Virus record (IMG/VR): IMGVR_UViG_3300042308_001511
Coordinates: 1-64,000 of that record
DNA length: 64,000 bases
Strand: one strand, 5' to 3'
The position numbers and the translations under genes were made by a program. Below the pieces are notes generated by a model. The model was not told where the DNA came from and did not search any database. It saw only the letters and a list, made by a program, of their open reading frames with translations. Shown here piece after piece: positions 1 through 64,000 of the stretch. Within the stretch, counting starts at the first letter, position 1; every line of letters begins with the position of its first letter.

Positions 1-1
1 A

Positions 2-469
2 GTTGGTGACTTACTAATATGTAACTCAAAAGGTCACAAAACTCTGACTTATGGTAAGATGTACCGTATCGAGGATCTCATATCTAAAAAGAACAAATAC
101 TACGTAGAGAAAAAGATAAAACTCGAGGGTGTTCCTAGATCATTCTCGTTCAACAACTGGAACTGGCGGAAACTCACAAAAGATGAACAAAGAGATATAC
201 ATTTATTAGAAGTTCTCGATAACCAAACACCAGATATAGTAAAGGAGGTTATAAGAGATAAATTCTCGGCAATGCCTAATCCGGAAGTTGAATTATTCAA
301 GGCTATAAGTGAGTCTATGGTTGACCGTAAAAGACACCACTTTGGATTGGTGGAGTGGTATTGTAGAACAACACCAGGTAAGAGGATGAATGCAAAACCT
401 GAGGACTTTGATAGAATAATGGATATGTCACTACGTGAAATTATTGAATTGATTGATGAGACAAAATAA
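2..469 (+). CDS. Hypothetical phage protein, 5'-truncated by the window edge
   Basis: Frame is open from nt 2 (VGDLLICNSKGHKTLTYGK-MYRIEDL...) and is followed by a terminator hairpin. Confidence 0.7.
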   Translation, partial: VGDLLICNSKGHKTLTYGKMYRIEDLISKKNKYYVEKKIKLEGVPRSFSFNNWNWRKLTKDEQRDIHLLEVLDNQTPDIVKEVIRDKFSAMPNPEVELFKAISESMVDRKRHHFGLVEWYCRTTPGKRMNAKPEDFDRIMDMSLREIIELIDETK

Positions 470-494
470 AAAAACGGACATTTGTCCGTTTTTT
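468..494. terminator. Bidirectional intrinsic terminator
   Basis: aaaaaaacggaca-tt-tgtccgtttttt inverted repeat with A/T tails between convergent genes. Confidence 0.8.
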
Positions 495-511
495 ATTAAA
501 GATTAATAAAT

Positions 512-541
512 AAAAAAGTCGCATAATTTTATGCGACTTTT
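512..541 (-). terminator. Intrinsic terminator of the S1-like gene
   Basis: aaaaaagtcgcataa-tt-ttatgcgactttt inverted repeat right after the stop codon. Confidence 0.75.
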
Positions 542-544
542 GTT

Positions 545-1672
545 TTATTTGTCCATTGTTAAGAATATCTTTCTCGATGATCTATCTACGGAAAGAACTT
601 TAACTTTTACGGATTGGCCAGCAGTGAATTTCTTACCGATTTTTTCCATCTCAGATGTGTGTATCAATCCTATGGTCTCATCGTCTAAGTTAACAAGTGT
701 TCCGAATTGCTTAGAGTCTTTCACTGTTCCTTCAATAACTTGACCGTTTTTGATTGTGTCCCATAACGTCTCTCTCAAAATTTGAGTAAGTATTATTTTG
801 TCTCTTGAGTGATCTCCTTTGTTGTTCTTAACAACTTCTTTTATATAGAAGTCAATTTCAAAACCAGGTTTTATCTCATTTAGTTTCTCTTGCCAATCTG
901 GATGAACGTTAGCTTTATGTATCATTCCTGTTAGACACGTGTCGAATTCTACGAATACTCCGAATGGTGTAGTTCCTGTTACGTGACCGGTGTATACTTT
1001 ATTGAACTCAAGTTCTTTTATTGCTTCCGGTATAAGTGTTTGTAGATATTTTCTTCTCGAAACTATGTAAGTTTTCTCATATTCTGAGAATGATTCAATC
1101 GCAACCTCGATAGATGTTCCAACAATTGAGTTTGGATCATAGAGTTTGTTTATTCCTGCTAATGTGTTAGGCATAAATCCTGGTAGTGTAACTCCACCAT
1201 TGTGGATTTCCATTTCGTATCCAGCAGGGTTTAGTGCTTTCACAATTGCAATTACTGATGCACCTTCACCTAAAGATTTGAGGTTTTCGTGTGCTCTGGA
1301 CTCATAAAGTGTTGAAATACTACCTCTGATTATGTAGTTATTGTTGTTGTTAACCTCAACTACCAAAACGTCAATCTCGTCACCAACTTCTGTATTTTTG
1401 AGGTATCTTGATTCGTTGTTCCTGTTATCTACTCTTACATAGTCTTTGTATCCAGGTACTTCGAACACAAAATGATCGTCATTAGAGCCAATGTATTTGG
1501 CAGAGACAACATTTCCTCTTTCAGGAAGTTTTATGTCCATCGTGTCGTATAGTTTCGACATTTCGATGTACTCTTTGGTGAGCCTTCTGGCTGCCATAGA
1601 TTTTTTCTTCCCTAATCTGTTATCATCCTCAAAGAGGTATGCCAGATCTTCGTTTCCAATTTTAGTCTGCAT
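545..1672 (-). CDS. rpsA: Ribosomal protein S1-like protein (about 4 S1/OB repeats)
   Basis: Repeated S1 motifs: GHVTGTTPFGVFVEF...GMIHKAN, GTVKDSKQFGTLVNL...GLIHTSEM...GQSVKVKVLSVDRSSRKIFLTM, IVSRRKYL. Confidence 0.85.
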   Translation of the reverse strand: MQTKIGNEDLAYLFEDDNRLGKKKSMAARRLTKEYIEMSKLYDTMDIKLPERGNVVSAKYIGSNDDHFVFEVPGYKDYVRVDNRNNESRYLKNTEVGDEIDVLVVEVNNNNNYIIRGSISTLYESRAHENLKSLGEGASVIAIVKALNPAGYEMEIHNGGVTLPGFMPNTLAGINKLYDPNSIVGTSIEVAIESFSEYEKTYIVSRRKYLQTLIPEAIKELEFNKVYTGHVTGTTPFGVFVEFDTCLTGMIHKANVHPDWQEKLNEIKPGFEIDFYIKEVVKNNKGDHSRDKIILTQILRETLWDTIKNGQVIEGTVKDSKQFGTLVNLDDETIGLIHTSEMEKIGKKFTAGQSVKVKVLSVDRSSRKIFLTMDK

Positions 1673-1724
1673 GTTTTTATTTTTTAGTGTTATGATGTTT
1701 ATATTACTTTTACCGAACTTGTTT

Positions 1725-2111
1725 TTAGTTTCTTCTGTTTATTTTAGATCTTCTCATATAATCTCTCAACCTTGCTGCTTCTTCGTACTTTTCTTCTATT
1801 AGGAATCTGTCTAATTTTTCGTTCAGGTATTCCTCTATTTCATCGGGTGTCCTGGTTCTTTTCTCCTCAAATAGTGATTCGTAGTATTCGTTCATACTTG
1901 ATATATCTGCGAAATATATCACTGGTAGGTTTTTAGATGATCCACCTTCTTCACTTTTTAAATCAGGTAGTTTACCACTCCTAGTCACCGATTCTATGAA
2001 TTCTTCGGTTAGTGCGGAGTTCTCTATTAGGTATTTTGCTAGATGGTACGGTCTATTCTTAAACATCTTTAGAAGTATTACAAGGTTTCTGTAAATTTCC
2101 TCTCTTTCCAT
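1725..2111 (-). CDS. UVR (UvrB/UvrC-motif) domain protein
   Basis: C-terminal LDRFLIEEKYEEAARLRD matches the UVR coiled-coil motif. Confidence 0.7.
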   Translation of the reverse strand: MEREEIYRNLVILLKMFKNRPYHLAKYLIENSALTEEFIESVTRSGKLPDLKSEEGGSSKNLPVIYFADISSMNEYYESLFEEKRTRTPDEIEEYLNEKLDRFLIEEKYEEAARLRDYMRRSKINRRN

Positions 2112-2140
2112 AAGAGTTATATTTTTGTCTAATACGAAGT

Positions 2141-2830
2141 TTATATTTTCTCGAAGTAGAGATTGAAGAAGTAGTCAAATTTGAATTGAGAACTATGTTG
2201 TAGTTGATCAAATAAAATCCTTATATTATTCTGGTTGAAGTCTGATATTGTCTGGAATTTGTTCGTTTTATTTACATCCATTACAACAGAAGGTGACCAT
2301 TTATTTTGATATCTAAGTACACTCTGACTTCTTAAATCCACATATTCTACATATAAGTCCACTCTAACAAGTGAATAACGATTATTTACGTTTAGTTCAA
2401 CGTATTTTTTAACAGCAGTATCTATGTCATTGTATATTGTCATCTGTGTCCTAACACCCTCAAGAGTTCTGTTACTTTTAAGTTTAGCGAATAAGTATTC
2501 ATTTAGTATTTTTGACACATTTATGTCAATTATCCACCTTGTGTTTTTTTCTTTCTTACTTTGTGTTTGTGTATCATCTATGGTGATTGTATGATTCAAA
2601 CCCATACTATCCGCAGATGAGTATAATTTAGGTGGAAGTGTGGTTTCCGTTACTTTGTCTATCTGTTCACCATTAAATCTTTGATTCCATATCATATTCT
2701 CGTTACCTATAAGCAAAGAGTCTTCAACCTCGAGCATCTTTGCACCAAAGAATGTACTCTCTTCGGACATACTTAATGTTCCGTTTACCTTTTTATAAAC
2801 ATATTCTGGTGAAATGTAGTTACGTCTCAT
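2141..2830 (-). CDS. Hypothetical protein, probably virion-associated
   Basis: 229-aa ORF overlapping the upstream ORF by 4 nt, in an operon with large structural-type genes. Confidence 0.65.
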   Translation of the reverse strand: MRRNYISPEYVYKKVNGTLSMSEESTFFGAKMLEVEDSLLIGNENMIWNQRFNGEQIDKVTETTLPPKLYSSADSMGLNHTITIDDTQTQSKKEKNTRWIIDINVSKILNEYLFAKLKSNRTLEGVRTQMTIYNDIDTAVKKYVELNVNNRYSLVRVDLYVEYVDLRSQSVLRYQNKWSPSVVMDVNKTNKFQTISDFNQNNIRILFDQLQHSSQFKFDYFFNLYFEKI

Positions 2831-3162
2831 TTGTTAGTCTCTATATAGTATTCCAAATCCCATGTGGATTTGAATATGAAGAAGTCTGAGTATGCGTATC
2901 CAAACTCATCCAACATTGGATATATCGAGTTTGTATCCTTTACCTCTGCTAGTTTGAGTACACTACTCAGTCTGTTTACTTTTCTAAACTTCCTTTCCTT
3001 TATCATACCGAAGTTTGTCAATGTTGTATCGAATGTATAATTACCCTGTAGAGGTCTAACATATGAGACCTTTTCGGTGTAGTTTTTAGTAGTACTAAAG
3101 AAAGTGGCTGCCATACTTTTTATTCTATTTATTATATGCTTATCCGTGTAGCGGATAAGCAT
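2827..3162 (-). CDS. Hypothetical protein, possibly the detached C-terminus of the 1698-aa protein
   Basis: 111-aa ORF in the same frame as the upstream gene, after TAA TAA ATA. Confidence 0.55.
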   Translation of the reverse strand: MLIRYTDKHIINRIKSMAATFFSTTKNYTEKVSYVRPLQGNYTFDTTLTNFGMIKERKFRKVNRLSSVLKLAEVKDTNSIYPMLDEFGYAYSDFFIFKSTWDLEYYIETNK

Positions 3163-3168
3163 TATTTA

Positions 3169-6100
3169 TTATGAGTAAATAAATACTCCGTTTATATTAT
3201 ATTTTTTCTCTTGTATCGTATTCACTGTGTAGTATCCGTTGTTTGCTGTTAATCCCAATACGTCTTTAACAATGACATTCGTTGCCACACCTTTTTGTTT
3301 TCCTAAGTAGTAGTCTGTTATCGAGAAAGCCGCACCATCTACAGAGAATTCATATGGTGGGTTTCCTCCAGTCGCACCTAATTGGAGGTTGTATGTGTTT
3401 ACTGACGGATCGAACGCATCATAAATGTCCATAGTAAGTTTAGGATACACTTGCATTAGTCCAATTGTTACGTAACCTGCACTAGCCGGATACTTTATCT
3501 GAAGTCCTTTATGTCCATTTTGAAATGATTCGATAATTTCCTCGTTTGTTATAGCTCTTTCATAAAATCTAATAGAATGTATTGCACCATTGAGAACACT
3601 AGTAGGAATTGTATCTAAATTCGTAAAATCTAAAGGTCCGCCAATTGTGAATTTAGTTTCTGATGTAATGGATTTACCCGCTACATTAGTAGTGTTTATG
3701 TGTGTTAGTGAAGTTGAATCGTCTGTTGTTTGATTTCGACCATCTACGTAAACCTCTAATGTTGTAATTCCATTTTTATCAGTTACTCTGAATAATAAGT
3801 GGTACCATACGTCTACTTCCAATATCGGTTCAGAATAAACTGAACCATCTAATAAATTACCTGTACTACTTTCAAACTTTGTTGTCATAAAAGCTCTACC
3901 TGCCTCGAATCCGAATAAAGTCTGACCATCACCAACAAACACTCTGTAAGATTGAACGTCGTTAGACTTTACTATGAATTCATAACTCCTGGATAATGAA
4001 TCTAAAAGTATTTTATTGGTCACCATCAGTGATTTTGCCGATGATCCACCATATATTTCTATATACTCACCCGGATACAAATCGGTTTTCTTCTTTTTTG
4101 GTGTATTAGAAGTTATTACTAATTCTGCATATCCTTCACCCGCAGTATCAAACCAAATACCTAATTCGGTGTTGAAATATCCTTCCTCGAGCTTGAAAAC
4201 TGACCCTTTAATTACATTTGAAAACTTATCTCTCACTTTATAGTGGAAGTCTATTCCGGTAACAGCTAATTCCAATTCGTCACTAACCTGTTTTAGATAT
4301 TCCAATGAGGTACTATAGGATGCACTAGGATATAAAGTTATCGATTGTTCGGTAAATGAACCGTTCATACCTATTGTAAGTGTGACATTCTGTGTTGTAC
4401 TTAGTTCAAACGATAAATCTATTACGTTATAAAACACTGGGTTGTCCGAATTGAATAACTCAACTTCATAGAATAATGGCATATAGTTACCACCGAATCT
4501 ATATATTTTATTATCCTTTATGTTTATAGTATTTCCGTAATTTACATACTCTACAATGTTGTTTTCGGTTTTTATTATCTCGGCACCTATGTTAGTTCCA
4601 TTGTAATAGTTAAGCTGATCAGTATTACTTATTTTACTATCTATTAGAACTTTACCAGGTTTGAGTTTTATTTGGTTTACTGCTAAATATTCTAAAGAGT
4701 CTATTCTTACATTAAGGCTCTCCGGTCTTTCTGCAACAATAATGAATGGTAGATTTTCCAGTCCATCACCGAATTTGTATTCACTAACTTCACCATTCTC
4801 CTTAATTACAATGTATTTTAGGTAGTCCGAAAAACCACCCTTTCTCGATAAATCATTTATACAATTTATAAAGTTAGATGCAATCAATGTATTAGATGTT
4901 TTATTATAAAGTTTATCTCTTTCGGTATTTTTTAAATTCGGTATTGTGTTGTCGTTTACATATATGTTAACGAGTATATTTTTATACTTTTTGTTTATGA
5001 ATATATTAATACCACTCTCAAGAGTAGAACTTCCTGGATTACTTATCATCCGGTAGATTGAGTTGTTAAGATATACGTAAGGATTTCTTGTCTTTGTATA
5101 AATCAAATCTGTATCTGCTACAAAACTATAAATTCGAGTCCACAATGACGAATTAGATGGAATTGTCCCTGATGGAATGTTTATACTACTATTCATATTA
5201 GCATAAAGAACATCTTTGTAAACTACATAGGACATACCAACGTATTGTTTGTTTGGAAGCCATAGATTGATTATAGACCATTTCATATTTGAAAAGTCAC
5301 TTTCGGAAATTGACCAGAATTTTTCTCCAGGTATGTAAATATTATTATCTATATCTGAAGTCCAAAACTTTTTATCATAGTATACTTTGACACCTTTTGT
5401 GTAACCTAACCTTATATGTCTTCCAGATCCTTCAGGCACTTCAATTGTACGCATTGCCAATATAGGATTCCAAAAATCAATTTTTCCCATATCATTCGAT
5501 AAGTAAAAATAATTACCATCTTTGTAGACAACGTCGAACTTGTTGTACCTACCAGACTTCTCAACCATCTTTTGTGGTTGCCAAAAAACATTTCCTATTT
5601 TATCATCTTTAGTTTCCGAATAGAGAACCCAATCTCCTGCACCAGATGTAAGAACATCACCTTTGATGTTCGTCATAGCATTTATGTCTTTATTTGCAAT
5701 CTGTGCCATCAGATTATGTGGTGCTGTGCGAACCTTTTCTACTCCACCACTTTTATTTTTAGCGAGTGTTATGTATAAGTCTTGACAAATTGTGTCTGTT
5801 GTTGCTCTGTATAATACACCACCACTTATGACTATTTCGTTTTTTTTATAGTTTTTTTTAGGTGACCATTCCTCTATAACATCCCAAATCATTCCGTTAT
5901 CTTCTGATGTCAGAAGTATAGAAAATTTATAATCTTCAAATGTGTTTCTTATTGATGTGTTTATTACGTCTATCTTTCCGTTGTTGAATTTTATATTACC
6001 AACGTCATAGATAGAAAATTTTATTCCCCTGAATAATGTATAATTCGGAGTTCCTACATCACCTTTTAGAAATTCAGAGTATTTTCGAGTTTTCTTCTGG

Positions 6101-8265
6101 ACTAAACCGTTTTCGAAAATTGATATTTGATTAAAAATACTATCGAAGTAATCTATCTCACCACTATGTGTTCCGGTTTTATCAGTATACGTAGTCTTTC
6201 CATAGTATCTATCGAAGTCGAATTTGTAGTCGTAGTCAACATCCGTTCCTAAGTTACCCTGTATATGTAGTGAATGAAATACATAAGAGTTTGATGGTGG
6301 GTTAACTGTATAAAAGTAATCTAAATTTCTACTTTGTCGGGAAGGAAGATGATAAAAACTATCGGTAGTTCGATTGAAATTTTCTAATATATCTGAGTTG
6401 TTTGCACAATACGGATAATCGTACGCAGATAGTGATCCTTCGTAACACCACCTACAATATACCGGATTCTTCCTCCATAATTGTGATACCTCTCCAAAAT
6501 CAACTTTGAACGTCTCTTGGTTTGCAGTATATTCAGAAGATACTGGTATATTAACTACCTTATTTTTATAGATATAGTCATCTAAAAGCTGAGGTCTCGT
6601 CTCAGTATTTAGGTCTGTGAAGTAAAGTTTTGTCTCCTCGGTCTCTGATATTTCATCCTTTAGTTCATATTCAAATTTTGACAATTCAGTTTCGATAATT
6701 CTTGTATCAAAGTCCTTTATATCGGTGAATTTTATCCTATAAATTGGAAAGTATATTGGTGCGTTATTCGAATCTACCGCAAAAGATGCAGTTTTTGTGT
6801 ATGCTGAATTGTTTTTGTTAACATAGTATTTATAAGTATCTTTCCCGAACTCGAATTTGTGGTCACAATTTACTTTTATACCAGAACCTTGTTTTACTAA
6901 TTTGTGATATACACCATCTATTTCAACCACCCAAACATCCGCTCTTTCGAAGTCATCTATTGTATGATAACTTCCATTTTCGTTCAAAATCATATTGTTG
7001 GAATCTATTATTCCGTAGTTTGAGTTTAACATAGATTCTTTCCCACTCAAATCTGCGTCGGATATTATTCTCCATTTATCAACAAATGTACTTGTTTTCT
7101 CATCGGTTGAGTAGTTACCACCTATTTCATTGCCTATGTCTTCCATTATGACATTCGAACTTACTACATCACCAAATTTATTTTTACTTAAACTAAAGTT
7201 ATTTTGAGTATCTGTTTCTACTTTCTTTACAGATGCTTTCATCTCGTAGATGAACTTCTCTACTTTATAGTATTTGTTTTCCAATTCTACGTAGTAAACC
7301 TTATCATCTGACCAACCTTCTAAAAAAGGAATTCCTGATGGAGAGTTTAGTATATTTCCTTCAATTATCTCTACGTCCGTTCTTAGTTTAGGTGGCATAT
7401 ATGGTGATATTGATGAAACCATATCCATTGAATCTAAATAAAATCCGTAGTATCTATTTATAGACCATTTCCTCAATGAATATTCATCCGCCGGTGTATC
7501 ATCAAATAGAAAGTTTAGGTTAAGTATGTTCGGAAAAACAATTTTATTATTCAGATATCCATCAAATATCAATTTTTCGAATTCGAATATCTCCTGTTCG
7601 TTAGTGAGTGTATCATCCATAAAAAGAGATTTTGTGATGTATCCACCCGATTCAAAATCTATTCCATTCCATTTCGAAAATTCTAAAGTATCGTAACTCA
7701 TTTCGAACGGTGTATCTGGGAAGAATTCATTTTCGTTAAAGTTTATGTTTAACCATTCTCCTAATGGTGTCTTTTTACTTAAGTCAAAAAGACTTACAAC
7801 TTTCATTTTATCTAATATCTCAGATTTGAAGTTATCTTTGTCTAATTTAACAATTCCTGGACCATCAACTCTAAATATTATGAAGTTTGATGGAAGTTTG
7901 TTTCTGAAAATATAGAGTGGTGCAAAGTACTCGTACTCTTCAGCGTAGTTTTTATTGTTAGTTATGTTTTTCGCACCGTATTGGTATATTTCGTCAAACT
8001 GGTCTACGAACTCTGTTGACATCGAGTCCGAGTCCATATCATATTTTATATGATATGCTGTACTGGACGGAAGCCCTTTATAGAAGTACGGTATCAATTC
8101 GTCATAATAGTTCGATTTGTTGAAAACGACTTTTTTATATCTGGATAGGGATAGTTCTGGCATAGAGTCTATACTCTCCAGACTAAGTCCGTAGTCTTTC
8201 TCGACAACAATCTTAACATTTGTAGTGAGGCCCGGATTTGTCCTCATTATGGCGAAACTTTTCAA
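3169..8265 (-). CDS. Large putative virion (baseplate/tail) protein with a C-terminal LamG/ConA-like domain
   Basis: 1698 aa, TTG start; WYHLLFRV...LEVYVDG...FTIGG...LNGAIHSIRFYERAITNEEI is a LamG signature; W-x-P-x-K-x-Y-type repeats. Confidence 0.7.
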   Translation of the reverse strand: MKSFAIMRTNPGLTTNVKIVVEKDYGLSLESIDSMPELSLSRYKKVVFNKSNYYDELIPYFYKGLPSSTAYHIKYDMDSDSMSTEFVDQFDEIYQYGAKNITNNKNYAEEYEYFAPLYIFRNKLPSNFIIFRVDGPGIVKLDKDNFKSEILDKMKVVSLFDLSKKTPLGEWLNINFNENEFFPDTPFEMSYDTLEFSKWNGIDFESGGYITKSLFMDDTLTNEQEIFEFEKLIFDGYLNNKIVFPNILNLNFLFDDTPADEYSLRKWSINRYYGFYLDSMDMVSSISPYMPPKLRTDVEIIEGNILNSPSGIPFLEGWSDDKVYYVELENKYYKVEKFIYEMKASVKKVETDTQNNFSLSKNKFGDVVSSNVIMEDIGNEIGGNYSTDEKTSTFVDKWRIISDADLSGKESMLNSNYGIIDSNNMILNENGSYHTIDDFERADVWVVEIDGVYHKLVKQGSGIKVNCDHKFEFGKDTYKYYVNKNNSAYTKTASFAVDSNNAPIYFPIYRIKFTDIKDFDTRIIETELSKFEYELKDEISETEETKLYFTDLNTETRPQLLDDYIYKNKVVNIPVSSEYTANQETFKVDFGEVSQLWRKNPVYCRWCYEGSLSAYDYPYCANNSDILENFNRTTDSFYHLPSRQSRNLDYFYTVNPPSNSYVFHSLHIQGNLGTDVDYDYKFDFDRYYGKTTYTDKTGTHSGEIDYFDSIFNQISIFENGLVQKKTRKYSEFLKGDVGTPNYTLFRGIKFSIYDVGNIKFNNGKIDVINTSIRNTFEDYKFSILLTSEDNGMIWDVIEEWSPKKNYKKNEIVISGGVLYRATTDTICQDLYITLAKNKSGGVEKVRTAPHNLMAQIANKDINAMTNIKGDVLTSGAGDWVLYSETKDDKIGNVFWQPQKMVEKSGRYNKFDVVYKDGNYFYLSNDMGKIDFWNPILAMRTIEVPEGSGRHIRLGYTKGVKVYYDKKFWTSDIDNNIYIPGEKFWSISESDFSNMKWSIINLWLPNKQYVGMSYVVYKDVLYANMNSSINIPSGTIPSNSSLWTRIYSFVADTDLIYTKTRNPYVYLNNSIYRMISNPGSSTLESGINIFINKKYKNILVNIYVNDNTIPNLKNTERDKLYNKTSNTLIASNFINCINDLSRKGGFSDYLKYIVIKENGEVSEYKFGDGLENLPFIIVAERPESLNVRIDSLEYLAVNQIKLKPGKVLIDSKISNTDQLNYYNGTNIGAEIIKTENNIVEYVNYGNTINIKDNKIYRFGGNYMPLFYEVELFNSDNPVFYNVIDLSFELSTTQNVTLTIGMNGSFTEQSITLYPSASYSTSLEYLKQVSDELELAVTGIDFHYKVRDKFSNVIKGSVFKLEEGYFNTELGIWFDTAGEGYAELVITSNTPKKKKTDLYPGEYIEIYGGSSAKSLMVTNKILLDSLSRSYEFIVKSNDVQSYRVFVGDGQTLFGFEAGRAFMTTKFESSTGNLLDGSVYSEPILEVDVWYHLLFRVTDKNGITTLEVYVDGRNQTTDDSTSLTHINTTNVAGKSITSETKFTIGGPLDFTNLDTIPTSVLNGAIHSIRFYERAITNEEIIESFQNGHKGLQIKYPASAGYVTIGLMQVYPKLTMDIYDAFDPSVNTYNLQLGATGGNPPYEFSVDGAAFSITDYYLGKQKGVATNVIVKDVLGLTANNGYYTVNTIQEKKYNINGVFIYS

Positions 8266-8296
8266 ACCAACTATTTTTTTTTATTCATACTTTTTA

Positions 8297-11200
8297 TCAA
8301 GGATTTAAATCGTTCTTGATTATGTATGGTTGAGTGAATGACTTCTGTTTATATGCGGCAGTTCTATTCCTATTGATTATAAACGTTACCGTAAATTTGA
8401 AAGGTGTTTGATCTGATTGATTCTGTAACATAAATTTCACACTTTTTATGTGTTTAACTGACGTTTTAGATTCCGATAGATCCACATATTTGAATCCTTC
8501 ACCGTTTGCACTATTATCCAGAGCATTCAATTTGAAGAATATTTTTACCGGTATAGCAATATCATCACCAGCATTTAAACTTCTTGATTTTGATTGGTTC
8601 AACTCTCTTATATTATTAAGTGATGTTGTTACTGGAAGGACTGTTGTTAGCAGTTTTTGTCTTGAATCTGATTGTCCATCGGTGTCTATCCATTTAGAAT
8701 TCTCGGTTATCTTAAGGTTATTGCCTATAAAGGACATCTTAGTTGTGTCTCCGTATGCGATATTGTATTGTTCTGAACCGAGAGATTTTACAATTGAGTT
8801 ATTACCATTCTGTGTGAATTGATTTCCAATGTTCATACCCAAAGAATTACCTTTGTCATAATTAACCGACCAAACGAATTGGTTGTCCATCTGTGTTTTG
8901 GTAACACCTCCGTCTTCACTAACTATAAGGTTGTCATTGGTATCTAACCAGAATACCTGAGGTGAGTCTGATTTGAATATGTCTATGTTACTGGTATATT
9001 GACTACTAGAAAGTAGACCTAATGATGAGTCAGAAGATACGTTACTAACCTTTATAACAAATTTGTCTATTACGTATATGTTATTCTGATATACTCTGTT
9101 CTTACCAATATTTGTATCTTCGTAAGGTGTACAGAAGTCTTCACATTCTAAGTTGAATTTCGTTTCTGAACCATTTGAAACTACAACCTCTTTAGAACCA
9201 TCTTCTATTATAGAAACCTTTAATGTTCCTTTTGTCTGTTGTATCTTTTCTTCTAACATTTTTATTCTGTCTTGAAGAGATTTAAGATATTCGTATAAAT
9301 CTAATGCATTACCACTTGAGTCTGTGAACTCAGATAATATCTTGCTGGATTTATGATGAAATGTCTTATTACCTAATGTTGCTTGATCAGAAACGTGATC
9401 AGTTACGCCAATAGTTGCCAAATCAGTCATCACTGATGTTTTGAGCTCTTCTTTGTTGGCCTCACTCGCAATCGATTGGTTTTGGTTTATATTGTTAACC
9501 AACTCCGCAGGGAAGTCCATTTCCATTATATCTGACCAATCAGACTCAACTGGAGATTCTGGCCAACCCGCTTCAGAAATAGATTTTATTCTAAATTGAA
9601 CCTTTTCATTTGGTTGTATTGGTATATCTATCTGGTTTATATTTGGAATATCTGCATTTGATAAATCCTGTTTTTCCCAAGTGTATGCACTTGTAGATGG
9701 ATCGTAAAGTCTCCTTCTCGCAGGTGTTTTCATTTCATTCCAATTTGAGAACGCACCAGTGTTTTGCGTGTTGTCAATATTGAAAGTAGTAATCTGTGGT
9801 TCTCTACCATTGTTACTTAGATATTTGTACTGAACTAAAAATTGTACAATCTCTTGTGATTTTGTTCCGTTAACAATTGTAGGATCTGGTATTGACCAAA
9901 AACCTCTTATCGCAAATTTAGGATCAGACTTACTTAGTGGATTCTTAGAAAGATCCAATATTTCTTGAGTAACCGTCGACATAAGTTTGGACTTTGAGTC
10001 CCTTTTCCTTGTTAGGTCATCAATTTCGAGTTGTGCTTGTTTTTTTGCAGACTCGGATTTAAACTTCTCGACTTTGGCTTTTTTATTCCTATCTATTATA
10101 GCTTGGTTTAATTGCTCTATCTCTGACTTAAGTGTCTTCTGATAATTACTCTTTTGTCTCAATAATTTAGAGTCTGGTGTATCAGTTAGATGTGTATTGA
10201 CCTGAACCACATTGAAGTTTGTAGAAACTAATGTTGGTGATACCGGAGTTCCTGCTTGAGAGTTTGGTATCTTTTTTGCAACCATATCCTTCAATAATGT
10301 TCCGTAGTCATACACAAAGTTTGTGTAGTAATCTTCCATTATTGTTCCGTTACCAGTTGGACTATTTAGTGTAAGATCATTCGTATAAAAACCAGTTCCT
10401 GTACTCCAATCTTTTGACATTATATGGTTATCGTCGTTTATAGCTTTTGCAAAAACTATGTTCCTTTCGTTATATCCTATACTTATCTTTACCTTTTTGT
10501 TACTAATAACTGGTGAGTAAACTTTAAGTGTTCCGACACCTTGAACTATTGGATCCATACCTTCGATACGTTCCACTCTTATTCTGGGTAATGCCGCGGC
10601 CGTCGAAATTTCTATTACTTTGTATCGAGTGTTAGTCTTAGCCATATTAACTATAAGTTCACTTCCTACTTCTAACTTTGCAATACCACCTGTTGAATTA
10701 TCAATGTAGTCAAGTGTATTTAGAGGATACCACAATTTCCTGTTTATCCTGTCTTCGACTGGCTGACTAACCGAGAACTCTCCCATATATTTTAATTCGT
10801 TAGGTTCAAGTTCGAATATCTGTTCGTCTATCTTTGGATTCTGTCCGTCTGCTACACCCGGTGTAGACTTATGCCAAGTTTCGAAGTCTGTTATATTTAT
10901 TGAAGAACTTCTATATGCTGCGTTAAAACTATTTAGTGCTGATTGTCCCGTAGCGGTTAGATTACCAACTCCATCCCTTTCAAACTCTACTATGTACCTT
11001 CTTACTAATATTCTTCTAACGTTATCCTCTATTTGACTTTGTAAATCTATTTCAACAGATAACATTGGATTTAACATTGAGTCGAAAAACCAGTTGTTAC
11101 TGGCTTTGAATTGTGTAACTGATCCAAGTGTTGAGATTGCAGAAGGATCTCTGTTTAAGTCTACTGCTACAACTTTTTTAAAGTTACCTGGTGAAGTCTG

Positions 11201-11455
11201 TATTAGAGACCCGGTTGTGTCGATGTTGTTCATCGCCTTTATGTTATTGTCGAGACGGCTTATCTCAGACTTTAGCGAAGAAATCGTTGGTAGGCTGTAT
11301 GTTCTTGGTACGCCGTTCTCGTCCAAAAGACTGACCTGTACGGACTCTTTTGTACTTGTGGTAACCTCGCTCAGCTTGCTTAGGATGTCAATCACGTTTT
11401 TATTGAGCGATAAAACTTGCTCGGCCACTTTCGGGAAACTCGATTGAATAGGCAT
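8297..11455 (-). CDS. Large putative virion structural protein (coiled coils, FN3-like segment)
   Basis: 1052 aa; coiled-coil stretches; VQFRIKSISEAGWPESPVESDWS FN3-like strand; TAATATATA motif upstream. Confidence 0.65.
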   Translation of the reverse strand: MPIQSSFPKVAEQVLSLNKNVIDILSKLSEVTTSTKESVQVSLLDENGVPRTYSLPTISSLKSEISRLDNNIKAMNNIDTTGSLIQTSPGNFKKVVAVDLNRDPSAISTLGSVTQFKASNNWFFDSMLNPMLSVEIDLQSQIEDNVRRILVRRYIVEFERDGVGNLTATGQSALNSFNAAYRSSSINITDFETWHKSTPGVADGQNPKIDEQIFELEPNELKYMGEFSVSQPVEDRINRKLWYPLNTLDYIDNSTGGIAKLEVGSELIVNMAKTNTRYKVIEISTAAALPRIRVERIEGMDPIVQGVGTLKVYSPVISNKKVKISIGYNERNIVFAKAINDDNHIMSKDWSTGTGFYTNDLTLNSPTGNGTIMEDYYTNFVYDYGTLLKDMVAKKIPNSQAGTPVSPTLVSTNFNVVQVNTHLTDTPDSKLLRQKSNYQKTLKSEIEQLNQAIIDRNKKAKVEKFKSESAKKQAQLEIDDLTRKRDSKSKLMSTVTQEILDLSKNPLSKSDPKFAIRGFWSIPDPTIVNGTKSQEIVQFLVQYKYLSNNGREPQITTFNIDNTQNTGAFSNWNEMKTPARRRLYDPSTSAYTWEKQDLSNADIPNINQIDIPIQPNEKVQFRIKSISEAGWPESPVESDWSDIMEMDFPAELVNNINQNQSIASEANKEELKTSVMTDLATIGVTDHVSDQATLGNKTFHHKSSKILSEFTDSSGNALDLYEYLKSLQDRIKMLEEKIQQTKGTLKVSIIEDGSKEVVVSNGSETKFNLECEDFCTPYEDTNIGKNRVYQNNIYVIDKFVIKVSNVSSDSSLGLLSSSQYTSNIDIFKSDSPQVFWLDTNDNLIVSEDGGVTKTQMDNQFVWSVNYDKGNSLGMNIGNQFTQNGNNSIVKSLGSEQYNIAYGDTTKMSFIGNNLKITENSKWIDTDGQSDSRQKLLTTVLPVTTSLNNIRELNQSKSRSLNAGDDIAIPVKIFFKLNALDNSANGEGFKYVDLSESKTSVKHIKSVKFMLQNQSDQTPFKFTVTFIINRNRTAAYKQKSFTQPYIIKNDLNP

Positions 11456-11477
11456 ATCTTTTATTTTTGGTTTTCCG

Positions 11478-11486
11478 TATATATTA
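11478..11486 (-). promoter_or_regulatory. Putative phage late promoter TAATATATA
   Basis: Exact motif about 22 nt upstream of the start; recurs before many genes in this window. Confidence 0.65.
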
Positions 11487-11521
11487 AATCAAATCCCTTC
11501 CGCGAAATAACTATTTTTATC

Positions 11522-11529
11522 TATATTTG
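11522..11529 (+). promoter_or_regulatory. Bacteroidota-type -7 promoter element TAnnTTTG
   Basis: TATATTTG 16 nt upstream of the ligase ATG. Confidence 0.6.
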
Positions 11530-11545
11530 TACAAAACACAAAACT

Positions 11546-13426
11546 ATGATTGAGGATTTAAGAAAACGAATTATTGAAGCCAATGAGGCTTACAGAAATG
11601 GTGATGCAATAATATCCGATATGGAGTTTGATGCACTATTAGACGAATTGACACTATTATCACCTGATGACGAATTACTATTAAAGATAGGACATAACGT
11701 AACAGACGATACTAGAAAAATGAAACTGCCTATTCCGATGGCATCAATGAACAAAATTAAGACAATTGATGAAATAAAAGATTGGCATAGACTTAAACTT
11801 ATACCTAGTGCAGTAGAAGTAATATGTACACCGAAATATGACGGATTATCTTTGTGTGTTAATGAGATTACCTGTGATGCAATCACACGAGGTGATGGAA
11901 CTTACGGTCAGAAATCTACCGAACACTACAGATTTATAGGTAATCACCTATACGACCAGAGAGAACCGGAATTTCAACAAAATACAAATGCATTTGGTTG
12001 CGGTCCTTTCGCCTATACATACGGTGAAGTAATTATGCCGAAATCGGTATTTTTAGAAAAATATGCAACAGAATTCGCAAATCCAAGAAACCTCGTAGCA
12101 GGTTTAATAAACTCAAAGACCATATCTGACCCTTTGAAAGATTGCCAATACATAAAATATGGTGCAGTTCTTCATGCAATTCAACAAAACCTATTCACAA
12201 CTAAAGCAGAACTTCTTGATTCACTTAATAATGGACAAAAGAAACAAGTACCTTACTACGTCTCTCCAATCACAGAACTTACAGAAGAGACATTGATTAA
12301 TTTATTTCATATGTGGTCTCAGGAATTTGAGATTGATGGAATTATTATCGAAGTCAACAACCTTGCAACACAGAAAACTTTAGGCAGAGAAGCAACTACC
12401 GGTAATCCTATCTACGCAAGAGCATTCAAACACGAGAGTTTTGAACAGAAAGCAGAGTCAACCGTTACCGGAATAAGTTGGAATATCTCAAAACAAGGTC
12501 TTCTAAAACCAATTGTACACATTAATCCTATCGGATTAGATGGTGTTACCGTTTCTAATGTTACTGGTAACAATGCTCGTTTTGTAAAAGATATGGGTAT
12601 TGGTGTAGGTGCCAAAGTAATAGTGAAAAGATCTGGTATGGTTATACCTAAAATTATCGATGTTGTGAAGACTGTTGATTTCACAGAACCTATCATCGAA
12701 GGTGTTGAAATTGGATGGAACGATGCCGGAATTGAATTGATAACATTGACCGAGACCGATGATCAACAATTGAAAAAGATTGTGGCATTCTTTGAAATTT
12801 TAGAAGCGGATAATGTAGGTGAAGGTGTAATCAAACAACTTTGGGACGCTGGATTTACAACAGTGAAATCGATACTTACTGCGAATGTTTCAGACTTTGA
12901 GAAGATTGAAGGATTTGGTAAGAGAAAAGCAAAAATTGTATTCGACTCTATCAAAAAATCCACAACAAATATACAATTGTCTAAGTTACAACACGCATCC
13001 GGTGTGTTTACGGGACTTGGCTCAAAAAAACTGGCATTACTCGAACACTTCTCACAGAAACCTACCATTGACCAGGTTATGGAGATTGAAGGTTTCGCGG
13101 AGATTTCTGCTAAGACATACGTTGATAATTTTGACAACTTTGTAGAATTTATACAGGGTCTTCCGGTCACAATCGAGGAGAAGAAAGAGGTGGTTCTTGA
13201 AGGAACTGATTTGGAAGGTATGGTTGTAGTTTTTACTGGAGTACGTGATAAAAAATCAGAAGAGGAGATTATTAGTAGAGGGGGTAAAATAGGATCTAGT
13301 GTAAGTAAAAATACTACACATCTTATTTGTAAAGATCCGGATAGTGGATCATCCAAATTAGAAAAGGCAAAATCTTTAGGAGTTAAGATAATGAGTTTAG
13401 ATGATTTAAATTCTTTATTATATTAA
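11546..13426 (+). CDS. ligA: NAD-dependent DNA ligase
   Basis: AYRNGDAIISDMEFDAL, KYDG adenylation motif, TRGDG, ANPRN, DGIII, OB fold, HhH repeats and a C-terminal BRCT (VVFTG...SVSKNTTHL...SSKLEKAKSLGV). Start moved to ATG 11546. Confidence 0.95.
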   Translation: MIEDLRKRIIEANEAYRNGDAIISDMEFDALLDELTLLSPDDELLLKIGHNVTDDTRKMKLPIPMASMNKIKTIDEIKDWHRLKLIPSAVEVICTPKYDGLSLCVNEITCDAITRGDGTYGQKSTEHYRFIGNHLYDQREPEFQQNTNAFGCGPFAYTYGEVIMPKSVFLEKYATEFANPRNLVAGLINSKTISDPLKDCQYIKYGAVLHAIQQNLFTTKAELLDSLNNGQKKQVPYYVSPITELTEETLINLFHMWSQEFEIDGIIIEVNNLATQKTLGREATTGNPIYARAFKHESFEQKAESTVTGISWNISKQGLLKPIVHINPIGLDGVTVSNVTGNNARFVKDMGIGVGAKVIVKRSGMVIPKIIDVVKTVDFTEPIIEGVEIGWNDAGIELITLTETDDQQLKKIVAFFEILEADNVGEGVIKQLWDAGFTTVKSILTANVSDFEKIEGFGKRKAKIVFDSIKKSTTNIQLSKLQHASGVFTGLGSKKLALLEHFSQKPTIDQVMEIEGFAEISAKTYVDNFDNFVEFIQGLPVTIEEKKEVVLEGTDLEGMVVVFTGVRDKKSEEEIISRGGKIGSSVSKNTTHLICKDPDSGSSKLEKAKSLGVKIMSLDDLNSLLY

Positions 13427-13454
13427 CTATTACTTTTTAAGTCTTTTCATATGG

Positions 13455-13589
13455 TTGGTTAGTTCATCTAACCATAAATTTGATGAGTTTTTAGAAAAAG
13501 AAGAAATATCAAAGCGATCCAAATATATTGAAAAATTAATCAGAGATGATATGGAAAAAAGGGGTAAAGACGTTAGTAAAGATTTTTAG
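13455..13589 (+). pseudogene. N-terminally truncated ribbon-helix-helix-like gene remnant
   Basis: Unannotated frame ...KFDEFLEKEEISKRSKYIEKLIRDDMEKRGKDVSKDF* resembles RHH helices (xSKYIExLI); no ATG. Confidence 0.45.
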
Positions 13590-13603
13590 AAGGAAATAGG
13601 AAT

Positions 13604-13918
13604 ATGAACGGATTTGAAAATGTAGTATTTCCACACATAAGATACATCATCGGCAACGAGACGAAAAACTCCAGATTGAGATACTACCTGGGCGGGGAGC
13701 CGCCTGAGAACGACTGCCGACTTACCGTCGGAAAGGAATACACGGTCAGTTTCCTTTGGTACTCACCGGACGCCAAAACCGATAGGAAATACGTATGGAC
13801 CTGCAAGTCGGAAGAGATAAACGAGCATGGTACCAACCGCTACGTCAACGTGGATCCGAAGAACTTCGGCACAAAGTCGGATCTCAGGGAAAGAAGGATA
13901 AACGAAATAATTGATTGA
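13604..13918 (+). CDS. Hypothetical protein with C-terminal RERRINEII motif
   Basis: 104-aa ORF in a visibly more GC-rich segment. Confidence 0.7.
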   Translation: MNGFENVVFPHIRYIIGNETKNSRLRYYLGGEPPENDCRLTVGKEYTVSFLWYSPDAKTDRKYVWTCKSEEINEHGTNRYVNVDPKNFGTKSDLRERRINEIID

Positions 13919-13919
13919 T

Positions 13920-14528
13920 ATGTTGATGAGATACAACCACGGTGACGTGCTACAGCTACTTCCCGTAATGCACAACGACGGCAGTCAGTCGTTCATGTTA
14001 ACCGCTACCTTTTTCTACAACCAGGCGAGAATGGTCTGGGACATCGGCGACACGCTCGCACAGGCTTACCAGATTGAGAAAAGAAAACAAAAGGAGCATA
14101 GGATTGGCACGTTCGGGCACGTCAGACTCTGTGGTGCTAAGAACCTGCGTACCGGCCAGGTCGGTATCGTTAAGTTCGGTGTCACGCTGAGGAGGAAGAT
14201 ATCCGATTACTACAGAGAGAACGGATTGAGGATGGACAGAATCGGGCAGGAAGAATACCAGTACCATTCCGAGATTCACGTATCGATAATCACCGAGACT
14301 ATTAGAAACTTAGGCGTAGCTAGCTACGACAAATCGAGTGTCGGCTACTGCGGTTTTCCTTACGAGAGCATAAATCCTACCAGTTTCTCGTCACTGAACA
14401 TAGACGATTTCATCTCGAACCACGGCTTGCAAAGGCACTGGCACACAATAGACAGCGAGACCGACGGCTTACTATCCGCCGTCCGTTCCAACAAACGTAA
14501 CGAAAAACTCGAAAAGATAGGAATATGA
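13920..14528 (+). CDS. Hypothetical protein with C-terminal RNEKLEKI motif
   Basis: About 202-aa ORF starting immediately after the previous stop. Confidence 0.7.
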   Translation: MLMRYNHGDVLQLLPVMHNDGSQSFMLTATFFYNQARMVWDIGDTLAQAYQIEKRKQKEHRIGTFGHVRLCGAKNLRTGQVGIVKFGVTLRRKISDYYRENGLRMDRIGQEEYQYHSEIHVSIITETIRNLGVASYDKSSVGYCGFPYESINPTSFSSLNIDDFISNHGLQRHWHTIDSETDGLLSAVRSNKRNEKLEKIGI

Positions 14529-14668
14529 TGTTTTACAACGAGGATTTACAAAATAAAATAACTTCTTATGGAAGAGGTATCATAAAAGAATACCTTATGT
14601 TCGTTAGAAAAGAAGAAAGAAAACAAAAAATAATCAAAATTTGGTCAAATAAAATCGATTCTAACTAA
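14525..14668 (+). CDS. Small unannotated 47-aa protein
   Basis: ATGA overlap with the previous stop; MMFYNEDLQNKITSYGRGIIKEYLMFVRKEERKQKIIKIWSNKIDSN carries the same RxxKIxxI motif. Confidence 0.6.
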   Translation: MMFYNEDLQNKITSYGRGIIKEYLMFVRKEERKQKIIKIWSNKIDSN

Positions 14669-14783
14669 ACTTTTAGTTATATTTATCGTATAAATTATGT
14701 GCAAATGGCACATAGAAGGCAGAAGAATTTATAAATAAGTGGAATTGACTACGAAGTCAAATAATAAAAAATAAAAAGCAAAT

Positions 14784-15395
14784 ATGATGGTAAACAACGG
14801 GTTATTTAGTGAACAAGAAAAAGTATTCGTGGAAAGAACTGGTAAGGACTTTTCAACATTATACAAAAAGTATTATCCAAAACTGATTTATTTCACGTCC
14901 AAAATGCTAGAATCCAATAAAATGGATATACAGTATGCAGAGGATATATCAACAGATTCTTTTCTTACCGCATTCGAGAAGATTGACAAATATGAAAAAG
15001 AGAAGGCGCAATTCTCTACCTGGCTATTTACAATAGCAAAAAACCTTGCGCTACAATCAATCAAAAATAATAAGAAACAAATTTCACTCGACGTAGAATA
15101 TGACGATGAGGGTACAACAATGAAAGACTTTATTCAGGAAGACGATAACAACTCAGTCGAGAGACAAGCAATTAGTGAGATAAAGGCTAAAATAATGGTT
15201 GATAAAATATATGAGCTGAAAGAACCTTACAAAACCGTTATCGAGATGCGTGAGATTAAGAAGATGGCTTACAAAGATATTTCTGAAATGTTAGGTAAAA
15301 ACTTATCTACTATAAAGAGTCAAATTCGAAATGGAAGAGCTATACTTGTAAAAGAGACAGAAGCAGAATTTTCCAAAATTGATGAATCGTTCTAA
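14784..15395 (+). CDS. ECF-type sigma-70 factor
   Basis: Region 2: AEDISTDSFLTAFEKIDKY...FSTWLFTIAKN; region 4: MAYKDISEMLGKNLSTIKSQIRNGR. Confidence 0.9.
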   Translation: MMVNNGLFSEQEKVFVERTGKDFSTLYKKYYPKLIYFTSKMLESNKMDIQYAEDISTDSFLTAFEKIDKYEKEKAQFSTWLFTIAKNLALQSIKNNKKQISLDVEYDDEGTTMKDFIQEDDNNSVERQAISEIKAKIMVDKIYELKEPYKTVIEMREIKKMAYKDISEMLGKNLSTIKSQIRNGRAILVKETEAEFSKIDESF

Positions 15396-15416
15396 ACAGA
15401 AACAACAAATAAAAAT

Positions 15417-15443
15417 AACCGCCTTCCAATTAGGCGGTTTTTT
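15417..15443 (+). terminator. Intrinsic terminator
   Basis: aaccgcct-tccaatt-aggcggtt followed by a T-run. Confidence 0.75.
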
Positions 15444-15461
15444 ACTAACCTCAAAATAATT

Positions 15462-16028
15462 ATGGCAAACAACTTACAACTACCAAAAGAAAGACAAATC
15501 TATTTCACAAAACAAGTAGATCAGTCATCAATCGCCGAACTTACAAGGCAAATTATAGAAATAAATGAAGATGATAGACACTTAGAGAAACTCTATGCAG
15601 TTTATGATCTTGAGTATAAACCAAAACCAATCAAAGTCTATATTGATTCATATGGTGGTGCTGTATACCAATGCTTCGGTTTATTATCAGTGATTGAAAG
15701 AAGTCAAACTCCTGTTCATACAATTGTAACTGGTTGTGCAATGAGTTGTGGTTTCCTTATATTACTCGCAGGACATAAGAGGTTTGCTCACAAAATGTCA
15801 ACTCCATTATACCATCAAGTTTCCACAGGATTCTTTGGTAAAGTACAGGATATGGAAGAGAAATTAGAAGAAGCCAAAAGATTACAGACACAGATTGAGG
15901 ATTACACTAAATCCAGAACCAAAATTGCTAAGAAGAAACTCAGAGAAATACTTGAAAACAAAAAAGATTGGTATATGAGTGCCGATGAAGCGTTGGAACT
16001 TGGTGTAGTTGATGAAATATTAGACTAA
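15462..16028 (+). CDS. clpP: ClpP-family serine protease
   Basis: YIDSYGG, CAMSCG (catalytic Ser), YHQ (His), KDWYMSADEALELGVVD. Confidence 0.9.
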   Translation: MANNLQLPKERQIYFTKQVDQSSIAELTRQIIEINEDDRHLEKLYAVYDLEYKPKPIKVYIDSYGGAVYQCFGLLSVIERSQTPVHTIVTGCAMSCGFLILLAGHKRFAHKMSTPLYHQVSTGFFGKVQDMEEKLEEAKRLQTQIEDYTKSRTKIAKKKLREILENKKDWYMSADEALELGVVDEILD

Positions 16029-16040
16029 AAACTAATTGAT

Positions 16041-17345
16041 ATGGAACTGAAAAGACTTGCAGAGGAGGCGATTGATTATTTAAAAAGTAGGTGGTCGCTT
16101 CCCGAGCAGGGCCTTCTTGCTGGAGGATCACTTGCTAATACAATTTGGGCACTTAAAAACGGAACAGAACCACTAATAAATGATATCGATGTATTCGTCT
16201 ATGTTGATCACTTAGACTTTATAGACCCTAATGATAGAGAGACACTTTTCAGATACACCGAAAAAGAGGTAGATTATTACGACGATTATAACGGATATCG
16301 AGAGCATCCTTATGATAAAAAGTTCTACGCTATAAAGGAATCTACACGTGACGGTATAGTAAACACAATAACCTATGATGCGTCAGATGATGATCCGATG
16401 ATGATATTAGAATCATTTGATCTTAGTTGTACAGGTGTAGGTTATGAATTAGAGACCGGAAAGTATTTATGGACACAGGACTTTGAAGATTTTGTAAATA
16501 CTGGTAAGATAAAAGTCAGTAACATCGGAACTCCATCACACACCGCGATAAGACTCGTAAAGAAGTCCAAAGATTTGGGTGTAAAAATGGACGAGTTCGA
16601 AATGAAGTTACTTATGCATGCTATTGATTACAACTTTACAGATACAGTAAAAAGGTACTTCAAACAAAAACGAATGGACGACTACATCAGTGTAGAAGAA
16701 CTAATTTCAGAATACCTTGTACCATACCGAGTAGAAGAGGTAGAGAAGATGATACTTTTGAAATATGATACAGAAGAGAGGATATATGGTCTAAAAAGAA
16801 AATATTCGACTGATTCAGAGGAAGAAACCAACACAGCATCTGTTATTTTTGACGACGGTGATATCGATTTTTTTGATAAAATTCTATTAGAAGATAAAAC
16901 TGTATTTGGTGACGACAACATATTTAGAATTATGACCGGTAAAGATTTTCTAAGCTATATGAGAAACGTTTATGGTGACGAACAGAAGATGATACTTTTT
17001 AAAGGATTAGTTCCTCTATTTGGTGCTAAAAACTACTTCGATGAAATTCCGAAAGAAGAAGATTCTAATATGATTTGTTTATTGTCATCAGTCTCACCAT
17101 TGATTACAAAAGCACTAAAAGGAATGACAATTTCACAACAGATATGTGCTGTAAAAACGACATTCAGCGCATTTGATGATAAGACGGTTTCACTTGCCTT
17201 ATTAGAAAGCGGTAGAATAGTTGAACAATGGATGGACGAATCGGATTTACTTCTGATGGAACTTTCAGTAAGAAAAGATATTTTCGGAAGAATAGAGAGT
17301 CGAATAAATTCGTTCTATGAACTTTTAGGAAACGACATAGTATAA
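16041..17345 (+). CDS. Nucleotidyltransferase-superfamily protein (PolyA-pol/CCA-like head)
   Basis: LLAGGSLAN...INDIDVFV (GS/DxD motif) and downstream ESFDLSC. Confidence 0.6.
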   Translation: MELKRLAEEAIDYLKSRWSLPEQGLLAGGSLANTIWALKNGTEPLINDIDVFVYVDHLDFIDPNDRETLFRYTEKEVDYYDDYNGYREHPYDKKFYAIKESTRDGIVNTITYDASDDDPMMILESFDLSCTGVGYELETGKYLWTQDFEDFVNTGKIKVSNIGTPSHTAIRLVKKSKDLGVKMDEFEMKLLMHAIDYNFTDTVKRYFKQKRMDDYISVEELISEYLVPYRVEEVEKMILLKYDTEERIYGLKRKYSTDSEEETNTASVIFDDGDIDFFDKILLEDKTVFGDDNIFRIMTGKDFLSYMRNVYGDEQKMILFKGLVPLFGAKNYFDEIPKEEDSNMICLLSSVSPLITKALKGMTISQQICAVKTTFSAFDDKTVSLALLESGRIVEQWMDESDLLLMELSVRKDIFGRIESRINSFYELLGNDIV

Positions 17346-17367
17346 TACTAAAATAAAAAAGAAATAT

Positions 17368-17688
17368 ATGGTTGCTTTTATAACAGAATTGAACAACGAC
17401 AACTACAAAGAATTCATCAAAGAAGGAGTAGTATTGGTAGACATTTGGGCTTCTTGGTGCAATCCTTGTCGCACAATATCACCAATTGTAGATAAAGTAT
17501 CTGCTGACTACCAAGGTAAAGCTAAAGTTGGAAAACTTGAAGCCGATCCAAATAGAGAACTCGTTTCCGAACTTGGAATTAAAAACATTCCTACATTACT
17601 TGTTTATAAAGACGGAGAGATTGTTGATAGATTAGTTGGTGCAGTTCAGGAAGATAAGATTACTGAGTCATTAGACGCACAAATCTAA
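17368..17688 (+). CDS. trxA: Thioredoxin
   Basis: VDIWASWCNPC active site, cis-Pro IPTL, 106 aa. Confidence 0.92.
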   Translation: MVAFITELNNDNYKEFIKEGVVLVDIWASWCNPCRTISPIVDKVSADYQGKAKVGKLEADPNRELVSELGIKNIPTLLVYKDGEIVDRLVGAVQEDKITESLDAQI

Positions 17689-17689
17689 T

Positions 17690-18202
17690 ATGTACAAAAC
17701 ACTCGAAATATTGAATTATGAAGATAAAGTCCGCCGTATAGCGGATCTTATCTCGTTTAACGAGCCTTATGTTACCGTACTGGGTCACGACTCACACGGT
17801 GAGAGTATGATTGATTCCGTTCTCGAAAAACTTGGTGGTGATTACGTGGTTTCAATATACGACGTAGACGACCTAAGACAGGTACATAGGGACAGGAGGA
17901 TAGATAGTGTAATCAACGAGTGTGAAGAAGTCTCAAACATTCATCCAAACTTCCTTGCGATACGGTTAGAGAGAAAGATTGATGATACAATGTTGCAAGA
18001 CTTAAGAATCAAAGTCCGTCGGATATCACATCAGGCACACGAGATTGGTATCAGGGTGATATTCATATCACAGGTGAATAAAACTTTACCAGGAGACTCA
18101 CAGATGTCTTTCGTCGGTGGTATCCAGGTTATTTACGGAGCAGACCTGGCAATCGTCGCCATAGGAGAGAATGTCAAAGTGATTAAGAATAGATACGAAT
18201 AG
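17690..18202 (+). CDS. Degenerate DnaB/RecA-fold C-terminal-like protein
   Basis: VIFISQVNK...GADLAI...VKVIKNRY echoes DnaB motifs H3/H4; no Walker A. Confidence 0.45.
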   Translation: MYKTLEILNYEDKVRRIADLISFNEPYVTVLGHDSHGESMIDSVLEKLGGDYVVSIYDVDDLRQVHRDRRIDSVINECEEVSNIHPNFLAIRLERKIDDTMLQDLRIKVRRISHQAHEIGIRVIFISQVNKTLPGDSQMSFVGGIQVIYGADLAIVAIGENVKVIKNRYE

Positions 18203-18225
18203 AAGAACTTTTATAATTTAGAGCC

Positions 18226-18666
18226 ATGATGATAAAAAACAGAAAAGCATACCATGAGTACACAGTACTCGAAGATTTTGAGTGTGGTTTAATACTTACT
18301 GGTTCAGAGGTTAAGTCAATACGTGGTGGTGACGTAACTATTGGTGACTCTTTTGCTTATTTCAAAGCAGGTGAGATATTTGTGAAGAATATGAAAGTTT
18401 CACCGTATAAACAAGCACATAAAGCAGAGAAACACGATGAGAACCGTGAAAAAAAGTTACTTCTAAAAAAAAAGGAAATCGCTAAGATTGACAGGATGAT
18501 GGAAGAGAAGGGAACTACAATGATCCTACTTGATCTACACCTTAATAATAACCGAATAAAAGCGAAAATTGGTGTCTGTAAAGGTAAGAAACTTTGGAAC
18601 AAAAAAGAGGACATCAAACGACGTGATATTGATCGAGATATGAAAAGAGAGATTAGTCAAAGATGA
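18226..18666 (+). CDS. smpB: SsrA-binding protein SmpB
   Basis: NRKAYHEY, GLILTGSEVKSIR, REKKLLLKKKEI, KGKK and a basic C-terminal tail. Confidence 0.92.
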   Translation: MMIKNRKAYHEYTVLEDFECGLILTGSEVKSIRGGDVTIGDSFAYFKAGEIFVKNMKVSPYKQAHKAEKHDENREKKLLLKKKEIAKIDRMMEEKGTTMILLDLHLNNNRIKAKIGVCKGKKLWNKKEDIKRRDIDRDMKREISQR

Positions 18667-19022
18667 GTAAGACCGAAGATGAGCTCAATGTGTTGGTAGA
18701 AATATTGAGTAAGGCCAACACAGAAGAAGAGATAATAGAACATTTACGAACAATGGTTAAGGGATTTAGTCCATCAATGTATATTGAATTCGTTCGTTCA
18801 AATCCATACTTCAAATCTTTATTTGAAGATGTGCGTCAAATTGTTTTCGAAGACATTGAAAAGATGAAGGATGCTATAAAGGATGAGATATTGGCCATAG
18901 ACAAAGAGAGATCTCACGATGATGAGGCTATGCAAAAACTTAGTAATTTAAAAATTGAGTGTAAGATGCTTTTGGTCGATTTGATTGAAAAAGAGAAAGA
19001 GATAATGGCTATAAAGATTTAG
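18663..19022 (+). CDS. Hypothetical helical protein
   Basis: 119-aa ORF with an ATGA overlap on smpB. Confidence 0.65.
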   Translation: MSKTEDELNVLVEILSKANTEEEIIEHLRTMVKGFSPSMYIEFVRSNPYFKSLFEDVRQIVFEDIEKMKDAIKDEILAIDKERSHDDEAMQKLSNLKIECKMLLVDLIEKEKEIMAIKI

Positions 19023-19047
19023 CCACATATAAAAATAAAAAAAAGTA

Positions 19048-20361
19048 ATGGTAGAAACAAATGAAAGACTTGCCTACAAAGTGAAAGATATGTCACTAGC
19101 AGAATGGGGAAGAAAAGAAATTACACTTGCAGAAGCTGAGATGCCTGGACTTATGGCACTAAGAGATGAATATGGAACTACTAAACCACTAACCGGATCT
19201 AGGATTGCGGGTTGTTTACATATGACAATTCAGACAGCAGTTCTTATTGAGACATTGGTTGAATTAGGTGCACAAGTTTCTTGGTCATCTTGTAACATAT
19301 TCTCTACACAGGATCACGCTGCTGCTGCGATTGCTGCCGCCGGAATTCCAGTTTATGCTTGGAAAGGTATGAATGAAGAAGAATTCGATTGGTGTATCGA
19401 ACAAACATTGTATGCATTTGAGGGTGGAGAACCTTTGAATATGATTCTTGATGATGGTGGGGATTTAACAAATATGGTATTTGACAGGTATCCTAATTTA
19501 GCAGCAGGTATCAAAGGTCTTTCCGAAGAAACTACAACCGGAGTTCATAGATTATATGAGAGAGTTAAGAATGGAACTCTTTTAGTTCCTGCAATTAACG
19601 TAAACGACTCAGTTACTAAATCAAAGTTTGATAACAAATATGGTTGTAAAGAGTCTTTGGTTGATGCAATTAGACGTGCAACTGATATAATGATGGCTGG
19701 TAAAGTTGCAGTTGTTTGTGGTTATGGTGACGTTGGTAAAGGATCTGCAGCATCTTTACAAGGTGCTGGTGCAAGGGTTATTGTTACTGAGATTGATCCA
19801 ATCTGTGCTCTTCAAGCAGCTATGGATGGTTATGAGGTAAAGAAACTGGATAACGTTATTGACAGAGTTGATATTGTGGTTACGGCAACTGGAAACAAAG
19901 ACATTGTTAATGAGAAACACTTCCGAAAAATGAAGGATAAGACAATTGTATGTAATATCGGACATTTTGATAACGAGATTGATATGGCTTGGTTGAACAC
20001 AAACTACGGTTCTACAAAGAACGAAGTGAAACCACAAGTTGACATCTACAATGTAGAAGGAAATGACATCATTATTCTCGCAGAAGGTAGATTAGTAAAT
20101 CTCGGTTGTGCAACTGGACATCCATCATTTGTTATGTCAAATTCTTTTGCAAATCAGACATTAGCACAAATTGAACTTTGGACGAACTATCAAAACTATG
20201 ATAATCAGGTTTATGTTTTACCTAAGAAGTTAGATGAAAAGGTTGCTATGTTACACCTTTCTAAAATCGGTGTAGAACTTGATGTACTTACTTATGAACA
20301 GGCCGAGTATATCGGTGTGTCGGTAGAAGGACCATTCAAAAACGATGAATATAGATACTAA
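19048..20361 (+). CDS. ahcY: Adenosylhomocysteinase (SAH hydrolase)
   Basis: [78 protein letters not shown]. Confidence 0.98.
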
Positions 20362-20373
20362 ATATCTAAAAAT

Positions 20374-20404
20374 AAAAAGCCTCGACTTAGTCGAGGCTTT
20401 TTTT
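20374..20404. terminator. Bidirectional intrinsic terminator
   Basis: aaaaagcctcgact-t-agtcgaggctttt between convergent genes. Confidence 0.85.
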
Positions 20405-21362
20405 ATACAGTTGGACCATCAAAAACTTTTGGTTCTTCACCTTCTTTGATTAGTTGACTTTTTGGTGGAGTAGGTTTTGTTACAAATTCACCTACTTTCA
20501 AAGATTGTATTATTACATCAACATCGAACATCTCCGCAGTAGAAGAAACAATCTGTGTTGGATCACCAACTATATCGTATGGTTCATAAATACTATTCTT
20601 TAAATCACCTGCTTGAAAATTACCATATATGTTATCATGTATATCATATCCTAATACAATTGGACTATTACAACCCCATAATACCGTTGATTTTAGACCA
20701 AAAGCCGCGGAAGCGTGTTGTATAAAAGAGTCAATAAGTAATCTTCTATCTGAGTGAAGGAGCATAAGAGCAGTTTGTCTTAGACCTGTTATATATGATT
20801 CTGCATTATTCAATTGTATTTGATCATGTCTCCTAATTTGTATTACTCTAAACTCATCACAAAGTTCGTCAATAACTTTTTGTACTATAGATGGTGGTAT
20901 ATCTCTGGCCCAAGAGTATTTATGTTGTTGATTTTCTGAACCACCAAAAGCGTTGACCATAAGTATTGGTCTTTCGTCTTTATTTATCATTTTCTGACAG
21001 AAGTCGTTTTCTAATTGTGTAAAATACATCTCTGGAATAGGACCATCCCAATTAACACCACATAATTCACACCATATATCAGTTACATGTCTTCTTCTGT
21101 ATATGTAGTCAGTGGTTTTATATGGATCGTGAAGAAATATTAAAGAGTTTTTATCATCGATGAAGTCGCTATAGAAATACTGCATCGTTCCAAAATGTAT
21201 TACTTTATGAACTCTTTGATTATTTAGCCATACATCTGTATGTGCAGTAACGACTACTATTTTTCGATTAGGATATGTTTTGTTGATGGCTCTTACAACC
21301 GCAGTTGCCATTACATTTTTACCAATACCACCTTCAATTTGAATAACTACGTAACTACTCAT
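20403..21362 (-). CDS. GT-B glycosyltransferase (GT9/heptosyltransferase-like)
   Basis: GGIGKNVMATAVVRAI...YP N-terminus and IDSFIQHASAAFGLKSTVLW C-terminal motif. Confidence 0.7.
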   Translation of the reverse strand: MSSYVVIQIEGGIGKNVMATAVVRAINKTYPNRKIVVVTAHTDVWLNNQRVHKVIHFGTMQYFYSDFIDDKNSLIFLHDPYKTTDYIYRRRHVTDIWCELCGVNWDGPIPEMYFTQLENDFCQKMINKDERPILMVNAFGGSENQQHKYSWARDIPPSIVQKVIDELCDEFRVIQIRRHDQIQLNNAESYITGLRQTALMLLHSDRRLLIDSFIQHASAAFGLKSTVLWGCNSPIVLGYDIHDNIYGNFQAGDLKNSIYEPYDIVGDPTQIVSSTAEMFDVDVIIQSLKVGEFVTKPTPPKSQLIKEGEEPKVFDGPTV

Positions 21363-21407
21363 ATAACTAAATTTTTTATAGTTATATTACTATTATGTTT
21401 TTAGTTC

Positions 21408-23183
21408 TTATATGTAAAGTGGTATTTTTAAATCTACATTATTTATTTTTGCACATAGGAAATGACTGAATGTTCCAGCAGATGCCGTTCCAATCCAGCT
21501 ATATGTTGATGCTAAAACCAATTGGTTATTAGCAGTTGGTAGTGCACAATAACCAATTACGATATTGTTACAAAATGCGGCATAAGTTACTCTCGTATCA
21601 GAACGAGAACCTATTGTAATATTTCTACATCCACCAGTACTTGAACCTGCACAATAACCAATTATAATACTATCACACAAATCAATCGCAGTAGTACTCG
21701 TTGAGTTCTTACCTGCATCAAAACCTATTATAACATTACACTTACCACCACTTCCTGAACCTGCACGAGCACCAATAACAACACTTTGACCTCCTAGTGC
21801 ATCTGATTGATGGCCAACCGCAACACTATAACATATATCAGTGTTTGTTGTGACACCGTTTATAGAACCATAAACTCCAGATCCCTGACCAACAAATGTA
21901 TTACCACATCCATTCGTCAAATCACGACCAGCATCATTACCAATATAGACGTTTGAAATACCATTTGAGTTAAACATACCAGAACAAACACCAACGAAAG
22001 AATTTAAACATCCAGAATTATTACATGAACCAGATTGTAATCCAACAAATGTATTTTCACAACCTGTATTATTTTTCAAACCTGAACAAACACCAACGAA
22101 TACGTTACTTCTACCAGTGGTTGTACAGAATCCTGAACACATTCCAACGAATGTGTTTGAATTACCTGTACTTATGCAATATCCGGCACCAAACCCAATA
22201 ATTGTACTCGATGTACCTGTATAAAATGCACCTGATTGAAGTCCTGAACCTGCACATGCACCAACGAATACGTTACCTGAACCACTTGTTGCGTTTCTAC
22301 CCGAACAGAATCCAATGAATGTGTTACACGCACTTGTGTTAAGATATCCCGATTGATATCCTACATTAACACTACCACCTGTCAAAGTGTTACACGCACC
22401 TGCACAAGATCCCAACATCACATTTGCATTACCACTTGTATTTTTTGTACCGGCTTGGTATCCAACAAAAGTATTATCTGCCGCTGTAGTTACACACCCA
22501 GAAAGGTTTCCTACAAACACGTTTTTATTTGCGGCGGCGTTGGCAGCGTTACAACCAGCTTCGTGACCTATAATAACGTTTTCCGAACCTGACGAGTTAA
22601 GTCCTGCCCAAGATCCGATAAAAGTACTTTTGCACGCACCCAAACTTGAGTTTCCTGCCTGAAATCCAACAAAGGTATTGTGACCAAGTGACCCTGTTTT
22701 ATTTGCACCCGCTTCTGTACCTATGAACGTATTACACTCTCCTGATGTATTACTAGCACCTGATTTGAATCCTACGAATGTGTTACAATTTGCGGTGTTA
22801 GTCGCACTAGATCCTGCACACGCACCCAAAAAAGTATTACCCGACTGTGTTGTTAGTGCATGTCCTGCAGTAAGACCTAAGAATGTATTATTTGTTCCGG
22901 TTACGGGAACAGAACCTCCTATTTCGTTGAATGATAGATTACCTTTTGGATAATCAACTAATCCGAATCCAGTAAGACCAGTAGCCACACTAAGTTGTAC
23001 AGAAAAATAAGGTTGTGCTGCATTAATACTTCCTGAACCCGAACCGGTTCCAGCGGTCGCCCATCTGACTATATTATCATTGCCCAGTACGAGGTATTTT
23101 GTCGATTGTGTGGATCCTGATGCTGTCGCTACAGATGCTGTTGCTATTGCAAGACCTTTCCTTATATAAAATTCGTTAGCCAT
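21408..23183 (-). CDS. Tail-fibre/adhesin-like protein with Cys-rich ~14-aa N-x-F-V-G-x-x-A/S-G repeats
   Basis: Many tandem NTF(I/V)GxxAG repeats, typical of trimeric beta-roll adhesin heads. Confidence 0.7.
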   Translation of the reverse strand: MANEFYIRKGLAIATASVATASGSTQSTKYLVLGNDNIVRWATAGTGSGSGSINAAQPYFSVQLSVATGLTGFGLVDYPKGNLSFNEIGGSVPVTGTNNTFLGLTAGHALTTQSGNTFLGACAGSSATNTANCNTFVGFKSGASNTSGECNTFIGTEAGANKTGSLGHNTFVGFQAGNSSLGACKSTFIGSWAGLNSSGSENVIIGHEAGCNAANAAANKNVFVGNLSGCVTTAADNTFVGYQAGTKNTSGNANVMLGSCAGACNTLTGGSVNVGYQSGYLNTSACNTFIGFCSGRNATSGSGNVFVGACAGSGLQSGAFYTGTSSTIIGFGAGYCISTGNSNTFVGMCSGFCTTTGRSNVFVGVCSGLKNNTGCENTFVGLQSGSCNNSGCLNSFVGVCSGMFNSNGISNVYIGNDAGRDLTNGCGNTFVGQGSGVYGSINGVTTNTDICYSVAVGHQSDALGGQSVVIGARAGSGSGGKCNVIIGFDAGKNSTSTTAIDLCDSIIIGYCAGSSTGGCRNITIGSRSDTRVTYAAFCNNIVIGYCALPTANNQLVLASTYSWIGTASAGTFSHFLCAKINNVDLKIPLYI

Positions 23184-23221
23184 TTGTTACCTAATTTTTT
23201 CACTGTCCAAAACAGGTAGTA

Positions 23222-23230
23222 TATATATTA
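23222..23230 (-). promoter_or_regulatory. Putative late promoter TAATATATA
   Basis: Exact motif upstream of the start at 23183. Confidence 0.6.
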
Positions 23231-23250
23231 ATCTTTGTATGTGTGTATTT

Positions 23251-23284
23251 AAAAAAGAAGAGCGACATTGTCGCTCTTCTTTTA
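23251..23284. terminator. Intrinsic terminator
   Basis: aaaaaagaagagcgaca-t-tgtcgctcttcttttt. Confidence 0.85.
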
Positions 23285-23295
23285 TTCTTTTTTAT

Positions 23296-26200
23296 TTATA
23301 CTGCTCTTATTATAGCTTTTATTGTCCATATTCCACCACCAACTGCCGTTGTTGCACTAAGTAATACGTTTGTGCCCGAAAGTGAAACATTTAATGTTAT
23401 AGCACCAGTGCCAGATCCTATGTCTTGTGTACTCGTCTCATTGTATTCGAGATTAGTACCGTTCCATATTGCAACTATAGTCCCTGCTCTTGTACTCAAA
23501 CCACTCTGAACGTTGTAGTCTATGTGTGCCGATGTGTATGTTGTTGCACTGAATTGGTAGATTGTTGAATTTACAAGTCCTGCTGCTCTTACTTGTTTGG
23601 TAGTTGTATATAATGAAGGTGCTTGGTAGTCTCCCATCACAATTGTGTTGTCCGAGAATGCTTCGAATACCGGAATACCAGATATATCATTCACAGAGAA
23701 AAGTGATCCGACTAAGTTATCTGTTGCTGTTAGTATTTCACCTGCAACACCATCTGTTTTTATAATCGTAGAGTTTGCAATATTACTTCTTACGTGTAAT
23801 TCTGCAGTAGGTACGGTTAGACCGATACCAACATTACCGAAACGATCAACACGCATTCTCTCAGTACCTCTTGTTCCAATCACAACATTGTTGTTCATAT
23901 CATCAACAGTTGAGTATCCTGTTATATCTATGTATGTTTTTCCACTACCGGGGTTTGTACCACCACCTGCAGATATTCTAAGGAATCCATCATCATAATT
24001 AGAACCAGAAGCACCATATGCTCTTATCTCACCATTTGTAAGTGTTCCCGCAGAAACGGTTGGTCGTAAAGACGTGTTATTTAGTCCAGAAAGAACGTTT
24101 ATTGAACCTGCAACATCTAATTTAGCACTAGGAGATGCTGTACCTATACCCACATCACCACTTGTAGAGATTACGAATTGTGTTGTGTCTGGATTCGTAA
24201 AATCTTCTACTACGAATGCATTACCAGTTCCGGTTTGTGTAATTCTTACTAAATCGGTTGTGGTTGAACCTGATGCTATTATTGCAGATACTGTGTTAGA
24301 TGTAATATGAAGTCTTGCAGCAGCTGATAATGTACCAATACCAACATTATCACCATTTAGATAAATAGAACTTGTTGCGGATAAGTTATTCACACTTCTC
24401 CAATATGGTACATAATTTACAACACCAGAACCAGTAACACCATTTACTGCTGCAAGTATATTAGAATATGTTAACCAAGAACCATGCCCAGTTGCATCAG
24501 ATACAAGTGCTTTATTTACACCTTGTGTTGTATCTTGAAGTCTGAATCCAGTTGCAACAGAAGATGCCCAGATGTGCATTTTTGCAGTGTTAGAGAAAGT
24601 ACCAATTGAAACTCCACCACCATCTGCTTGCATAATGATTGGTTTCGTTCCGCCTACTCCTCTGGTTGCCGCATACATATAAGCAAAATCCATTCTTTGG
24701 TCTACACCCATAACAAAGTAATCACCACCTGTAGAAGGACTACCTATCATAAGTGCGTGTAATGCATTCGTTCCTGCACTATACGAAGTACCTAATGGTC
24801 CAGTGTTTATTGAAAGATAAGATGTTGGGTTTATTGCGGTATTAGAATAATCACCTATACCGACGTTTCCATCTGATGCAATTCTCATTCTTTCTAAAAC
24901 ACCATTTGATGCAATTGCTCTATTTCCAGTTGATATTGTTCCAGTTCTGAATACTAACGAACCTGCCTGAGTTGCACCTGCAGTTATAGATCCTACACCT
25001 GCTACTGAATAAGTCCCATTCATAAATTGAACTAATCCATTTACTGCAGTATTTGTTGTAGATACAACATTTCTCGAAAGAGATAACACTGAATCGTCAC
25101 CAGCGAAATTTATATGTAATGGTGATATAGGTGTAGTAGTTCCTATACCAACATAGTTATTTTCACCTTCTAACGTCATAACAGTATTTGTGTTATCGTT
25201 GAAGTTTAGTCTATATGATTGTGTTGAACCAGAATCGGTGATGTTCCATTGTTTGTGTGATGATGTTGCACCACCATTTGTTTGATTTGCAATATATAAA
25301 CTTTCTAAAGAAGAACCACCTAATGATATTGGAAAAGTTGCACGTGATAACCATCTTACATTCAATGGATCAATTGTTTGTGTTGATTTTATAAGTTCTC
25401 CAGACGCCCATGTCCATCCTAAACTATAACCAAGTGTCTTTTCAACGTAGATTCTCATATCGTGTCCTGGTGACTGATCAATTGAGAAAAGTCCTTCTAA
25501 GTAATAAATTGTTGATGTTGTTGTAGGATTTTCGTTTTTGACAATTCTTACTTCCTTAATGTAATTCGCGTTTCCGAATTTTTGTAGAGAAAGTGTTGTT
25601 ACGTCAGTATAGTCTTTATATGCGTCTATTACATATGTAACTGGTAAATAGTTTCCACCTGTGTAAGAAATAATTATTCTTATATTACCTCGTCCTGATG
25701 GGTTGGAAACGGAACCAATTTGATACCAATATTGTTCAGTTATGTTTGTAGATGATATTGATGCCGTCCCCACATATTCAACCGTAAGTGGACCTGCAAT
25801 AGTAACAGATCCTGTTGCAGAAAATGTTCCAGTAAGGTTAAGTATTGAACCATCAAATGTTAGATTTTGTTCTGCTGTTACATTTGGTGATGTTCCGTTT
25901 AATGTTATTATACCATTATTAGTATTTCCAGTCAATGCTAATGAACCTGTAGGTCCAATTGGACCAGTAGAACCTTGTGGTCCTTGTGTACCGGATGTTC
26001 CTGATGATCCTGATGTTCCACTTGAACCGGATGTTCCTGATGATCCTGACGATCCACTTGTTCCTGAAGATCCTGACGATCCACTTGTTCCTGATGATCC
26101 TGACGATCCTCTTGTTCCTGATGATCCTGACGATCCACTTGTTCCTGACGACCCAGAAGTACCAGACGACCCTGATGTTCCTGACGACCCTGATGTTCCT

Positions 26201-29200
26201 GACGACCCAGAAGTACCAGACGACCCTGATGTTCCTGATGATCCTGACGATCCTCTTGTTCCTGACGATCCTGACGACCCTGATGTTCCTGATGACCCAG
26301 AAGTACCAGACGACCCTGATGTTCCTGATGTTCCTGATGACCCAGAAGTACCAGACGACCCTGATGTTCCTGATGACCCAGAAGTACCAGACGATCCACT
26401 TGTTCCTGATGATCCTGATGACCCAGAAGTACCAGACGACCCTGATGTTCCTGATGACCCAGAAGTACCAGACGATCCTGATGATCCTGATGATCCTGAC
26501 GATCCTCTTGTTCCTGACGATCCTGACGACCCAGAAGTTCCACTTGAACCAGATGTTCCTGACGATCCTGACGATCCTGACGACCCTGATGTTCCGTTTG
26601 TACCATTACCGCCTGACGCACCTGCTAAGTTTACTGTCCAACTATTATATGTGTTTCCTAAACCAACACCACTATTTACACTCACAACTAAAACTCCTGT
26701 TCCAGAATTATAAGAGGTTACAGTCGCATTCATATAATCGGCACCACTCGAAATAAGAACCGTTTGATTAGGAGTATATGCTAAACCTGTTCCAACTGTA
26801 AATGTCTTACTTCCAGATGATACTATAGTATTAGATGTTGTAGATGTAGTTGCATATTTGTCACTTTGACCTGAAGATCCACTCGACCCTGATGTTCCAG
26901 AAGACCCTGAACTACCAGATGTTCCTGTTGTTCCTGAACTACCAGATGTTCCTGTTGTTCCTGAACTACCAGATGTTCCTGTCGATCCTGAACTACCAGA
27001 TGTTCCTGAAGATCCTGATGTTCCTGAAGATCCTGATGTTCCTGAAGATCCTGAACTTCCTCTGGTTCCGGATGATCCTGATGATCCAGATGTTCCTGAA
27101 CTACCAGATGTTCCTGAAGATCCTGAACTACCAGATGTTCCTGATGATCCTGACGACCCTCTTGTTCCTGACGACCCAGACGTTCCACTTGACCCAGATG
27201 TTCCACTCGAACCTGATGTTCCACTCGAACCTGATGTTCCTGAAGATCCACTTGGCCCAGATGTTCCTGATGATCCTGACGACCCAGACGTTCCACTTGA
27301 CCCTGATGATCCTGATGTTCCTGATGTTCCACTCGAACCTGATGTTCCACTCGAACCTGATGTTCCACTCGACCCTGATGTTCCAGAAGATCCACTTGTT
27401 CCTGACGACCCAGATGATCCTGATGATCCAGATGTTCCTGATGTCCCACTTGAACCAGAAGTTCCGGATGATCCGGATGTTCCTGAAGATCCTGAACTTC
27501 CTCTGGTTCCGGATGATCCTGATGATCCAGATGTTCCTGATGTCCCACTTGAACCAGAAGTTCCGGATGATCCTGATGTTCCTGATGATCCTGATGTTCC
27601 TGAAGATCCACTTGACCCAGATGTTCCTGATGTTCCTGAAGATCCACTTGAACCAGATGTTCCTGATGTTCCTGAAGACCCACTTGTTCCTGAAGACCCA
27701 CTTGTTCCTGAAGACCCACTTGTTCCACCTAAACTTATTGATGATTTGTATCTAACTACTCCATCAGTACCCAAAACCAAAATGTTGGTTTCTGTTGTTC
27801 CGACTACTCCATTGTATATTGTAAGACTATTGACTGAAGTATTTCCTGAGAAAGTTGCATTACCAGTCAAAGTTAATGTATTGTTATCGAATGTTAAGTT
27901 ATTTCTTGCTATTGCACTATTTGAAGATGCACCATCCGCAGTTAGTATTCTGTTAGGTCCAGGTGTAGTTATACTATTGAATCCGGTTCCACTTGTTCCT
28001 GACGACCCAGATGTTCCTGAACTACCTGAAGATCCTCTTGTTCCCGAACTACCTGAAGATCCACTTGTTCCTGAACTACCTGAAGACCCACTTGTTCCTG
28101 AAGACCCACTTGTTCCTGATGTTCCTGAACTACCTGAAGATCCTCTTGTTCCCGAACTACCTGATGACCCACTTGTTCCTGAACTACCTGAAGATCCACT
28201 TGTTCCTGATGAACCAGATGTTCCTGATGAACCAGATGTTCCTGATGTTCCAGAACTACCTGAAGATCCTCTTGTTCCTGATGAACCAGATGTTCCTGAT
28301 GAACCAGATGTTCCTGATGTTCCTGATGACCCTGCCGACCCTGAACTACCTGAAGATCCTGCAACACCTACATCACCAATAATACTAACTAGCCAATCAT
28401 CATAAGTACCTGTACCTACTACATAATCAACATTTACTAAAATATCGGTTGTTTGTGGATTAGTTATACTGGAAGCTATCTGTCCCTCCATATAAGTTGT
28501 CGCACTGTTCCAAATTCGAACTCGTGTTCCTTGTGTCCAACCTAAGTTTACGATTGGTGAACTAGGGTTAATAGGTAGTGTTTTTGAACCGGTTGTTAAA
28601 CTCAAAGAACTTGCACTATATGATAAACTCATAATTGGTCTTGTTCCAGATGTTCCGGATGATCCACTAGAACCTGATGTTCCTGATGTCCCACTTGACC
28701 CACTGGTTCCTGATGTTCCTGAAGATCCTGAACTTCCTCTAGTTCCAGATGATCCACTAGAACCTGATGTTCCTGAAGATCCACTTGTTCCTGATGACCC
28801 AGATGTTCCTGAAGATCCACTTGTTCCTGATGTCCCACTTGACCCACTGGTTCCTGAAGATCCTGAACTTCCTCTAGTTCCAGATGATCCACTAGAACCT
28901 GATGTTCCTGAAGATCCACTTGTTCCAGATGTTCCGGATGATCCTGCACTACCGGAAGAGCCTGATGTCCCACTTGAACCGGATGATCCTGATGTTCCTG
29001 ATGATCCACTAGAACCAGATGTTCCTGATGATCCTGAACTTCCGCTGGTTCCGGATGATCCTGATGTTCCTGAAGATCCTGAACTTCCTCTGGTTCCTGA
29101 TGATCCAGATGACCCAGATGTTCCTGATGTCCCACTTGAGCCTGATGTTCCTGATGAGCCTGATGTTCCTGATGAGCCTGATGTTCCTGATGAGCCTGAT

Positions 29201-31425
29201 GTTCCTGAAGATCCACTTGTTCCTGAAGATCCACTTGTTCCTGATGACCCAGATGTTCCCGAAGATCCACTTGTTCCAGATGTTCCAGATGATCCACTAG
29301 AACCTGACGTTCCTGAAGATCCACTAGAACCAGATGTTCCGGATGTTCCAGATGATCCGGATGTTCCACTTGTCCCAGATGACCCTGAACTTCCTCTGGT
29401 TCCAGATGACCCGGATGACCCTGATGTTCCACTAGAACCAGATGTTCCACTTGATCCAGATGTTCCACTTGATCCTGATGTCCCACTTGATCCTGATGAA
29501 CCACTAGAACCAGATGTTCCACTAGAACCTGATGTTCCTGATGATCCACTAGAACCTGATGTTCCAGATGTTCCAGATGATCCGGATGTTCCACTAGAAC
29601 CAGATGTTCCTGATGTTCCACTAGAACCAGATGTTCCACTTGACCCAGATGACCCTGAACTTCCACTTGACCCAGATGATCCGGATGTTCCACTAGAACC
29701 AGATGTTCCTGATGTTCCACTAGAACCAGATGTTCCGGATGTTCCGGATGTTCCACTAGAACCGGATGTTCCTGATGTTCCAGATGATCCACTGGTCCCT
29801 GATGATCCTGAACTTCCTCTGGTTCCGGATGACCCGGATGACCCAGATGTTCCACTAGAACCAGATGTTCCACTTGACCCAGATGTTCCACTTGACCCAG
29901 ATGTTCCTGATGATCCACTAGAACCAGAAGTTCCGGATGTTCCTGATGATCCTGAACTTCCTCTTGTTCCTGAACTTCCGCTTGTTCCTGAACTTCCGCT
30001 TGTTCCTGATGTTCCACTTGACCCCGAAGATCCAGAAGAACCTGACGATCCGCTTGTTCCTGATGTTCCACTGGTTCCTGATGACCCACTGGTTCCAGTA
30101 CTACCGGATGTTCCTGACGATCCACTGGTTCCTGATGAACCGGATGTTCCAGTACTACCGGATGATCCTGAAGACCCCGAAGTTCCTGATGTTCCTCTGG
30201 TTCCTGATGTTCCTGATGACCCTGAAGATCCTGATGTTCCTGATGACCCACTGGTTCCAGTACTACCCGAAGATCCCGAAGTTCCTGATGAACCAGATGT
30301 TCCTGATGAACCGGATGTTCCACTGGTTCCTGACGATCCACTGGTTCCTGATGACCCACTGGTTCCTGACGATCCACTAGTTCCAGTACTACCCGAAGAT
30401 CCCGAAGTTCCTGATGAACCACTGGTTCCTGATGACCCTGATGACCCTGATGTTCCTGATGTTCCTGAAGACCCTGAAGACCCGGATGATCCTGATGAAC
30501 CACTGGTTCCTGATGTTCCTGATGATCCATCACCACCAGATGCACCATCCAAATTTACGGTCCATGATGCAGATGAATTAGTAGGACTTCCTACAACACC
30601 GGACGATAGTGGGTGTAGTGTGTTTCCTTTTGCTGCAACAATTTGTCCTGTTGTTTTGTTATATGAAGTTATTGTTGCTTCTATATAGTTTAGACTATCT
30701 ATTGCAAATATTATAGATTGACCTGGACTATATGCTAAGCCAGTTTCAATTGTTAGTGTCCAATTAGATTGTGATGAGTCTATAGTAAGTGTGTTTACAC
30801 TTCTGTACCTATCACCGGAACCTGTTGCACCCACCGGACCTGTTGCACCTGTTACACCACCACCAAAGGTCGCATTTGAGAGTGACTCACCTATATAATA
30901 GTAAATCTCAGCTGTTACGGGTATTGGTCCAGTTGTTTTTTCTTGCCAGAAAATACCCGATTGATATTGATGTATCCAGTTTCTCGCATCATCTGCAACA
31001 ATCTGTGTTGAAGTTCCATCAAAAACTTTTATACCATATAGAGAACCATAAGAGTTAGATATTGCATTATTTACTCTTACACCAGGATATATTCCAACTA
31101 AAGAACCTGTATTATATGCAAATGAAAGACCAGTCTTTGGATCTGTTCCTGAAGGAGCTACAGATGGCCACTCTAAGAAGTATCCGTGGTTGTTAGAAGA
31201 AGTATCTACAACAAAATCCGCAGTTACTAAAAGTGCAATTCCATTTGTCACTGCAGAACTTGGATCGTTTGAAGGTATAACACTTGTCCAAACGTTGGTA
31301 GAACTAACGTTAAAGAATATACCTTCGGCTTCACCACCAAGATCTTTATTGATATCGGTGTTTGATTTACCTAAAAGGTTTTTGAATGCTATATTCGCCT
31401 GGTTGTTCGGTTCTATTCCTGCCAT
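23296..31425 (-). CDS. Giant collagen-like tail fibre (Gly-Ser/Thr triplets) with C-terminal phage fibre domains
   Basis: 2709 aa; four G-X-Y blocks (GSS/GTS/GTR); C-terminal GNVGIGTxxP..LH / ERMRI repeats typical of phage fibres. Confidence 0.85.
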   Translation of the reverse strand: MAGIEPNNQANIAFKNLLGKSNTDINKDLGGEAEGIFFNVSSTNVWTSVIPSNDPSSAVTNGIALLVTADFVVDTSSNNHGYFLEWPSVAPSGTDPKTGLSFAYNTGSLVGIYPGVRVNNAISNSYGSLYGIKVFDGTSTQIVADDARNWIHQYQSGIFWQEKTTGPIPVTAEIYYYIGESLSNATFGGGVTGATGPVGATGSGDRYRSVNTLTIDSSQSNWTLTIETGLAYSPGQSIIFAIDSLNYIEATITSYNKTTGQIVAAKGNTLHPLSSGVVGSPTNSSASWTVNLDGASGGDGSSGTSGTSGSSGSSGSSGSSGTSGTSGSSGSSGTSGSSGTSGSSGSTGTSGSSGTSGSSGTSGSSGTSGTSGSSGTSGSSGTSGSSGSTGTSGSSGTSGSSGSSGTSGTRGTSGTSGSSGSSGSTGTSGSSGTSGSSGTSGSTGTSGSSGTSGTSGTSGSSGSSGSSGSSGTSGTSGSSGTSGSSGTRGSSGSSGTSGTSGSSGSSGTSGSSGTSGSSGTSGSSGTSGSSGSSGTRGSSGSSGTSGSSGTSGTSGSSGTSGTSGTSGSSGTSGTSGSSGTSGSSGSSGSSGSSGSSGTSGSSGTSGTSGSSGTSGSSGTSGTSGSSGSSGTSGSSGTSGSSGSSGSSGTSGSSGTSGSSGTSGSSGTSGSSGSSGTRGSSGSSGTSGTSGSSGTSGTSGSSGSSGTSGSSGSSGTSGTSGSSGTSGSSGTSGSSGTSGSSGTSGSSGTSGSSGTSGSSGTSGSSGTSGTSGSSGSSGTRGSSGSSGTSGSSGTSGSSGSSGTSGSSGSSGTSGSSGSSGTSGSSGSAGSSGTSGTSGSSGTSGSSGSSGTRGSSGSSGTSGSSGTSGTSGSSGTSGSSGTSGSSGTSGSSGSSGTRGSSGSSGTSGTSGSSGTSGTSGSSGSSGTSGTRPIMSLSYSASSLSLTTGSKTLPINPSSPIVNLGWTQGTRVRIWNSATTYMEGQIASSITNPQTTDILVNVDYVVGTGTYDDWLVSIIGDVGVAGSSGSSGSAGSSGTSGTSGSSGTSGSSGTRGSSGSSGTSGTSGSSGTSGSSGTSGSSGSSGTSGSSGSSGTRGSSGSSGTSGTSGSSGTSGSSGSSGTSGSSGSSGTRGSSGSSGTSGSSGTSGTGFNSITTPGPNRILTADGASSNSAIARNNLTFDNNTLTLTGNATFSGNTSVNSLTIYNGVVGTTETNILVLGTDGVVRYKSSISLGGTSGSSGTSGSSGTSGSSGTSGTSGSSGSSGTSGTSGSSGSSGTSGSSGTSGSSGTSGSSGTSGTSGSSGSSGTRGSSGSSGTSGSSGTSGSSGTSGTSGSSGSSGSSGTSGSSGTSGSSGTSGSSGTSGSSGTSGTSGSSGSSGTSGSSGSSGTSGPSGSSGTSGSSGTSGSSGTSGSSGTSGSSGTRGSSGSSGTSGSSGSSGTSGSSGTSGSSGSSGTRGSSGSSGTSGSSGTSGSSGTSGSSGSTGTSGSSGTTGTSGSSGTTGTSGSSGSSGTSGSSGSSGQSDKYATTSTTSNTIVSSGSKTFTVGTGLAYTPNQTVLISSGADYMNATVTSYNSGTGVLVVSVNSGVGLGNTYNSWTVNLAGASGGNGTNGTSGSSGSSGSSGTSGSSGTSGSSGSSGTRGSSGSSGSSGSSGTSGSSGTSGSSGTSGSSGSSGTSGSSGTSGSSGTSGSSGTSGSSGTSGTSGSSGTSGSSGTSGSSGSSGTRGSSGSSGTSGSSGTSGSSGTSGSSGTSGSSGTSGSSGTSGSSGSSGTRGSSGSSGTSGSSGSSGTSGSSGSSGTSGSSGTSGSSGTSGTQGPQGSTGPIGPTGSLALTGNTNNGIITLNGTSPNVTAEQNLTFDGSILNLTGTFSATGSVTIAGPLTVEYVGTASISSTNITEQYWYQIGSVSNPSGRGNIRIIISYTGGNYLPVTYVIDAYKDYTDVTTLSLQKFGNANYIKEVRIVKNENPTTTSTIYYLEGLFSIDQSPGHDMRIYVEKTLGYSLGWTWASGELIKSTQTIDPLNVRWLSRATFPISLGGSSLESLYIANQTNGGATSSHKQWNITDSGSTQSYRLNFNDNTNTVMTLEGENNYVGIGTTTPISPLHINFAGDDSVLSLSRNVVSTTNTAVNGLVQFMNGTYSVAGVGSITAGATQAGSLVFRTGTISTGNRAIASNGVLERMRIASDGNVGIGDYSNTAINPTSYLSINTGPLGTSYSAGTNALHALMIGSPSTGGDYFVMGVDQRMDFAYMYAATRGVGGTKPIIMQADGGGVSIGTFSNTAKMHIWASSVATGFRLQDTTQGVNKALVSDATGHGSWLTYSNILAAVNGVTGSGVVNYVPYWRSVNNLSATSSIYLNGDNVGIGTLSAAARLHITSNTVSAIIASGSTTTDLVRITQTGTGNAFVVEDFTNPDTTQFVISTSGDVGIGTASPSAKLDVAGSINVLSGLNNTSLRPTVSAGTLTNGEIRAYGASGSNYDDGFLRISAGGGTNPGSGKTYIDITGYSTVDDMNNNVVIGTRGTERMRVDRFGNVGIGLTVPTAELHVRSNIANSTIIKTDGVAGEILTATDNLVGSLFSVNDISGIPVFEAFSDNTIVMGDYQAPSLYTTTKQVRAAGLVNSTIYQFSATTYTSAHIDYNVQSGLSTRAGTIVAIWNGTNLEYNETSTQDIGSGTGAITLNVSLSGTNVLLSATTAVGGGIWTIKAIIRAV
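25950..26597 (-). repeat. 9-bp-period coding repeat block 4, ending in canonical collagen GPQGSTGPIGPTG
   Basis: Same units as block 1; boundaries approximate. Confidence 0.85.
26866..27727 (-). repeat. 9-bp-period coding repeat block 3
   Basis: Same units as block 1; boundaries approximate. Confidence 0.85.
27985..28362 (-). repeat. 9-bp-period coding repeat block 2
   Basis: Same units as block 1; boundaries approximate. Confidence 0.85.
28640..30530 (-). repeat. 9-bp-period coding repeat block 1 (GSS/GTS)
   Basis: Tandem degenerate units such as gatgttcct/gatgatcct on the + strand; boundaries approximate. Confidence 0.9.
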
Positions 31426-31447
31426 AGTTATAACTTAATTGTTAAAC

Positions 31448-31456
31448 TATATATTA
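31448..31456 (-). promoter_or_regulatory. Putative late promoter TAATATATA
   Basis: Exact motif about 22 nt upstream of the start at 31425. Confidence 0.65.
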
Positions 31457-31484
31457 AATCTCCAACCGGCTTATTTACAATTAC

Positions 31485-34382
31485 CTATCCCCACGCAAAG
31501 GTTAATCCAGTAAAGTTTCCGGTGAAGCCCTGTGCAACCGTAATCTTAATTACTACATAACCACCAGACGTTGAATTATTTCTGGAACCAATACCTAGAC
31601 CCCAGATTGCACCAAATGCTTTACCTGCACCACCGGATGCCTTCCAAGCGCCTCTTCCATCATCCCAAGGTCCTGGTAAAGTTTCGTTGTATGCGTTGTA
31701 ACAATCTAACCAACCAGTTGTAGGAGTCGACGTTCCTGGTAACTTCATTTCAACCCATATATTATTTGTACCGGTTATTGGCGTAGTCTTTGCAACAAAA
31801 GTTCCTCCAGAACCATTTATAGTTATTTTAAAGCTACCGTATGTCGTTGCGTTGTAAAAAGACCTTATGTAAGTTCTTACACCTGTTGTAGTTGAATAAT
31901 TCCTGTTTGTGATTCCGTAGTTTGGATTTGTTGTTGTACTTGTTCCTATTCCACTAAAATTAGTCGTTGGGTATATAAGAGAACTATTATATACCTGAAG
32001 ACCGGTATTATGATATGTGTTTGTGTCGTTCAATGATTGTGCACTATCCCACAAACCTGAGGTTGTGTTAAGTGTTGTTATGTTAGAAATCAAACTATAA
32101 CTAAGTCCAGCACCCTCACCTTTTAGTCTGAAGTTCTCGTCATCGAAGCCTTCGGTTGTTGAGTTATTGGAAGAAGCGATAATGTTGTCCAAAAATACGT
32201 TGGTTATAGATTGTGCACCTCCGGTAGTATTTCCCTGTAGTGTTCGTTTGGCATTTACGGAAATACCCAATGTGTCATTTAGACGTCTTTTACCACTTGA
32301 TATTATGTTGAACGTCAATGGAGAACCACTATTGAAATCTGTAGAAAGAACTGTATTTCTAAGTTCGTTTCCTGCACTATTTACTAAAGAATCTATTCTA
32401 CTTACTGTTATTATAGGATTTGTTCCAGCGTTTCCTGTATTACTAATATCGTTGTATGATATTGCATTCGAATCTGGGCTATATGTGTTTCTGTAAAGGT
32501 TTGCTATTGTAGCATTGTAATTTAAAAAACCTCCTGTGTAATATTCTATACCAGAAAGATATTTAGAACCATTCAAAGTGTATCCAGTTATTGATGATGA
32601 GACGTATGAAGTTGCGTCTGTGTTGTTATCTTGTATGAATTCAAATCTTGTCAATGTTCTAGTAAATGCAGGATTTGTAGATTTATGTTCTGCAATTATG
32701 TAATTATATCCGTTCCTTATTCTGACATCGTTTGCCTTCACAACCCATGTACCTGTTCTACTTATAAAAGCTGGTGTTGATGTTACGAAAGGAGATCCGG
32801 TAGGAAATTTCGAAAATGTTGCTGCAGATAAAACGAATCCACTAATTGTATTTGTCGATGTATTGTTTATTGTGTTATCTGTAGAAGATAAACTCGCTGT
32901 TGATACTATTACACCATTTATACTAAGTGTTAAGTTTCCTACTTTAGCATCACCAAATGAATATGCTGCATATGCTGGAGTTGGTACTCCTGTATGTAAT
33001 GGTGTATTAGTTGCTAATGTTCCTCCTATGTCGTTTGTATTAGATGCTGCATATACTGAAAGTCTTTTTCCTGAAGATGACCATAAAGAATCGACATTAA
33101 CTGGTGATGGTGCGGTATTTGCACCAAAATATGTTGAACCAGATATTGGATTTGAATCGTCAAAACTTAGTTTTCCGTTTACACCACCTGTTCTTGAACC
33201 TGACCAGTCACCTGCGAGTATAGAAGGTGCTGCAGAAGGAACAAGTGCTAAGAAAAGTTCGTTAAACCTATCTACTGCAGTTCCTATTGGTGTACTCGGA
33301 CTGAAATCTGTAAAAACACCATCGGTATAAGTACCATCACCAGCCTCAGCCGGTCCAATAACACCACCAGTAACCGCATTTGTAGTTACTGATGATCCAT
33401 TACTATCAGGTTCACCCATATATCCATCAAAGTTCCAACCTCTTTGTAAGAGTATATAATCTGTTCTGAAGTTTGCACTTGAACCTGATGCACCACCGGC
33501 CATTCTAAGTGTCATTGATTGTATTAATGACATATTGTTTCCAAATTTAGAAGTAGGTACAACTACATGTTGCCAAGAGTTTACTACATCTCTCTGAAGA
33601 CCATAAGTCATAAGATTCAATGTATTCCCGAATACTGCTGCACCATTTGCAGTACCTTGAATCTGAACAAAAAGACTTTTATTATCTGGAACAATTGATG
33701 TGAATTTTACCCTCATCGAAAGTGAACCAAATATTGACGCTGTTAAACCACTCAAAGGTCTTGTAAACTTTACTCCAGTTCTGTAGTCTGTTCCTAATTG
33801 AACACATGAACCAGATTCATAATCATCTCCACCAAAGTTGGCATCGAAACTTCCGTATTGTGATCCGGATAATTGATATGGTGTTACATTCCATTGTCCG
33901 TTGTTTGCATATATTGTCTCACTTGAACCGATTTTTGTTGCACCTGCTTGGATGTATGCGTATTGAACGAGTATCTGACTTTCGCTTATAGTCGGTAATG
34001 GTGGTGTAGTTCCTGGTTCGCCCTTAACTATTGAAAGTGTACCTCCTTCGTTTATAACAACCGCGTCAATCCTATCCATAGAATCACCATTTGAAAAAAT
34101 AAGGTTAGGTGAACCCGCAGATATACTAAGATTCTCTCCAGTGAATGTATAATATAGTTTACTTGTACTAAAAGTCATGCCTTCGCCAAGGTTGTACCAT
34201 TCAAGACCACCACCCATAAGTCGTTTGTGTGGTTTTACCAGACCATCAACGTAGTTTTTATCAACTAACGATAACTTAGAAAACGTTCCACTATAGTCGA
34301 AATCGTACTTTACTGGTCCGTTGAAAGGGTATCTCAAAAACTCTTCGACCACCTCTGTATTGCCATACCTTGATTTTTGCAT
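31485..34382 (-). CDS. Putative virion/tail protein (beta-rich, carbohydrate-binding-like domain)
   Basis: 965 aa, S/T/G/N-rich; LVDKNYVD fibre motif; WQHVVVP CBM-like strand. Confidence 0.65.
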   Translation of the reverse strand: MQKSRYGNTEVVEEFLRYPFNGPVKYDFDYSGTFSKLSLVDKNYVDGLVKPHKRLMGGGLEWYNLGEGMTFSTSKLYYTFTGENLSISAGSPNLIFSNGDSMDRIDAVVINEGGTLSIVKGEPGTTPPLPTISESQILVQYAYIQAGATKIGSSETIYANNGQWNVTPYQLSGSQYGSFDANFGGDDYESGSCVQLGTDYRTGVKFTRPLSGLTASIFGSLSMRVKFTSIVPDNKSLFVQIQGTANGAAVFGNTLNLMTYGLQRDVVNSWQHVVVPTSKFGNNMSLIQSMTLRMAGGASGSSANFRTDYILLQRGWNFDGYMGEPDSNGSSVTTNAVTGGVIGPAEAGDGTYTDGVFTDFSPSTPIGTAVDRFNELFLALVPSAAPSILAGDWSGSRTGGVNGKLSFDDSNPISGSTYFGANTAPSPVNVDSLWSSSGKRLSVYAASNTNDIGGTLATNTPLHTGVPTPAYAAYSFGDAKVGNLTLSINGVIVSTASLSSTDNTINNTSTNTISGFVLSAATFSKFPTGSPFVTSTPAFISRTGTWVVKANDVRIRNGYNYIIAEHKSTNPAFTRTLTRFEFIQDNNTDATSYVSSSITGYTLNGSKYLSGIEYYTGGFLNYNATIANLYRNTYSPDSNAISYNDISNTGNAGTNPIITVSRIDSLVNSAGNELRNTVLSTDFNSGSPLTFNIISSGKRRLNDTLGISVNAKRTLQGNTTGGAQSITNVFLDNIIASSNNSTTEGFDDENFRLKGEGAGLSYSLISNITTLNTTSGLWDSAQSLNDTNTYHNTGLQVYNSSLIYPTTNFSGIGTSTTTNPNYGITNRNYSTTTGVRTYIRSFYNATTYGSFKITINGSGGTFVAKTTPITGTNNIWVEMKLPGTSTPTTGWLDCYNAYNETLPGPWDDGRGAWKASGGAGKAFGAIWGLGIGSRNNSTSGGYVVIKITVAQGFTGNFTGLTFAWG

Positions 34383-34397
34383 TTCTTTTCTTTATTT

Positions 34398-36812
34398 TTA
34401 GAATTTAGGAACGAACAGGTAAGGATCATATATGAACCCACTTGGGTCGAACAGATCCGTTATGTTATTACCATTGTCTTTGTTAGACCTCACGTTATGT
34501 AATCCAATAGTGTAATCAGAGAACGTACAATTTATGAAATCACCCAATGCTCCCGGACTATATCCCAATGAGTTATAGATTCCTATCATAGACTCAACTC
34601 TTTCAACTTTTACTATACTTGAGTCCGTTAGTCCGTTATAAACAGTCGAGTTGCTTATATACATACTTGCACTCGAGCCCATATAGATTGATTGTGTGAA
34701 AGTTCCGAGTCCTTCACTCTTTATAAGAGAATTACTTATCCTTAGGTCAGAGAAGTTGTTTACGTCATAAACTGCTTCTTTCATACTAAAGATGTTTCCT
34801 TCAACTATAACTTGACTTTTACCACCATCCGAAAGGTATATTCCGTATGAATTATTTCCATTTACATCACCTTTCATCGTTAAATTTCCAGATGCTATAT
34901 GTAGTGCTGCGTTATTTCCACCACTCGTTGTCGAAATATCAGAAACGTCTGCGTTTATTTTAATTGTTCCGGTAGAGGAATCACCTATTCTAACTGCGTG
35001 TACTATACCATTTATCACACCACTATTACCTATAACACCATCAGAATATATCGATTTTGCTCTAATTGTAGAACTTCCCGAATATCCATTTTGGAAAAAT
35101 ATAGTTTCGTACGCACCCATTACATAATCAGTCAAAATTAAATTCAAATTTGTGTTACCCTCCACTGAGAGTCCGTATCCTGAACCTGATTTGGTTTTGG
35201 CACTTCTACCTTCTATGGTTACGTTACAATTCGTACCGTATAACCTACCTATTGCCTGTGTTACGTCTATAGTATCGAATTCGAACCTAATTGTAGAACC
35301 GAATGCTACGACAAGAGGTATAAGTGAAACGTTCGTTCCAAAAAACGATGCATTACCATATATGTTTGCTGTCACCGAATAGTAATCACGAAATCCGTTC
35401 TGTGTGAATTTTACACCGTGATCACAATAGTAATCTACGTTATTCTCCAATCTGGCAACTGATGTATAATCACCTTTTCTAAGCCATATCATCGCCCTAT
35501 CTAACGAACTATAATTACTCGAAGTAACGCCTAACATTGCAGAACTAATTGTTTGATAAGGTTTGTTTGGTTTATTTAAAGCACCAGTTATGTCATTTCC
35601 TTCGTTAGGATCCACATATGCAATCAAATGAGTGTTATAAGAACCACCTGCAGCATCTACATAAGCTTTCGTTACTAACGAGTTTGTTGCGAAAGTAGCA
35701 CTATAGTCTGTCGAATATTTAAGACCTTGAAGGTCTCTGGTAGTTATAGATGCTGTTCCAAAATCTACTACGTATGCTTCTGATTCTTGGTAGAAACTAT
35801 TAGTTCCTACAATTAGAATTCCTTGAGTTGCACCTATACCACCACTAGATATTAATATTCTATCCGAACCTCCATTTCCTGTGTGGTCGAGACTTATTAT
35901 GTTTCCATTAACTACCGTGGAAATATTACTACTTGTTCCTAATATAAAGGATTGTGCAGTATCCATTATTATCGAATTTGGCCCCGAATAGTTACCAACT
36001 AACAAAACTTCAGAAAGTGATGGTTTAGAAACAGAAAATGATGCCCAAGAAGCCGTTCCGTTTCCGTTTGTTGTAAGTATTTGATTAGATAAACCATCTA
36101 CATTTGGTAAAGTATATGCGTTATTTATGTTAACCCAGTTTCCGAGATAAACATAATTAGAACGACTTGCAGTTAAACCTGCGCCACCAATTATTACAGA
36201 GTTCATTACACCATAAGATGTGGTTGAACCAAATGTGTTTATATGTACATATGCTTTGTTTACGGAACCAACACCATTATACGTCTTTCCTGATTCGAAA
36301 ACACTTATTTTTCCGTCTGTCCCTATTGTTGTATCTTTATGACCTATTGAAATTTTATTTTCATAATTCTCTATAAAAGTTGAGTAAGTAGTTGTTCCAA
36401 CATATGTCGAGAATGTTCTATGACTTATTTCGATCTTCCCTGTCATAGTTGAATTATCAACATAGAGCCCAACACCACTAAGTGAAGTTCTATTTGTAGT
36501 GGTTATTCCGGAAGCAGTTACCGATATGTTTACTGAACTTGTTGAACCGTAGTCTAATTGTATAGTTCCAGAACCATTTATGGATGTTATTCTGGATGCT
36601 GTTCCCATTTTTATTGAGTAAGTACCAGAGTAGTTGCCATTTGTTAATGTAGTTTCGAGATCCTGTGATGCGGATAGTGGTGTTATAACACCATTCTCAT
36701 CTTTCTGTTTTAGAATTCCGTCTACATCATAGCCAATTGTGTAACCTATTCCGGAAGGCGTCGCCGCGACGGTCGCCATATCGATATAGCTATTGAATAT
36801 AACCTGACTCAT
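34398..36812 (-). CDS. Putative tail spike/fibre with a beta-helix C-terminus
   Basis: YTLPNVDGLSNQILTTNGNGTASW, LVTKAYVD, YVDPNEGND...KPYQTI (pectin-lyase-like start). Confidence 0.7.
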   Translation of the reverse strand: MSQVIFNSYIDMATVAATPSGIGYTIGYDVDGILKQKDENGVITPLSASQDLETTLTNGNYSGTYSIKMGTASRITSINGSGTIQLDYGSTSSVNISVTASGITTTNRTSLSGVGLYVDNSTMTGKIEISHRTFSTYVGTTTYSTFIENYENKISIGHKDTTIGTDGKISVFESGKTYNGVGSVNKAYVHINTFGSTTSYGVMNSVIIGGAGLTASRSNYVYLGNWVNINNAYTLPNVDGLSNQILTTNGNGTASWASFSVSKPSLSEVLLVGNYSGPNSIIMDTAQSFILGTSSNISTVVNGNIISLDHTGNGGSDRILISSGGIGATQGILIVGTNSFYQESEAYVVDFGTASITTRDLQGLKYSTDYSATFATNSLVTKAYVDAAGGSYNTHLIAYVDPNEGNDITGALNKPNKPYQTISSAMLGVTSSNYSSLDRAMIWLRKGDYTSVARLENNVDYYCDHGVKFTQNGFRDYYSVTANIYGNASFFGTNVSLIPLVVAFGSTIRFEFDTIDVTQAIGRLYGTNCNVTIEGRSAKTKSGSGYGLSVEGNTNLNLILTDYVMGAYETIFFQNGYSGSSTIRAKSIYSDGVIGNSGVINGIVHAVRIGDSSTGTIKINADVSDISTTSGGNNAALHIASGNLTMKGDVNGNNSYGIYLSDGGKSQVIVEGNIFSMKEAVYDVNNFSDLRISNSLIKSEGLGTFTQSIYMGSSASMYISNSTVYNGLTDSSIVKVERVESMIGIYNSLGYSPGALGDFINCTFSDYTIGLHNVRSNKDNGNNITDLFDPSGFIYDPYLFVPKF

Positions 36813-36835
36813 ATTTGAAATTTATTTGTTGCAGG

Positions 36836-36844
36836 TATATATTA
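36836..36844 (-). promoter_or_regulatory. Putative late promoter TAATATATA
   Basis: Exact motif upstream of the start at 36812. Confidence 0.65.
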
Positions 36845-36870
36845 AAATGTCACGTGACCTTTTTGAAAAA

Positions 36871-37239
36871 TCAATACTTAGTTATAGGCATATCGGAAGT
36901 TACCTGAACTTTGAATCCGTAGCCACTATCTTCGTCTGATCCATATCTTGTCTCGGTATAATATCCACCTCTACCGTCAAAACTAACAGGTCCTTGTGAA
37001 TTTGGTTTGTTAGTACGTTGTAATTTCTCATTCCTAATCTTTGCATCCTCACGTGCAATCATCTCTTCAAACGTAAGTCCTTCATCCGTTTCAATCGGAT
37101 TATGTGAGTCTGTAGGTGAGTTTGTCGGATTTTTATAACCGTATTTCCTCATCAATTGTTCGGCTTCCCATGAATCTATCTGAGGTGATTGGTTTATTTC
37201 TGTTTGTTGGTTCTGTATTATCCTAACATCTGGTTTCAT
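36871..37239 (-). CDS. Hypothetical protein
   Basis: About 122-aa ORF; probable ATG at 37239. Confidence 0.6.
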   Translation of the reverse strand: MKPDVRIIQNQQTEINQSPQIDSWEAEQLMRKYGYKNPTNSPTDSHNPIETDEGLTFEEMIAREDAKIRNEKLQRTNKPNSQGPVSFDGRGGYYTETRYGSDEDSGYGFKVQVTSDMPITKY

Positions 37240-37246
37240 ACACAAT

Positions 37247-37801
37247 CTATCTTTTTTTAACTATAAATATTCGGTTACCCTTATCTTCAACTAAATATCC
37301 GTCTATTGGATTCCTATCAAGGAATCTTTTATATAATTTCGTTCTCTTTGTCAATCCGGACTCACCATACTTAGATAATCCTTCGAGACGAAGCATACGT
37401 GTCTCTGGTCGATTCGATAAAAAATTTGTTGTTATATCACCTAAAACCGTTGCAACAACTTTGTATATGTTTGTAGGAACAATCTTTTCAATACTCCAAA
37501 ATCTATCGTTCCATTTGTTTATTTTAGCACTACGGTTGTTCAACAGTACGAATGAACCATCAGTATCAACGGTAACTTCTGATTCATCAACTTCAACTAG
37601 GTATATCACCTCCCAACTATCACCAACTCTTTTAGAAAATTCGGGACCAATTGTATCGTTTTTGAAAACGACCAGGAACTTATTTCCAAAGTCATCTACA
37701 AACTCATACTTTACGTTCGTATCTTTTTCATCAACGACTAAAGAGTCGTAGTGTAAATCTAAATCTTCGTTCATAGAATAAAAACTTTTTAGGTATTGCA
37801 T
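37247..37801 (-). CDS. Hypothetical protein with CTS-like N-terminus
   Basis: MQYLKSFYSMNED; TAATATATA at 37806-37814. Confidence 0.65.
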   Translation of the reverse strand: MQYLKSFYSMNEDLDLHYDSLVVDEKDTNVKYEFVDDFGNKFLVVFKNDTIGPEFSKRVGDSWEVIYLVEVDESEVTVDTDGSFVLLNNRSAKINKWNDRFWSIEKIVPTNIYKVVATVLGDITTNFLSNRPETRMLRLEGLSKYGESGLTKRTKLYKRFLDRNPIDGYLVEDKGNRIFIVKKR

Positions 37802-37844
37802 AAACTATATATTATGGTATCGATTCGGTTTTATATATAAAACT

Positions 37845-38570
37845 ATGAAATACAATGTAGTATCATTAGATCAATCACTTATATCAACCGCATTAGTAGT
37901 CGAAGGACCTTCTGGTATAAGAATGATAAATTATTGCCGTGAATCCGCAGCTGCCGGTAAAAAAGGTATGAAAAAATGGTTTAAACTAGCGGAACAACAC
38001 GTCGAATATCGTTTCATCGAATATAGAGAATATGCTAATTATTCGGAAGGTGAAATTATAAAACTGAAAGATTACGACCGAATAACAGATATGATAATCG
38101 ATGACATATTGGCAACGATTGACATAAATATACCTACAAAAGTGGGTATTGAAGGATACTCCTATGCGAGTTCGGCAGGTGATATAATTGACCTTGTTAC
38201 ATTTTCTACCTTACTTAGGAAAAAACTTTTTGACCGTGTATCAGAAGATATAACTGTTTTATCACCAGCAACACTAAAACTCGAAACGTGTAAACTCACA
38301 TACGATCCAATAGTAACCGAAACTGGTAAGAAAGTGAAAAAGTTAAAATACGAATGGAGAAACAATATGGGTATTGCCGGAGGAAGTTTTACAAAAACGG
38401 ATATGTTGATGGCCATAATTGATAACAAATCAATGCAAGGTGGTTGGGCAGAACATTGTCGTCAGGTAAAAGATGATTTACTTTCGGTATCCACAATTCC
38501 TAAACCATACGAGGATATAAATGATGCCTTTTTAATATACAACGTAATTAAATCAGAAAAGCCAGTTTAG
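37845..38570 (+). CDS. RuvC-like (RNase H fold) Holliday-junction resolvase
   Basis: VVSLDQSLISTAL, VGIEGYSY and EDINDAF give the D/E/D acidic triad. Confidence 0.7.
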   Translation: MKYNVVSLDQSLISTALVVEGPSGIRMINYCRESAAAGKKGMKKWFKLAEQHVEYRFIEYREYANYSEGEIIKLKDYDRITDMIIDDILATIDINIPTKVGIEGYSYASSAGDIIDLVTFSTLLRKKLFDRVSEDITVLSPATLKLETCKLTYDPIVTETGKKVKKLKYEWRNNMGIAGGSFTKTDMLMAIIDNKSMQGGWAEHCRQVKDDLLSVSTIPKPYEDINDAFLIYNVIKSEKPV

Positions 38571-38587
38571 AACTGGCTTTCTTTTTT
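38558..38587. terminator. Bidirectional terminator
   Basis: aaagccagtt-tag-aactggcttt between convergent genes. Confidence 0.75.
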
Positions 38588-38598
38588 ATATTATAAAA

Positions 38599-40302
38599 TT
38601 ATCTCCTTATTTTGGATTCGTTTATTCTTTTGAGTTCAATGTCCCAAACCCTTTTAGCCTCACCTTTCAAGAATGTATTTTTGAGGTATCCTGCAAGTTC
38701 GTAGTCCTCATCACGAACTGCCCTCTGTATCTCGTCCTGTATCTCTGCGGCAGTCATATCTTTGTATTCTTTATTATTTACCTCTTCCGGTTCTTCTTCA
38801 CCGGAAAGTGTTTGTCTTACAAGTCTATCAATCTCCGACTCAGGCTCTTCATCAGTCTTATATTCACCTTCTGATTCACTACCGAACTTTTGTTCCATCT
38901 CCCAGTTTCTCATCGCCTCTTCGTATTCTCCCCAGATTTTGTTGAATTCTGCGATTATCTTCTCAATCTCGTACTTAGCTTTACTCTCTGAGAACTTTTC
39001 TCTGTTGAGTATGAAACGTATCTTGCCGTTCTCCTCGGTTTTGTCGAACGATGAGAAAATCTCCTTCGTCATTTCGAGAAACTCCTCGTCGGTAAACTTA
39101 CCACCTCTTCCTTTGTCGAGTGCGAGTGAACCAAATATTCTCTCTTTCGCATTAGGAAATGTCGCTGCACCAGCACAATTGTTTACAAAACTAGAAAACA
39201 TTTGGTTAGCAAGAGGACCGTATCTGAACTCTTCTGCTTCATCTCTGTATGAAGAAGTAGCTCTTTTTATCTCTTTCGCCAATTCTGGATCCATTTTAAT
39301 CGCCGCAGATTGTAGAAGTATGTGAACTCCTTTTGTTGCCTCGTGTATCAACATAGGGAAATCTATTCCGTATGCCCTAATGACAATCTTGTTGTAGTCA
39401 GTATTCTCTTTTAGTAGAGACAAATTATTTAGCTTGTTTGAAAGTGATTCCCATTTAACACTTACAGAACCTGCTAATCCCTCTGGTGCATCTTTGAACA
39501 TTGCTTGTTTCCGTCCAATTGGAATGGTCCAGTCAAGTTTGTCTGCCTCGTCGGATATACCACACCACAATTTTAATATTCTCTCACCTTTCTCTTTACC
39601 GAATATCTTTTCGATACCATTCTTAGCGGTTTCCGATAGGCTTATTATGTCCTTGGTCGCCTTTCCAGCACCCTGTGTTATTGTGTTCAAGAGCTTCTTC
39701 TTATCAATCGCCAGTTTAACTTCTTTGTTAGATAATGTCTCAACATTTTCTTCTTCTGATTGTGTCGCTTCTTCTGGTTGTGTCGCTTCTTCTGGTGTCT
39801 CATCATCATCAAAAAAACTGAAGAAATCATCTTCTTCCTGTTCCTGTGATTGTTCCTCATCTGATTGTTCAGACTCTTGTGCGAACTCGTCCTGAGTCTC
39901 TTCCTCTTCTTCATCAGGTACCTCCTCTGCTACTTCCGACTTCTGTCTTAATTCTGGCATCTCAGAGATTACACTCTTTACCAACCTTATGTCAAGTTCT
40001 ACCGGCTTCTGTGATGCCCTCAACACAAAACCGAACTCTTCCATTATGACTTCTTTAGCAAGTTCATTAAGTTGTTTATACCTTTCTTCAACCTCTTTCT
40101 TACTACCCTCGTTCATCATCTCAGAGGATTGTGCCATCAGCGAACGGATGTTGCTAGGTCCTTCTCGGTCGATTCTGACTCCGAGGTTCTTTCTAGCCTC
40201 TTCCTCAGCAGACGACATAAAGTCAGATGGAAGACCTTTCGATTTTTTCAAGTTTGCCTCAACTAAAAACTGGTCGAAATCTTTTAATGTTTTCTTTTTC
40301 AT
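38599..40302 (-). CDS. Acidic protein with CTS-like N-terminus and C-terminal UVR-like motif
   Basis: MKKKTLKDFDQFLVEA; FPMLIHEATKG; IQRAVRDEDYELAGYL. Confidence 0.7.
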   Translation of the reverse strand: MKKKTLKDFDQFLVEANLKKSKGLPSDFMSSAEEEARKNLGVRIDREGPSNIRSLMAQSSEMMNEGSKKEVEERYKQLNELAKEVIMEEFGFVLRASQKPVELDIRLVKSVISEMPELRQKSEVAEEVPDEEEEETQDEFAQESEQSDEEQSQEQEEDDFFSFFDDDETPEEATQPEEATQSEEENVETLSNKEVKLAIDKKKLLNTITQGAGKATKDIISLSETAKNGIEKIFGKEKGERILKLWCGISDEADKLDWTIPIGRKQAMFKDAPEGLAGSVSVKWESLSNKLNNLSLLKENTDYNKIVIRAYGIDFPMLIHEATKGVHILLQSAAIKMDPELAKEIKRATSSYRDEAEEFRYGPLANQMFSSFVNNCAGAATFPNAKERIFGSLALDKGRGGKFTDEEFLEMTKEIFSSFDKTEENGKIRFILNREKFSESKAKYEIEKIIAEFNKIWGEYEEAMRNWEMEQKFGSESEGEYKTDEEPESEIDRLVRQTLSGEEEPEEVNNKEYKDMTAAEIQDEIQRAVRDEDYELAGYLKNTFLKGEAKRVWDIELKRINESKIRR

Positions 40303-40316
40303 TTATATAGTTGTTT

Positions 40317-40502
40317 TTATTCGAAATATGAGTCAATATCATTCTTCTCGGATTTGTCAAGATCAGAATATATTTTTGAAAGTCTTTCAACAACCTCATC
40401 AGAACCTGACATAGGAAGTTTATCTACCGGTTTATTTACAGACTTAGTCTTTGTCACAACCGCAGTTTCGAAGAACCTTACGTATTTGTTCAGGTATTTC
40501 AT
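40317..40502 (-). CDS. Small protein with CTS-like N-terminus
   Basis: MKYLNKYVRFFET; TAATATATA at 40525-40533. Confidence 0.6.
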   Translation of the reverse strand: MKYLNKYVRFFETAVVTKTKSVNKPVDKLPMSGSDEVVERLSKIYSDLDKSEKNDIDSYFE

Positions 40503-40588
40503 ATCTTAGTGTTTTTTTGTAGGTTATATATTAAAATGGTTTTGTGCTATTTAACATTTTATATATAGAGAAAATACAACGATATAAA

Positions 40589-41185
40589 ATGAAGAAATTC
40601 TCAGAAATCAAAAAGATAAAGAGGTTCAACGAAGCGGATGACGCTAATGATTTGAAGAACCTTTCAATCGAGGAGCTTAGAAAGCTTGCTGAAAAAGAGG
40701 GGCTTATAAAAAATGATGAAAACGAATCTAACGAAGATGAGAATTCACTTACTAAGCAACTTGTGGAACAACCGGTCGAAAATGAAAAGAATGAAGACAA
40801 TACATCAAGTAATCCTTCTAAATTCTTTTCTAAACTTTTCGAAAGTCGTGAGATGGCACATATTTACCACTTACAGGTTAATGGTGAGATGGGATCTCAT
40901 GCAAAACATACGGCACTTGGTGATTATTATGAAGGTGTTTTAGGTTTTATTGATGATATCATAGAAATATGGCAAGGTCAATATGGTATTATTGAAGAAT
41001 ATGATACTATCGATACTACAGAAACAAAAACTAAAGATACTATTGAATACTTTAATGAATTGGCAAGATTTATTAAGGAAGAAAGAAAATGTATTCCTGC
41101 GGAAGACACACATCTACATAATATTGTTGACGAAGTAGTTGCACTCGTATACAAAACATTGTATAAATTGAAATACAACAAATAA
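40589..41185 (+). CDS. Ferritin/Dps-like four-helix-bundle protein (DUF5856-like)
   Basis: AHIYHLQ...AKHTALGDYYE...DDIIE...LHNIVDEV...TLYKL; start moved to ATG 40589. Confidence 0.7.
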   Translation: MKKFSEIKKIKRFNEADDANDLKNLSIEELRKLAEKEGLIKNDENESNEDENSLTKQLVEQPVENEKNEDNTSSNPSKFFSKLFESREMAHIYHLQVNGEMGSHAKHTALGDYYEGVLGFIDDIIEIWQGQYGIIEEYDTIDTTETKTKDTIEYFNELARFIKEERKCIPAEDTHLHNIVDEVVALVYKTLYKLKYNK

Positions 41186-41212
41186 AAAAAGCCGACACTT
41201 AGTCGGCTTTTT
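41184..41212. terminator. Bidirectional terminator
   Basis: aaaaaaagccgac-actta-gtcggcttttt. Confidence 0.8.
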
Positions 41213-41456
41213 TGTTTATGTCTATTGTTCCGTAGAAGTTATTGTTGACCTGTGTTATGGCATACCTACTCTTCACTGAAGTTTTCGGGGAAAAGAAGTT
41301 GTCTTCTTTAGATGGGAAACCCCATAGTTCACTCATCAAAGACATCCTCCTTTGTGCGACCCAGTTGCCCAATTTGATGTTTTCTGCCATAACATATCGT
41401 GCCCATACGTATCCAGCTTCTAAACCTCCAGACTTTTTACCTACGACTTCACTCAT
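41199..41456 (-). CDS. Small protein resembling the C-terminus of the T4 gp23-type major capsid protein
   Basis: EAGYVWARYV...FSPKTSVKSRYA...FY versus gp23 DAGxxYxPYV...FQPxxGFKTRYG. Confidence 0.55.
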   Translation of the reverse strand: MSEVVGKKSGGLEAGYVWARYVMAENIKLGNWVAQRRMSLMSELWGFPSKEDNFFSPKTSVKSRYAITQVNNNFYGTIDINKKAD

Positions 41457-41496
41457 TTTAAAAATAATTCAATTAATTATTATGTGAATTTTTTAA

Positions 41497-41814
41497 CTAT
41501 TTGTTTTCGTCGAATAGATATTGTCTTCCATCATCAGAGTAAGATTGTAGACTTGTAACTGCGTTGTCAACTTTGTCTATTGCTTCGTCGATTGACCTTT
41601 TGACAATTCGAAGAGCATTTATTGTTGAATCTATTTGGTCCTCTTCTTTACCATCTGGTATTTGATATTCAACTAATTCGTTTATTAGTGAGTCTGTAGT
41701 GGTTTGTCTGTCCTTCAGTTGTGCTACGAAGTCTCCTAATTGATCTAATATTTCTCCTACCCTGTCATCGTCCATTCTTTTGACTTCTGACTCGTTGAAT
41801 CTCTTTATCCTCAT
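41497..41814 (-). CDS. Coiled-coil protein with CTS-like N-terminus
   Basis: MRIKRFNES followed by a helical hairpin. Confidence 0.65.
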   Translation of the reverse strand: MRIKRFNESEVKRMDDDRVGEILDQLGDFVAQLKDRQTTTDSLINELVEYQIPDGKEEDQIDSTINALRIVKRSIDEAIDKVDNAVTSLQSYSDDGRQYLFDENK

Positions 41815-41847
41815 AAAGTGTGTATAAAATTTTAATATATATAAAAT

Positions 41848-42528
41848 ATGAAAAGAGGTAACAAACTAATTCTCGAATTCACCGAATTCAATCTTCAGCG
41901 TTTCAATGACACTTCGGCACAACCTGCAGCACACGTAGATGATCCGAGTCTTTCTACAAACGCCTTTGATAAACATCAAGACGCAATACGTGCTGCAATG
42001 TCAAGATTAGACGATATTATGCACAGACTTGGTGGAACGAGTGTATATAAGAATCTTAGGAGTAAACTTGCATTGGAAAAACAGGACGTCAAAAATCTTG
42101 TAATACAAAGAATAGTTAAGATAAATAGTATATCTTACAACGCTTATATAAGTTTTGTAGTAGATGGTGAACAATACTGGGGAGTAGTTGAGAATATAAC
42201 CGGAACCGATCCAGTTATGAAGTCAGAAGTCTTCAAAGATCAAAGTCTTTATCAAGCAACAGAATGGGTTATAAAGATTAAGGGTATCATTATAAAAGCC
42301 ATAAAAGATTGGTTGAAGCCTGAACCAGGAATGTACAAATTGTTAGAAGATGATATATACTGTTACTCTGTCGAAACTGGGAAACAATTAGAAATGAAAT
42401 CTGGTATAGAAATCGAACTAATTAGATCACACGCAAACTATATTCTTGTAGAATATAGTGGTGATAAATATGAACTAAAAGGTGATAACTATATCTACTT
42501 TAATTGGTGGTTCGAAAAAATTGACTAA
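41848..42528 (+). CDS. Hypothetical protein with CTS-like N-terminus
   Basis: LILEFTEFNLQRFND; TAATATATA at 41833-41841. Confidence 0.7.
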   Translation: MKRGNKLILEFTEFNLQRFNDTSAQPAAHVDDPSLSTNAFDKHQDAIRAAMSRLDDIMHRLGGTSVYKNLRSKLALEKQDVKNLVIQRIVKINSISYNAYISFVVDGEQYWGVVENITGTDPVMKSEVFKDQSLYQATEWVIKIKGIIIKAIKDWLKPEPGMYKLLEDDIYCYSVETGKQLEMKSGIEIELIRSHANYILVEYSGDKYELKGDNYIYFNWWFEKID

Positions 42529-44051
42529 AATTTGAATCTGAATAACGCACTAATTGCACCAATTGTATATAACGCTGCTATTTGATTAGATTCATATACT
42601 CTTAACTTCTTCTGTGCCCAATAACCATCGGGTGAAGAAAGCATAACATCGTAACTAATAAACCTACCCGTCATTATATCATTACCAAATGGATCATATA
42701 TTGCAGAAAGTGGTCCATAATCATAGTCGTATATGAAGAAAAATATGTCACTACCAATTATGTTTTGTCTCATTACGTCTAATTTCAACTCTTTCTTTTC
42801 AACTACCAATTTATCAATTGATCTCAACAAAGAATTGTCTGCAATTGTAGATGATGTAAAACCGTAGAAGAAAGGATATACTCCAGTTATTGATGCAGTT
42901 GCTGTATTCGATTCGAGACCATCACTGGCGGTTATCCTAAATACGGTTGTGTTCTGTTCTATCGGAACTATTGCAATTCCTTTAGCAAGTCCTGTTACAG
43001 TTCTCGATGTACCCTTAATTGGTGGTATTTGGTTTGGATTCATATTCGACAACGCCGTTGGATATGTATCGTTTGACCGTTTGGTTATTTCGTACCTAAT
43101 ACTTATGTTTGGAGTGGAACCTATTTCTGGATACTCCATAGTCGGATCAACTAATCTAAGTGAACAAGTAGGTGGAAGATACCCATATACCATTCTTTCT
43201 AAAATATCAAAGATTGATCTATTACTGAAATTTTCTCCTAAGTTTATGTCACCTATATCTACAGGACAATATCTTGAATCTGAGAAGTCAAGTGAGTATC
43301 CGTTCAAATATGTCTCTAAACCATAAATCGGAACGACAGTGTTGGTCGCACCATAATATTTTGGATCTGTTGGTGTTAAACCCACTAAGGAAACTATTCC
43401 TGATGTATAAGTTAGTGCTCTAACTTCTGTTGTGTTTGTTTGATTTAGGTCCTGTATGTTTGAATATGTTATACCATTTATCGTCACATATCCACCCGGA
43501 TCGTTAGCACCTGGTCCTTTAGATAGAACGTTTATGTCACCCTGTGGATTTATAATTGATAAATCTAACCACCTATTACCTGCATTATTCGAAATCTGAC
43601 TTGCCTCTACCGATGGTTGTAATGAAACTATTGCAGATTGTGTACCTGTAAGAAAGGACATAACGGTTTTGTATTGTGTCCTAGATATATCACTTTTTGT
43701 GTTGTAAATTGTTATATCATTTGCAGATAAAATAGATGTATTAACTACTTCTTCTCCTAGATAGTGTCTTTTACCAAAATAAATTGGCATCTTCAGGTTC
43801 TGGTTAGTATTACCAATACCTATAAAATATTTATTACCAACTAAGTTTTCTTTGAAAGGTACACTATCATATAATGAAAGTATAGCATTTCTCAATTTTT
43901 CTGGATATATTAGTTTAGATGTATTATCCGGAATATCTGTAAAAACAGCGTCTTCTGTGAAATGATATGACTGAGTTGCAGGATTTGACAACTGCAGTGT
44001 GCTACCCACCGTTACCCATGCCGTTCCGCTATAGTTACTATACGTTGCCAT
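42525..44051 (-). CDS. Putative virion protein, paralogue of the upstream gene
   Basis: Start moved to ATG 44051 (TGATG coupling); shares PDNTSKLIxP and DPxG motifs with 44051..45688. Confidence 0.7.
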   Translation of the reverse strand: MATYSNYSGTAWVTVGSTLQLSNPATQSYHFTEDAVFTDIPDNTSKLIYPEKLRNAILSLYDSVPFKENLVGNKYFIGIGNTNQNLKMPIYFGKRHYLGEEVVNTSILSANDITIYNTKSDISRTQYKTVMSFLTGTQSAIVSLQPSVEASQISNNAGNRWLDLSIINPQGDINVLSKGPGANDPGGYVTINGITYSNIQDLNQTNTTEVRALTYTSGIVSLVGLTPTDPKYYGATNTVVPIYGLETYLNGYSLDFSDSRYCPVDIGDINLGENFSNRSIFDILERMVYGYLPPTCSLRLVDPTMEYPEIGSTPNISIRYEITKRSNDTYPTALSNMNPNQIPPIKGTSRTVTGLAKGIAIVPIEQNTTVFRITASDGLESNTATASITGVYPFFYGFTSSTIADNSLLRSIDKLVVEKKELKLDVMRQNIIGSDIFFFIYDYDYGPLSAIYDPFGNDIMTGRFISYDVMLSSPDGYWAQKKLRVYESNQIAALYTIGAISALFRFKF

Positions 44052-45688
44052 CAGAATTTTATTACAAAGTTGTTCGGCTCTGATATAGAGCAAGTAAGAC
44101 CACTAACCCATACTTTCCATTGTGACGTCTGTCCGTTTACGGTCTTTCCACTATTTATAGTAAGACCTCCATTTCGTGTGGTTGCACTAAAGAATGAGTT
44201 TGTTAAATCGGATGAATTGTGAAGTATGAACCCATTAGGATCATACATCTTAGAAATTGGTGTTGTAAATGTATTCTTTTCATATATCACATAAAAGTAT
44301 CCACTACCAGAATAGTTATTGAGTGATACACTACCACTTACACCCGGATATGGTGATATTTGTTTTTTTAAACTTTTTACTATGTTATTGAATGACGTAG
44401 TTATCGTTGTATTGTTTGTAGTGTTTATTGTTCCTTGTGTCATTCCGTAGTATATTGGCCATATGTGATTAATAGGTGCGGTTGAACTATATGAGAATCC
44501 AGTAGGATATGCGTTCCATGTGTTTCCGGGCATATCAGTTGCATTGAAAGAGTATAAAGATTGTGTTGGTGATGATACAGATCCTGCAACAAGTGATGCG
44601 ATTCCTGAAAAAGATGCACCAGGTATACCTGAGAATGAAAGTCCACGGTAAGTTGAGAGTGTCTCTGTGTTTCCAGTTTTTGAAGTTATTATATAATCGT
44701 TTAAATAATCATATTGATCTCTTGCATAAAGTGTCAAATCCCAGTTGAAGTTTATGTTTGTAGTAGTTCCAATCTCTACAAAAGGAATTCCACTCAAAAC
44801 ACTACTTGCAGTAACACTTATTGATGGTGGAACTTTCGGGTATAGTATCTTACGTATAACTTCACTTAGTGGCCATTTGCCACCATTAAAGGATGTCGCT
44901 GAAAAAGAGAATCCTGCAGGAACTCCACCTACTGCAATAGGAGTCATTGTTGGATTCACAAACTCTAATTCATATCCGTTTAGACTAACAGTTCCACCAT
45001 ATATGTTTGTAACTTTACCAGCATCACCGAGTTGTGATATTGTAACGTTGGAAGAGTCCCACTTTAGATATCCATTAGGGTAGTTACCTACATATCTTAA
45101 TATTTTTCCATCTGTTGCACCAGCGTTATCACTTACCTTAGGAAATCTTATCCCATTCAATGCCACATATCCAGTATTACTATAAAGGTTTATACTTCCA
45201 CCACCCAACTGAGGATTTCTTACATTGAAATCTATGTTACCCGTAGATGTGTTGTATTCGGAACCAATGTATGGTGCTGTTGAAAAAAGTGAACTATATG
45301 TTCCTGCAAGGAATCCAATATTAGTAGAGTTCTGTGATGCTGAATCCGAACGTGTATTGTATACGAATATATCAACGTTTTCGTCATTTAGAAGTGAACC
45401 AGACATTATGTCCAGTGAACCATAACTTCTTTTACCAAGAACTATCTTTTGTTTTATGTCTCTGTTTCCGGGGTTACCAGAATCTATACCTATGTATTCT
45501 ACACCGGCTATAGTTCTCGTCTGTTTTATCGGAGAGGACGCCCAAGTTGTAAGTACCGCGTCTCTGACGTCACGTGGGCTTATTAACTTGCTGGTGTTGT
45601 CTGGGAGTTCCTTCAATATAGTAGTTATATCATCTTTGACCGATGACTCGAATTGAGTACCCATATTCACGCTGTAGGTTGCAGGCAT
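44051..45688 (-). CDS. Putative virion protein
   Basis: 545 aa, S/T/G-rich; TAATATATA at 45709-45717. Confidence 0.7.
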   Translation of the reverse strand: MPATYSVNMGTQFESSVKDDITTILKELPDNTSKLISPRDVRDAVLTTWASSPIKQTRTIAGVEYIGIDSGNPGNRDIKQKIVLGKRSYGSLDIMSGSLLNDENVDIFVYNTRSDSASQNSTNIGFLAGTYSSLFSTAPYIGSEYNTSTGNIDFNVRNPQLGGGSINLYSNTGYVALNGIRFPKVSDNAGATDGKILRYVGNYPNGYLKWDSSNVTISQLGDAGKVTNIYGGTVSLNGYELEFVNPTMTPIAVGGVPAGFSFSATSFNGGKWPLSEVIRKILYPKVPPSISVTASSVLSGIPFVEIGTTTNINFNWDLTLYARDQYDYLNDYIITSKTGNTETLSTYRGLSFSGIPGASFSGIASLVAGSVSSPTQSLYSFNATDMPGNTWNAYPTGFSYSSTAPINHIWPIYYGMTQGTINTTNNTTITTSFNNIVKSLKKQISPYPGVSGSVSLNNYSGSGYFYVIYEKNTFTTPISKMYDPNGFILHNSSDLTNSFFSATTRNGGLTINSGKTVNGQTSQWKVWVSGLTCSISEPNNFVIKF

Positions 45689-45716
45689 CTGAATCTATGT
45701 TTTTTCGTTATATATT

Positions 45717-45753
45717 AAAAAAGAAGTGCCCGGTGATGAACCGGGCACTTCTT
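45717..45753 (-). terminator. Intrinsic terminator
   Basis: aagaagtgcccgg-tgatgaa-ccgggcacttctt with an A-tract on the left. Confidence 0.8.
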
Positions 45754-45764
45754 ATTAGTTTTTA

Positions 45765-46166
45765 TTAGTCAAAAAGAAACTCAATTTTTATTAGATCCTT
45801 TATTTTAGCAGTTTTTAACTCAAGCTCTTCAAACTTTACCTTATCAAAAGGTATCTCATTCTCTATATTCATAAGAGAGTTCATCTCTTCTGAGAATGAT
45901 TGTGGATTTATTATATTTACTGCACCTGGAATTACATTACCCGATTCGTCTAACGCTTGTGATGGATTACCTTCTTCATCTTTCTGTGTCCACTTATCAA
46001 GTATTTTTCGTTCCATTTTAATCTTATCCTCCACTATTGAGTTTAATTCTTTTATAATTCTGGTTAATTTGAACGCAGTTACTGCGTTTATGTCCATTTC
46101 TATAAGTTGGTTAAGTGCAGAAATCGTCTCTTCAGTTAATTGTGAATTTTTGACTACTAATGACAT
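45765..46166 (-). CDS. Hypothetical helical protein (tail-assembly-chaperone/DUF1617-like)
   Basis: ALNQLIEMDINAVTAFKLTRIIKEL pattern. Confidence 0.5.
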   Translation of the reverse strand: MSLVVKNSQLTEETISALNQLIEMDINAVTAFKLTRIIKELNSIVEDKIKMERKILDKWTQKDEEGNPSQALDESGNVIPGAVNIINPQSFSEEMNSLMNIENEIPFDKVKFEELELKTAKIKDLIKIEFLFD

Positions 46167-46201
46167 ATTATTTTATTTTATTTTTTTATATTCTTATTTT
46201 A

Positions 46202-46909
46202 CTATTTGTTTAAAAGTTCTATTCTCGATTTGGCAATTTCATAATAACTAGAATCTCTTTCAACGGATATATGTTGACGTCCCGAAACTAAACAAGCATG
46301 TGCAACTGTTCCTGAACCTGAGAAAGTATCCAAAACTAAATCACCTGGATTTGAATGTTTCTCTAATATTTCCTTAATCAAAGAAATTGGTTTTTGAGTC
46401 GGATGATTCAGTTTCTCCCATTTTGTTATAGTAGGATGTTTGTAAATACCATTATCGTATTCTGAATTGAACGTCGGTTTCTTTCCTTTTACGAAAGTGA
46501 AAAAAAACTCTACCGAATTAGAAAGGTAGTTTCTCTTAGAGTTTATCGGAACTGGATTGGCTTTCTGCCATTGACACACTCTTGGTTGTTTGAAACCCGC
46601 AGTTTCTGCTAATTGTTTTAAAACACCTGCTTTCCAAAAATCGTAGAAGATTGCTAATGTTCCACCAGGTTTAAGTATTCTATAGTATTCTACCATAAGT
46701 GTGGCTATGTCTATATCCTCTCTATCCCAATCACCAAAATCCATAGTTATATCACCGTATTTTACGGCCATCTCTTCGGTTGTGTTACCACTAAATTGTC
46801 CGAATGCAGACTTTCTGGATATTCCATAAGGTGGATCAACCAATATAAGGTCGACCGACTTAGTAATTATATCAGGTAGAACGTTGAAACAATCATCGTG
46901 TATAAGCAT
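46202..46909 (-). CDS. Amino-DNA methyltransferase (N6-A/N4-C, beta class)
   Basis: DPPY catalytic motif, HPTQKP, VLDTFSGSGT SAM-binding motif. Confidence 0.92.
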   Translation of the reverse strand: MLIHDDCFNVLPDIITKSVDLILVDPPYGISRKSAFGQFSGNTTEEMAVKYGDITMDFGDWDREDIDIATLMVEYYRILKPGGTLAIFYDFWKAGVLKQLAETAGFKQPRVCQWQKANPVPINSKRNYLSNSVEFFFTFVKGKKPTFNSEYDNGIYKHPTITKWEKLNHPTQKPISLIKEILEKHSNPGDLVLDTFSGSGTVAHACLVSGRQHISVERDSSYYEIAKSRIELLNK

Positions 46910-46994
46910 ATTCGAATATATATTCGACGAGAGTCTGTCCCAAAAATATATACTTAAATACTTATCTAAAAGTGTTCAAAAAAAATTAGCTCAA

Positions 46995-47765
46995 ATGAGT
47001 CTACTTAAGAAAATACAAAATATGTTATCGAAAAGAAAACATATTGATGTAAAAATATTACCATCACAAGGTTTTTTTTACGAGTCGGATTTCAAGATTC
47101 ATATAAAGAGAGCAGAAGATGAAGACATTGCAGATTATGAAAATGAGTTCAATAAAGAAAACATTGGTGCTATATTGAGCAAATTAAAGATGATAGTTGA
47201 AAGAAACACAATAATTCGTGGTAATTATGACTTTAATCACATTAGAAGTATAGATGTTGTATATCTTTTTCTCGAAATTGTTAAGTTCACAAAAAATAAA
47301 TCTATTATTATAGAATATTGGGACGATGAAAATGGTACAAACAATAGTTTAGAATTCTCTACTGAGAATTTCAATTACTTCGAATTGGATGAAAATTTGT
47401 TGGAATCTTGGAATACCGAATTTAGGAGTTTTGATATCGATGGATACAAATACAAACTTCCTTCTATCGGAATAGAAAACTCAGTTACTGCGTATCTAAT
47501 AGAAAAGTCATACGAACAAAATGCTGAGAAGTTTAACGAATATAATTACAACTTCACGTACTTCCTCGGTAATAAAGATACGTTGAGTTTTCAGGAAATA
47601 GAAAATCTAATACAAATATTCAACTTCGATATAGATCGAGAAGAGAGAATTTTAATAGACAAAATTGTATCAAATATGAACTCGATACAGAAATATTCAC
47701 TAAGAAAAGGCAAGCGTGTTATAGATCTTAATGCCAAACTCAACCTGGAAAAAATCTGGAAATAA
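46995..47765 (+). CDS. T4 gp26-like baseplate hub assembly protein
   Basis: LPSQGFFY...IHIKRA...D..YLFLEI pattern; probable start ATG 46995. Confidence 0.55.
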   Translation: MSLLKKIQNMLSKRKHIDVKILPSQGFFYESDFKIHIKRAEDEDIADYENEFNKENIGAILSKLKMIVERNTIIRGNYDFNHIRSIDVVYLFLEIVKFTKNKSIIIEYWDDENGTNNSLEFSTENFNYFELDENLLESWNTEFRSFDIDGYKYKLPSIGIENSVTAYLIEKSYEQNAEKFNEYNYNFTYFLGNKDTLSFQEIENLIQIFNFDIDREERILIDKIVSNMNSIQKYSLRKGKRVIDLNAKLNLEKIWK

Positions 47766-48563
47766 CTATTTGACAAACATTCTAGGCATACCTTTCTCAC
47801 CCTCAGGTATGATTGCTAGAAACTCTTCCTCATCGTGTCCTCTCTGAAGACCAAATTCAACCGTATCATACATTACATTCACTGGACGATCATCGTCGTT
47901 CAGGAGTCTCCTTGCACGTGCCAGTTGTGTATCCGATGACTCTTTTGTGTAAGTCTTCACAACGAAGTAGTCGGTACCCAACTTTTTGTTGAATTTAGAC
48001 AACTCTTCCTCAACCCTAACCTTCAAATCCTTTATGTAGTCTTTGTCGAACGAGTAATCGAGTGAGAAGAACTTCAACCTTCCTTGTTGTATCAACACCG
48101 AACCGAATACCGGTTTGAGTTCTTTTTGTAAAACAGGATCTAAGTTTATCTCCTTTATAGGTCTAAAACGGTATGCTACACCAAGTCTTTTGAGTTCGTC
48201 TATATGTTTGTACTCGACGAAAGAATGTGCCCATACACCTCCGGTGAACATTGTTTGACCAGTACGTATAGCGTTCTTATTGAGGAAGTCTTCTGCTTCT
48301 TTTCTACCGGTCTCCATCTCGGTCGGTTTCCTGTAAAGTCTATATGGTTTGAGACTACCGTCACCTTCTTCTTTGTGAACAAAATAGTCGTCCTCTGAAA
48401 CCTCGTCGTATTTGTAGTCTGTTATGGACTTCCTGAGGTATTCCATCGCGTCTTCTTCACTAGCGAACCAACGACCGACAATGTATCTATTATCAAAAGG
48501 TGTCAGATCCATTTCGTCATACGTAAGTTTCTCAAAAAGTGTGTAGTTCAATAAGTGCTTCAT
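47766..48563 (-). CDS. Hypothetical protein with CTS-like N-terminus
   Basis: MKHLLNYTLFEK; TAATATATA at 48569-48577. Confidence 0.7.
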   Translation of the reverse strand: MKHLLNYTLFEKLTYDEMDLTPFDNRYIVGRWFASEEDAMEYLRKSITDYKYDEVSEDDYFVHKEEGDGSLKPYRLYRKPTEMETGRKEAEDFLNKNAIRTGQTMFTGGVWAHSFVEYKHIDELKRLGVAYRFRPIKEINLDPVLQKELKPVFGSVLIQQGRLKFFSLDYSFDKDYIKDLKVRVEEELSKFNKKLGTDYFVVKTYTKESSDTQLARARRLLNDDDRPVNVMYDTVEFGLQRGHDEEEFLAIIPEGEKGMPRMFVK

Positions 48564-48577
48564 ACCGTTATATATTA

Positions 48578-48603
48578 AAAAGAAAACGGGACTTTCGTCC
48601 CGT
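48578..48603 (-). terminator. Terminator of the Ro60 gene
   Basis: acgggac-gaaa-gtcccgt followed by TTTCTTTTT on the minus strand. Confidence 0.75.
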
Positions 48604-48607
48604 CTCT

Positions 48608-50050
48608 CTAAAGCTCGATTGCTTTGATCTCGTTGACAAGTGCGTTCCTGTCTGTCTTCAACAACTCCATAACATCAAAGACTTTTTCTGAGAATCCTGC
48701 CAAACAATATACCTGATTCTCCGGAAATTGCATTGTTGAATATCCTGCTAAATCCCAAGAGAACACGTGTGGGTTAGCACCAGTTTTCTTTTTCCACTCG
48801 TTGAACTGCTTGGTAGGTGTGTCGTAACCAATCCAACCTTGCATATCACTCAAAATTATGATATTATCATAGGACTTCTTCGCAGTTTTGAAGATGGAAG
48901 GGAAGTTTGTACCACCTCCGCTGAACCTGAACGAGTTTCTAATTGACATCACTGAGTCGAGTGGATTATAACTCATATAACGAGCAGACTCCGCGAAAGT
49001 CATTACATCACACGAGTTTACTTTTGCCAAAACCGCACCGAAAAGGCTAGCAATTTCAGATGGTTTACCCATCATAGATCCAGAAACGTCCATAACAACA
49101 AGACAGTTGTCTAGTTTAGGTACGTTCACAACGGATACCTCGAGTGCCTGGTTGATTGCCACGAGTACGTCCCTTACCTCCTTAGATCCACCAAGTCTCG
49201 AAATCTCGTCGTAAGCTGTTGCGAACCTAAATGGAAGTACCTTACTCTTAGAAATCAGTCTCGCATCAACTAACATCTCACATGCCGCAGTAACCGTATC
49301 TGGTGCTTGTTGGATAATGTTTCTGAGGTTTCTAAGAAGTGCGAAATATCCAATCTTCCTGGTTGATACAAGTTCTGCCCAGGCATCAGACTTCAACTGT
49401 TCGAGTTCCTCCGCATTTCCAGCAACCTGACCTGCCGCCGAAAGTTTTGCTTCCCATGTGTCGGTACTCTTCAACTTATCAGTGATAAGTAAAGAAAGTG
49501 CCTCTTTGTTCCTATCAGTAGGAATTGGATGCACGATGTTCACAACATCGACCAATTTGAAGTCTCTGTTCGACATTTTGTACTTTGCAATCTGGTAGTC
49601 ATCGAACTTGTCGAATGCAGCAGCGAACCCCTTTTTGATGGAGTTAGGAAACTTCACCTTACCTTTCCCGTTTTTAGAAAGGTAGTATGATAGGATCTCT
49701 GTCATATCGTCCGGTCTGGAAACAACCTTCTCATAGAAGGATTTACCCCACTCAGCACCAGAAACCAAAGGTGCAATTTCACCTGCCAATGCATGTGTAA
49801 TTGATCTCATTCCGAACCTATCTCTTGCATAAATCGCAGCTTTAGCCGCGAATACAGGATCGACTTTCGAAAGAAGTGACTTCACCTCGGACAATGTATC
49901 CGATGAACCACGATAGAACTGGTCACTAACGAACGACGTTAGTAATACAGAAGCGAGAGCTAACTCGTCTGATTGTTTGTAAGCCTTACCACCAGCTAGG
50001 TTTTCAGTAAGTGTTTTCGCCTTAGGCGACTTTGTGTTGAACTTTGCCAT
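48608..50050 (-). CDS. rsr: Ro60/TROVE-domain RNA-binding protein (Rsr-like) with C-terminal vWA domain
   Basis: NLAGGKAY, TWEAKLS, YFALLRNLRN, VLPFRF, vWA MIDAS DVSGSM, GGTNF, ILSDMQ, GFSEKVF; true start MAKFN at 50050. Confidence 0.92.
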   Translation of the reverse strand: MAKFNTKSPKAKTLTENLAGGKAYKQSDELALASVLLTSFVSDQFYRGSSDTLSEVKSLLSKVDPVFAAKAAIYARDRFGMRSITHALAGEIAPLVSGAEWGKSFYEKVVSRPDDMTEILSYYLSKNGKGKVKFPNSIKKGFAAAFDKFDDYQIAKYKMSNRDFKLVDVVNIVHPIPTDRNKEALSLLITDKLKSTDTWEAKLSAAGQVAGNAEELEQLKSDAWAELVSTRKIGYFALLRNLRNIIQQAPDTVTAACEMLVDARLISKSKVLPFRFATAYDEISRLGGSKEVRDVLVAINQALEVSVVNVPKLDNCLVVMDVSGSMMGKPSEIASLFGAVLAKVNSCDVMTFAESARYMSYNPLDSVMSIRNSFRFSGGGTNFPSIFKTAKKSYDNIIILSDMQGWIGYDTPTKQFNEWKKKTGANPHVFSWDLAGYSTMQFPENQVYCLAGFSEKVFDVMELLKTDRNALVNEIKAIEL

Positions 50051-50072
50051 ATATCTTATAAAAATTAGTATC

Positions 50073-50105
50073 AAAAAAAAGACCGATGTACATGTACATC
50101 GGTCT
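50073..50105 (-). terminator. Perfect 26-bp palindrome plus U-tract between the ncRNAs and the Ro ORF
   Basis: agaccgatgtacatgtacatcggtct (50080-50105) followed by a T-run on the minus strand. Confidence 0.85.
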
Positions 50106-50114
50106 AATAGGAAT

Positions 50115-50369
50115 GCAGACAAGAAAATTTAGCCTAAGCGATACAGAGAATTCTCCCGAAACTCTGCCGGTCATTAAGGTTTGACCTACCTGCCTTTCTT
50201 TTATCGGAAACAAGGCTTTTCCTATGAGCTTATCGTCCTCCAGACGGGCATTTTCACTAGTCCCGCGGTTCCTTTGACCCGGGCATTCGTGGCTTTGCTG
50301 CCGCTAAGCGTTTTCTCTTTATAGTTTAGAATTGTCTTACGAAGTATCTTAAACTATAGCTATGTCTGC
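50115..50369 (-). ncRNA. Long Y-RNA-like ncRNA (~255 nt) with a pseudoknotted internal domain
   Basis: Ends pair (GCAGACA/UGUCUGC; UAGUUUAAG/CUUAGGCUA); shares the UAG...UACUUCG...UxCU architecture with the neighbouring element; GC-rich hairpins inside; lies directly upstream of Ro60. Confidence 0.7.
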
Positions 50370-50380
50370 GTTCAATATCG

Positions 50381-50454
50381 ACCGAGTAAGTCGAGATAGG
50401 GTGTGTGTCAAATTATTTCAGAAAATCGAAGTAACCCTTTTCTCTCACTACGGC
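50381..50454 (-). ncRNA. Short Y-RNA-like ncRNA (~74 nt)
   Basis: GCCG-UAGU-GAGAGAAAAGGGU-UACUUCG...ACCCUAUCUC-GACUUACU-CGGU: terminal stem, internal loop and second stem, as in bacterial Ro-binding RNAs. Confidence 0.7.
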
Positions 50455-50496
50455 TATTGTCTTAGTTATTGTTATATATCCTCTTTTTTACTTTGT

Positions 50497-50805
50497 TTAA
50501 GAGTTTTGAGGATTTTTTATAGTTTTTATTTCAATTTTGTAAAAGGTACCTTTGCTTTTGTTTTTAGTAGTAGTCTCGTGACAGATTCTCTTTCTCACTG
50601 ACTCACCCTTCAATTTCAGTATTGTTATAGCCTTCTCAATCGACTCTTTGTCGTTGGTTGCGGTTTTTGTAGTTAGTTTGCCCCATCTGTAAGTAGGGAA
50701 TGATGGTTTTATAACGACCTTCATCTCTTGCTCTGATCTCGGTATTGCTTCCCAGATTTCTTGCGAGGTCATCGTTCTCCATACATACTTTACCTTTTCT
50801 TTCAT
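50497..50805 (-). CDS. Basic hypothetical protein (early, host-type promoter)
   Basis: Start MKEKVKY at 50805; TATATTTG at 50813-50820. Confidence 0.6.
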   Translation of the reverse strand: MKEKVKYVWRTMTSQEIWEAIPRSEQEMKVVIKPSFPTYRWGKLTTKTATNDKESIEKAITILKLKGESVRKRICHETTTKNKSKGTFYKIEIKTIKNPQNS

Positions 50806-50812
50806 CGTTCTA

Positions 50813-50840
50813 CAAATATAATAAAAAAAAGAGTGCCAAA
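50813..50840 (-). promoter_or_regulatory. Bacteroidota-type promoter (TTTG ... TATATTTG)
   Basis: TTTG at 50840-50837 and TAnnTTTG at 50820-50813 on the minus strand. Confidence 0.6.
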
Positions 50841-50869
50841 CGACACTCTTCATATATTTTTATGAATAT

Positions 50870-51517
50870 TTATTCGACGTTCTGTGGAACATCCACTTGT
50901 GCGTCTTTGAAACGGTACGTTATGTCAGTACGCTTTCTCCTGTTTTCCGGATCGTACTCAAAGACCTTTATATGTGGATACTTTTTCAAGTATTCCGAAA
51001 TTTTACTCTCTATCTCTAAAGCACGGTTTCTATTTGAATTTGACCGCTCTAGGTTTATTGACATTATATACCTACCGAGGTTTGGTATGTCCTGAAAGAT
51101 ACGTTCCTCGAACTCTGTCTCCAACACTGGATCAGTTGGTAGGTCAAGTCCGTGTTTTGTTCCTCTTTTCCCTGATTTCACTTCGTCGAAGTTGGACTTC
51201 GAGAAATTCCTGGTTTTATCCTGCTTAATGGCTGAACCAAGCTCGTCCGCTGGATAAGGTCTTATACCAGCACGCATAAGCTTGTCTGCATCCAACTCGA
51301 TAATCTCTGATATACCAGCACCGTCGTGTGAGAAGTCTATGTTCCTCGTAACTGATATGGACTTATTCTTTCCGTGTGTTACTCTGGTTGGCTTACCACA
51401 CCTCAAAAGGTCGCTATCCAGTATGGCAACGAACCTGGTGGTCAGGTGGTATAGAGGCTGTCTTGATCCTTCGAGATAAGACTCCTCGATAAACTCTACG
51501 AATGTTTGTATTTTCAT
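50870..51517 (-). CDS. Putative ADP-ribosyltransferase-fold virion protein with CTS
   Basis: MKIQTFVEFIEE; LYHLT, ISVTRN, EFEERI triad; TAATATATA at 51522-51530. Confidence 0.55.
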   Translation of the reverse strand: MKIQTFVEFIEESYLEGSRQPLYHLTTRFVAILDSDLLRCGKPTRVTHGKNKSISVTRNIDFSHDGAGISEIIELDADKLMRAGIRPYPADELGSAIKQDKTRNFSKSNFDEVKSGKRGTKHGLDLPTDPVLETEFEERIFQDIPNLGRYIMSINLERSNSNRNRALEIESKISEYLKKYPHIKVFEYDPENRRKRTDITYRFKDAQVDVPQNVE

Positions 51518-51540
51518 AAAATATATATTATATTTACTAA

Positions 51541-51741
51541 ATGGAAAAACAAATAAAATACGAGAGAGATTACGTCCAGTACCTCATAGAGAACAAAAAG
51601 TCGATTGACACCGAACTTCTCGATAAGTATTTCCTTAATGAGATTGAGTTCCAGGAACTAATCGATACGGTAGAATTAGATGATATACTTTCATTTCAAA
51701 GTTTTGTGAAATCTAAAAAGATAGATTCTTTATTGGGTTAA
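51541..51741 (+). CDS. Small hypothetical protein with C-terminal KSKKIDSLL motif
   Basis: 66-aa ORF followed by a terminator. Confidence 0.6.
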   Translation: MEKQIKYERDYVQYLIENKKSIDTELLDKYFLNEIEFQELIDTVELDDILSFQSFVKSKKIDSLLG

Positions 51742-51745
51742 AAAG

Positions 51746-51770
51746 AAAAAGACAGATTTATCTGTCTTTT
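51746..51770. terminator. Bidirectional terminator
   Basis: aaaaagacagat-tt-atctgtctttt. Confidence 0.75.
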
Positions 51771-51805
51771 CTTATTTATGTTATGTCCCTCAACCTACAC
51801 AGGTT

Positions 51806-54352
51806 TCAGGCACCACACGCCTCGCAATCGGACGGATTATCAAGTGAACACGAGATTTCGGCCATTTGTTCATCAACCGTTTTAGTCTCCTGAACCGTGA
51901 ACTTAACTGCATCGGATGCTGATTTGTTTCTAAGATAGTAGATACCAGTTTTTAGTGTATATCTCTTATCTCTGTAACACTTAGGATTTCCTTCCTCATC
52001 ATAAATGACTTGGATGTTATCACCCTGTGGGATAATTGCTTTACCATCCTCACCAATCATAAGATTTCTTCTTCCCCATCCATAAAAGTGCATAGCAGTA
52101 AGTTTAGCGAAGTTTGGTGAATCCATAAATATGTTCATCGATTGTGTCTGATCAATGAATGCACCTCTTTCTGCCGCCATCTCAATCACATCTCTCTGTT
52201 TGATTTCGTAAACAGTTTTGAAAATTTCTTTTAGATTCGTTGGTATTTCAGGAATATTCTGAACAGATCCGTTCTCTGTAATGATTTTCTTTCTTAGTGT
52301 CTCGTTCCATATTCCTAATTTCACAAGTTCTTTCACAAGGTATTTATTTACTAATATGAAAGTTCCAGAAAGAACACTTCTTGTATACATATTTGATGTC
52401 TGTGCTTCACAAGATGCTTCGTTTCCTAAGATAGATGCAGTGGATGCAGTTGGCATAATACATGTCGTAAGAGAGTTTCTAACACCATATTTCTTAACTT
52501 CTTCTCTTAGTTTTTCCCAATCCCATCTTTTACCTGGTTTTGTTCCCCAAAGGTCAAATTGAAACTTACCTTGTGAAATTGGAGATCCTTCGTAAGATGC
52601 ATAAGTTCCCTGAGTCTTAGCTAAATCACAAGAAGCTTTTATAGAAGCATAATAGATAGTTTCGAATATCTCTTTATTCAATTGTTTAGCATCATCTGAC
52701 TCATATGAAATACCCAAAGTGAAGAATACATCTGCAAGACCTTGTACTCCAAGTCCAACTGGTCTGTGACAAAGGTTTGAGAACTTAGCGGCCGGAGATG
52801 GATAATAGTTGACATCAATAACATTGTTCAAATTTACAATTGCATCGTAAGCAATATCATAAAGTTTGTTGAAATTGTAAGTTTTGTTTTTATTGATAAA
52901 CTTAGGTAGAGCAATTGATGCAAGGTTACAAACCGCAGTCTCATTCACTTCATTTTGTCCCCAGAACTCACCAAGATTCAAAGACTCTAATTTTGCTTTA
53001 TCCTTCAATATCTCTTTACCAAATTCAGTAACGCCTGTACATTCTACAATTTCAGCGCACAAATTAGACGATTTGATGTTTCCAATATTTGATTGGTTTG
53101 ACTTCTCATTGATAGCATCTTTATAAAGTAAATAAGGTGTACCTGTCTCAATTTGTGATTCGAGTATTTTGTTCCACACTTCTCTGGCTTTTACAACTTT
53201 TTTGTATTTACCTTCGGACTCATATTTGATGTATAGTTCAGCGAACTTTTCACCATAAGTATCATTTAGACCCGGACACTCATGTGGACACATTAGTGAC
53301 CAATCTGTATCAAGTTCTACTCTTTCCATAAAAAGGTCATTCATCCACATCGCTAAAAATAAATCCCTAGCTCTCAATTCCTCTTTACCTTGGTTCTTTC
53401 TAAGATCTAAGAAGTCCATTATGTCAGCATGCCATGGTTCCATATAGATTGCCATAGAACCTTTTCTTTTGCCACCACCTTGATCCACCGCACGTGCAGT
53501 CTCATTGTAGATTTTCAAGAAAGGAACAATACCGTTAGAAGTTCCATTTGTTCCAGCGATGTAAGTACCTGTTGCTCTAACTTTATTGAAAGCAATTCCA
53601 ATACCACCTGCATTCTTAGAAATAAGAGCAGCTTCTTTAAGAGTATCAAAGATACCTTCAATAGAATCACCTTGTGTATCGAGAAGGAAACAAGATGATA
53701 ACTGAGGTCTAGGTGTACCTGAGTTGAATAATGTTGGTGTTGCATGAGTGTAGTAACCCTCTGACAATTCGTTATAAGTCTTTACAACCTTTTCCATATT
53801 CTCACCCCAAATTTGAAGTGCGGTTCTCATATACATATATTGTGGTCTTTCTGCAACTCTTCCGTTTATTTTAAGAAGATAAGATTTTTCCAAAGTTTTG
53901 TATCCAAAGAAGTCAAAGTTATGGTCTCTTGAATGTACAATTGCAGAATCTAATTCATCTGCGTGTGTCTTAACTAAGTTTCTGAAATTGAGTGAAACTA
54001 TTGGAGAGTGTTTACCTGTTCTTGGGTCTACATATTTGTAGAGGTCATCAACTGTTTCTGAGAAACTTTTTTTGGTTTCTTTGTGCAATGCTGTTATCGC
54101 TAACCTTGCAGCAAGTACTGAATAGTCTGGATGTTTTGTAGCCAACGATGCTGCAGTTTCCATCGCAAGTTCATCGAGTATAGACGTTCTGATGTCTGGT
54201 GTTATACCCTCGATTACCTTTTGTGCTATTTCGAATGGAACGATCCACTTTTGGTCCAGACCATAAGTCTGTTGTGTGATTCGATCCACGATTTTGTTGA
54301 AGTTTACGGCTTCTTTTTTACCGTTTCTCTTCGTTACTTTTATCATGCTCAT
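51806..54352 (-). CDS. nrdA: Ribonucleotide reductase class Ia alpha subunit
   Basis: ATP cone (VTKRNG), HATPTLFN, LSSCFL, QGGGKRKG, SNLCAEI, MPTAST, YYLR, C-terminal CEAC. Confidence 0.97.
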   Translation of the reverse strand: MSMIKVTKRNGKKEAVNFNKIVDRITQQTYGLDQKWIVPFEIAQKVIEGITPDIRTSILDELAMETAASLATKHPDYSVLAARLAITALHKETKKSFSETVDDLYKYVDPRTGKHSPIVSLNFRNLVKTHADELDSAIVHSRDHNFDFFGYKTLEKSYLLKINGRVAERPQYMYMRTALQIWGENMEKVVKTYNELSEGYYTHATPTLFNSGTPRPQLSSCFLLDTQGDSIEGIFDTLKEAALISKNAGGIGIAFNKVRATGTYIAGTNGTSNGIVPFLKIYNETARAVDQGGGKRKGSMAIYMEPWHADIMDFLDLRKNQGKEELRARDLFLAMWMNDLFMERVELDTDWSLMCPHECPGLNDTYGEKFAELYIKYESEGKYKKVVKAREVWNKILESQIETGTPYLLYKDAINEKSNQSNIGNIKSSNLCAEIVECTGVTEFGKEILKDKAKLESLNLGEFWGQNEVNETAVCNLASIALPKFINKNKTYNFNKLYDIAYDAIVNLNNVIDVNYYPSPAAKFSNLCHRPVGLGVQGLADVFFTLGISYESDDAKQLNKEIFETIYYASIKASCDLAKTQGTYASYEGSPISQGKFQFDLWGTKPGKRWDWEKLREEVKKYGVRNSLTTCIMPTASTASILGNEASCEAQTSNMYTRSVLSGTFILVNKYLVKELVKLGIWNETLRKKIITENGSVQNIPEIPTNLKEIFKTVYEIKQRDVIEMAAERGAFIDQTQSMNIFMDSPNFAKLTAMHFYGWGRRNLMIGEDGKAIIPQGDNIQVIYDEEGNPKCYRDKRYTLKTGIYYLRNKSASDAVKFTVQETKTVDEQMAEISCSLDNPSDCEACGA

Positions 54353-54372
54353 ACTCTAATTTTTTTGTTGTT

Positions 54373-54381
54373 TATATATTA
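54373..54381 (-). promoter_or_regulatory. TAATATATA motif upstream of nrdA
   Basis: Exact motif about 20 nt upstream of the start. Confidence 0.55.
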
Positions 54382-54442
54382 GGCCGTTTTTTGGATTAAA
54401 ATATATTCAGTTGAAAATTTGTGATTTTTTACAGTTCTATGT

Positions 54443-55348
54443 TTATAAAAAATCGATGTTGTTAAGTTTATTCAGGTTATGTTTGAACTTTGTGTTATTT
54501 AGAATTTTGGTTATCTCACTTATGTGTATGAAGTATATTCTCTCGTAAGAATCAACTTTAAACTCACTGGTCTCATAATATGTTTCCAATACAACACCCG
54601 TTATTGAAACACAGTGACCCCAACCATCATCCTGTATGAATTCAATTTCGGTTCCTTCATAAATATTTCTATTCATAACTTCATTTGAGTTCTGGTTTTT
54701 ACCGATGTGTTCTTGTAGTTCATTTATTATCATATTTCTCCATTTGTTGTCTAAAAGTTTAAACATATTGAACAAATTATCTGAGAAATATACAGCAAGC
54801 TCATTGAATAATTCTACGTTTGTAAAACTTTCTTCTTCTAATTGAACTTTTAGAAGATTGTAATATGTGTTAAAGTCTGCTCTGGATGGTTTGCGTCTGT
54901 TATTCATAAAGTTTAGTTCTGTTTGTTCACAGAGTATTGTATAAACTTTTTCCTTAACTAACTTTGATCTAACATAGCTCTCATTATCTATTGATTCGAA
55001 GTAGTAATTTGATGATTTATCAACTTCTATAGACTCTTTATGATAGTATGCGAATCCGTCTAATTCGTCTTCATCCATAGGAGTTTCCTTCTTACCTTTA
55101 AATATTGAGTCATATTTAAGTGAGTGCTTACCCTCCATTTTGTGTTTTGATAAGACTATACTTTCATCATCTTCTGTAGGTGATTTTTCTTCGTCTTCAT
55201 CGAGATTCAAATCTTCGTCATCAATCTCTATCATTATGTCGAGGTTATCGTCATCATCTAAGATTTCGTCATCGTCTTCCTGTACGTCATCGTTGTTTTC
55301 TGGCAATTCTTCGTATAATTCTTCATCATCATTAACCCGTTTATTCAT
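54443..55348 (-). CDS. Hypothetical protein with highly acidic N-terminus
   Basis: 301-aa ORF between the helicase and nrdA. Confidence 0.7.
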   Translation of the reverse strand: MNKRVNDDEELYEELPENNDDVQEDDDEILDDDDNLDIMIEIDDEDLNLDEDEEKSPTEDDESIVLSKHKMEGKHSLKYDSIFKGKKETPMDEDELDGFAYYHKESIEVDKSSNYYFESIDNESYVRSKLVKEKVYTILCEQTELNFMNNRRKPSRADFNTYYNLLKVQLEEESFTNVELFNELAVYFSDNLFNMFKLLDNKWRNMIINELQEHIGKNQNSNEVMNRNIYEGTEIEFIQDDGWGHCVSITGVVLETYYETSEFKVDSYERIYFIHISEITKILNNTKFKHNLNKLNNIDFL

Positions 55349-55393
55349 AGAATTTTTATATTTTTTATTATATTTGTTATTTTTGATTTGGTT

Positions 55394-56725
55394 TTATTGA
55401 TCCAAAAATTGATCGTTCTCTAATGTTAGATAAGTTGGATTTAAGTTCAATTTTATCTGAGCTCTCGAGAAATCACCATCCCTCTGTTTTAATAGTTTGA
55501 ACCTGTAGATATTCTGTCTTTTCATCTCCTCTGTTCTTATTATAGCAAAAAAGGTATCTGCCGTTTCTGCAATCGCCTTAGATTCTGGAACAGATTCAAG
55601 TGTTATATCTGCTGAGTTCCAAGCATCTTTGGCAACTTGTACTCCGGTGATGACTGGTGCTCCCCATTTGGCACCTATCGCTCTTAGACCCTCTGCAAGT
55701 GATTTTCCTTTGGTATATAGGTTATCTGCAATTGCACCCTTTGTTGCGGCAATAAGTGTGATGTAATCCACCACAATCATGTCTATTTTTATACCTCTCT
55801 TCTCCTTTAACTTCTGTATATAATTATCAAAGTCAGAAACTGTTGCAGTTCCTGCTGCCCAGAACTTAGTTATAATTTTTCCGACTTTCTTATCAAAGAG
55901 ATCACCACCAGATTGACTACTAAGTGATGAAATCCTTTTCTTTATCATTTCTGTGTCCTTTGAGAGTGTATCGTAGTCATTGATTGGTATCTGAAGTCTC
56001 ATAGCACCCAGCCTCTTCATAACCTTTCTCTCACTCATCTCAAGTGTTATGTAAAGAACGTTATGACCCATATTAGCAGATTTCACAGCAAAGTTCTGCA
56101 TCCATAAACTCTTACCTCCATTAGTTTGAGCCATAATTACGTTTAGTGTGGCAATATCCCATCCACCACCGAGCATATGATCTATTGTTTCAAATCCACA
56201 CTTAACTTTAAATTTTGCAGAATCTTGAACGTGATTTTCTGGTTCGTCAAAGTCAGAACCGAGATCATCTTCGTCAACGAAATTTGTAGAAGACATCTCA
56301 TCTACGATGTTTTTTATACGGTTAGCTGCCTCTATTGCTTTTTCGAAATCTGATATATTGTCGAGACCTCTTGTCTCATCTATGATATCAACGGTTCCGT
56401 TCTTTAACCTATTGGAAAGTAACCACCCATTGAACTTTGGTTCTATAAAGTTTTTTTCATCATATTCTCTCAAATCCACCTGTAAGATTGACTTTAGTAT
56501 TTCTTTAGTGATGATACCTTCTTTGTCATCTATATTGACCATATCGAGTATTTGTCTTGGTGTAGGAACCGCTATATCTGATCCGGATATCATATATTTC
56601 CTTATAACACCATAAACAAATTGTATTTCGGAATTTCTGAAAAAATGTGGTTGTACAAGTTCAAAATATTTCTTATTTTTGAGTATGTAATTGAAGTAAA
56701 CCTTCTCTAATTGTGGGGTAGTCAT
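55394..56725 (-). CDS. Replicative DnaB/T4 gp41-like helicase
   Basis: Walker A AQTNGGKS, YITLEMS, VVDYI, VITGVQ, ESKAIAETAD, KQRDG. Confidence 0.92.
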   Translation of the reverse strand: MTTPQLEKVYFNYILKNKKYFELVQPHFFRNSEIQFVYGVIRKYMISGSDIAVPTPRQILDMVNIDDKEGIITKEILKSILQVDLREYDEKNFIEPKFNGWLLSNRLKNGTVDIIDETRGLDNISDFEKAIEAANRIKNIVDEMSSTNFVDEDDLGSDFDEPENHVQDSAKFKVKCGFETIDHMLGGGWDIATLNVIMAQTNGGKSLWMQNFAVKSANMGHNVLYITLEMSERKVMKRLGAMRLQIPINDYDTLSKDTEMIKKRISSLSSQSGGDLFDKKVGKIITKFWAAGTATVSDFDNYIQKLKEKRGIKIDMIVVDYITLIAATKGAIADNLYTKGKSLAEGLRAIGAKWGAPVITGVQVAKDAWNSADITLESVPESKAIAETADTFFAIIRTEEMKRQNIYRFKLLKQRDGDFSRAQIKLNLNPTYLTLENDQFLDQ

Positions 56726-56805
56726 AAATTAAATGTCTTTATAAGATATTATATGACACCGATACTCTTGGTTTGCAACCAAAAGTCTATTTTTAGTACC
56801 GATAT

Positions 56806-57702
56806 TTATTGTTCCTTTATAAGGTCGTGACCATCACCGTCAATATCACCAACTTTTTTTATAAGTGGTACCTCTATATCTTCGACTTCTTTTTTTAGTC
56901 TTTCTCTATCCTTATTAGAAATTTTGAGTACATCTTTTAGTTTGTTCATAAAGAAACCGATACCGTGTTTGGCCATCAATGCGGTTATACCGGCGGAGAA
57001 CATAGCCAGATTCATAAGGAATGTTTCTAAGTCCATATTGTAAATACCGATAATTGCATTTATACCATTCATTACCGGGACTAACATAGCCGTATATGAA
57101 ATCATATCTATGAATCCGGTCCTTAGTGCTGCATTTCCACGCATAAAAAATTCTAATGTATCCATCAGACCTATCTTTTTGATTCCCTTTATGAGTATAA
57201 AGAAAATCTTTTTAGTTGCCTTTAAACACTCTACGACTTTTGACAAAACCGAACTATCTGATCCGTTTTTACTTCCGGTATTTGCGTTAGGGAATCCGGC
57301 GAGTTGTAGTTCAGAAAGTATTAACTTAACTTCAGCAAGCATCTGTTTTCTGTGTCCATCTTCGTTACTTTTAGAGTGTTTCTTTTCTTCGAGAACTATT
57401 AAGTAAACAGCTGCTATTGTTAGAAGTACAACCGTACGTGTATCCATTGCTGGTGCGGTCTTCGATATTAGATTATCTACTATAGGATAAAGTGCACCAA
57501 TTCCTGCACCAAAAGTTCCTATAAGGTTGAAATTAAGTTTAATATCTCCTTTTACTCCGGATTTGAACTTATCAATCTCCTCAGTTTGTATCTTTTTATA
57601 TTCTTCTTTGTTAACCGACTCATTTATAGCGGTGTCCATATTTTTGAAGAAGTCCAGAGCCATTTCTCGACCCAGGTTGTATTCGTCGAATTTTCCAATC
57701 AT
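56806..57702 (-). CDS. Membrane-associated protein with CTS-like N-terminus
   Basis: MIGKFDEY...INES; several hydrophobic helices; TAATATATA at 57707-57715. Confidence 0.65.
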   Translation of the reverse strand: MIGKFDEYNLGREMALDFFKNMDTAINESVNKEEYKKIQTEEIDKFKSGVKGDIKLNFNLIGTFGAGIGALYPIVDNLISKTAPAMDTRTVVLLTIAAVYLIVLEEKKHSKSNEDGHRKQMLAEVKLILSELQLAGFPNANTGSKNGSDSSVLSKVVECLKATKKIFFILIKGIKKIGLMDTLEFFMRGNAALRTGFIDMISYTAMLVPVMNGINAIIGIYNMDLETFLMNLAMFSAGITALMAKHGIGFFMNKLKDVLKISNKDRERLKKEVEDIEVPLIKKVGDIDGDGHDLIKEQ

Positions 57703-57777
57703 ACTTTATATATTATTGTAAGAATTTCGCTTTTTGGTATTAGAAAAGAAATATATACTAAAAAATAAATCTAAAAG

Positions 57778-58323
57778 ATGAAATTAAAAAACATAAAGGC
57801 TTTCGAAGAATTTTTCTACTTTGATCAAGAAGAAGAAAGAGCTTCAAACGAAAGACCAGAAACGGATAGTTGTCCGGATTGTGGAGACGACGTTGCAACA
57901 TGTGATTGTGTAGATTACGATGACGAATTGAGAGATTACGTAAAACCATCAAATCGTGAAGAGGAAATCTATGGTGACGATGATGATTATGATAAAAATT
58001 TCGAGTTAGCACCAGTAGGTGAAGAAGACTCTGAGTATGATGAGGAAGAAGAAGAGGAAGAAGACGATACTAATAAACCATGGGGTGATGAAGGTATCAG
58101 ACTCGAAAGATTCTCAACATTCAACGAAAAGAAGAAAGCTCCTAAGAAGGATGACGAAAAAACTCCTAAAAAACCAGACTTCAAAGACTTCGACAAAGAC
58201 GGAGACACAGAAGAGCCTATGACTAAAGCACTCAAAGACAAAGGTAGTAAGAAGTTTGAAAAACCTAAGAAAGGTGAAATTCCTGCGGCACTAGCAGCAT
58301 ACCAGAAAAAGAAAAAGAAATAA
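57778..58323 (+). CDS. Low-complexity acidic/basic internal-protein-like ORF
   Basis: MKLKNIKAFEEF; CPDC...CDC; EF-hand-like DFDKDGDTEEPM. Confidence 0.7.
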   Translation: MKLKNIKAFEEFFYFDQEEERASNERPETDSCPDCGDDVATCDCVDYDDELRDYVKPSNREEEIYGDDDDYDKNFELAPVGEEDSEYDEEEEEEEDDTNKPWGDEGIRLERFSTFNEKKKAPKKDDEKTPKKPDFKDFDKDGDTEEPMTKALKDKGSKKFEKPKKGEIPAALAAYQKKKKK

Positions 58324-58325
58324 AT

Positions 58326-58354
58326 AAAAGCCCACTCGATTGAGTGGGCTTTTT
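58326..58354. terminator. Bidirectional terminator
   Basis: aaaagcccactc-gatt-gagtgggctttt. Confidence 0.85.
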
Positions 58355-58356
58355 AT

Positions 58357-60024
58357 TTATGCCTCAAATTTCACGTTGATCTTTTTTATCGCTAGCTGGA
58401 ACCATTCCGGAAGAAAGTGCGAACTATGTCTCATAACATCACCAAATCCACCATCTATTATTATCGTGTCTGCGTAATCTATATCAGACCTTACGGCACG
58501 ACCAGTCATTTGTATCAATCCACAGACGGTTTTCCATGAGTACCAGTCAGAGTTTGTGTGTTGTCGCATCTTATTTTTTTGTGACGCAAGTGATGGATAT
58601 GGTACTTTGGCAATCACCTGAAAACGTGCTTTGTCGTTGTCGAAACTAACACCAGTATCCATAGATGGTGAAACTATCACCGTTGCATCCTCTGTCTCAC
58701 AATGTTCTCTTAGAACTTCATCTTTGTTGCTAGAGTCGTGGAATCTAAGTCTTTTGTCTTTAACCGACTTCTGAATCCATCCGGATAGTTCGAAAGAGTT
58801 TGTATGTATTATTCCTTTTTTATTTTTGTACTTATCGAGAAGTTTGCTTATATAAGGAATGTAATTTTTGAATGTCTCATCTTTACTTTTGTAAGACATC
58901 TTTCCTAAGGGCATATAATAGATTGGTCTATTTCTTAATGGGAAAGGAGATTCTATGGAGTAGAATGCTGCCAAATCTGCATCAAGTCCGTTGAGTTGAC
59001 AAAATAAGTTTTTATCAAGTATAGTTCCGGACATAAGAAAAACCATATCATAGTTACTAAAAACATATTTGTCTAAATAATCACTTGCCCATATAGGTTC
59101 AAGTGAAAGTTCTTTCTGACGTGTTTTTTCGTTCCAGTTACTTTCGAGTACCCAGTTGTCTGGATTCTCTTTGTATTCTTTCAAAAATACATCTATTTTA
59201 ACTTGTAACTGTTTTAAGTCTGTAATAAGGTTCATCAGTTTTACATCAGAGTTCTTTTTACCGAGTACTTTGTCTATCTTTAGGTCCCTTTTGTCAGTTT
59301 TTTCACTTCTTCCTGCAGTGACTAAACCTTTCTCCATACCTTCTAATGAGTCTAATATATCACCATTCAACTCCTTTAGAAATTCTACATAAGTTGATAT
59401 ACTTGAAACTGACTTCAACTTCTTCATAAGTCCGTATTCGTTACCCAATTTATATCTCTTTAGTGTTGTTTCTGTTATCTTTATTGATATAAAGTTAGAC
59501 ATTACATCATCAAATTCGTGTGCTTCGTCAACTATAAGAACCCTAGACCCTCTACTTTCTAATAATTTGGGACTATATATGGCGTAGAGTATGTATAGGT
59601 AAAAGTTTGTCAGAGATACTGTTCCTGACATATAACCTTCTCTTGCACTAGCGTATGGACATTCCTCACACCTTGTTTTGTTCAATCGGTTGAACTCGGC
59701 ACCCTGTGCACATGAACACGAATAAGCTTCACACTCATAGTTCTCCTTTCCCTTCAAATCACATATGGATGTATATGTCTCAGAGTATTGATCCTGTAGT
59801 ATCTTACTATTTGTTATCACATCTACCCTCGCCATACGAGAAACATTCTTTCGGTACCAGTCTGCAATCATAAGTGCTAGGTGGCTTTTGCCCACTCCGA
59901 CGGGGAGGTTCAAAAGGAAGAATTTAGTGGTTGGATTTTTCTTCCATTGTGAGTCAACAAACTCGAGAGCTTCTCTTTGAGCTTTTCTCGGTTTATATAT
60001 CCCTAGGTCTTTTTTGAGTGACAT
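58357..60024 (-). CDS. DinG/XPD-family SF2 helicase
   Basis: Q motif (PRKAQ), PVGVGKS, Fe-S Cys cluster, DEAH, MSGT, KVPYP, QMTGRAVRS. Confidence 0.9.
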   Translation of the reverse strand: MSLKKDLGIYKPRKAQREALEFVDSQWKKNPTTKFFLLNLPVGVGKSHLALMIADWYRKNVSRMARVDVITNSKILQDQYSETYTSICDLKGKENYECEAYSCSCAQGAEFNRLNKTRCEECPYASAREGYMSGTVSLTNFYLYILYAIYSPKLLESRGSRVLIVDEAHEFDDVMSNFISIKITETTLKRYKLGNEYGLMKKLKSVSSISTYVEFLKELNGDILDSLEGMEKGLVTAGRSEKTDKRDLKIDKVLGKKNSDVKLMNLITDLKQLQVKIDVFLKEYKENPDNWVLESNWNEKTRQKELSLEPIWASDYLDKYVFSNYDMVFLMSGTILDKNLFCQLNGLDADLAAFYSIESPFPLRNRPIYYMPLGKMSYKSKDETFKNYIPYISKLLDKYKNKKGIIHTNSFELSGWIQKSVKDKRLRFHDSSNKDEVLREHCETEDATVIVSPSMDTGVSFDNDKARFQVIAKVPYPSLASQKNKMRQHTNSDWYSWKTVCGLIQMTGRAVRSDIDYADTIIIDGGFGDVMRHSSHFLPEWFQLAIKKINVKFEA

Positions 60025-60136
60025 TTCGTTTTTTTTGTGTTTTTTATAAAAAATTATACAGTATTTTCGAAAAATAGTTTAGGAAAAGAGGTTTTTTACA
60101 TTTTTGACATAATATATACAGAAAAATATAAAAATT

Positions 60137-60316
60137 ATGCACATCCTTGACTATGATGAGTTCAACATCTACACAAGCGAGGCAGATGTTGTTAGCTACG
60201 TTGAGCAACTGATCGAGGAGGGCATAGAGCTGAAGGAAGATGCTTATGACAAATGTCTAGTTCACTTCGGCGAAAACCTCCGGAGTTTGATTGACTCTAT
60301 CTTCGTCGCTGAGTAA
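60137..60316 (+). CDS. Small unannotated 59-aa protein with CTS-like N-terminus
   Basis: MHILDYDEFNIYTSEADVVSYVEQLIEEG...IFVAE*; TAATATATA at 60110-60118 upstream and a terminator downstream. Confidence 0.7.
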   Translation: MHILDYDEFNIYTSEADVVSYVEQLIEEGIELKEDAYDKCLVHFGENLRSLIDSIFVAE

Positions 60317-60343
60317 AAATACCATCCAACGATGGTATTTTTT
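60315..60343. terminator. Bidirectional terminator
   Basis: aaaaataccatc-caac-gatggtattttt. Confidence 0.8.
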
Positions 60344-60647
60344 ATTCTAAGATATTGTCTATCTGTCTGTTGCGTCTTATCGTTTTGAGCAGGTTTTTAA
60401 GTTCCTTTTCCTCGAACTTCAACCGATTCTTGCTACTCTTACCGAGTTTCTCTTTACACCATTCACCCGGTTCACAGAACCTACCGACCGGAAATTTGTG
60501 TAGCAGGTAGAAGTCTTGGTTGTCCCAATTATCGAGATCTTCGCAGTAGGCCACTATCGCGTCGTCGTATTCGGTCCACACAGACCTTATCTCAGGAAGT
60601 GCCTGACCACGTTGACAGGATATTATGTAGACAAATTGTTCTTTCAT
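60342..60647 (-). CDS. Hypothetical protein with C-terminal RNRQIDNIL motif
   Basis: 101 aa, ATGA overlap with the polB stop. Confidence 0.7.
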   Translation of the reverse strand: MKEQFVYIISCQRGQALPEIRSVWTEYDDAIVAYCEDLDNWDNQDFYLLHKFPVGRFCEPGEWCKEKLGKSSKNRLKFEEKELKNLLKTIRRNRQIDNILE

Positions 60648-62170
60648 ATCTGCGATTCTAATTTTTTTATCTCATCGAGAACTGCTTTTAGTTCTTCTTT
60701 TCGATCCATCATTATCTTTTTGTTCTTTTTCCTATCCGCATAAACGTCTTCAAGCATAATAAGTGTAGGTGACATTCGTTTCTCAAATACAACTCCGTTC
60801 ACACAAAGAACGTGTTTATCATAATCTATCTCACGTCCGTTATCACAATGTGTTAGTTTCTTAGTATCCTGTACTCCAACAAAGTTTTCTGGTGCGATAA
60901 AGAATTGCCTTTGAGTTGTTGGATAAAGTGAGGCAAAATCGTATGTCACGCACCATCTGTTCATTCCAACCACCGGATCTTTTACCCACCCACCAGCTAA
61001 TGCTGACTCACCTTCACCTTTACCTTCTTTGAAAAGTACTATGTTATCCATTTCTCGGAATCTACCTCTCAAAACACCTTCAGTGATTGCTAATGATGCC
61101 AATGCGTTGTTCATCTGTGAAACAACGTCTACAATTTTTATTTTAGATAATGAAGAGATTGCATATACAATAGATATGTAATTTTTAGAGTCATGTATCT
61201 TTTGAACCAACACAGAATCGACGGCGTTGTAATACATAAATGTTTCGAAGTCATCCTCATATAATTTCTGTAAAGATCCTGTATATTTTATCTTCTCAAC
61301 ACCAACCAATTTATTCGATACGAAATCCAGTGAAGATGACTCTTTAACTTTTATGGATGTGTCACATATCTCATATAGTTGCATATAGTCAAAAATCATT
61401 CGATGCATAGGTACTTCGAATTCAGTTCCCCATATTTTATTCATTCTTTTGAGTGGTGATGATTCTGCTGGATTTATTGTCCATTCTTTCCCGTTCATCC
61501 ATTTGGTTATCTTCCTAGCTCGGTTGACAAGGTATAACCAGTCATAGTTGAGGAAGTTCCAACCGGTCATCAAAGGCATTTTTGGTGCCATCTTATGGAA
61601 GAATGTGTAAAGCATTTCAAATTCGTCTTCGTACTTAACATATTTGAATTTATAATCTACACCAAACTTCTCAAAGTATTTATTTGTGTTCTTCTGTATT
61701 CTAAGTTGCATATCTTCTGGCATGTCTTTTAGTCCCAGAAGTATTATTTTATCATCATATACTATGGATATAGACAGAACCTGTGTAGATGCTCCTTCTT
61801 TAACAACATTTCCTTCGGCATCTTTAACGTCTGCCGGTTCTGGAAATCCGTCAACAATCTCGGTCTCGATATCAAGGAAGTAAACTTTCGGAAGGTTGAA
61901 CTCAAAAAGCTCTTCCTGTTCCTTTGCTGGTAATCCATCTAAGAACTCGTAGATTGCGTACCTGTCAGGTCTGTCGACCTCTATTTGTTTAACGTGTTTT
62001 CCATCCCACGATTTGTAGTCTGGGTGTCTTTGTGGATCATTCTCTTCACACGTTACATATTTCATAGGATTCTCCCAGTCGTAGTATTTTAGTTTTATTT
62101 CTCCAGATTTGTCTACGTAGCTGGCTACCAGTTTTTTTGTATGTGTTAGGTATTGTGTCTCTATAAGCAT
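60644..62170 (-). CDS. Family B DNA polymerase, N-terminal part (3'-5' exonuclease plus motif A)
   Basis: ExoI DIETE, ExoII GWNFLNYD, ExoIII YNAVD, motif A DFASLYP; ends in the fingers helix without KxxxNSxYG or YGDTDS. Confidence 0.88.
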   Translation of the reverse strand: MLIETQYLTHTKKLVASYVDKSGEIKLKYYDWENPMKYVTCEENDPQRHPDYKSWDGKHVKQIEVDRPDRYAIYEFLDGLPAKEQEELFEFNLPKVYFLDIETEIVDGFPEPADVKDAEGNVVKEGASTQVLSISIVYDDKIILLGLKDMPEDMQLRIQKNTNKYFEKFGVDYKFKYVKYEDEFEMLYTFFHKMAPKMPLMTGWNFLNYDWLYLVNRARKITKWMNGKEWTINPAESSPLKRMNKIWGTEFEVPMHRMIFDYMQLYEICDTSIKVKESSSLDFVSNKLVGVEKIKYTGSLQKLYEDDFETFMYYNAVDSVLVQKIHDSKNYISIVYAISSLSKIKIVDVVSQMNNALASLAITEGVLRGRFREMDNIVLFKEGKGEGESALAGGWVKDPVVGMNRWCVTYDFASLYPTTQRQFFIAPENFVGVQDTKKLTHCDNGREIDYDKHVLCVNGVVFEKRMSPTLIMLEDVYADRKKNKKIMMDRKEELKAVLDEIKKLESQI

Positions 62171-62221
62171 CTAATTGTGTATTTGTTGTTGTTTATATTT
62201 TTGACTTTAACTATGTTTATG

Positions 62222-62734
62222 TTAGAAGTCACAGTCGTAGTAATCCAATATTCCACCATCACTCTTTACGAATATTAGTTCGTCGCGTCTTACAAGTTGA
62301 TAATCATAATGCCTTCCTAATTTGAACAGCGTTCTTATGAAAGGTATTCCTTCACCTTCGTTAACTTGTTTTTCTTCTATCATTAGACAAAGTATTTTTC
62401 TGTCTTCCTCAGGATTGTAATTAACTACTTCATCTTCATGATCTCTTTCGAGTCCTTTTTTACCATATGTTATGAATGTTGATTCAAGTCTTTCACCACT
62501 AGGTGTATACTCTATCCATACGTTGTCACCTATTTTTATATTGACATCTTCATCCTTTAAATAAACCCTTGTCCAGAAGTATACTTTCTCAGGTGTTACT
62601 TCTACCTGTATTTCACTTACATCGTCACTCAAATCGGTGGTATCTACATCCTGTAGTTGTTCTCTTACAAAGTCGTAAAGAGATATTGGATCTCCAGACC
62701 CAATAATGTATTCCTTTTCAGTACTAGTTTCCAT
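62222..62734 (-). CDS. Hypothetical protein
   Basis: 170-aa ORF in the operon. Confidence 0.65.
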   Translation of the reverse strand: METSTEKEYIIGSGDPISLYDFVREQLQDVDTTDLSDDVSEIQVEVTPEKVYFWTRVYLKDEDVNIKIGDNVWIEYTPSGERLESTFITYGKKGLERDHEDEVVNYNPEEDRKILCLMIEEKQVNEGEGIPFIRTLFKLGRHYDYQLVRRDELIFVKSDGGILDYYDCDF

Positions 62735-63008
62735 TTTTTTCGTTTGTTTTTTTATATTCTAACCAAGACTCCAAACTTTCGTAGTCTCTTGATTTACCCG
62801 CATCAAATGCTGCATTCAATTCTTTATAATTGTATTTTGGTATCGTCTTTGGTATTTCATAATTGTGGTTTCCATTCGACACAAAAGCTTGAAATAGTTT
62901 CATCTCCTCATTATATGGTCCATATTTTTCCTCGTTACGGTTGTTTATTTCGATTACGATTTGGTGTGAAGGATTGTTAGGGTCAAGACCCTCGTTCAAT
63001 TTGCTCAT
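62724..63008 (-). CDS. Hypothetical protein
   Basis: 94-aa ORF overlapping its neighbours. Confidence 0.6.
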   Translation of the reverse strand: MSKLNEGLDPNNPSHQIVIEINNRNEEKYGPYNEEMKLFQAFVSNGNHNYEIPKTIPKYNYKELNAAFDAGKSRDYESLESWLEYKKTNEKNGN

Positions 63009-63571
63009 ATTATCTCGTTTATTTTTTTGTTTCTTACATATGCCTTAGTCCACTCTTCAAGACTCAACACACCGAAGTCTGGATCCTCCACGTTGTGCTC
63101 ACTACGTACAGGTGATCTAGGCAGCAAAGTAGCATACCTATTTTCCTGGTGTCGTATGTATTTGTCATAGTTTATACAATAACCTTTGTCGGTATTGTTG
63201 TTTTTGTCAGTATCCAATAAAAACTCTAAAACAAATACATCACACGGAATACTCCTAATAAGACGTACATACTCTACAAACGGATAGTCATCTATCAGAT
63301 TGTGTATCATAAGACCTTCAACAAATACAAAAGTGTTAGGTTCCTTCTCTACGAGTTCACGGACTAATGTCAATCTTTTTGAGTCCTCAACTATGTCGGT
63401 TGAAAGAGTGAATTTCCACGTGAACTTCGAGTCAGGATATGGCATAACCTTCTGAACTTCTCTATGTGTGAGAAGAATAGATTGGTAGCCAGAGGTTTCA
63501 AGTCTCTTAGTCATCTCGATAAAAAAATAGGTCTGACTATTTGTGTCAAGCTTTATTAGTGTGTTCGGCAT
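63005..63571 (-). CDS. Hypothetical protein with C-terminal RNKKINEII motif
   Basis: 188-aa ORF. Confidence 0.65.
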   Translation of the reverse strand: MPNTLIKLDTNSQTYFFIEMTKRLETSGYQSILLTHREVQKVMPYPDSKFTWKFTLSTDIVEDSKRLTLVRELVEKEPNTFVFVEGLMIHNLIDDYPFVEYVRLIRSIPCDVFVLEFLLDTDKNNNTDKGYCINYDKYIRHQENRYATLLPRSPVRSEHNVEDPDFGVLSLEEWTKAYVRNKKINEII

Positions 63572-63603
63572 GACTATTATAAAGAGTAATCAACGGTAAG
63601 TTT

Positions 63604-63999
63604 TTAGTAGGGACAATACGGAATCCACTTTTCTTCAAACCAGAAAGTTCTTCCGGTGCTATCCTTTACCCCAACTCCTTTTTGGTAGAATACCCACTCA
63701 GAAAAGTCTTTTACATCACCACCGTTAGGATTATGCCAGTCTCTGAGTTGACCTCCATTATATTTGTATGCTTGTAATGGAATATCACAACACATATCGA
63801 GTATGTCTGGTCTTTTGTTTATAACATCTCTGGCTTTATCGAACGGATTTTCACCTAAGTAATAAAGTATAGTCGAACGAAGATAGTTGCCAATTCCATT
63901 AAAGTATTTCTGATCCAACAACGCCTCACAGATTGGTTTGTCGAATACCTTTTTGTGTAGGTTATTTAGTACATTTTCTTTAAAAACATCAAATTCTTT
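63604..63999 (-). CDS. Fpg/Nei DNA glycosylase, NEIL1-like (5' part outside the window)
   Basis: Frame is open to the window edge: FKENVLNNLHKKVFDKPICEALLDQKYFNGIGNYLR (H2TH) and DSTGRTFWF (zincless finger). Confidence 0.88.
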   Translation of the reverse strand, partial: KEFDVFKENVLNNLHKKVFDKPICEALLDQKYFNGIGNYLRSTILYYLGENPFDKARDVINKRPDILDMCCDIPLQAYKYNGGQLRDWHNPNGGDVKDFSEWVFYQKGVGVKDSTGRTFWFEEKWIPYCPY

Positions 64000-64000
64000 A

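What the first reader, a model, noticed from the sequence alone, without database searches (positions are those of the whole stretch)
50050..50369. Possible autoregulatory attenuation: mutually exclusive pairing in the Y RNA plus a terminator in front of the Ro ORF
Seen: the 5' strand UAUAGUUUAAG of element 2 can pair either locally with CUAAACUAUA (hairpin at about 50320-50358) or distally with CUUAGGCUA (about 50129-50137) to close the long stem. A perfect 26-bp palindrome with a U-tract (50073-50105) sits between the RNAs and the Ro ATG, and no TAATATATA or TAnnTTTG motif is seen in the ~22 nt before the start. Inference: Ro is made only by read-through, giving excess RNA over protein and possibly Ro-dependent feedback.
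Basis: partly seen in the sequence, partly recalled or inferred. Interest (0 to 1): 0.6.

Follow-up and report, generated by a model that had tools for sequence, protein, structure and literature searches.

The report
Y-RNA terminator upstream of phage Ro

Summary
Everything lies on the minus strand. The 11-nt strand at 50358-50348 has exactly two 9-bp partners, a local one (50329-50320) and a distal one (50138-50130). A 12-bp hairpin plus U8 (50105-50073) sits 22 nt before the Ro ATG (50050).

In 31 related phage loci the distal pairing and the closing stem show real covariation: 93.5% of cells paired, 8 compensatory pairs, 0/500 shuffles. They are the native fold of a ~255-nt Y-like RNA, m2. 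The local hairpin has only weak support and is probably a folding intermediate.

The terminator is present in 31/31 relatives. Ro lacks the genome's promoter motifs in register.

A different competition is conserved. The 3' strand of the first Y module (m1, 50385-50380) complements the terminator's 5' arm (50104-50099). This holds for at least 6 bp in 28/31 relatives, and recurs with different sequences in two other phage clades. That gives a trp-like 1:2 / 2:3 / 3:4 layout.

Control by Ro, and its direction, are inferred. Metatranscriptome contigs cover the Y RNAs and Ro separately and never bridge the terminator. One Ro contig ends in adapter sequence near the ATG, so an independent start is not excluded.

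The parts
50471..50480 (-). Promoter-like core (GATATATAAC) for the Y-RNA transcript. A conserved hairpin at 50513-50478 abuts it.
   Evidence: The ATATATA-type motif is strongly enriched upstream of genes in this genome. This copy is conserved upstream of m1 in L013, L001 and L044. No transcription start was mapped.
50373..50459 (-). m1, a simple Y-RNA-like hairpin module. Its lower stem is GCCG / bulged U / AGUGAG, paired with CUUACU / CGG(U). It carries the apical UACUUCG motif (50433-50427).
   Evidence: The same module recurs about 15 times in the first 7 loci and in almost all of 80 Ro loci. Its 5' motif UAG(C/U)GA resembles the published GNCGAA / CGAA Ro-binding motif (PMC4201824, PMC12135203). 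RNA contigs cover it.
50380..50385 (-). A' (UCGGUC), the 3' strand of the m1 lower stem. It can pair with the m1 5' strand (50454-50451) or with the terminator's 5' arm.
   Evidence: At least 6 consecutive pairs with B in 28/31 relatives.
50370..50379 (-). Spacer 1 (m1 to m2). It is complementary to spacer 2.
   Evidence: Native spacer pairs sum to -93.1 kcal/mol against -61.0 +/- 7.5 for swapped partners, 0/5000 permutations. The pairing is weak in the window itself (-0.2 kcal/mol).
50115..50369 (-). m2, a 255-nt Y-like RNA. It is a module whose upper-stem 3' strand is displaced by an insert of about 170 nt. Closing stem I is 50369-50364 with 50120-50115.
   Evidence: Alignment A2 of 31 relatives. 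Stem I has 6 of 6 pairs with compensatory changes. No Rfam family matches. RNA contigs lie at 50120-50453 in four runs.
50348..50358 (-). The 5' strand with two alternative partners (UAUAGUUUAAG).
50320..50329 (-). Local partner, forming a hairpin around UACUUCG.
   Evidence: It is present in the minimum-free-energy fold. Its register is not supported by covariation: 76.6% paired, 377/500 shuffles reach the observed value. The z-score against shuffled downstream sequence is -1.4 in the window and averages -0.84. An AACUAU island is conserved in roughly 20 of the 31 relatives by eye in A2.
50130..50138 (-). Distal partner, which closes the upper stem (stem II) of m2.
   Evidence: Together with stem I: 93.5% of cells paired, 8 pairs with changes on both sides, 0/500 shuffles, and slid controls at 14-53%.
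50105..50114 (-). Spacer 2 (m2 to terminator).
50073..50105 (-). Intrinsic terminator: stem 50105-50080, U-run 50080-50073. The 5'-arm foot B (GACCGA) is 50104-50099. The 3'-arm foot B' is 50086-50081.
   Evidence: It is conserved in place in 31/31 relatives. The foot sequence is conserved and the upper stem and loop vary freely.
50051..50072 (-). 22-nt A/U-rich spacer with no Shine-Dalgarno sequence and no in-register promoter motif.
48608..50050 (-). Ro60 (TROVE + vWA) gene, 480 aa.
   Evidence: Pfam TROVE 1.3e-17 and vWA_Ro60 6.3e-5. PDB 9L5Y/9KOP 6e-25 and 2NVO 3e-6.

Best explanation
The 446-nt gap is one transcription unit. It runs promoter-like core, then m1 (a simple Y-RNA hairpin), then m2 (a 255-nt elaborated Y RNA), then a strong intrinsic terminator.

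Inferred: the local hairpin is a transient or minor conformer. It forms first because its partner is transcribed about 190 nt earlier than the distal one.

The terminator gives abundant Y RNA. Most polymerases stop there. Ro is probably translated from the fraction that reads through, or from processed read-through RNA. Both are inferred.

The place where read-through can be tuned is a four-segment competition, not the m2 pairing:
- A:A' is the m1 lower stem, the presumed Ro-binding helix.
- A':B is the m1 3' strand paired with the terminator's 5' arm. It is reached by zipping the m2 closing stem outward through spacer 1 and spacer 2.
- B:B' is the terminator.

If Ro clamps A:A', then A' cannot hold B, the terminator forms, and less Ro mRNA is made. 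That is negative feedback.

The layout is observed. The effector and the sign of regulation are inferred.
For: 1. The distal stem and stem I covary. The G-U pairs in them fit only the minus strand.
2. The terminator is present in 31/31 relatives. Its foot sequence is conserved although the upper stem and loop vary freely.
3. A' and B complement each other over at least 6 consecutive pairs in 28/31 relatives. All four segments change together in the window and L013 (CCG/CGG) and in L037 (UCAG/CUGA).
4. Native spacer 1: spacer 2 duplexes beat swapped partners in 5000/5000 permutations.
5. When the transcript is folded up to B but without B', B pairs with A' in 30/31 sequences. The gain is -6.2 kcal/mol on average and -3.7 in the window. 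With B' added, the terminator wins in 28/31.
6. The same geometry recurs with unrelated sequences in a second clade (L043, L045, L046, L049, L050, L042) and a third (L075). In each the terminator's 5' arm pairs with the 3' strand of a simple module's lower stem. In the two second-clade loci read in full (L043, L046) exactly one module is enclosed between them.
7. Other modules in the same loci have different stem I sequences, so the match is specific to one module and not a general Ro sequence preference.
8. Ro has no in-register promoter motif. Clades without a terminator put Ro directly behind the last module.
Against: - There is no direct evidence of read-through. No RNA contig bridges the terminator in four runs. 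One Ro contig from a 95%-identical relative ends at 50036 in adapter sequence, which is compatible with a transcription start or a processing site near the ATG.
- At full length the terminator state is about 10 kcal/mol more stable than the A':B state in the window (-110.7 against -100.3). The loop-proximal half of the terminator stem is free to nucleate. The antiterminator may therefore be displaced too easily to matter unless something stabilises it.
- A':B is weakened in L062, L039, L028 and L050. Several terminator-bearing lineages (L060, L058, L051, L068) show no such pairing.
- The likeness of A'/B' and of A/B could partly reflect descent of the terminator from a duplicated module.
- Ro binding to the m1 lower stem is inferred from motif resemblance only.
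- The sequences are related, so the permutation and shuffle figures overstate independence.
Confidence: 0.4

Rival explanations
1. The terminator is constitutive and leaky, and there is no regulation. It only defines the Y-RNA 3' end and fixes a high ratio of Y RNA to Ro mRNA. The likeness between the m1 lower stem and the terminator foot is a relic of module duplication or of concerted evolution. The local hairpin of m2 is a harmless folding intermediate.
For: The terminator is strong, canonical and conserved. About 10 other genes of this genome have the same layout of terminator, short spacer and ATG without a promoter motif. Third-clade terminators look like truncated modules. The terminator state is thermodynamically dominant at full length.
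Against: It does not explain three things. First, the foot of the terminator is conserved in sequence while the rest of the stem drifts. Second, A, A', B and B' change together in two lineages. Third, three clades with different sequences each keep the terminator arm complementary to one particular module and not to the others. The repeats are only 7-10 nt long, too short for efficient gene conversion; this last point rests on general knowledge.
Confidence: 0.3
2. Ro has its own weak or non-canonical start in or next to the 22-nt spacer, giving a leaderless or short-leader mRNA. The terminator then simply insulates Ro from the very strong Y-RNA promoter.
For: The Ro-sense contig in run X4 (1413 nt) ends at 50036 directly followed by Illumina adapter, and a read-length record in X2 ends at 50035. 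No contig crosses 50037-50115. This genome uses a motif placed exactly 4 nt before many ATGs, which implies leaderless or near-leaderless mRNAs. Weak -10-like strings (TAATTT, TATAAG) exist in the spacer.
Against: No promoter motif is in the right register, and the near-matches are not conserved even in the 93%-identical relative. Spacers across the clade share no motif beyond being A-rich. Contigs cannot show RNA starts, and holes in contig cover prove nothing (tool caveats). A processed read-through RNA would give the same end.
Confidence: 0.2
3. One reading: switching of the m2 5' strand between its local and distal partners decides whether the terminator forms, and Ro shifts that balance.
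For: Both pairings exist and exclude each other. They are within a few kcal/mol of each other in most relatives. The 5' strand overlaps the Ro-motif region of m2, so Ro could favour the distal form; this is inference.
Against: Neither partner overlaps or abuts the terminator. Stem I and the terminator fold the same way in both states. The local register shows no covariation above shuffles and little excess stability.
Confidence: 0.05

Closest known systems
Bacterial and phage Ro60 (Rsr) loci with adjacent Y RNAs: YrlA/YrlB, D. radiodurans Yrn1/Yrn2, Thermus phage phiLo Yrl1/Yrl2
   Same: One or more Y RNAs lie on the same strand next to the Ro gene, here just upstream. There is a simple long-hairpin Y RNA plus a more elaborate one. 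A motif of the CGA(A/U) type sits on the 5' strand near a bulged lower stem. In M. smegmatis and D. radiodurans the Y RNAs are made as polycistronic precursors upstream of rsr (PMC4201824). In phiLo two Yrl RNAs lie upstream of Ro60 (PMC12135203). The protein resembles phiLo Ro60.
   Different: The elaborate RNA in this clade (m2) carries a conserved domain of about 170 nt with no tRNA-like arms. More distant clades of the same phage family do carry YrlA-like T and D arms. All modules share a UACUUCG apical motif that is not described for YrlA. No Rfam model detects them. No terminator-based control of Ro is mentioned in the papers I could read.
Classical transcription attenuators with terminator, antiterminator and anti-antiterminator: the trp leader 1:2/2:3/3:4, and PyrR and T-box leaders (from general knowledge)
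   Same: There are four segments. The second can pair with the first or the third, and the third with the second or the fourth. The fourth is followed by a U-run. As in T-box leaders, the terminator is more stable than the antiterminator.
   Different: A whole 255-nt structured RNA sits between segments 2 and 3, and the antiterminator is reached by extending that RNA's closing stem. The leader is itself the abundant functional product. The presumed effector is the protein encoded downstream, bound to its natural RNA partner rather than to a mimic. None of this is tested.
Autogenous control of ribosomal-protein operons by binding to mRNA leaders (from general knowledge)
   Same: An RNA-binding protein would sense the excess of itself over its RNA partner and reduce its own synthesis.
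   Different: Here the sensor would be the true partner RNA in cis, acting on termination. There is no experimental support.
Co-transcriptional rearrangement of a 5' hairpin into a long-range helix, as described for E. coli SRP RNA (recalled from memory, not checked in the paper library)
   Same: A local hairpin forms from the 5' strand and must be displaced when the distal partner is made.
   Different: In the window, nearest-neighbour energies do not favour the distal form: -68.0 forced against -73.2 for the minimum-free-energy fold. The final state may therefore need protein or tertiary contacts.

Membership tests
Ro60 / TROVE protein | TROVE (HEAT-repeat ring) domain followed by a vWA domain | tested here: met
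   Pfam TROVE 1.3e-17 (64.6 bits against a cutoff of 23). vWA_Ro60 6.3e-5, which is 23.4 bits and just under its 27.7 cutoff. Full-length match to phiLo Ro60 9L5Y/9KOP at 6e-25 and to Rsr 2NVO at 3e-6.
Y RNA (bacterial or phage, YrlA-like) | Encoded within a few kb of Ro60 on the same strand | tested here: met
   m1 and m2 lie 65-410 nt upstream of the Ro ATG on the same strand. The same holds in most of the 80 Ro loci.
Y RNA (bacterial or phage, YrlA-like) | Long stem formed by the 5' and 3' ends, with a bulge or internal loop | tested here: met
   m2: stem I and stem II with covariation. m1: lower stem with a bulged U in the predicted fold.
Y RNA (bacterial or phage, YrlA-like) | GNCGAA(N)G / CGAA motif near the 5' end | tested here: inconclusive
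   Modules carry UAGCGA(U/A) or UAGUGA. Window m1 has UAGUGAG and window m2 has UAGCUAU. These resemble the published motif but are not identical to it.
Y RNA (bacterial or phage, YrlA-like) | tRNA-like domain (T arm, D arm, acceptor-like stem) in at least one Y RNA | tested here: not met
   ARAGORN finds nothing in the window and Rfam gives no tRNA hit. No T-loop or D-loop sequence is visible in m2. The domain is present in more distant clades of the same phage family.
Y RNA (bacterial or phage, YrlA-like) | Bound by Ro60 | not testable with these tools
   Needs co-immunoprecipitation or a gel-shift assay.
Intrinsic (Rho-independent) terminator | G+C-rich hairpin directly followed by a U-run, on the transcribed strand | tested here: met
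   11-12 bp stem, 4-nt loop, U8. Conserved in 31/31 relatives with compensatory changes in the upper stem.
Intrinsic (Rho-independent) terminator | RNA 3' ends at the U-run in vivo | tested here: inconclusive
   RNA contigs of m2 stop at 50116-50125 and none covers the hairpin. Contigs cannot show ends.
Transcription attenuator (terminator / antiterminator / anti-antiterminator) | A segment that can pair either with the terminator's 5' arm or with an upstream segment | tested here: met
   A' (50385-50380) pairs with A (50454-50451) or with B (50104-50099). At least 6 bp in 28/31 relatives. It recurs in two further clades.
Transcription attenuator (terminator / antiterminator / anti-antiterminator) | Read-through responds to an effector and to mutations in the alternative helices | not testable with these tools
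   Needs in vitro transcription or reporter assays.
   The distal helix covaries. The local helix does not, in its register. Neither overlaps the terminator.

The most novel reading that the evidence does not exclude
A Y RNA acts as the cis-acting sensor of an attenuator that sets synthesis of its own partner protein. Ro60 bound to the lower stem of the first Y module decides whether that stem's 3' strand is free to capture the terminator's 5' arm. Capture would occur through an outward-zipping helix that encloses a second, 255-nt Y RNA. Ro would then titrate itself against its Y RNAs during transcription. The design would be conserved in at least three clades of large freshwater phages.
Probability: 0.25. 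Interest if true: 0.8.

Novelty: new variant of a known kind. Interest (0 to 1): 0.6.

Why it matters
How Ro60 and Y RNA levels are kept in proportion is not described for any organism in the literature I could reach. Y RNAs are known to depend on Ro for stability, but no feedback on Ro synthesis is reported.

A leader that is both the abundant functional RNA and the sensor for its protein partner would be a new use of the attenuator principle. It is directly testable with a short template: promoter to Ro codon 10, about 450 nt.

The work also shows that large uncultivated freshwater phages carry a big, diverse family of Y-RNA arrays that Rfam does not detect. One member is a 255-nt RNA found in metatranscriptomes from 24 studies. 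This widens the known range of Y RNAs and gives many natural sequence variants for testing Ro binding.

Tried and rejected
- Rfam, at gathering and permissive thresholds, on the window and on six related loci. It gave no Y-RNA family, only chance hits and tRNA.
- ARAGORN on the window. It found nothing.
- RNAalifold on the MAFFT alignment of m2. It recovered only stem I because the middle of the alignment is too gappy. I tested named structures instead.
- Exact DNA-pattern scan of viral contigs. Two of the four hits were chance matches in coding DNA, L010 and L012.
- Nearest-neighbour energies cannot decide between the local and distal forms. The differences are within a few kcal/mol. The rows for the L027 group are unreliable because of a one-base misalignment.
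- A pseudoknot reading, in which the AACUAU island pairs with the first AUAG copy beside stem I. I considered it and set it aside. Where the sequences vary (window, L013, L027, L037) the second-copy, nested register fits better.
- The idea that the terminator foot resembles m1 because Ro prefers that sequence. Rejected, because other modules of the same loci have unrelated stem I sequences.
- Reading expression level from contig depth. The tool warns against it, so I treat it only as a hint.
- The review PMC10870794 is not held in the library.
Full report
**Setting.** The window belongs to a 344-kb virus record rated 91% complete. All features of the finding lie on the minus strand. The ORF 50050-48608 is a Ro60 homologue. 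It matches Pfam TROVE at 1.3e-17 and Ro60 vWA at 6.3e-5. It matches the Thermus phage phiLo Ro60 structures 9L5Y/9KOP at 6e-25 and D. radiodurans Rsr at 3e-6. The previous ORF ends at 50497, which leaves a 446-nt gap. The nearest database records are uncultured phages of 630-640 kb. Enriched TAnnTTTG motifs suggest a Bacteroidota-type host; this is an inference.

**Checking the observation.** The 11-mer at 50358-50348 has exactly two sites in the gap with 9 or more consecutive complementary bases. One is at 50329-50320 and the other at 50138-50130. Shuffles give P(>=2 sites) = 0.054. So the single sequence is suggestive and no more. The terminator has its stem at 50105-50080 and its U-run to 50073. 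The spacer to the ATG is 22 nt. AATATATA occurs 59 times against 3.1 expected upstream of 453 crude ORFs, and TATATTTG 26 times against 2.7. TAATATATA sits exactly 4 nt before the ATG in about 19 genes, with a second cluster at 20-24 nt. Ro has only out-of-register near-matches, and these are not kept in its 93%-identical relative.

**What the RNAs are.**
- A profile of six Ro proteins retrieved 80 phage loci. Most of them have several hundred noncoding bases upstream of Ro.
- These gaps hold arrays of a repeated module. In order, the module has a lower stem, a UAG(C/U)GA motif, an upper stem, an apical UACUUCG with an A-rich 3' partner, the upper-stem 3' strand, a U-rich motif (AAUUUUCU-like), and the lower-stem 3' strand.
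- In more distant clades many modules carry a permuted tRNA-like domain with T arm, acceptor-like stem and D arm. This is the hallmark of YrlA-type bacterial Y RNAs (PMC4201824).
- The 5' motif resembles the published GNCGAA / CGAA Ro-binding motif (PMC4201824, PMC12135203).
- Rfam detects none of these modules.
- In the window's own clade there are 31 distinct sequences with Ro identity of 63-93%. The layout is always the same: m1 (a simple module, window 50459-50373), m2 (window 50369-50115, 214-293 nt across the clade), then a terminator.

**The two pairings of m2.** I aligned the 31 m2 elements (A2) and tested each pairing.
Eight pairs show changes on both sides. No shuffle out of 500 reaches the observed values, and slid controls give 14-53%. 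RNAalifold independently recovers stem I with 6 compensatory pairs. Several pairs are G-U, which fixes the strand.
- By comparison with simple modules, m2 is a module whose upper-stem 3' strand has been moved about 170 nt downstream by an inserted, conserved, non-tRNA-like domain. The distal helix is therefore the native fold.
- The local hairpin, counted in the window's register, is paired in 76.6% of cells but shows no covariation (377/500 shuffles reach it).
- Folding the first 70 nt or so against shuffled downstream sequence gives a mean z of -0.84. The window scores -1.4. Strong values occur only in L027/L031 (about -3.4), L037 (-3.0) and L033 (-2.6).
- An AACUAU island is nevertheless conserved inside an otherwise variable stretch. 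The base pair at its foot varies by lineage: U-A in the window, C-G in L013 and L027, G-C in L037.
- Nearest-neighbour energies cannot choose between the forms. In the window the distal form is 5 kcal/mol above the minimum-free-energy fold.
- My reading is that the local hairpin is a kinetic intermediate or a minor conformer of m2. It may be relevant to Ro binding on m2. It shares no bases with the terminator, and stem I and the terminator fold identically in both states.

**The terminator and Ro expression.**
- The terminator is present in 31/31 clade members. The spacer to the ATG is usually 24-55 nt, A/U-rich, and has no Shine-Dalgarno sequence. It is longer in L037, L039 and L044.
- More distant clades have no terminator and place an AGGAG-type ribosome-binding site directly behind the last module. 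Twenty-two loci have such a site. Co-transcription of Y RNAs and Ro is therefore probably ancestral. It is also the known situation in M. smegmatis and D. radiodurans (PMC4201824).
- In this genome 18 of the 29 genes with a terminator-like site within 110 nt upstream lack both promoter motifs. About 10 of them have a spacer of 25 nt or less. So Ro's layout is not unusual here.

**RNA evidence.**
- Twenty-four freshwater or river metatranscriptome runs from 24 studies hold part of 48600-50900. Most hold a share about the size of the ncRNA region.
- I laid contigs from four runs. They cover 50120-50453 (m2 and m1) and, separately, parts of the Ro ORF.
- None bridges 50037-50115.
- m2 contigs end at 50116-50125.
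- In three runs the m2 contigs are much deeper than the Ro contigs, for example 1675 against 42. The tool warns that contig depth cannot rank genes.
- The 1413-nt Ro contig of run X4, from a 95%-identical relative, ends at 50036 followed directly by Illumina adapter. This suggests a discrete 5' end close to the ATG. It could be a transcription start or a processing site. I cannot tell which, and contigs are weak evidence for ends.

**A different, conserved competition.**
- The foot of the terminator stem is conserved in sequence across the clade while its upper part and loop drift.
- The terminator's 3' arm foot is nearly identical to the 3' strand of the m1 lower stem. Its 5' arm foot resembles the m1 5' strand.
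- The m1 3' strand therefore complements the terminator's 5' arm. The run is 7 consecutive pairs in 25 sequences, 6 in the window and L013, and 9 in L037. L028, L039 and L062 are weaker.
- All four segments changed together in the window/L013 lineage and, separately, in L037.
- The spacers on either side of m2 are also complementary. Native pairs sum to -93.1 kcal/mol against -61.0 +/- 7.5 for swapped partners, 0/5000 permutations. The signal is strong in L015, L016, L018, L025, L033 and L037 and weak in the window itself.
- The m2 closing stem can thus zip outward through the spacers into the helix between the m1 3' strand and the terminator arm.
- Folding transcripts that end just before the terminator's 3' arm gives that helix in 30/31 sequences. 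The mean gain is -6.2 kcal/mol, and -3.7 in the window. With the 3' arm present the terminator wins in 28/31.
- The same geometry recurs with unrelated sequences in a second clade (L043, L045, L046, L049, L050, L042: 9-11 nt, 77-149 nt upstream). In the two of these loci that I read in full, L043 and L046, exactly one module lies between the two pairing segments. It also recurs in a third clade (L075, with partial matches in L077 and L061) and possibly in L082 and L086. It is not seen in L060, L058, L051 or L068.
- Other modules in these loci have unrelated lower stems. A general Ro sequence preference therefore does not explain the match.

**Mechanism proposed.** The four segments behave like regions 1-4 of a classical attenuator, with a whole Y RNA inserted between regions 2 and 3.
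- Shown here: the complementarity, its conservation, and the thermodynamic order of events.
- Inferred: that it changes read-through; that Ro binds the m1 lower stem (by analogy with the bulged, motif-bearing Ro site of known Y RNAs); and that Ro binding favours termination.
- Caveat: the full-length terminator state is about 10 kcal/mol more stable than the alternative in the window, and the loop-proximal half of the terminator can nucleate freely. The antiterminator may therefore need stabilising. The sign of any Ro effect could even be the opposite.

**Comparison with what is known.** Ro genes with upstream Y RNAs are known in bacteria and phages (PMC4201824, PMC12135203), and jumbo phages are known to carry TROVE genes (PMC7824862, listed). 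I found no report of terminator-based or autogenous control of Ro.

**Verdict.** The finding is a new variant of known kinds: a Y-RNA/Ro operon combined with an attenuator-like leader.

Noticed in passing
whole genome G000; examples in the window at 48564-48582 and 50806-50830 (minus strand): The motif TAATATATA lies exactly 4 nt before the ATG of about 19 genes, with a second cluster at 20-24 nt. This implies many leaderless or near-leaderless mRNAs. TAnnTTTG is also enriched upstream of genes, which suggests two promoter classes.
   Followed up: partly
window 50115-50369 (minus strand): m2 is a conserved structured RNA of about 255 nt with no Rfam family. Its insert of about 170 nt contains a hairpin (about 50156-50134) with a conserved GNRA-type loop region and compensatory stem changes. 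Part of the locus is held in metatranscriptomes from 24 freshwater or river studies.
   Followed up: partly
L011 7556-7640 (same contig as L044): One relative has an extra G+C-rich, hairpin-forming element of about 80 nt between the Y-RNA terminator and the Ro start. It is absent from all other clade members and could be a small inserted element or a further ncRNA.
   Followed up: no
L042 1019-1093; L005 2876-2942: One Y-RNA array contains a sequence that scores as a full tRNA (Rfam 54.6 bits). In another, a module's internal domain scores as tRNA (52.5 bits), including an anticodon-like arm. This differs from the permuted YrlA arrangement seen in L003 and L043.
   Followed up: no
window 50478-50513 (minus strand): A conserved hairpin (AUCCUC ... 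GAGGAU) spans the stop codon of the upstream ORF and abuts the promoter-like core of the Y-RNA unit. It is also present in L001 and L044 with a longer stem. It has no U-run, so it is not a terminator.
   Followed up: no
G000, for example ORFs 15462-16028(+), 71314-72048(-), 95981-96694(+), 195856-196275(+), 250221-250808(-): About ten other genes have a terminator-like hairpin followed within 25 nt by the start codon, with no recognisable promoter motif. Leaky terminators inside operons, or an unrecognised promoter class, may be common in this phage.
   Followed up: partly
window 50116-50125 and 50435: RNA contigs of m2 end at the foot of stem I in three runs rather than at the U-run. One contig ends in adapter sequence at 50435, inside m1. 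These may be processed ends or assembly breaks at hairpins.
   Followed up: no
L077 and L075 terminators (last 90 nt or so before the Ro ATG): In a third clade the terminator hairpin itself looks like a truncated Y module. Its 5' arm resembles the lower stem plus the UAGCGA-like motif, and its 3' arm contains the AAUUUUCU-like motif. This raises the possibility that Ro binds the terminator hairpin directly.
   Followed up: no

What the first reader, a model, noticed from the sequence alone, without database searches (positions are those of the whole stretch)
63604..63999. Phage glycosylase strikingly similar to metazoan NEIL1
Seen: FKENVLNNLHKKVFDKPICEALLDQKYFNGIGNYLRSTILY...PFDKAR...DILDMC...P...GG...F..W...DSTGRTFWF. 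From memory, human NEIL1 reads FRENVLRNLADKAFDRPICEALLDQRFFNGIGNYLRAEILY...PFEKAR...DRHGRTIWF, with a zincless finger; bacterial Fpg/Nei instead have a C4 zinc finger. Inference: a phage-borne NEIL1 clade relevant to the origin or horizontal transfer of eukaryotic NEIL1.
Basis: partly seen in the sequence, partly recalled or inferred. Interest (0 to 1): 0.7.

Follow-up and report, generated by a model that had tools for sequence, protein, structure and literature searches.

The report
NEIL1-type DNA glycosylase in a huge phage
A 344-kb freshwater bacteriophage carries, inside its DNA-replication gene block, a compact DNA-repair glycosylase that is the same type as human NEIL1, and it belongs to a large, mostly viral clade that is the closest known relative of the eukaryotic enzyme.

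Summary
Window 63604-63999 (minus strand) is the C-terminal half of a 261-aa gene that runs 390 bases past the window end. The protein keeps the Fpg/Nei catalytic residues (Pro2, Glu3, Lys54) and has no zinc-finger cysteines. Human NEIL1 is by far its best solved match: sequence E 1e-28, family profile 8e-69, and a pLDDT 94 model that superposes at Z 28.9 and 1.9 A. Mimivirus Nei1, bacterial Nei/Fpg and NEIL2/3 all score much lower.

The carrier is a tailed huge phage, not a giant eukaryotic virus. Its PolB and helicase are 71-79% identical to 635-642 kb Mahaphage genomes, and it has a gp6-type baseplate protein.

The gene belongs to a large compact clade: 360 IMG/VR contigs, against only 11 loci in about 185,000 prokaryote species genomes. 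At least two of those loci are truly chromosomal (pelagic Poribacteria, Marinimicrobia).

In trees, NEIL1-like sequences separate from canonical Fpg/Nei (98/99) and eukaryotic NEIL1 is monophyletic (100/98). Whether eukaryotes are sister to the compact clade or nested within it is unresolved (AU p 0.48).

The gene is under purifying selection, is syntenic with the replisome genes, and most likely does replication-linked base excision repair. It is a new member of a known enzyme kind, with real evolutionary interest.

The parts
63604..64000 (-). NEIL1-type Fpg/Nei DNA glycosylase/AP lyase gene. Only the C-terminal 131 codons lie in the window. The full gene is record 63604-64389 (= L001:2105-2890, minus strand), 261 aa, protein P0001.
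   Evidence: ORF. Pfam Fapy_DNA_glyco and H2TH. NEIL1 is the best PDB match by sequence, profile and fold. AF2 model pLDDT 94.4. dN/dS 0.06-0.14.
63005..63571 (-). orf188, an unknown gene immediately downstream in the same transcriptional direction
   Evidence: ORF. No Pfam hit. Conserved only in the closest relative, L022. Covered by RNA-library contigs together with the 3' part of the glycosylase gene.
62724..63008 (-). orf94, unknown
   Evidence: ORF. No Pfam hit. Found in 2 of 80 related loci.
62222..62734 (-). orf170, an unknown gene conserved between the glycosylase and PolB
   Evidence: Found next to the glycosylase in 24 of 80 IMG/VR loci and in LR745206.
60644..62170 (-). Family-B DNA polymerase, N-terminal part (exonuclease plus the start of the polymerase domain)
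   Evidence: Pfam DNA_pol_B_exo1 and DNA_pol_B. phrog_262 and phrog_2062. 79% identity to huge phages LR745206 and LR756502. Linked to the glycosylase in 32 of 80 loci.
58357..60024 (-). Phage DNA helicase
   Evidence: phrog_2488 at E 1.6e-95. 71-73% identity to LR745206 and LR756502.
55394..56725 (-). DnaB-like replicative helicase
   Evidence: Pfam DnaB_C at 4e-21.
51806..54352 (-). Ribonucleotide reductase large subunit
   Evidence: Pfam Ribonuc_red_lgC at 1e-199.
11546..13426 (+). NAD-dependent DNA ligase (LigA type), a candidate nick sealer for repair
   Evidence: Pfam DNA_ligase_aden, DNA_ligase_OB and BRCT.

Best explanation
The gene encodes a functional, compact (261 aa) NEIL1-type member of the Fpg/Nei family: a bifunctional DNA glycosylase/AP lyase with a zincless finger. 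It is carried by a freshwater Mahaphage-clade huge phage as a stable part of its replication gene block.

Inferred mechanism, by homology with NEIL1 and Nei. The N-terminal Pro2 amine attacks C1' of an oxidised base that has been flipped out, and forms a Schiff base. Glu3 and Lys54 assist. Met75 fills the vacated space in the helix. Asn168 of the H2TH motif and Arg247 of the zincless-finger hairpin hold the lesion-strand phosphates. Beta,delta-elimination then leaves a one-nucleotide gap, which phage or host end-processing, polymerase and ligase activities close.

The gene is co-oriented with a minimal ATP-ligase, PolB, two helicases and RNR, so its most likely role is replication-coupled removal of oxidised bases from the large phage genome in sunlit, oxic fresh water. 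The same genome also encodes UvdE.

Shown here: the sequence, fold, conserved residues, phylogenetic position, synteny, purifying selection and environmental distribution. Inferred: the chemistry, the substrates and the biological role.
For: Catalytic and DNA-binding residues are conserved across 34 family members: M1, P2, E3, G53, K54, G74, G77, R125, G167, Y169, L170 and W250 are invariant, and M75, N168, R171 and R247 are at least 90% conserved. There is no CxxC pair (Cys only at 154, 200, 201, 259). The AF2 model has pLDDT 94.4 and pTM 0.90, with a C-terminal hairpin at 239-251. VIA-align gives Z 28.9, rmsd 1.9 A and 244 residues against hNEIL1 2-290, compared with MutM Z 24 and MvNei1 Z 21. 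Foldseek's top 50 hits are all hNEIL1. The family profile scores 8e-69 to NEIL1 against 7e-25 to MvNei1 and 2e-13 to EcNei. In the tree, the NEIL1-like clade has 98/99 support. dN/dS is 0.06-0.14 against relatives at 55-65% identity. Synteny with orf170 and PolB holds in 24-32 of 80 viral loci. Neighbouring genes: ATP-ligase; RecA-like, DnaB-like and RNR; UvdE and LigA; FEN-like. Phage identity rests. The phage is present in lake and river metagenomes from at least ten studies, and contigs from an RNA library cover most of the gene.
Against: No biochemistry exists for any member of the compact clade. In the query's own subclade, the NEIL1 residues R118/R119/F120 that contact the orphan base are replaced by Y111/M112/G113. 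The lesion-recognition loop differs too: Q214 sits where NEIL1 has K/R242, and a GGGQLxDWxNP motif is conserved instead. Substrate range may therefore differ from NEIL1. The Pfam H2TH score (28.6) is below the gathering threshold (34.7), and PF09292 does not hit this protein. No 3'-phosphatase of PNK3P type was found in the genome, so how the beta,delta-elimination product is processed is unknown. The nearest deposited relative, LR745206, lacks the gene, so it is dispensable for this phage group. The RNA-library contigs do not prove transcription.
Confidence: 0.8

Rival explanations
1. The carrier is a giant virus of eukaryotes (NCLDV), and the NEIL1 likeness reflects capture from a eukaryotic host, as proposed for Mimivirus Nei1.
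For: The genome is large (344 kb) and AT-rich, and encodes tRNA-synthetase-like and chaperone-like genes. Mimivirus is the known precedent for viral NEIL1 orthologues (PMC3188539).
Against: PolB and helicase are 71-79% identical to the uncultured huge phages LR745206 and LR756502 and 29% to Lak phages. The genome has a T4 gp6-type baseplate wedge (phrog_219), virion and tail-spike PHROGs, and bacterial-type LigA and DnaB. No NCLDV capsid hit was found, although that search had no positive control. The family is much closer to NEIL1 than MvNei1 is.
Confidence: 0.02
2. It is an ordinary bacterial Nei or Fpg picked up from the host, and the NEIL1 likeness is confined to the universally conserved H2TH motif.
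For: NCBIfam's best (sub-threshold) hit is endonuclease VIII. The H2TH block is the most conserved part of the protein (64% identity, against 34% overall).
Against: All curated Nei, Fpg and Nei2 equivalog models score far below their cut-offs (62.9 against 252; 47.5 against 203). There is no zinc finger. The tree separates it from E. coli Nei and Fpg and from nine Flavobacteriales homologues with 98/99 support. The full-length structural match to NEIL1 includes the C-terminal finger. Only 11 loci in about 185,000 prokaryote species genomes carry the clade's motif.
Confidence: 0.03
3. The protein has the NEIL1 fold and chemistry, but its job in the phage is not genome maintenance. It might process host DNA or non-canonical or defence-modified bases, or act on single-stranded or forked replication intermediates with a changed specificity.
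For: The orphan-base-contacting residues R118, R119 and F120 are replaced, and the lesion loop has diverged, in the query subclade. The gene is dispensable in close relatives. It is embedded in the replisome module, not in a dedicated repair island.
Against: Catalytic and phosphate-binding residues are strictly conserved. In other phages the gene sits beside UvdE and FEN-type repair genes, and this genome also encodes UvdE. Cellular carriers are photic-zone bacteria (a proteorhodopsin gene is a neighbour), which fits photo-oxidative damage repair.
Confidence: 0.12
4. The gene is an assembly or binning artefact: a eukaryotic NEIL1 fragment joined to a viral contig.
For: The record is a metagenome-assembled sequence, classed as linear.
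Against: The same gene order was assembled independently from other studies' runs (X3 contigs). Synteny holds in 24-32 other viral contigs. The ORF is intron-free and compact, with the local GC content. It branches outside the eukaryote clade, which has 100/98 support.
Confidence: 0.01

Closest known systems
Human and other eukaryotic NEIL1 (endonuclease VIII-like 1; PDB 1TDH, 5ITQ-5ITY, 6LWA-6LWR)
   Same: Same three-module architecture: an N-terminal beta-sandwich with Pro2, Glu3 and Lys54, the H2TH motif FNGIGNYLR, and a zincless-finger hairpin with GRTxWF (Arg247 = Arg277). Met75 corresponds to Met81 and Asn168 to Asn176. The structures superpose over residues 2-261 against 2-290 at 1.9 A, Z 28.9, 34% identity.
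   Different: It is 261 aa long and has no counterpart of NEIL1's roughly 100-residue disordered C-terminal interaction tail. R118/R119/F120 are replaced by Y/M/G in this subclade. The lesion-recognition loop carries Q214 and a GGGQLxDWxNP motif in place of the K/R242-G-Y244 loop. Pfam PF09292 is not detected in this protein, though it is in 15 of 34 clade members. The gene is intron-free, sits in a phage, and branches outside the eukaryote clade.
Mimivirus Nei1 (MvNei1, L315; PDB 3A42, 3A45, 3A46, 3VK7, 3VK8), the published 'viral NEIL1 ortholog'
   Same: It is virus-encoded, has a zincless finger and belongs to the Fpg/Nei family (PMC3188539).
   Different: It is much more distant from NEIL1 and from this clade: profile E 7e-25 against 8e-69, and Z 21.2 at 20% identity. 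It is carried by an amoeba-infecting NCLDV, not a phage. It could not be placed in my tree because no sequence id was available.
E. coli endonuclease VIII (Nei) and Fpg/MutM
   Same: Same superfamily, the same Pro2/Glu3/Lys catalytic set and the same H2TH motif.
   Different: They carry a four-Cys zinc finger. Sequence matches are only E 1e-9 to 1e-13 and about 18-20% identity. They are separated from the NEIL1-like clade in the tree with 98/99 support, and the curated NCBIfam cut-offs are not reached.
Chromosomal NEIL1-like genes of pelagic Candidatus Poribacteria and a Neomarinimicrobiota MAG
   Same: They belong to the same compact zincless clade, at 32-36% identity to the query and 259-281 aa. 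They nest within the compact radiation.
   Different: They are cellular. Their neighbours are sulfatases, RlmL and an L,D-transpeptidase in Poribacteria, and UbiE, glutaredoxin and proteorhodopsin in Marinimicrobia. They retain the RRF loop. Their distribution is patchy: 2 of 61 sampled Poribacteria genomes.

Membership tests
Fpg/Nei (H2TH) DNA glycosylase superfamily | N-terminal Met-Pro-Glu with Pro2 as the nucleophile, Glu3, and a catalytic Lys about 50 residues in | tested here: met
   P2, E3 and K54 are present and invariant in 34 clade members.
Fpg/Nei (H2TH) DNA glycosylase superfamily | N-terminal beta-sandwich domain (Pfam PF01149) | tested here: met
   34.9 bits against a cut-off of 25.5. 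The fold is confirmed in the model.
Fpg/Nei (H2TH) DNA glycosylase superfamily | Helix-two-turn-helix motif (Pfam PF06831) with the phosphate-binding Asn | tested here: met
   The FNGIGNYLR motif with N168 is present and superposes on NEIL1. The Pfam score of 28.6 is below the 34.7 cut-off, so membership here rests on motif and structure.
NEIL1 subfamily | A zincless finger: a C-terminal beta-hairpin without the four Cys, carrying the conserved Arg (R277 in hNEIL1) | tested here: met
   There is no CxxC pair. The hairpin lies at 239-251 with R247 in GRTFWF. It aligns with NEIL1 up to residue 290.
NEIL1 subfamily | Groups with NEIL1 rather than Nei, Fpg or NEIL2/3 in sequence, profile and tree | tested here: met
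   The clade has 98/99 support. NEIL2, NEIL3 and MvNei were compared by profile only and are not in the tree.
NEIL1 subfamily | Pfam PF09292 (Neil1-DNA_bind) | tested here: inconclusive
   Not detected in P0001 at E up to 1. Detected in 15 of 34 clade members (best E 2.7e-8) and in many relatives' precomputed annotations.
NEIL1 subfamily | Void-filling and orphan-base triad Met81, Arg118, Phe120 | tested here: not met
   M75 is conserved, but R118/R119/F120 are replaced by Y111/M112/G113 in the query's six-member subclade. Other clade members keep RRF.
NEIL1 subfamily | Lesion-recognition loop with K/R242 and Y244 | tested here: not met
   The aligned loop reads GGQLRDWHNP with Q214 at the 242 position.
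NEIL1 subfamily | Disordered C-terminal protein-interaction tail (about residues 290-390) | tested here: not met
   The protein ends at residue 261, which corresponds to about NEIL1 residue 290.
NEIL1 subfamily | Excision of oxidised pyrimidines, Fapy and hydantoin lesions with beta,delta-elimination | not testable with these tools
   This needs enzyme assays.
Bacterial endonuclease VIII (Nei, NCBIfam NF007763) and Fpg (TIGR00577) | Score above the curated equivalog cut-off, plus a four-Cys zinc finger | tested here: not met
   62.9 against 252 bits, and 47.5 against 203.3 bits. No zinc finger.
Mahaphage-clade huge phage (the carrier) | Replication proteins cluster with the 634-735 kb and Lak phage genomes, and tailed-phage structural genes are present | tested here: met
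   PolB is 79% and helicase 71-73% identical to LR745206 and LR756502. Baseplate wedge phrog_219. Clade definition from PMC7162821. No terminase or capsid tree was made.

The most novel reading that the evidence does not exclude
Eukaryotic NEIL1 did not arise by duplication within eukaryotes or directly from a mitochondrial Nei or Fpg. Instead it was acquired once, early in eukaryote evolution, from the compact zincless clade that today lives mainly in huge phages and a few marine bacteria. On this reading the zincless finger and the NEIL1 active-site architecture were invented in the prokaryotic virosphere. The best tree nests the monophyletic eukaryote clade inside the compact radiation (82/92), but a plain sister relationship is not rejected (AU p 0.48).
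Probability: 0.35. Interest if true: 0.75.

Novelty: new member of a known kind. Interest (0 to 1): 0.55.

Why it matters
NEIL1 has been treated as a eukaryotic, largely metazoan, invention whose only non-eukaryotic counterpart was Mimivirus Nei1. H2TH glycosylases in eukaryotes are generally assumed to come from the mitochondrial ancestor (PMC3188539, PMC8307549).

This work shows a large, diverse NEIL1-type clade with intact catalytic residues in huge phages, with rare chromosomal copies in photic-zone bacteria. By sequence, profile and fold it is far closer to human NEIL1 than the Mimivirus enzyme is.

That has three consequences:
- It gives a concrete sister or source group for testing where NEIL1 and its zincless finger came from.
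- It offers small, tail-less, probably easily expressed natural NEIL1 variants with altered intercalation and lesion-recognition loops, useful for structure-function work.
- It suggests that huge phages invest in replication-linked base excision repair alongside UvdE, FEN, RecA and two ligases.

I found no paper describing phage NEIL1 homologues. Automated pipelines (JGI) do already label many of these proteins 'endonuclease VIII-like 1'.

Tried and rejected
- **NCLDV capsid (PF04451).** Searched in the record and in three distant carrier contigs, with no hits. The control genomes cannot ring for this family, so the negatives carry little weight.
- **Phage hallmark Pfams.** Gp23 capsid, Phage_sheath_1 and Terminase_6C gave no hits in this or the distant contigs. 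Phage identity therefore rests on PHROGs and on similarity to deposited huge phages.
- **3'-phosphatase (PNK3P).** Not found in the genome.
- **tRNAs.** None in the window.
- **Cultured and deposited phages (INPHARED).** tblastn found only a stray 1.8-kb record with an E. coli-type nei at 25% identity. LR745206 was searched directly and lacks the gene.
- **Cluster look-ups.** These gave no organism names for compact-clade proteins.
- **Deepest compact lineages.** Their contigs were mostly too short to tell the carrier. Two long ones look like huge phages.
- **'Saprospirales MAG' hit.** Rejected as cellular: the contig carries a T4 gp21-type prohead protease, a clamp loader and a FEN. The Flavobacteriaceae MAG contig stays undecided.
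- **AU test.** It could not separate 'eukaryotes sister' from 'eukaryotes nested'.
- **RNA-library contigs.** They cover the gene, but DNA carry-over cannot be excluded.
- **Tree coverage.** MvNei1, NEIL2, NEIL3, plant and fungal Fpg and actinobacterial Nei2 could not be put in the tree, because no tool gave me their sequences as ids. They were compared only through PDB profile and fold searches.

Full report
**Observation.** The window is the first 64 kb of a 344,083-bp IMG/VR virus record. In the record the gene runs from 64389 down to 63604 and encodes 261 residues beginning MPELAELK (protein P0001). In the 59-residue H2TH block I count 38 identical positions (64%). Over the whole domain identity is about 34%.

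**What the protein is.** Pfam finds the Fpg/Nei N-terminal domain above threshold and the H2TH domain just below it.

Matches to solved structures, by single sequence, by a profile of 34 family members (A1) and by structure (VIA-align Z):

| Solved structure | Single sequence E | Family profile E | Structural Z |
|---|---|---|---|
| Human NEIL1 | 9e-29 | 8e-69 (235 bits) | 28.9 |
| Mimivirus Nei1 | no hit at E <= 1 | 7e-25 | 21.2 |
| Arabidopsis Fpg | about 1e-3 | 6e-23 | not noted |
| Lactococcus Fpg | 0.05-0.1 | 1e-21 | about 22 |
| E. coli Nei | 1.3e-9 | 2e-13 | not noted |
| Mimivirus Nei2 | about 2e-3 | 3e-9 | not noted |
| NEIL3 | about 7e-3 | 2e-7 | not noted |
| NEIL2 | 0.03 | 1e-4 | not noted |
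| MutM (Z 24.1: thermophilic Bacillus, 1R2Y) | 0.05 (Thermus MutM, 1EE8) | 9e-13 | 24.1 |

In the profile search, the C-terminal segment aligns with NEIL1's zincless finger.

- An AlphaFold2 model built on that alignment is confident: pLDDT 94.4, pTM 0.90.
- It superposes on human NEIL1 over model residues 2-261 against NEIL1 2-290, with rmsd 1.9 A over 244 residues. Foldseek's first 50 hits are all NEIL1.
- Curated bacterial models for Nei, Fpg and Nei2 are all far below their cut-offs.

Residue mapping:
- **Kept:** Pro2, Glu3, Lys54, Met75 (NEIL1 Met81), Asn168 (Asn176) and Arg247 in GRTFWF (Arg277). Most are invariant in the clade.
- **No zinc finger:** the only cysteines are at 154, 200, 201 and 259, so there is no four-Cys site.
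- **Difference 1:** in the query's own six-member subclade the NEIL1 loop R118-R119-F120 reads Y111-M112-G113. Most other clade members keep RRF.
- **Difference 2:** the lesion-recognition loop carries a clade-specific GGGQLxDWxNP motif, with Gln214 where NEIL1 has the edited K/R242.
- **Difference 3:** the protein ends where NEIL1's disordered interaction tail begins.
- **PF09292:** the NEIL1-specific finger model does not hit P0001, but hits 15 of 34 clade members.

**What carries it.** The record is a tailed huge phage.
- Its split family-B polymerase and a helicase are 79% and 71-73% identical to the 635 and 642 kb uncultured phages LR745206 and LR756502. They are about 40% identical to the 735 kb genome and 29% to Lak phages.
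- These genomes define the Mahaphage clade, predicted to infect Bacteroidetes (PMC7162821).
- PHROGs find a T4 gp6-type baseplate wedge, virion and tail-spike proteins, and phage replication proteins.
- I found no NCLDV capsid, though that negative has no positive control.
- Near-identical sequence occurs in lake, river and other freshwater metagenomes from at least ten studies. Contigs from an independent riverine study reproduce the local gene order.

**Context.** All genes here are on the minus strand, in this order:
1. Minimal ATP-dependent ligase (211 aa, adenylation domain only).
2. The glycosylase.
3. orf188, orf94 and orf170.
4. PolB N-terminal part.
5. Helicase.
6. A 298-aa ORF.
7. 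DnaB-like helicase.
8. A 301-aa ORF.
9. RNR large subunit.

A methyltransferase-like gene, an RNA-ligase-like gene and a RecA-like gene lie upstream.

- The order glycosylase - orf170 - PolB recurs in 24-32 of 80 related IMG/VR loci, down to about 53% glycosylase identity.
- In LR745206 the orf170-PolB-helicase order is kept, but a thymidylate synthase gene occupies the glycosylase slot.
- Elsewhere the genome encodes UvdE (Pfam 6e-48), a FEN-like nuclease, a PolB-exo2-like exonuclease and an NAD-ligase.
- dN/dS against relatives at 55-65% identity is 0.06-0.14; dS is saturated for closer pairs.
- Contigs from one freshwater RNA library cover most of the gene and orf188, but not the flanking ligase or PolB. 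This suggests transcription but does not prove it.

**The family.**
- A word-indexed search of 5.8 billion proteins found 1,490 relatives, the best 120 at 61-96% identity, on contigs up to 656 kb. Many are labelled 'endonuclease VIII-like 1' by JGI.
- An exhaustive search of 50%-identity representatives found 931 clusters. Compact proteins of about 260 aa come first (E 1e-84 to about 1e-30). Longer proteins come next, and those I could name are eukaryotic NEIL1 from animals, Amoebozoa and Paulinella.
- IMG/VR holds 360 viral contigs with a relative.
- One genome per 185,579 prokaryote species holds only 11 loci with the clade's motif.
- The Poribacteria copies (several MAGs, two paralogues in one) sit among sulfatases, RlmL and an L,D-transpeptidase. 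The gene was found in only 2 of 61 sampled Poribacteria genomes.
- The Marinimicrobia copy sits among UbiE, glutaredoxin, an outer-membrane protein and a proteorhodopsin gene. Both of these are cellular.
- The 'Saprospirales' contig is a mis-binned T4-like phage. There the glycosylase lies between UvdE and a PolB-exo2-type exonuclease.
- In the five MAGs searched, the NEIL1-like gene was the only H2TH gene found.
- Other sampled contexts look like phage.

**Phylogeny.** The datasets were 150 rows (quick tree) and 99 rows (careful tree: IQ-TREE, LG+C20+F+G4 PMSF, UFBoot/SH-aLRT). The outgroup was E. coli Nei and Fpg plus canonical Flavobacteriales Fpg/Nei homologues: nine in the quick tree, eight in the careful tree. 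For the careful tree I left out one very long outgroup row, redundant animal and Poribacteria rows, and the longest or compositionally odd compact rows; they are listed in the script.

Results:
- All NEIL1-like sequences separate from the outgroup with 98/99 support.
- All named eukaryotes, plus some unnamed long proteins, form one clade with 100/98 support.
- The query sits in a six-member clade (100/100) deep in the compact radiation.
- Poribacteria and Marinimicrobia form one nested clade (99/99).
- The eukaryote clade emerges from a polytomy of compact lineages (82/92), with a few compact lineages branching earlier.
- Forcing all non-eukaryotic sequences into one clade costs only 1.6 log-likelihood units (AU p 0.48).

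The phage gene is therefore not a recent capture from an animal or any sampled eukaryote. The compact clade is the closest known relative of eukaryotic NEIL1. Whether the relationship is sister or ancestor, and so the direction of transfer, remains open.

**Mechanism and role.** By homology, I infer a bifunctional glycosylase/AP lyase:
- Pro2 forms the Schiff base.
- Glu3 and Lys54 assist catalysis.
- Met75 plugs the gap left by the flipped base.
- Asn168 and Arg247 hold the lesion strand.
- Beta,delta-elimination yields a one-nucleotide gap that is closed by polymerase and ligase.

Three observations make replication-linked repair of oxidative base damage in the phage genome the most likely role: the stable position in the replisome module, the co-occurrence with UvdE, FEN and ligases, and the sunlit oxic habitats of both viral and cellular carriers. 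The changed orphan-base loop and lesion loop mean the substrate range could differ from NEIL1. A non-repair role cannot be excluded without assays.

**Novelty.** My literature searches found the Mimivirus enzymes, a metazoan 'MeNeil1' clade (PMC3188539) and the view that eukaryotic H2TH glycosylases came from mitochondria (PMC8307549). I found nothing on phage or Poribacteria NEIL1 homologues. Automated annotation already names many of these proteins NEIL1-like. I rate this a new member of a known enzyme kind, with above-average evolutionary interest.

Noticed in passing
window 23296-31425 (minus strand), especially 26000-30000: A 2,709-aa ORF contains a stretch where GC rises to 0.46 against about 0.35 elsewhere. 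Long ORFs are open in several other frames on both strands there, which points to a repeat-rich (possibly collagen-like) segment of a giant structural or fibre protein.
   Followed up: no
window 60644-62170 (minus strand): The family-B DNA polymerase gene encodes only the exonuclease domain and the start of the polymerase domain (508 aa). It matches a 502-position PHROG profile, so the polymerase appears to be split, with the rest encoded elsewhere.
   Followed up: no
L001:2935-3570 (record 64434-65069, minus strand), just outside the window: Directly upstream of the glycosylase lies a 211-aa ATP-dependent ligase made of the adenylation domain only. It is not conserved next to the glycosylase in any of 80 related loci.
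   Followed up: partly
L124:882-1799 (record 144882-145799, plus strand); also record 155272-156297 and 83412-84044: The phage also encodes a UvdE UV-damage endonuclease (Pfam 6e-48), a FEN-like nuclease and a PolB-exo2-type exonuclease, so it carries a multi-pathway repair kit.
   Followed up: partly
L005/L006, L011:6737-7492, L138:8999-9679: In unrelated viral contigs the NEIL1-like gene repeatedly lies next to a PolB-exo2-type 3'-5' exonuclease, and in L011 also next to UvdE. This may be a functional pairing, for example for 3'-end clean-up after beta,delta-elimination.
   Followed up: no
L107, L108, L109, L111, L112 (Flavobacteriales genomes): These canonical Fpg/Nei homologues lack the four zinc-finger cysteines, so zincless fingers also occur in ordinary bacterial Fpg/Nei lineages outside the NEIL1-like clade.
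   Followed up: no
P0244 (Pelomyxa schiedti, 791 aa): A protein that its source names uracil-DNA glycosylase has an N-terminal NEIL1 domain (residues 1-258). It may be a fusion of two glycosylases.
   Followed up: no
L021:1914-2693 and 3633-4331: In a Marinimicrobia MAG the NEIL1-like gene lies about 1 kb from a proteorhodopsin-type gene, in a clearly cellular context. The Poribacteria MAG XB_MAG1182 carries two paralogues (L014, L018).
   Followed up: partly
L003:3412-4470 (LR745206): In the closest deposited huge phage, the slot upstream of orf170-PolB holds a thymidylate synthase gene in place of the glycosylase-orf188-orf94 block.
   Followed up: partly
whole record G000: CheckV rates the 344-kb linear record as 91% complete, although its nearest relatives by PolB and helicase are 635-642 kb. 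The record may be a fragment, or this lineage may be much smaller. From N-terminal sequences alone, ORFs at record 138004-139902, 199526-201130 and 225222-226907 look like DnaK, a class-I tRNA synthetase and PurH.
   Followed up: no
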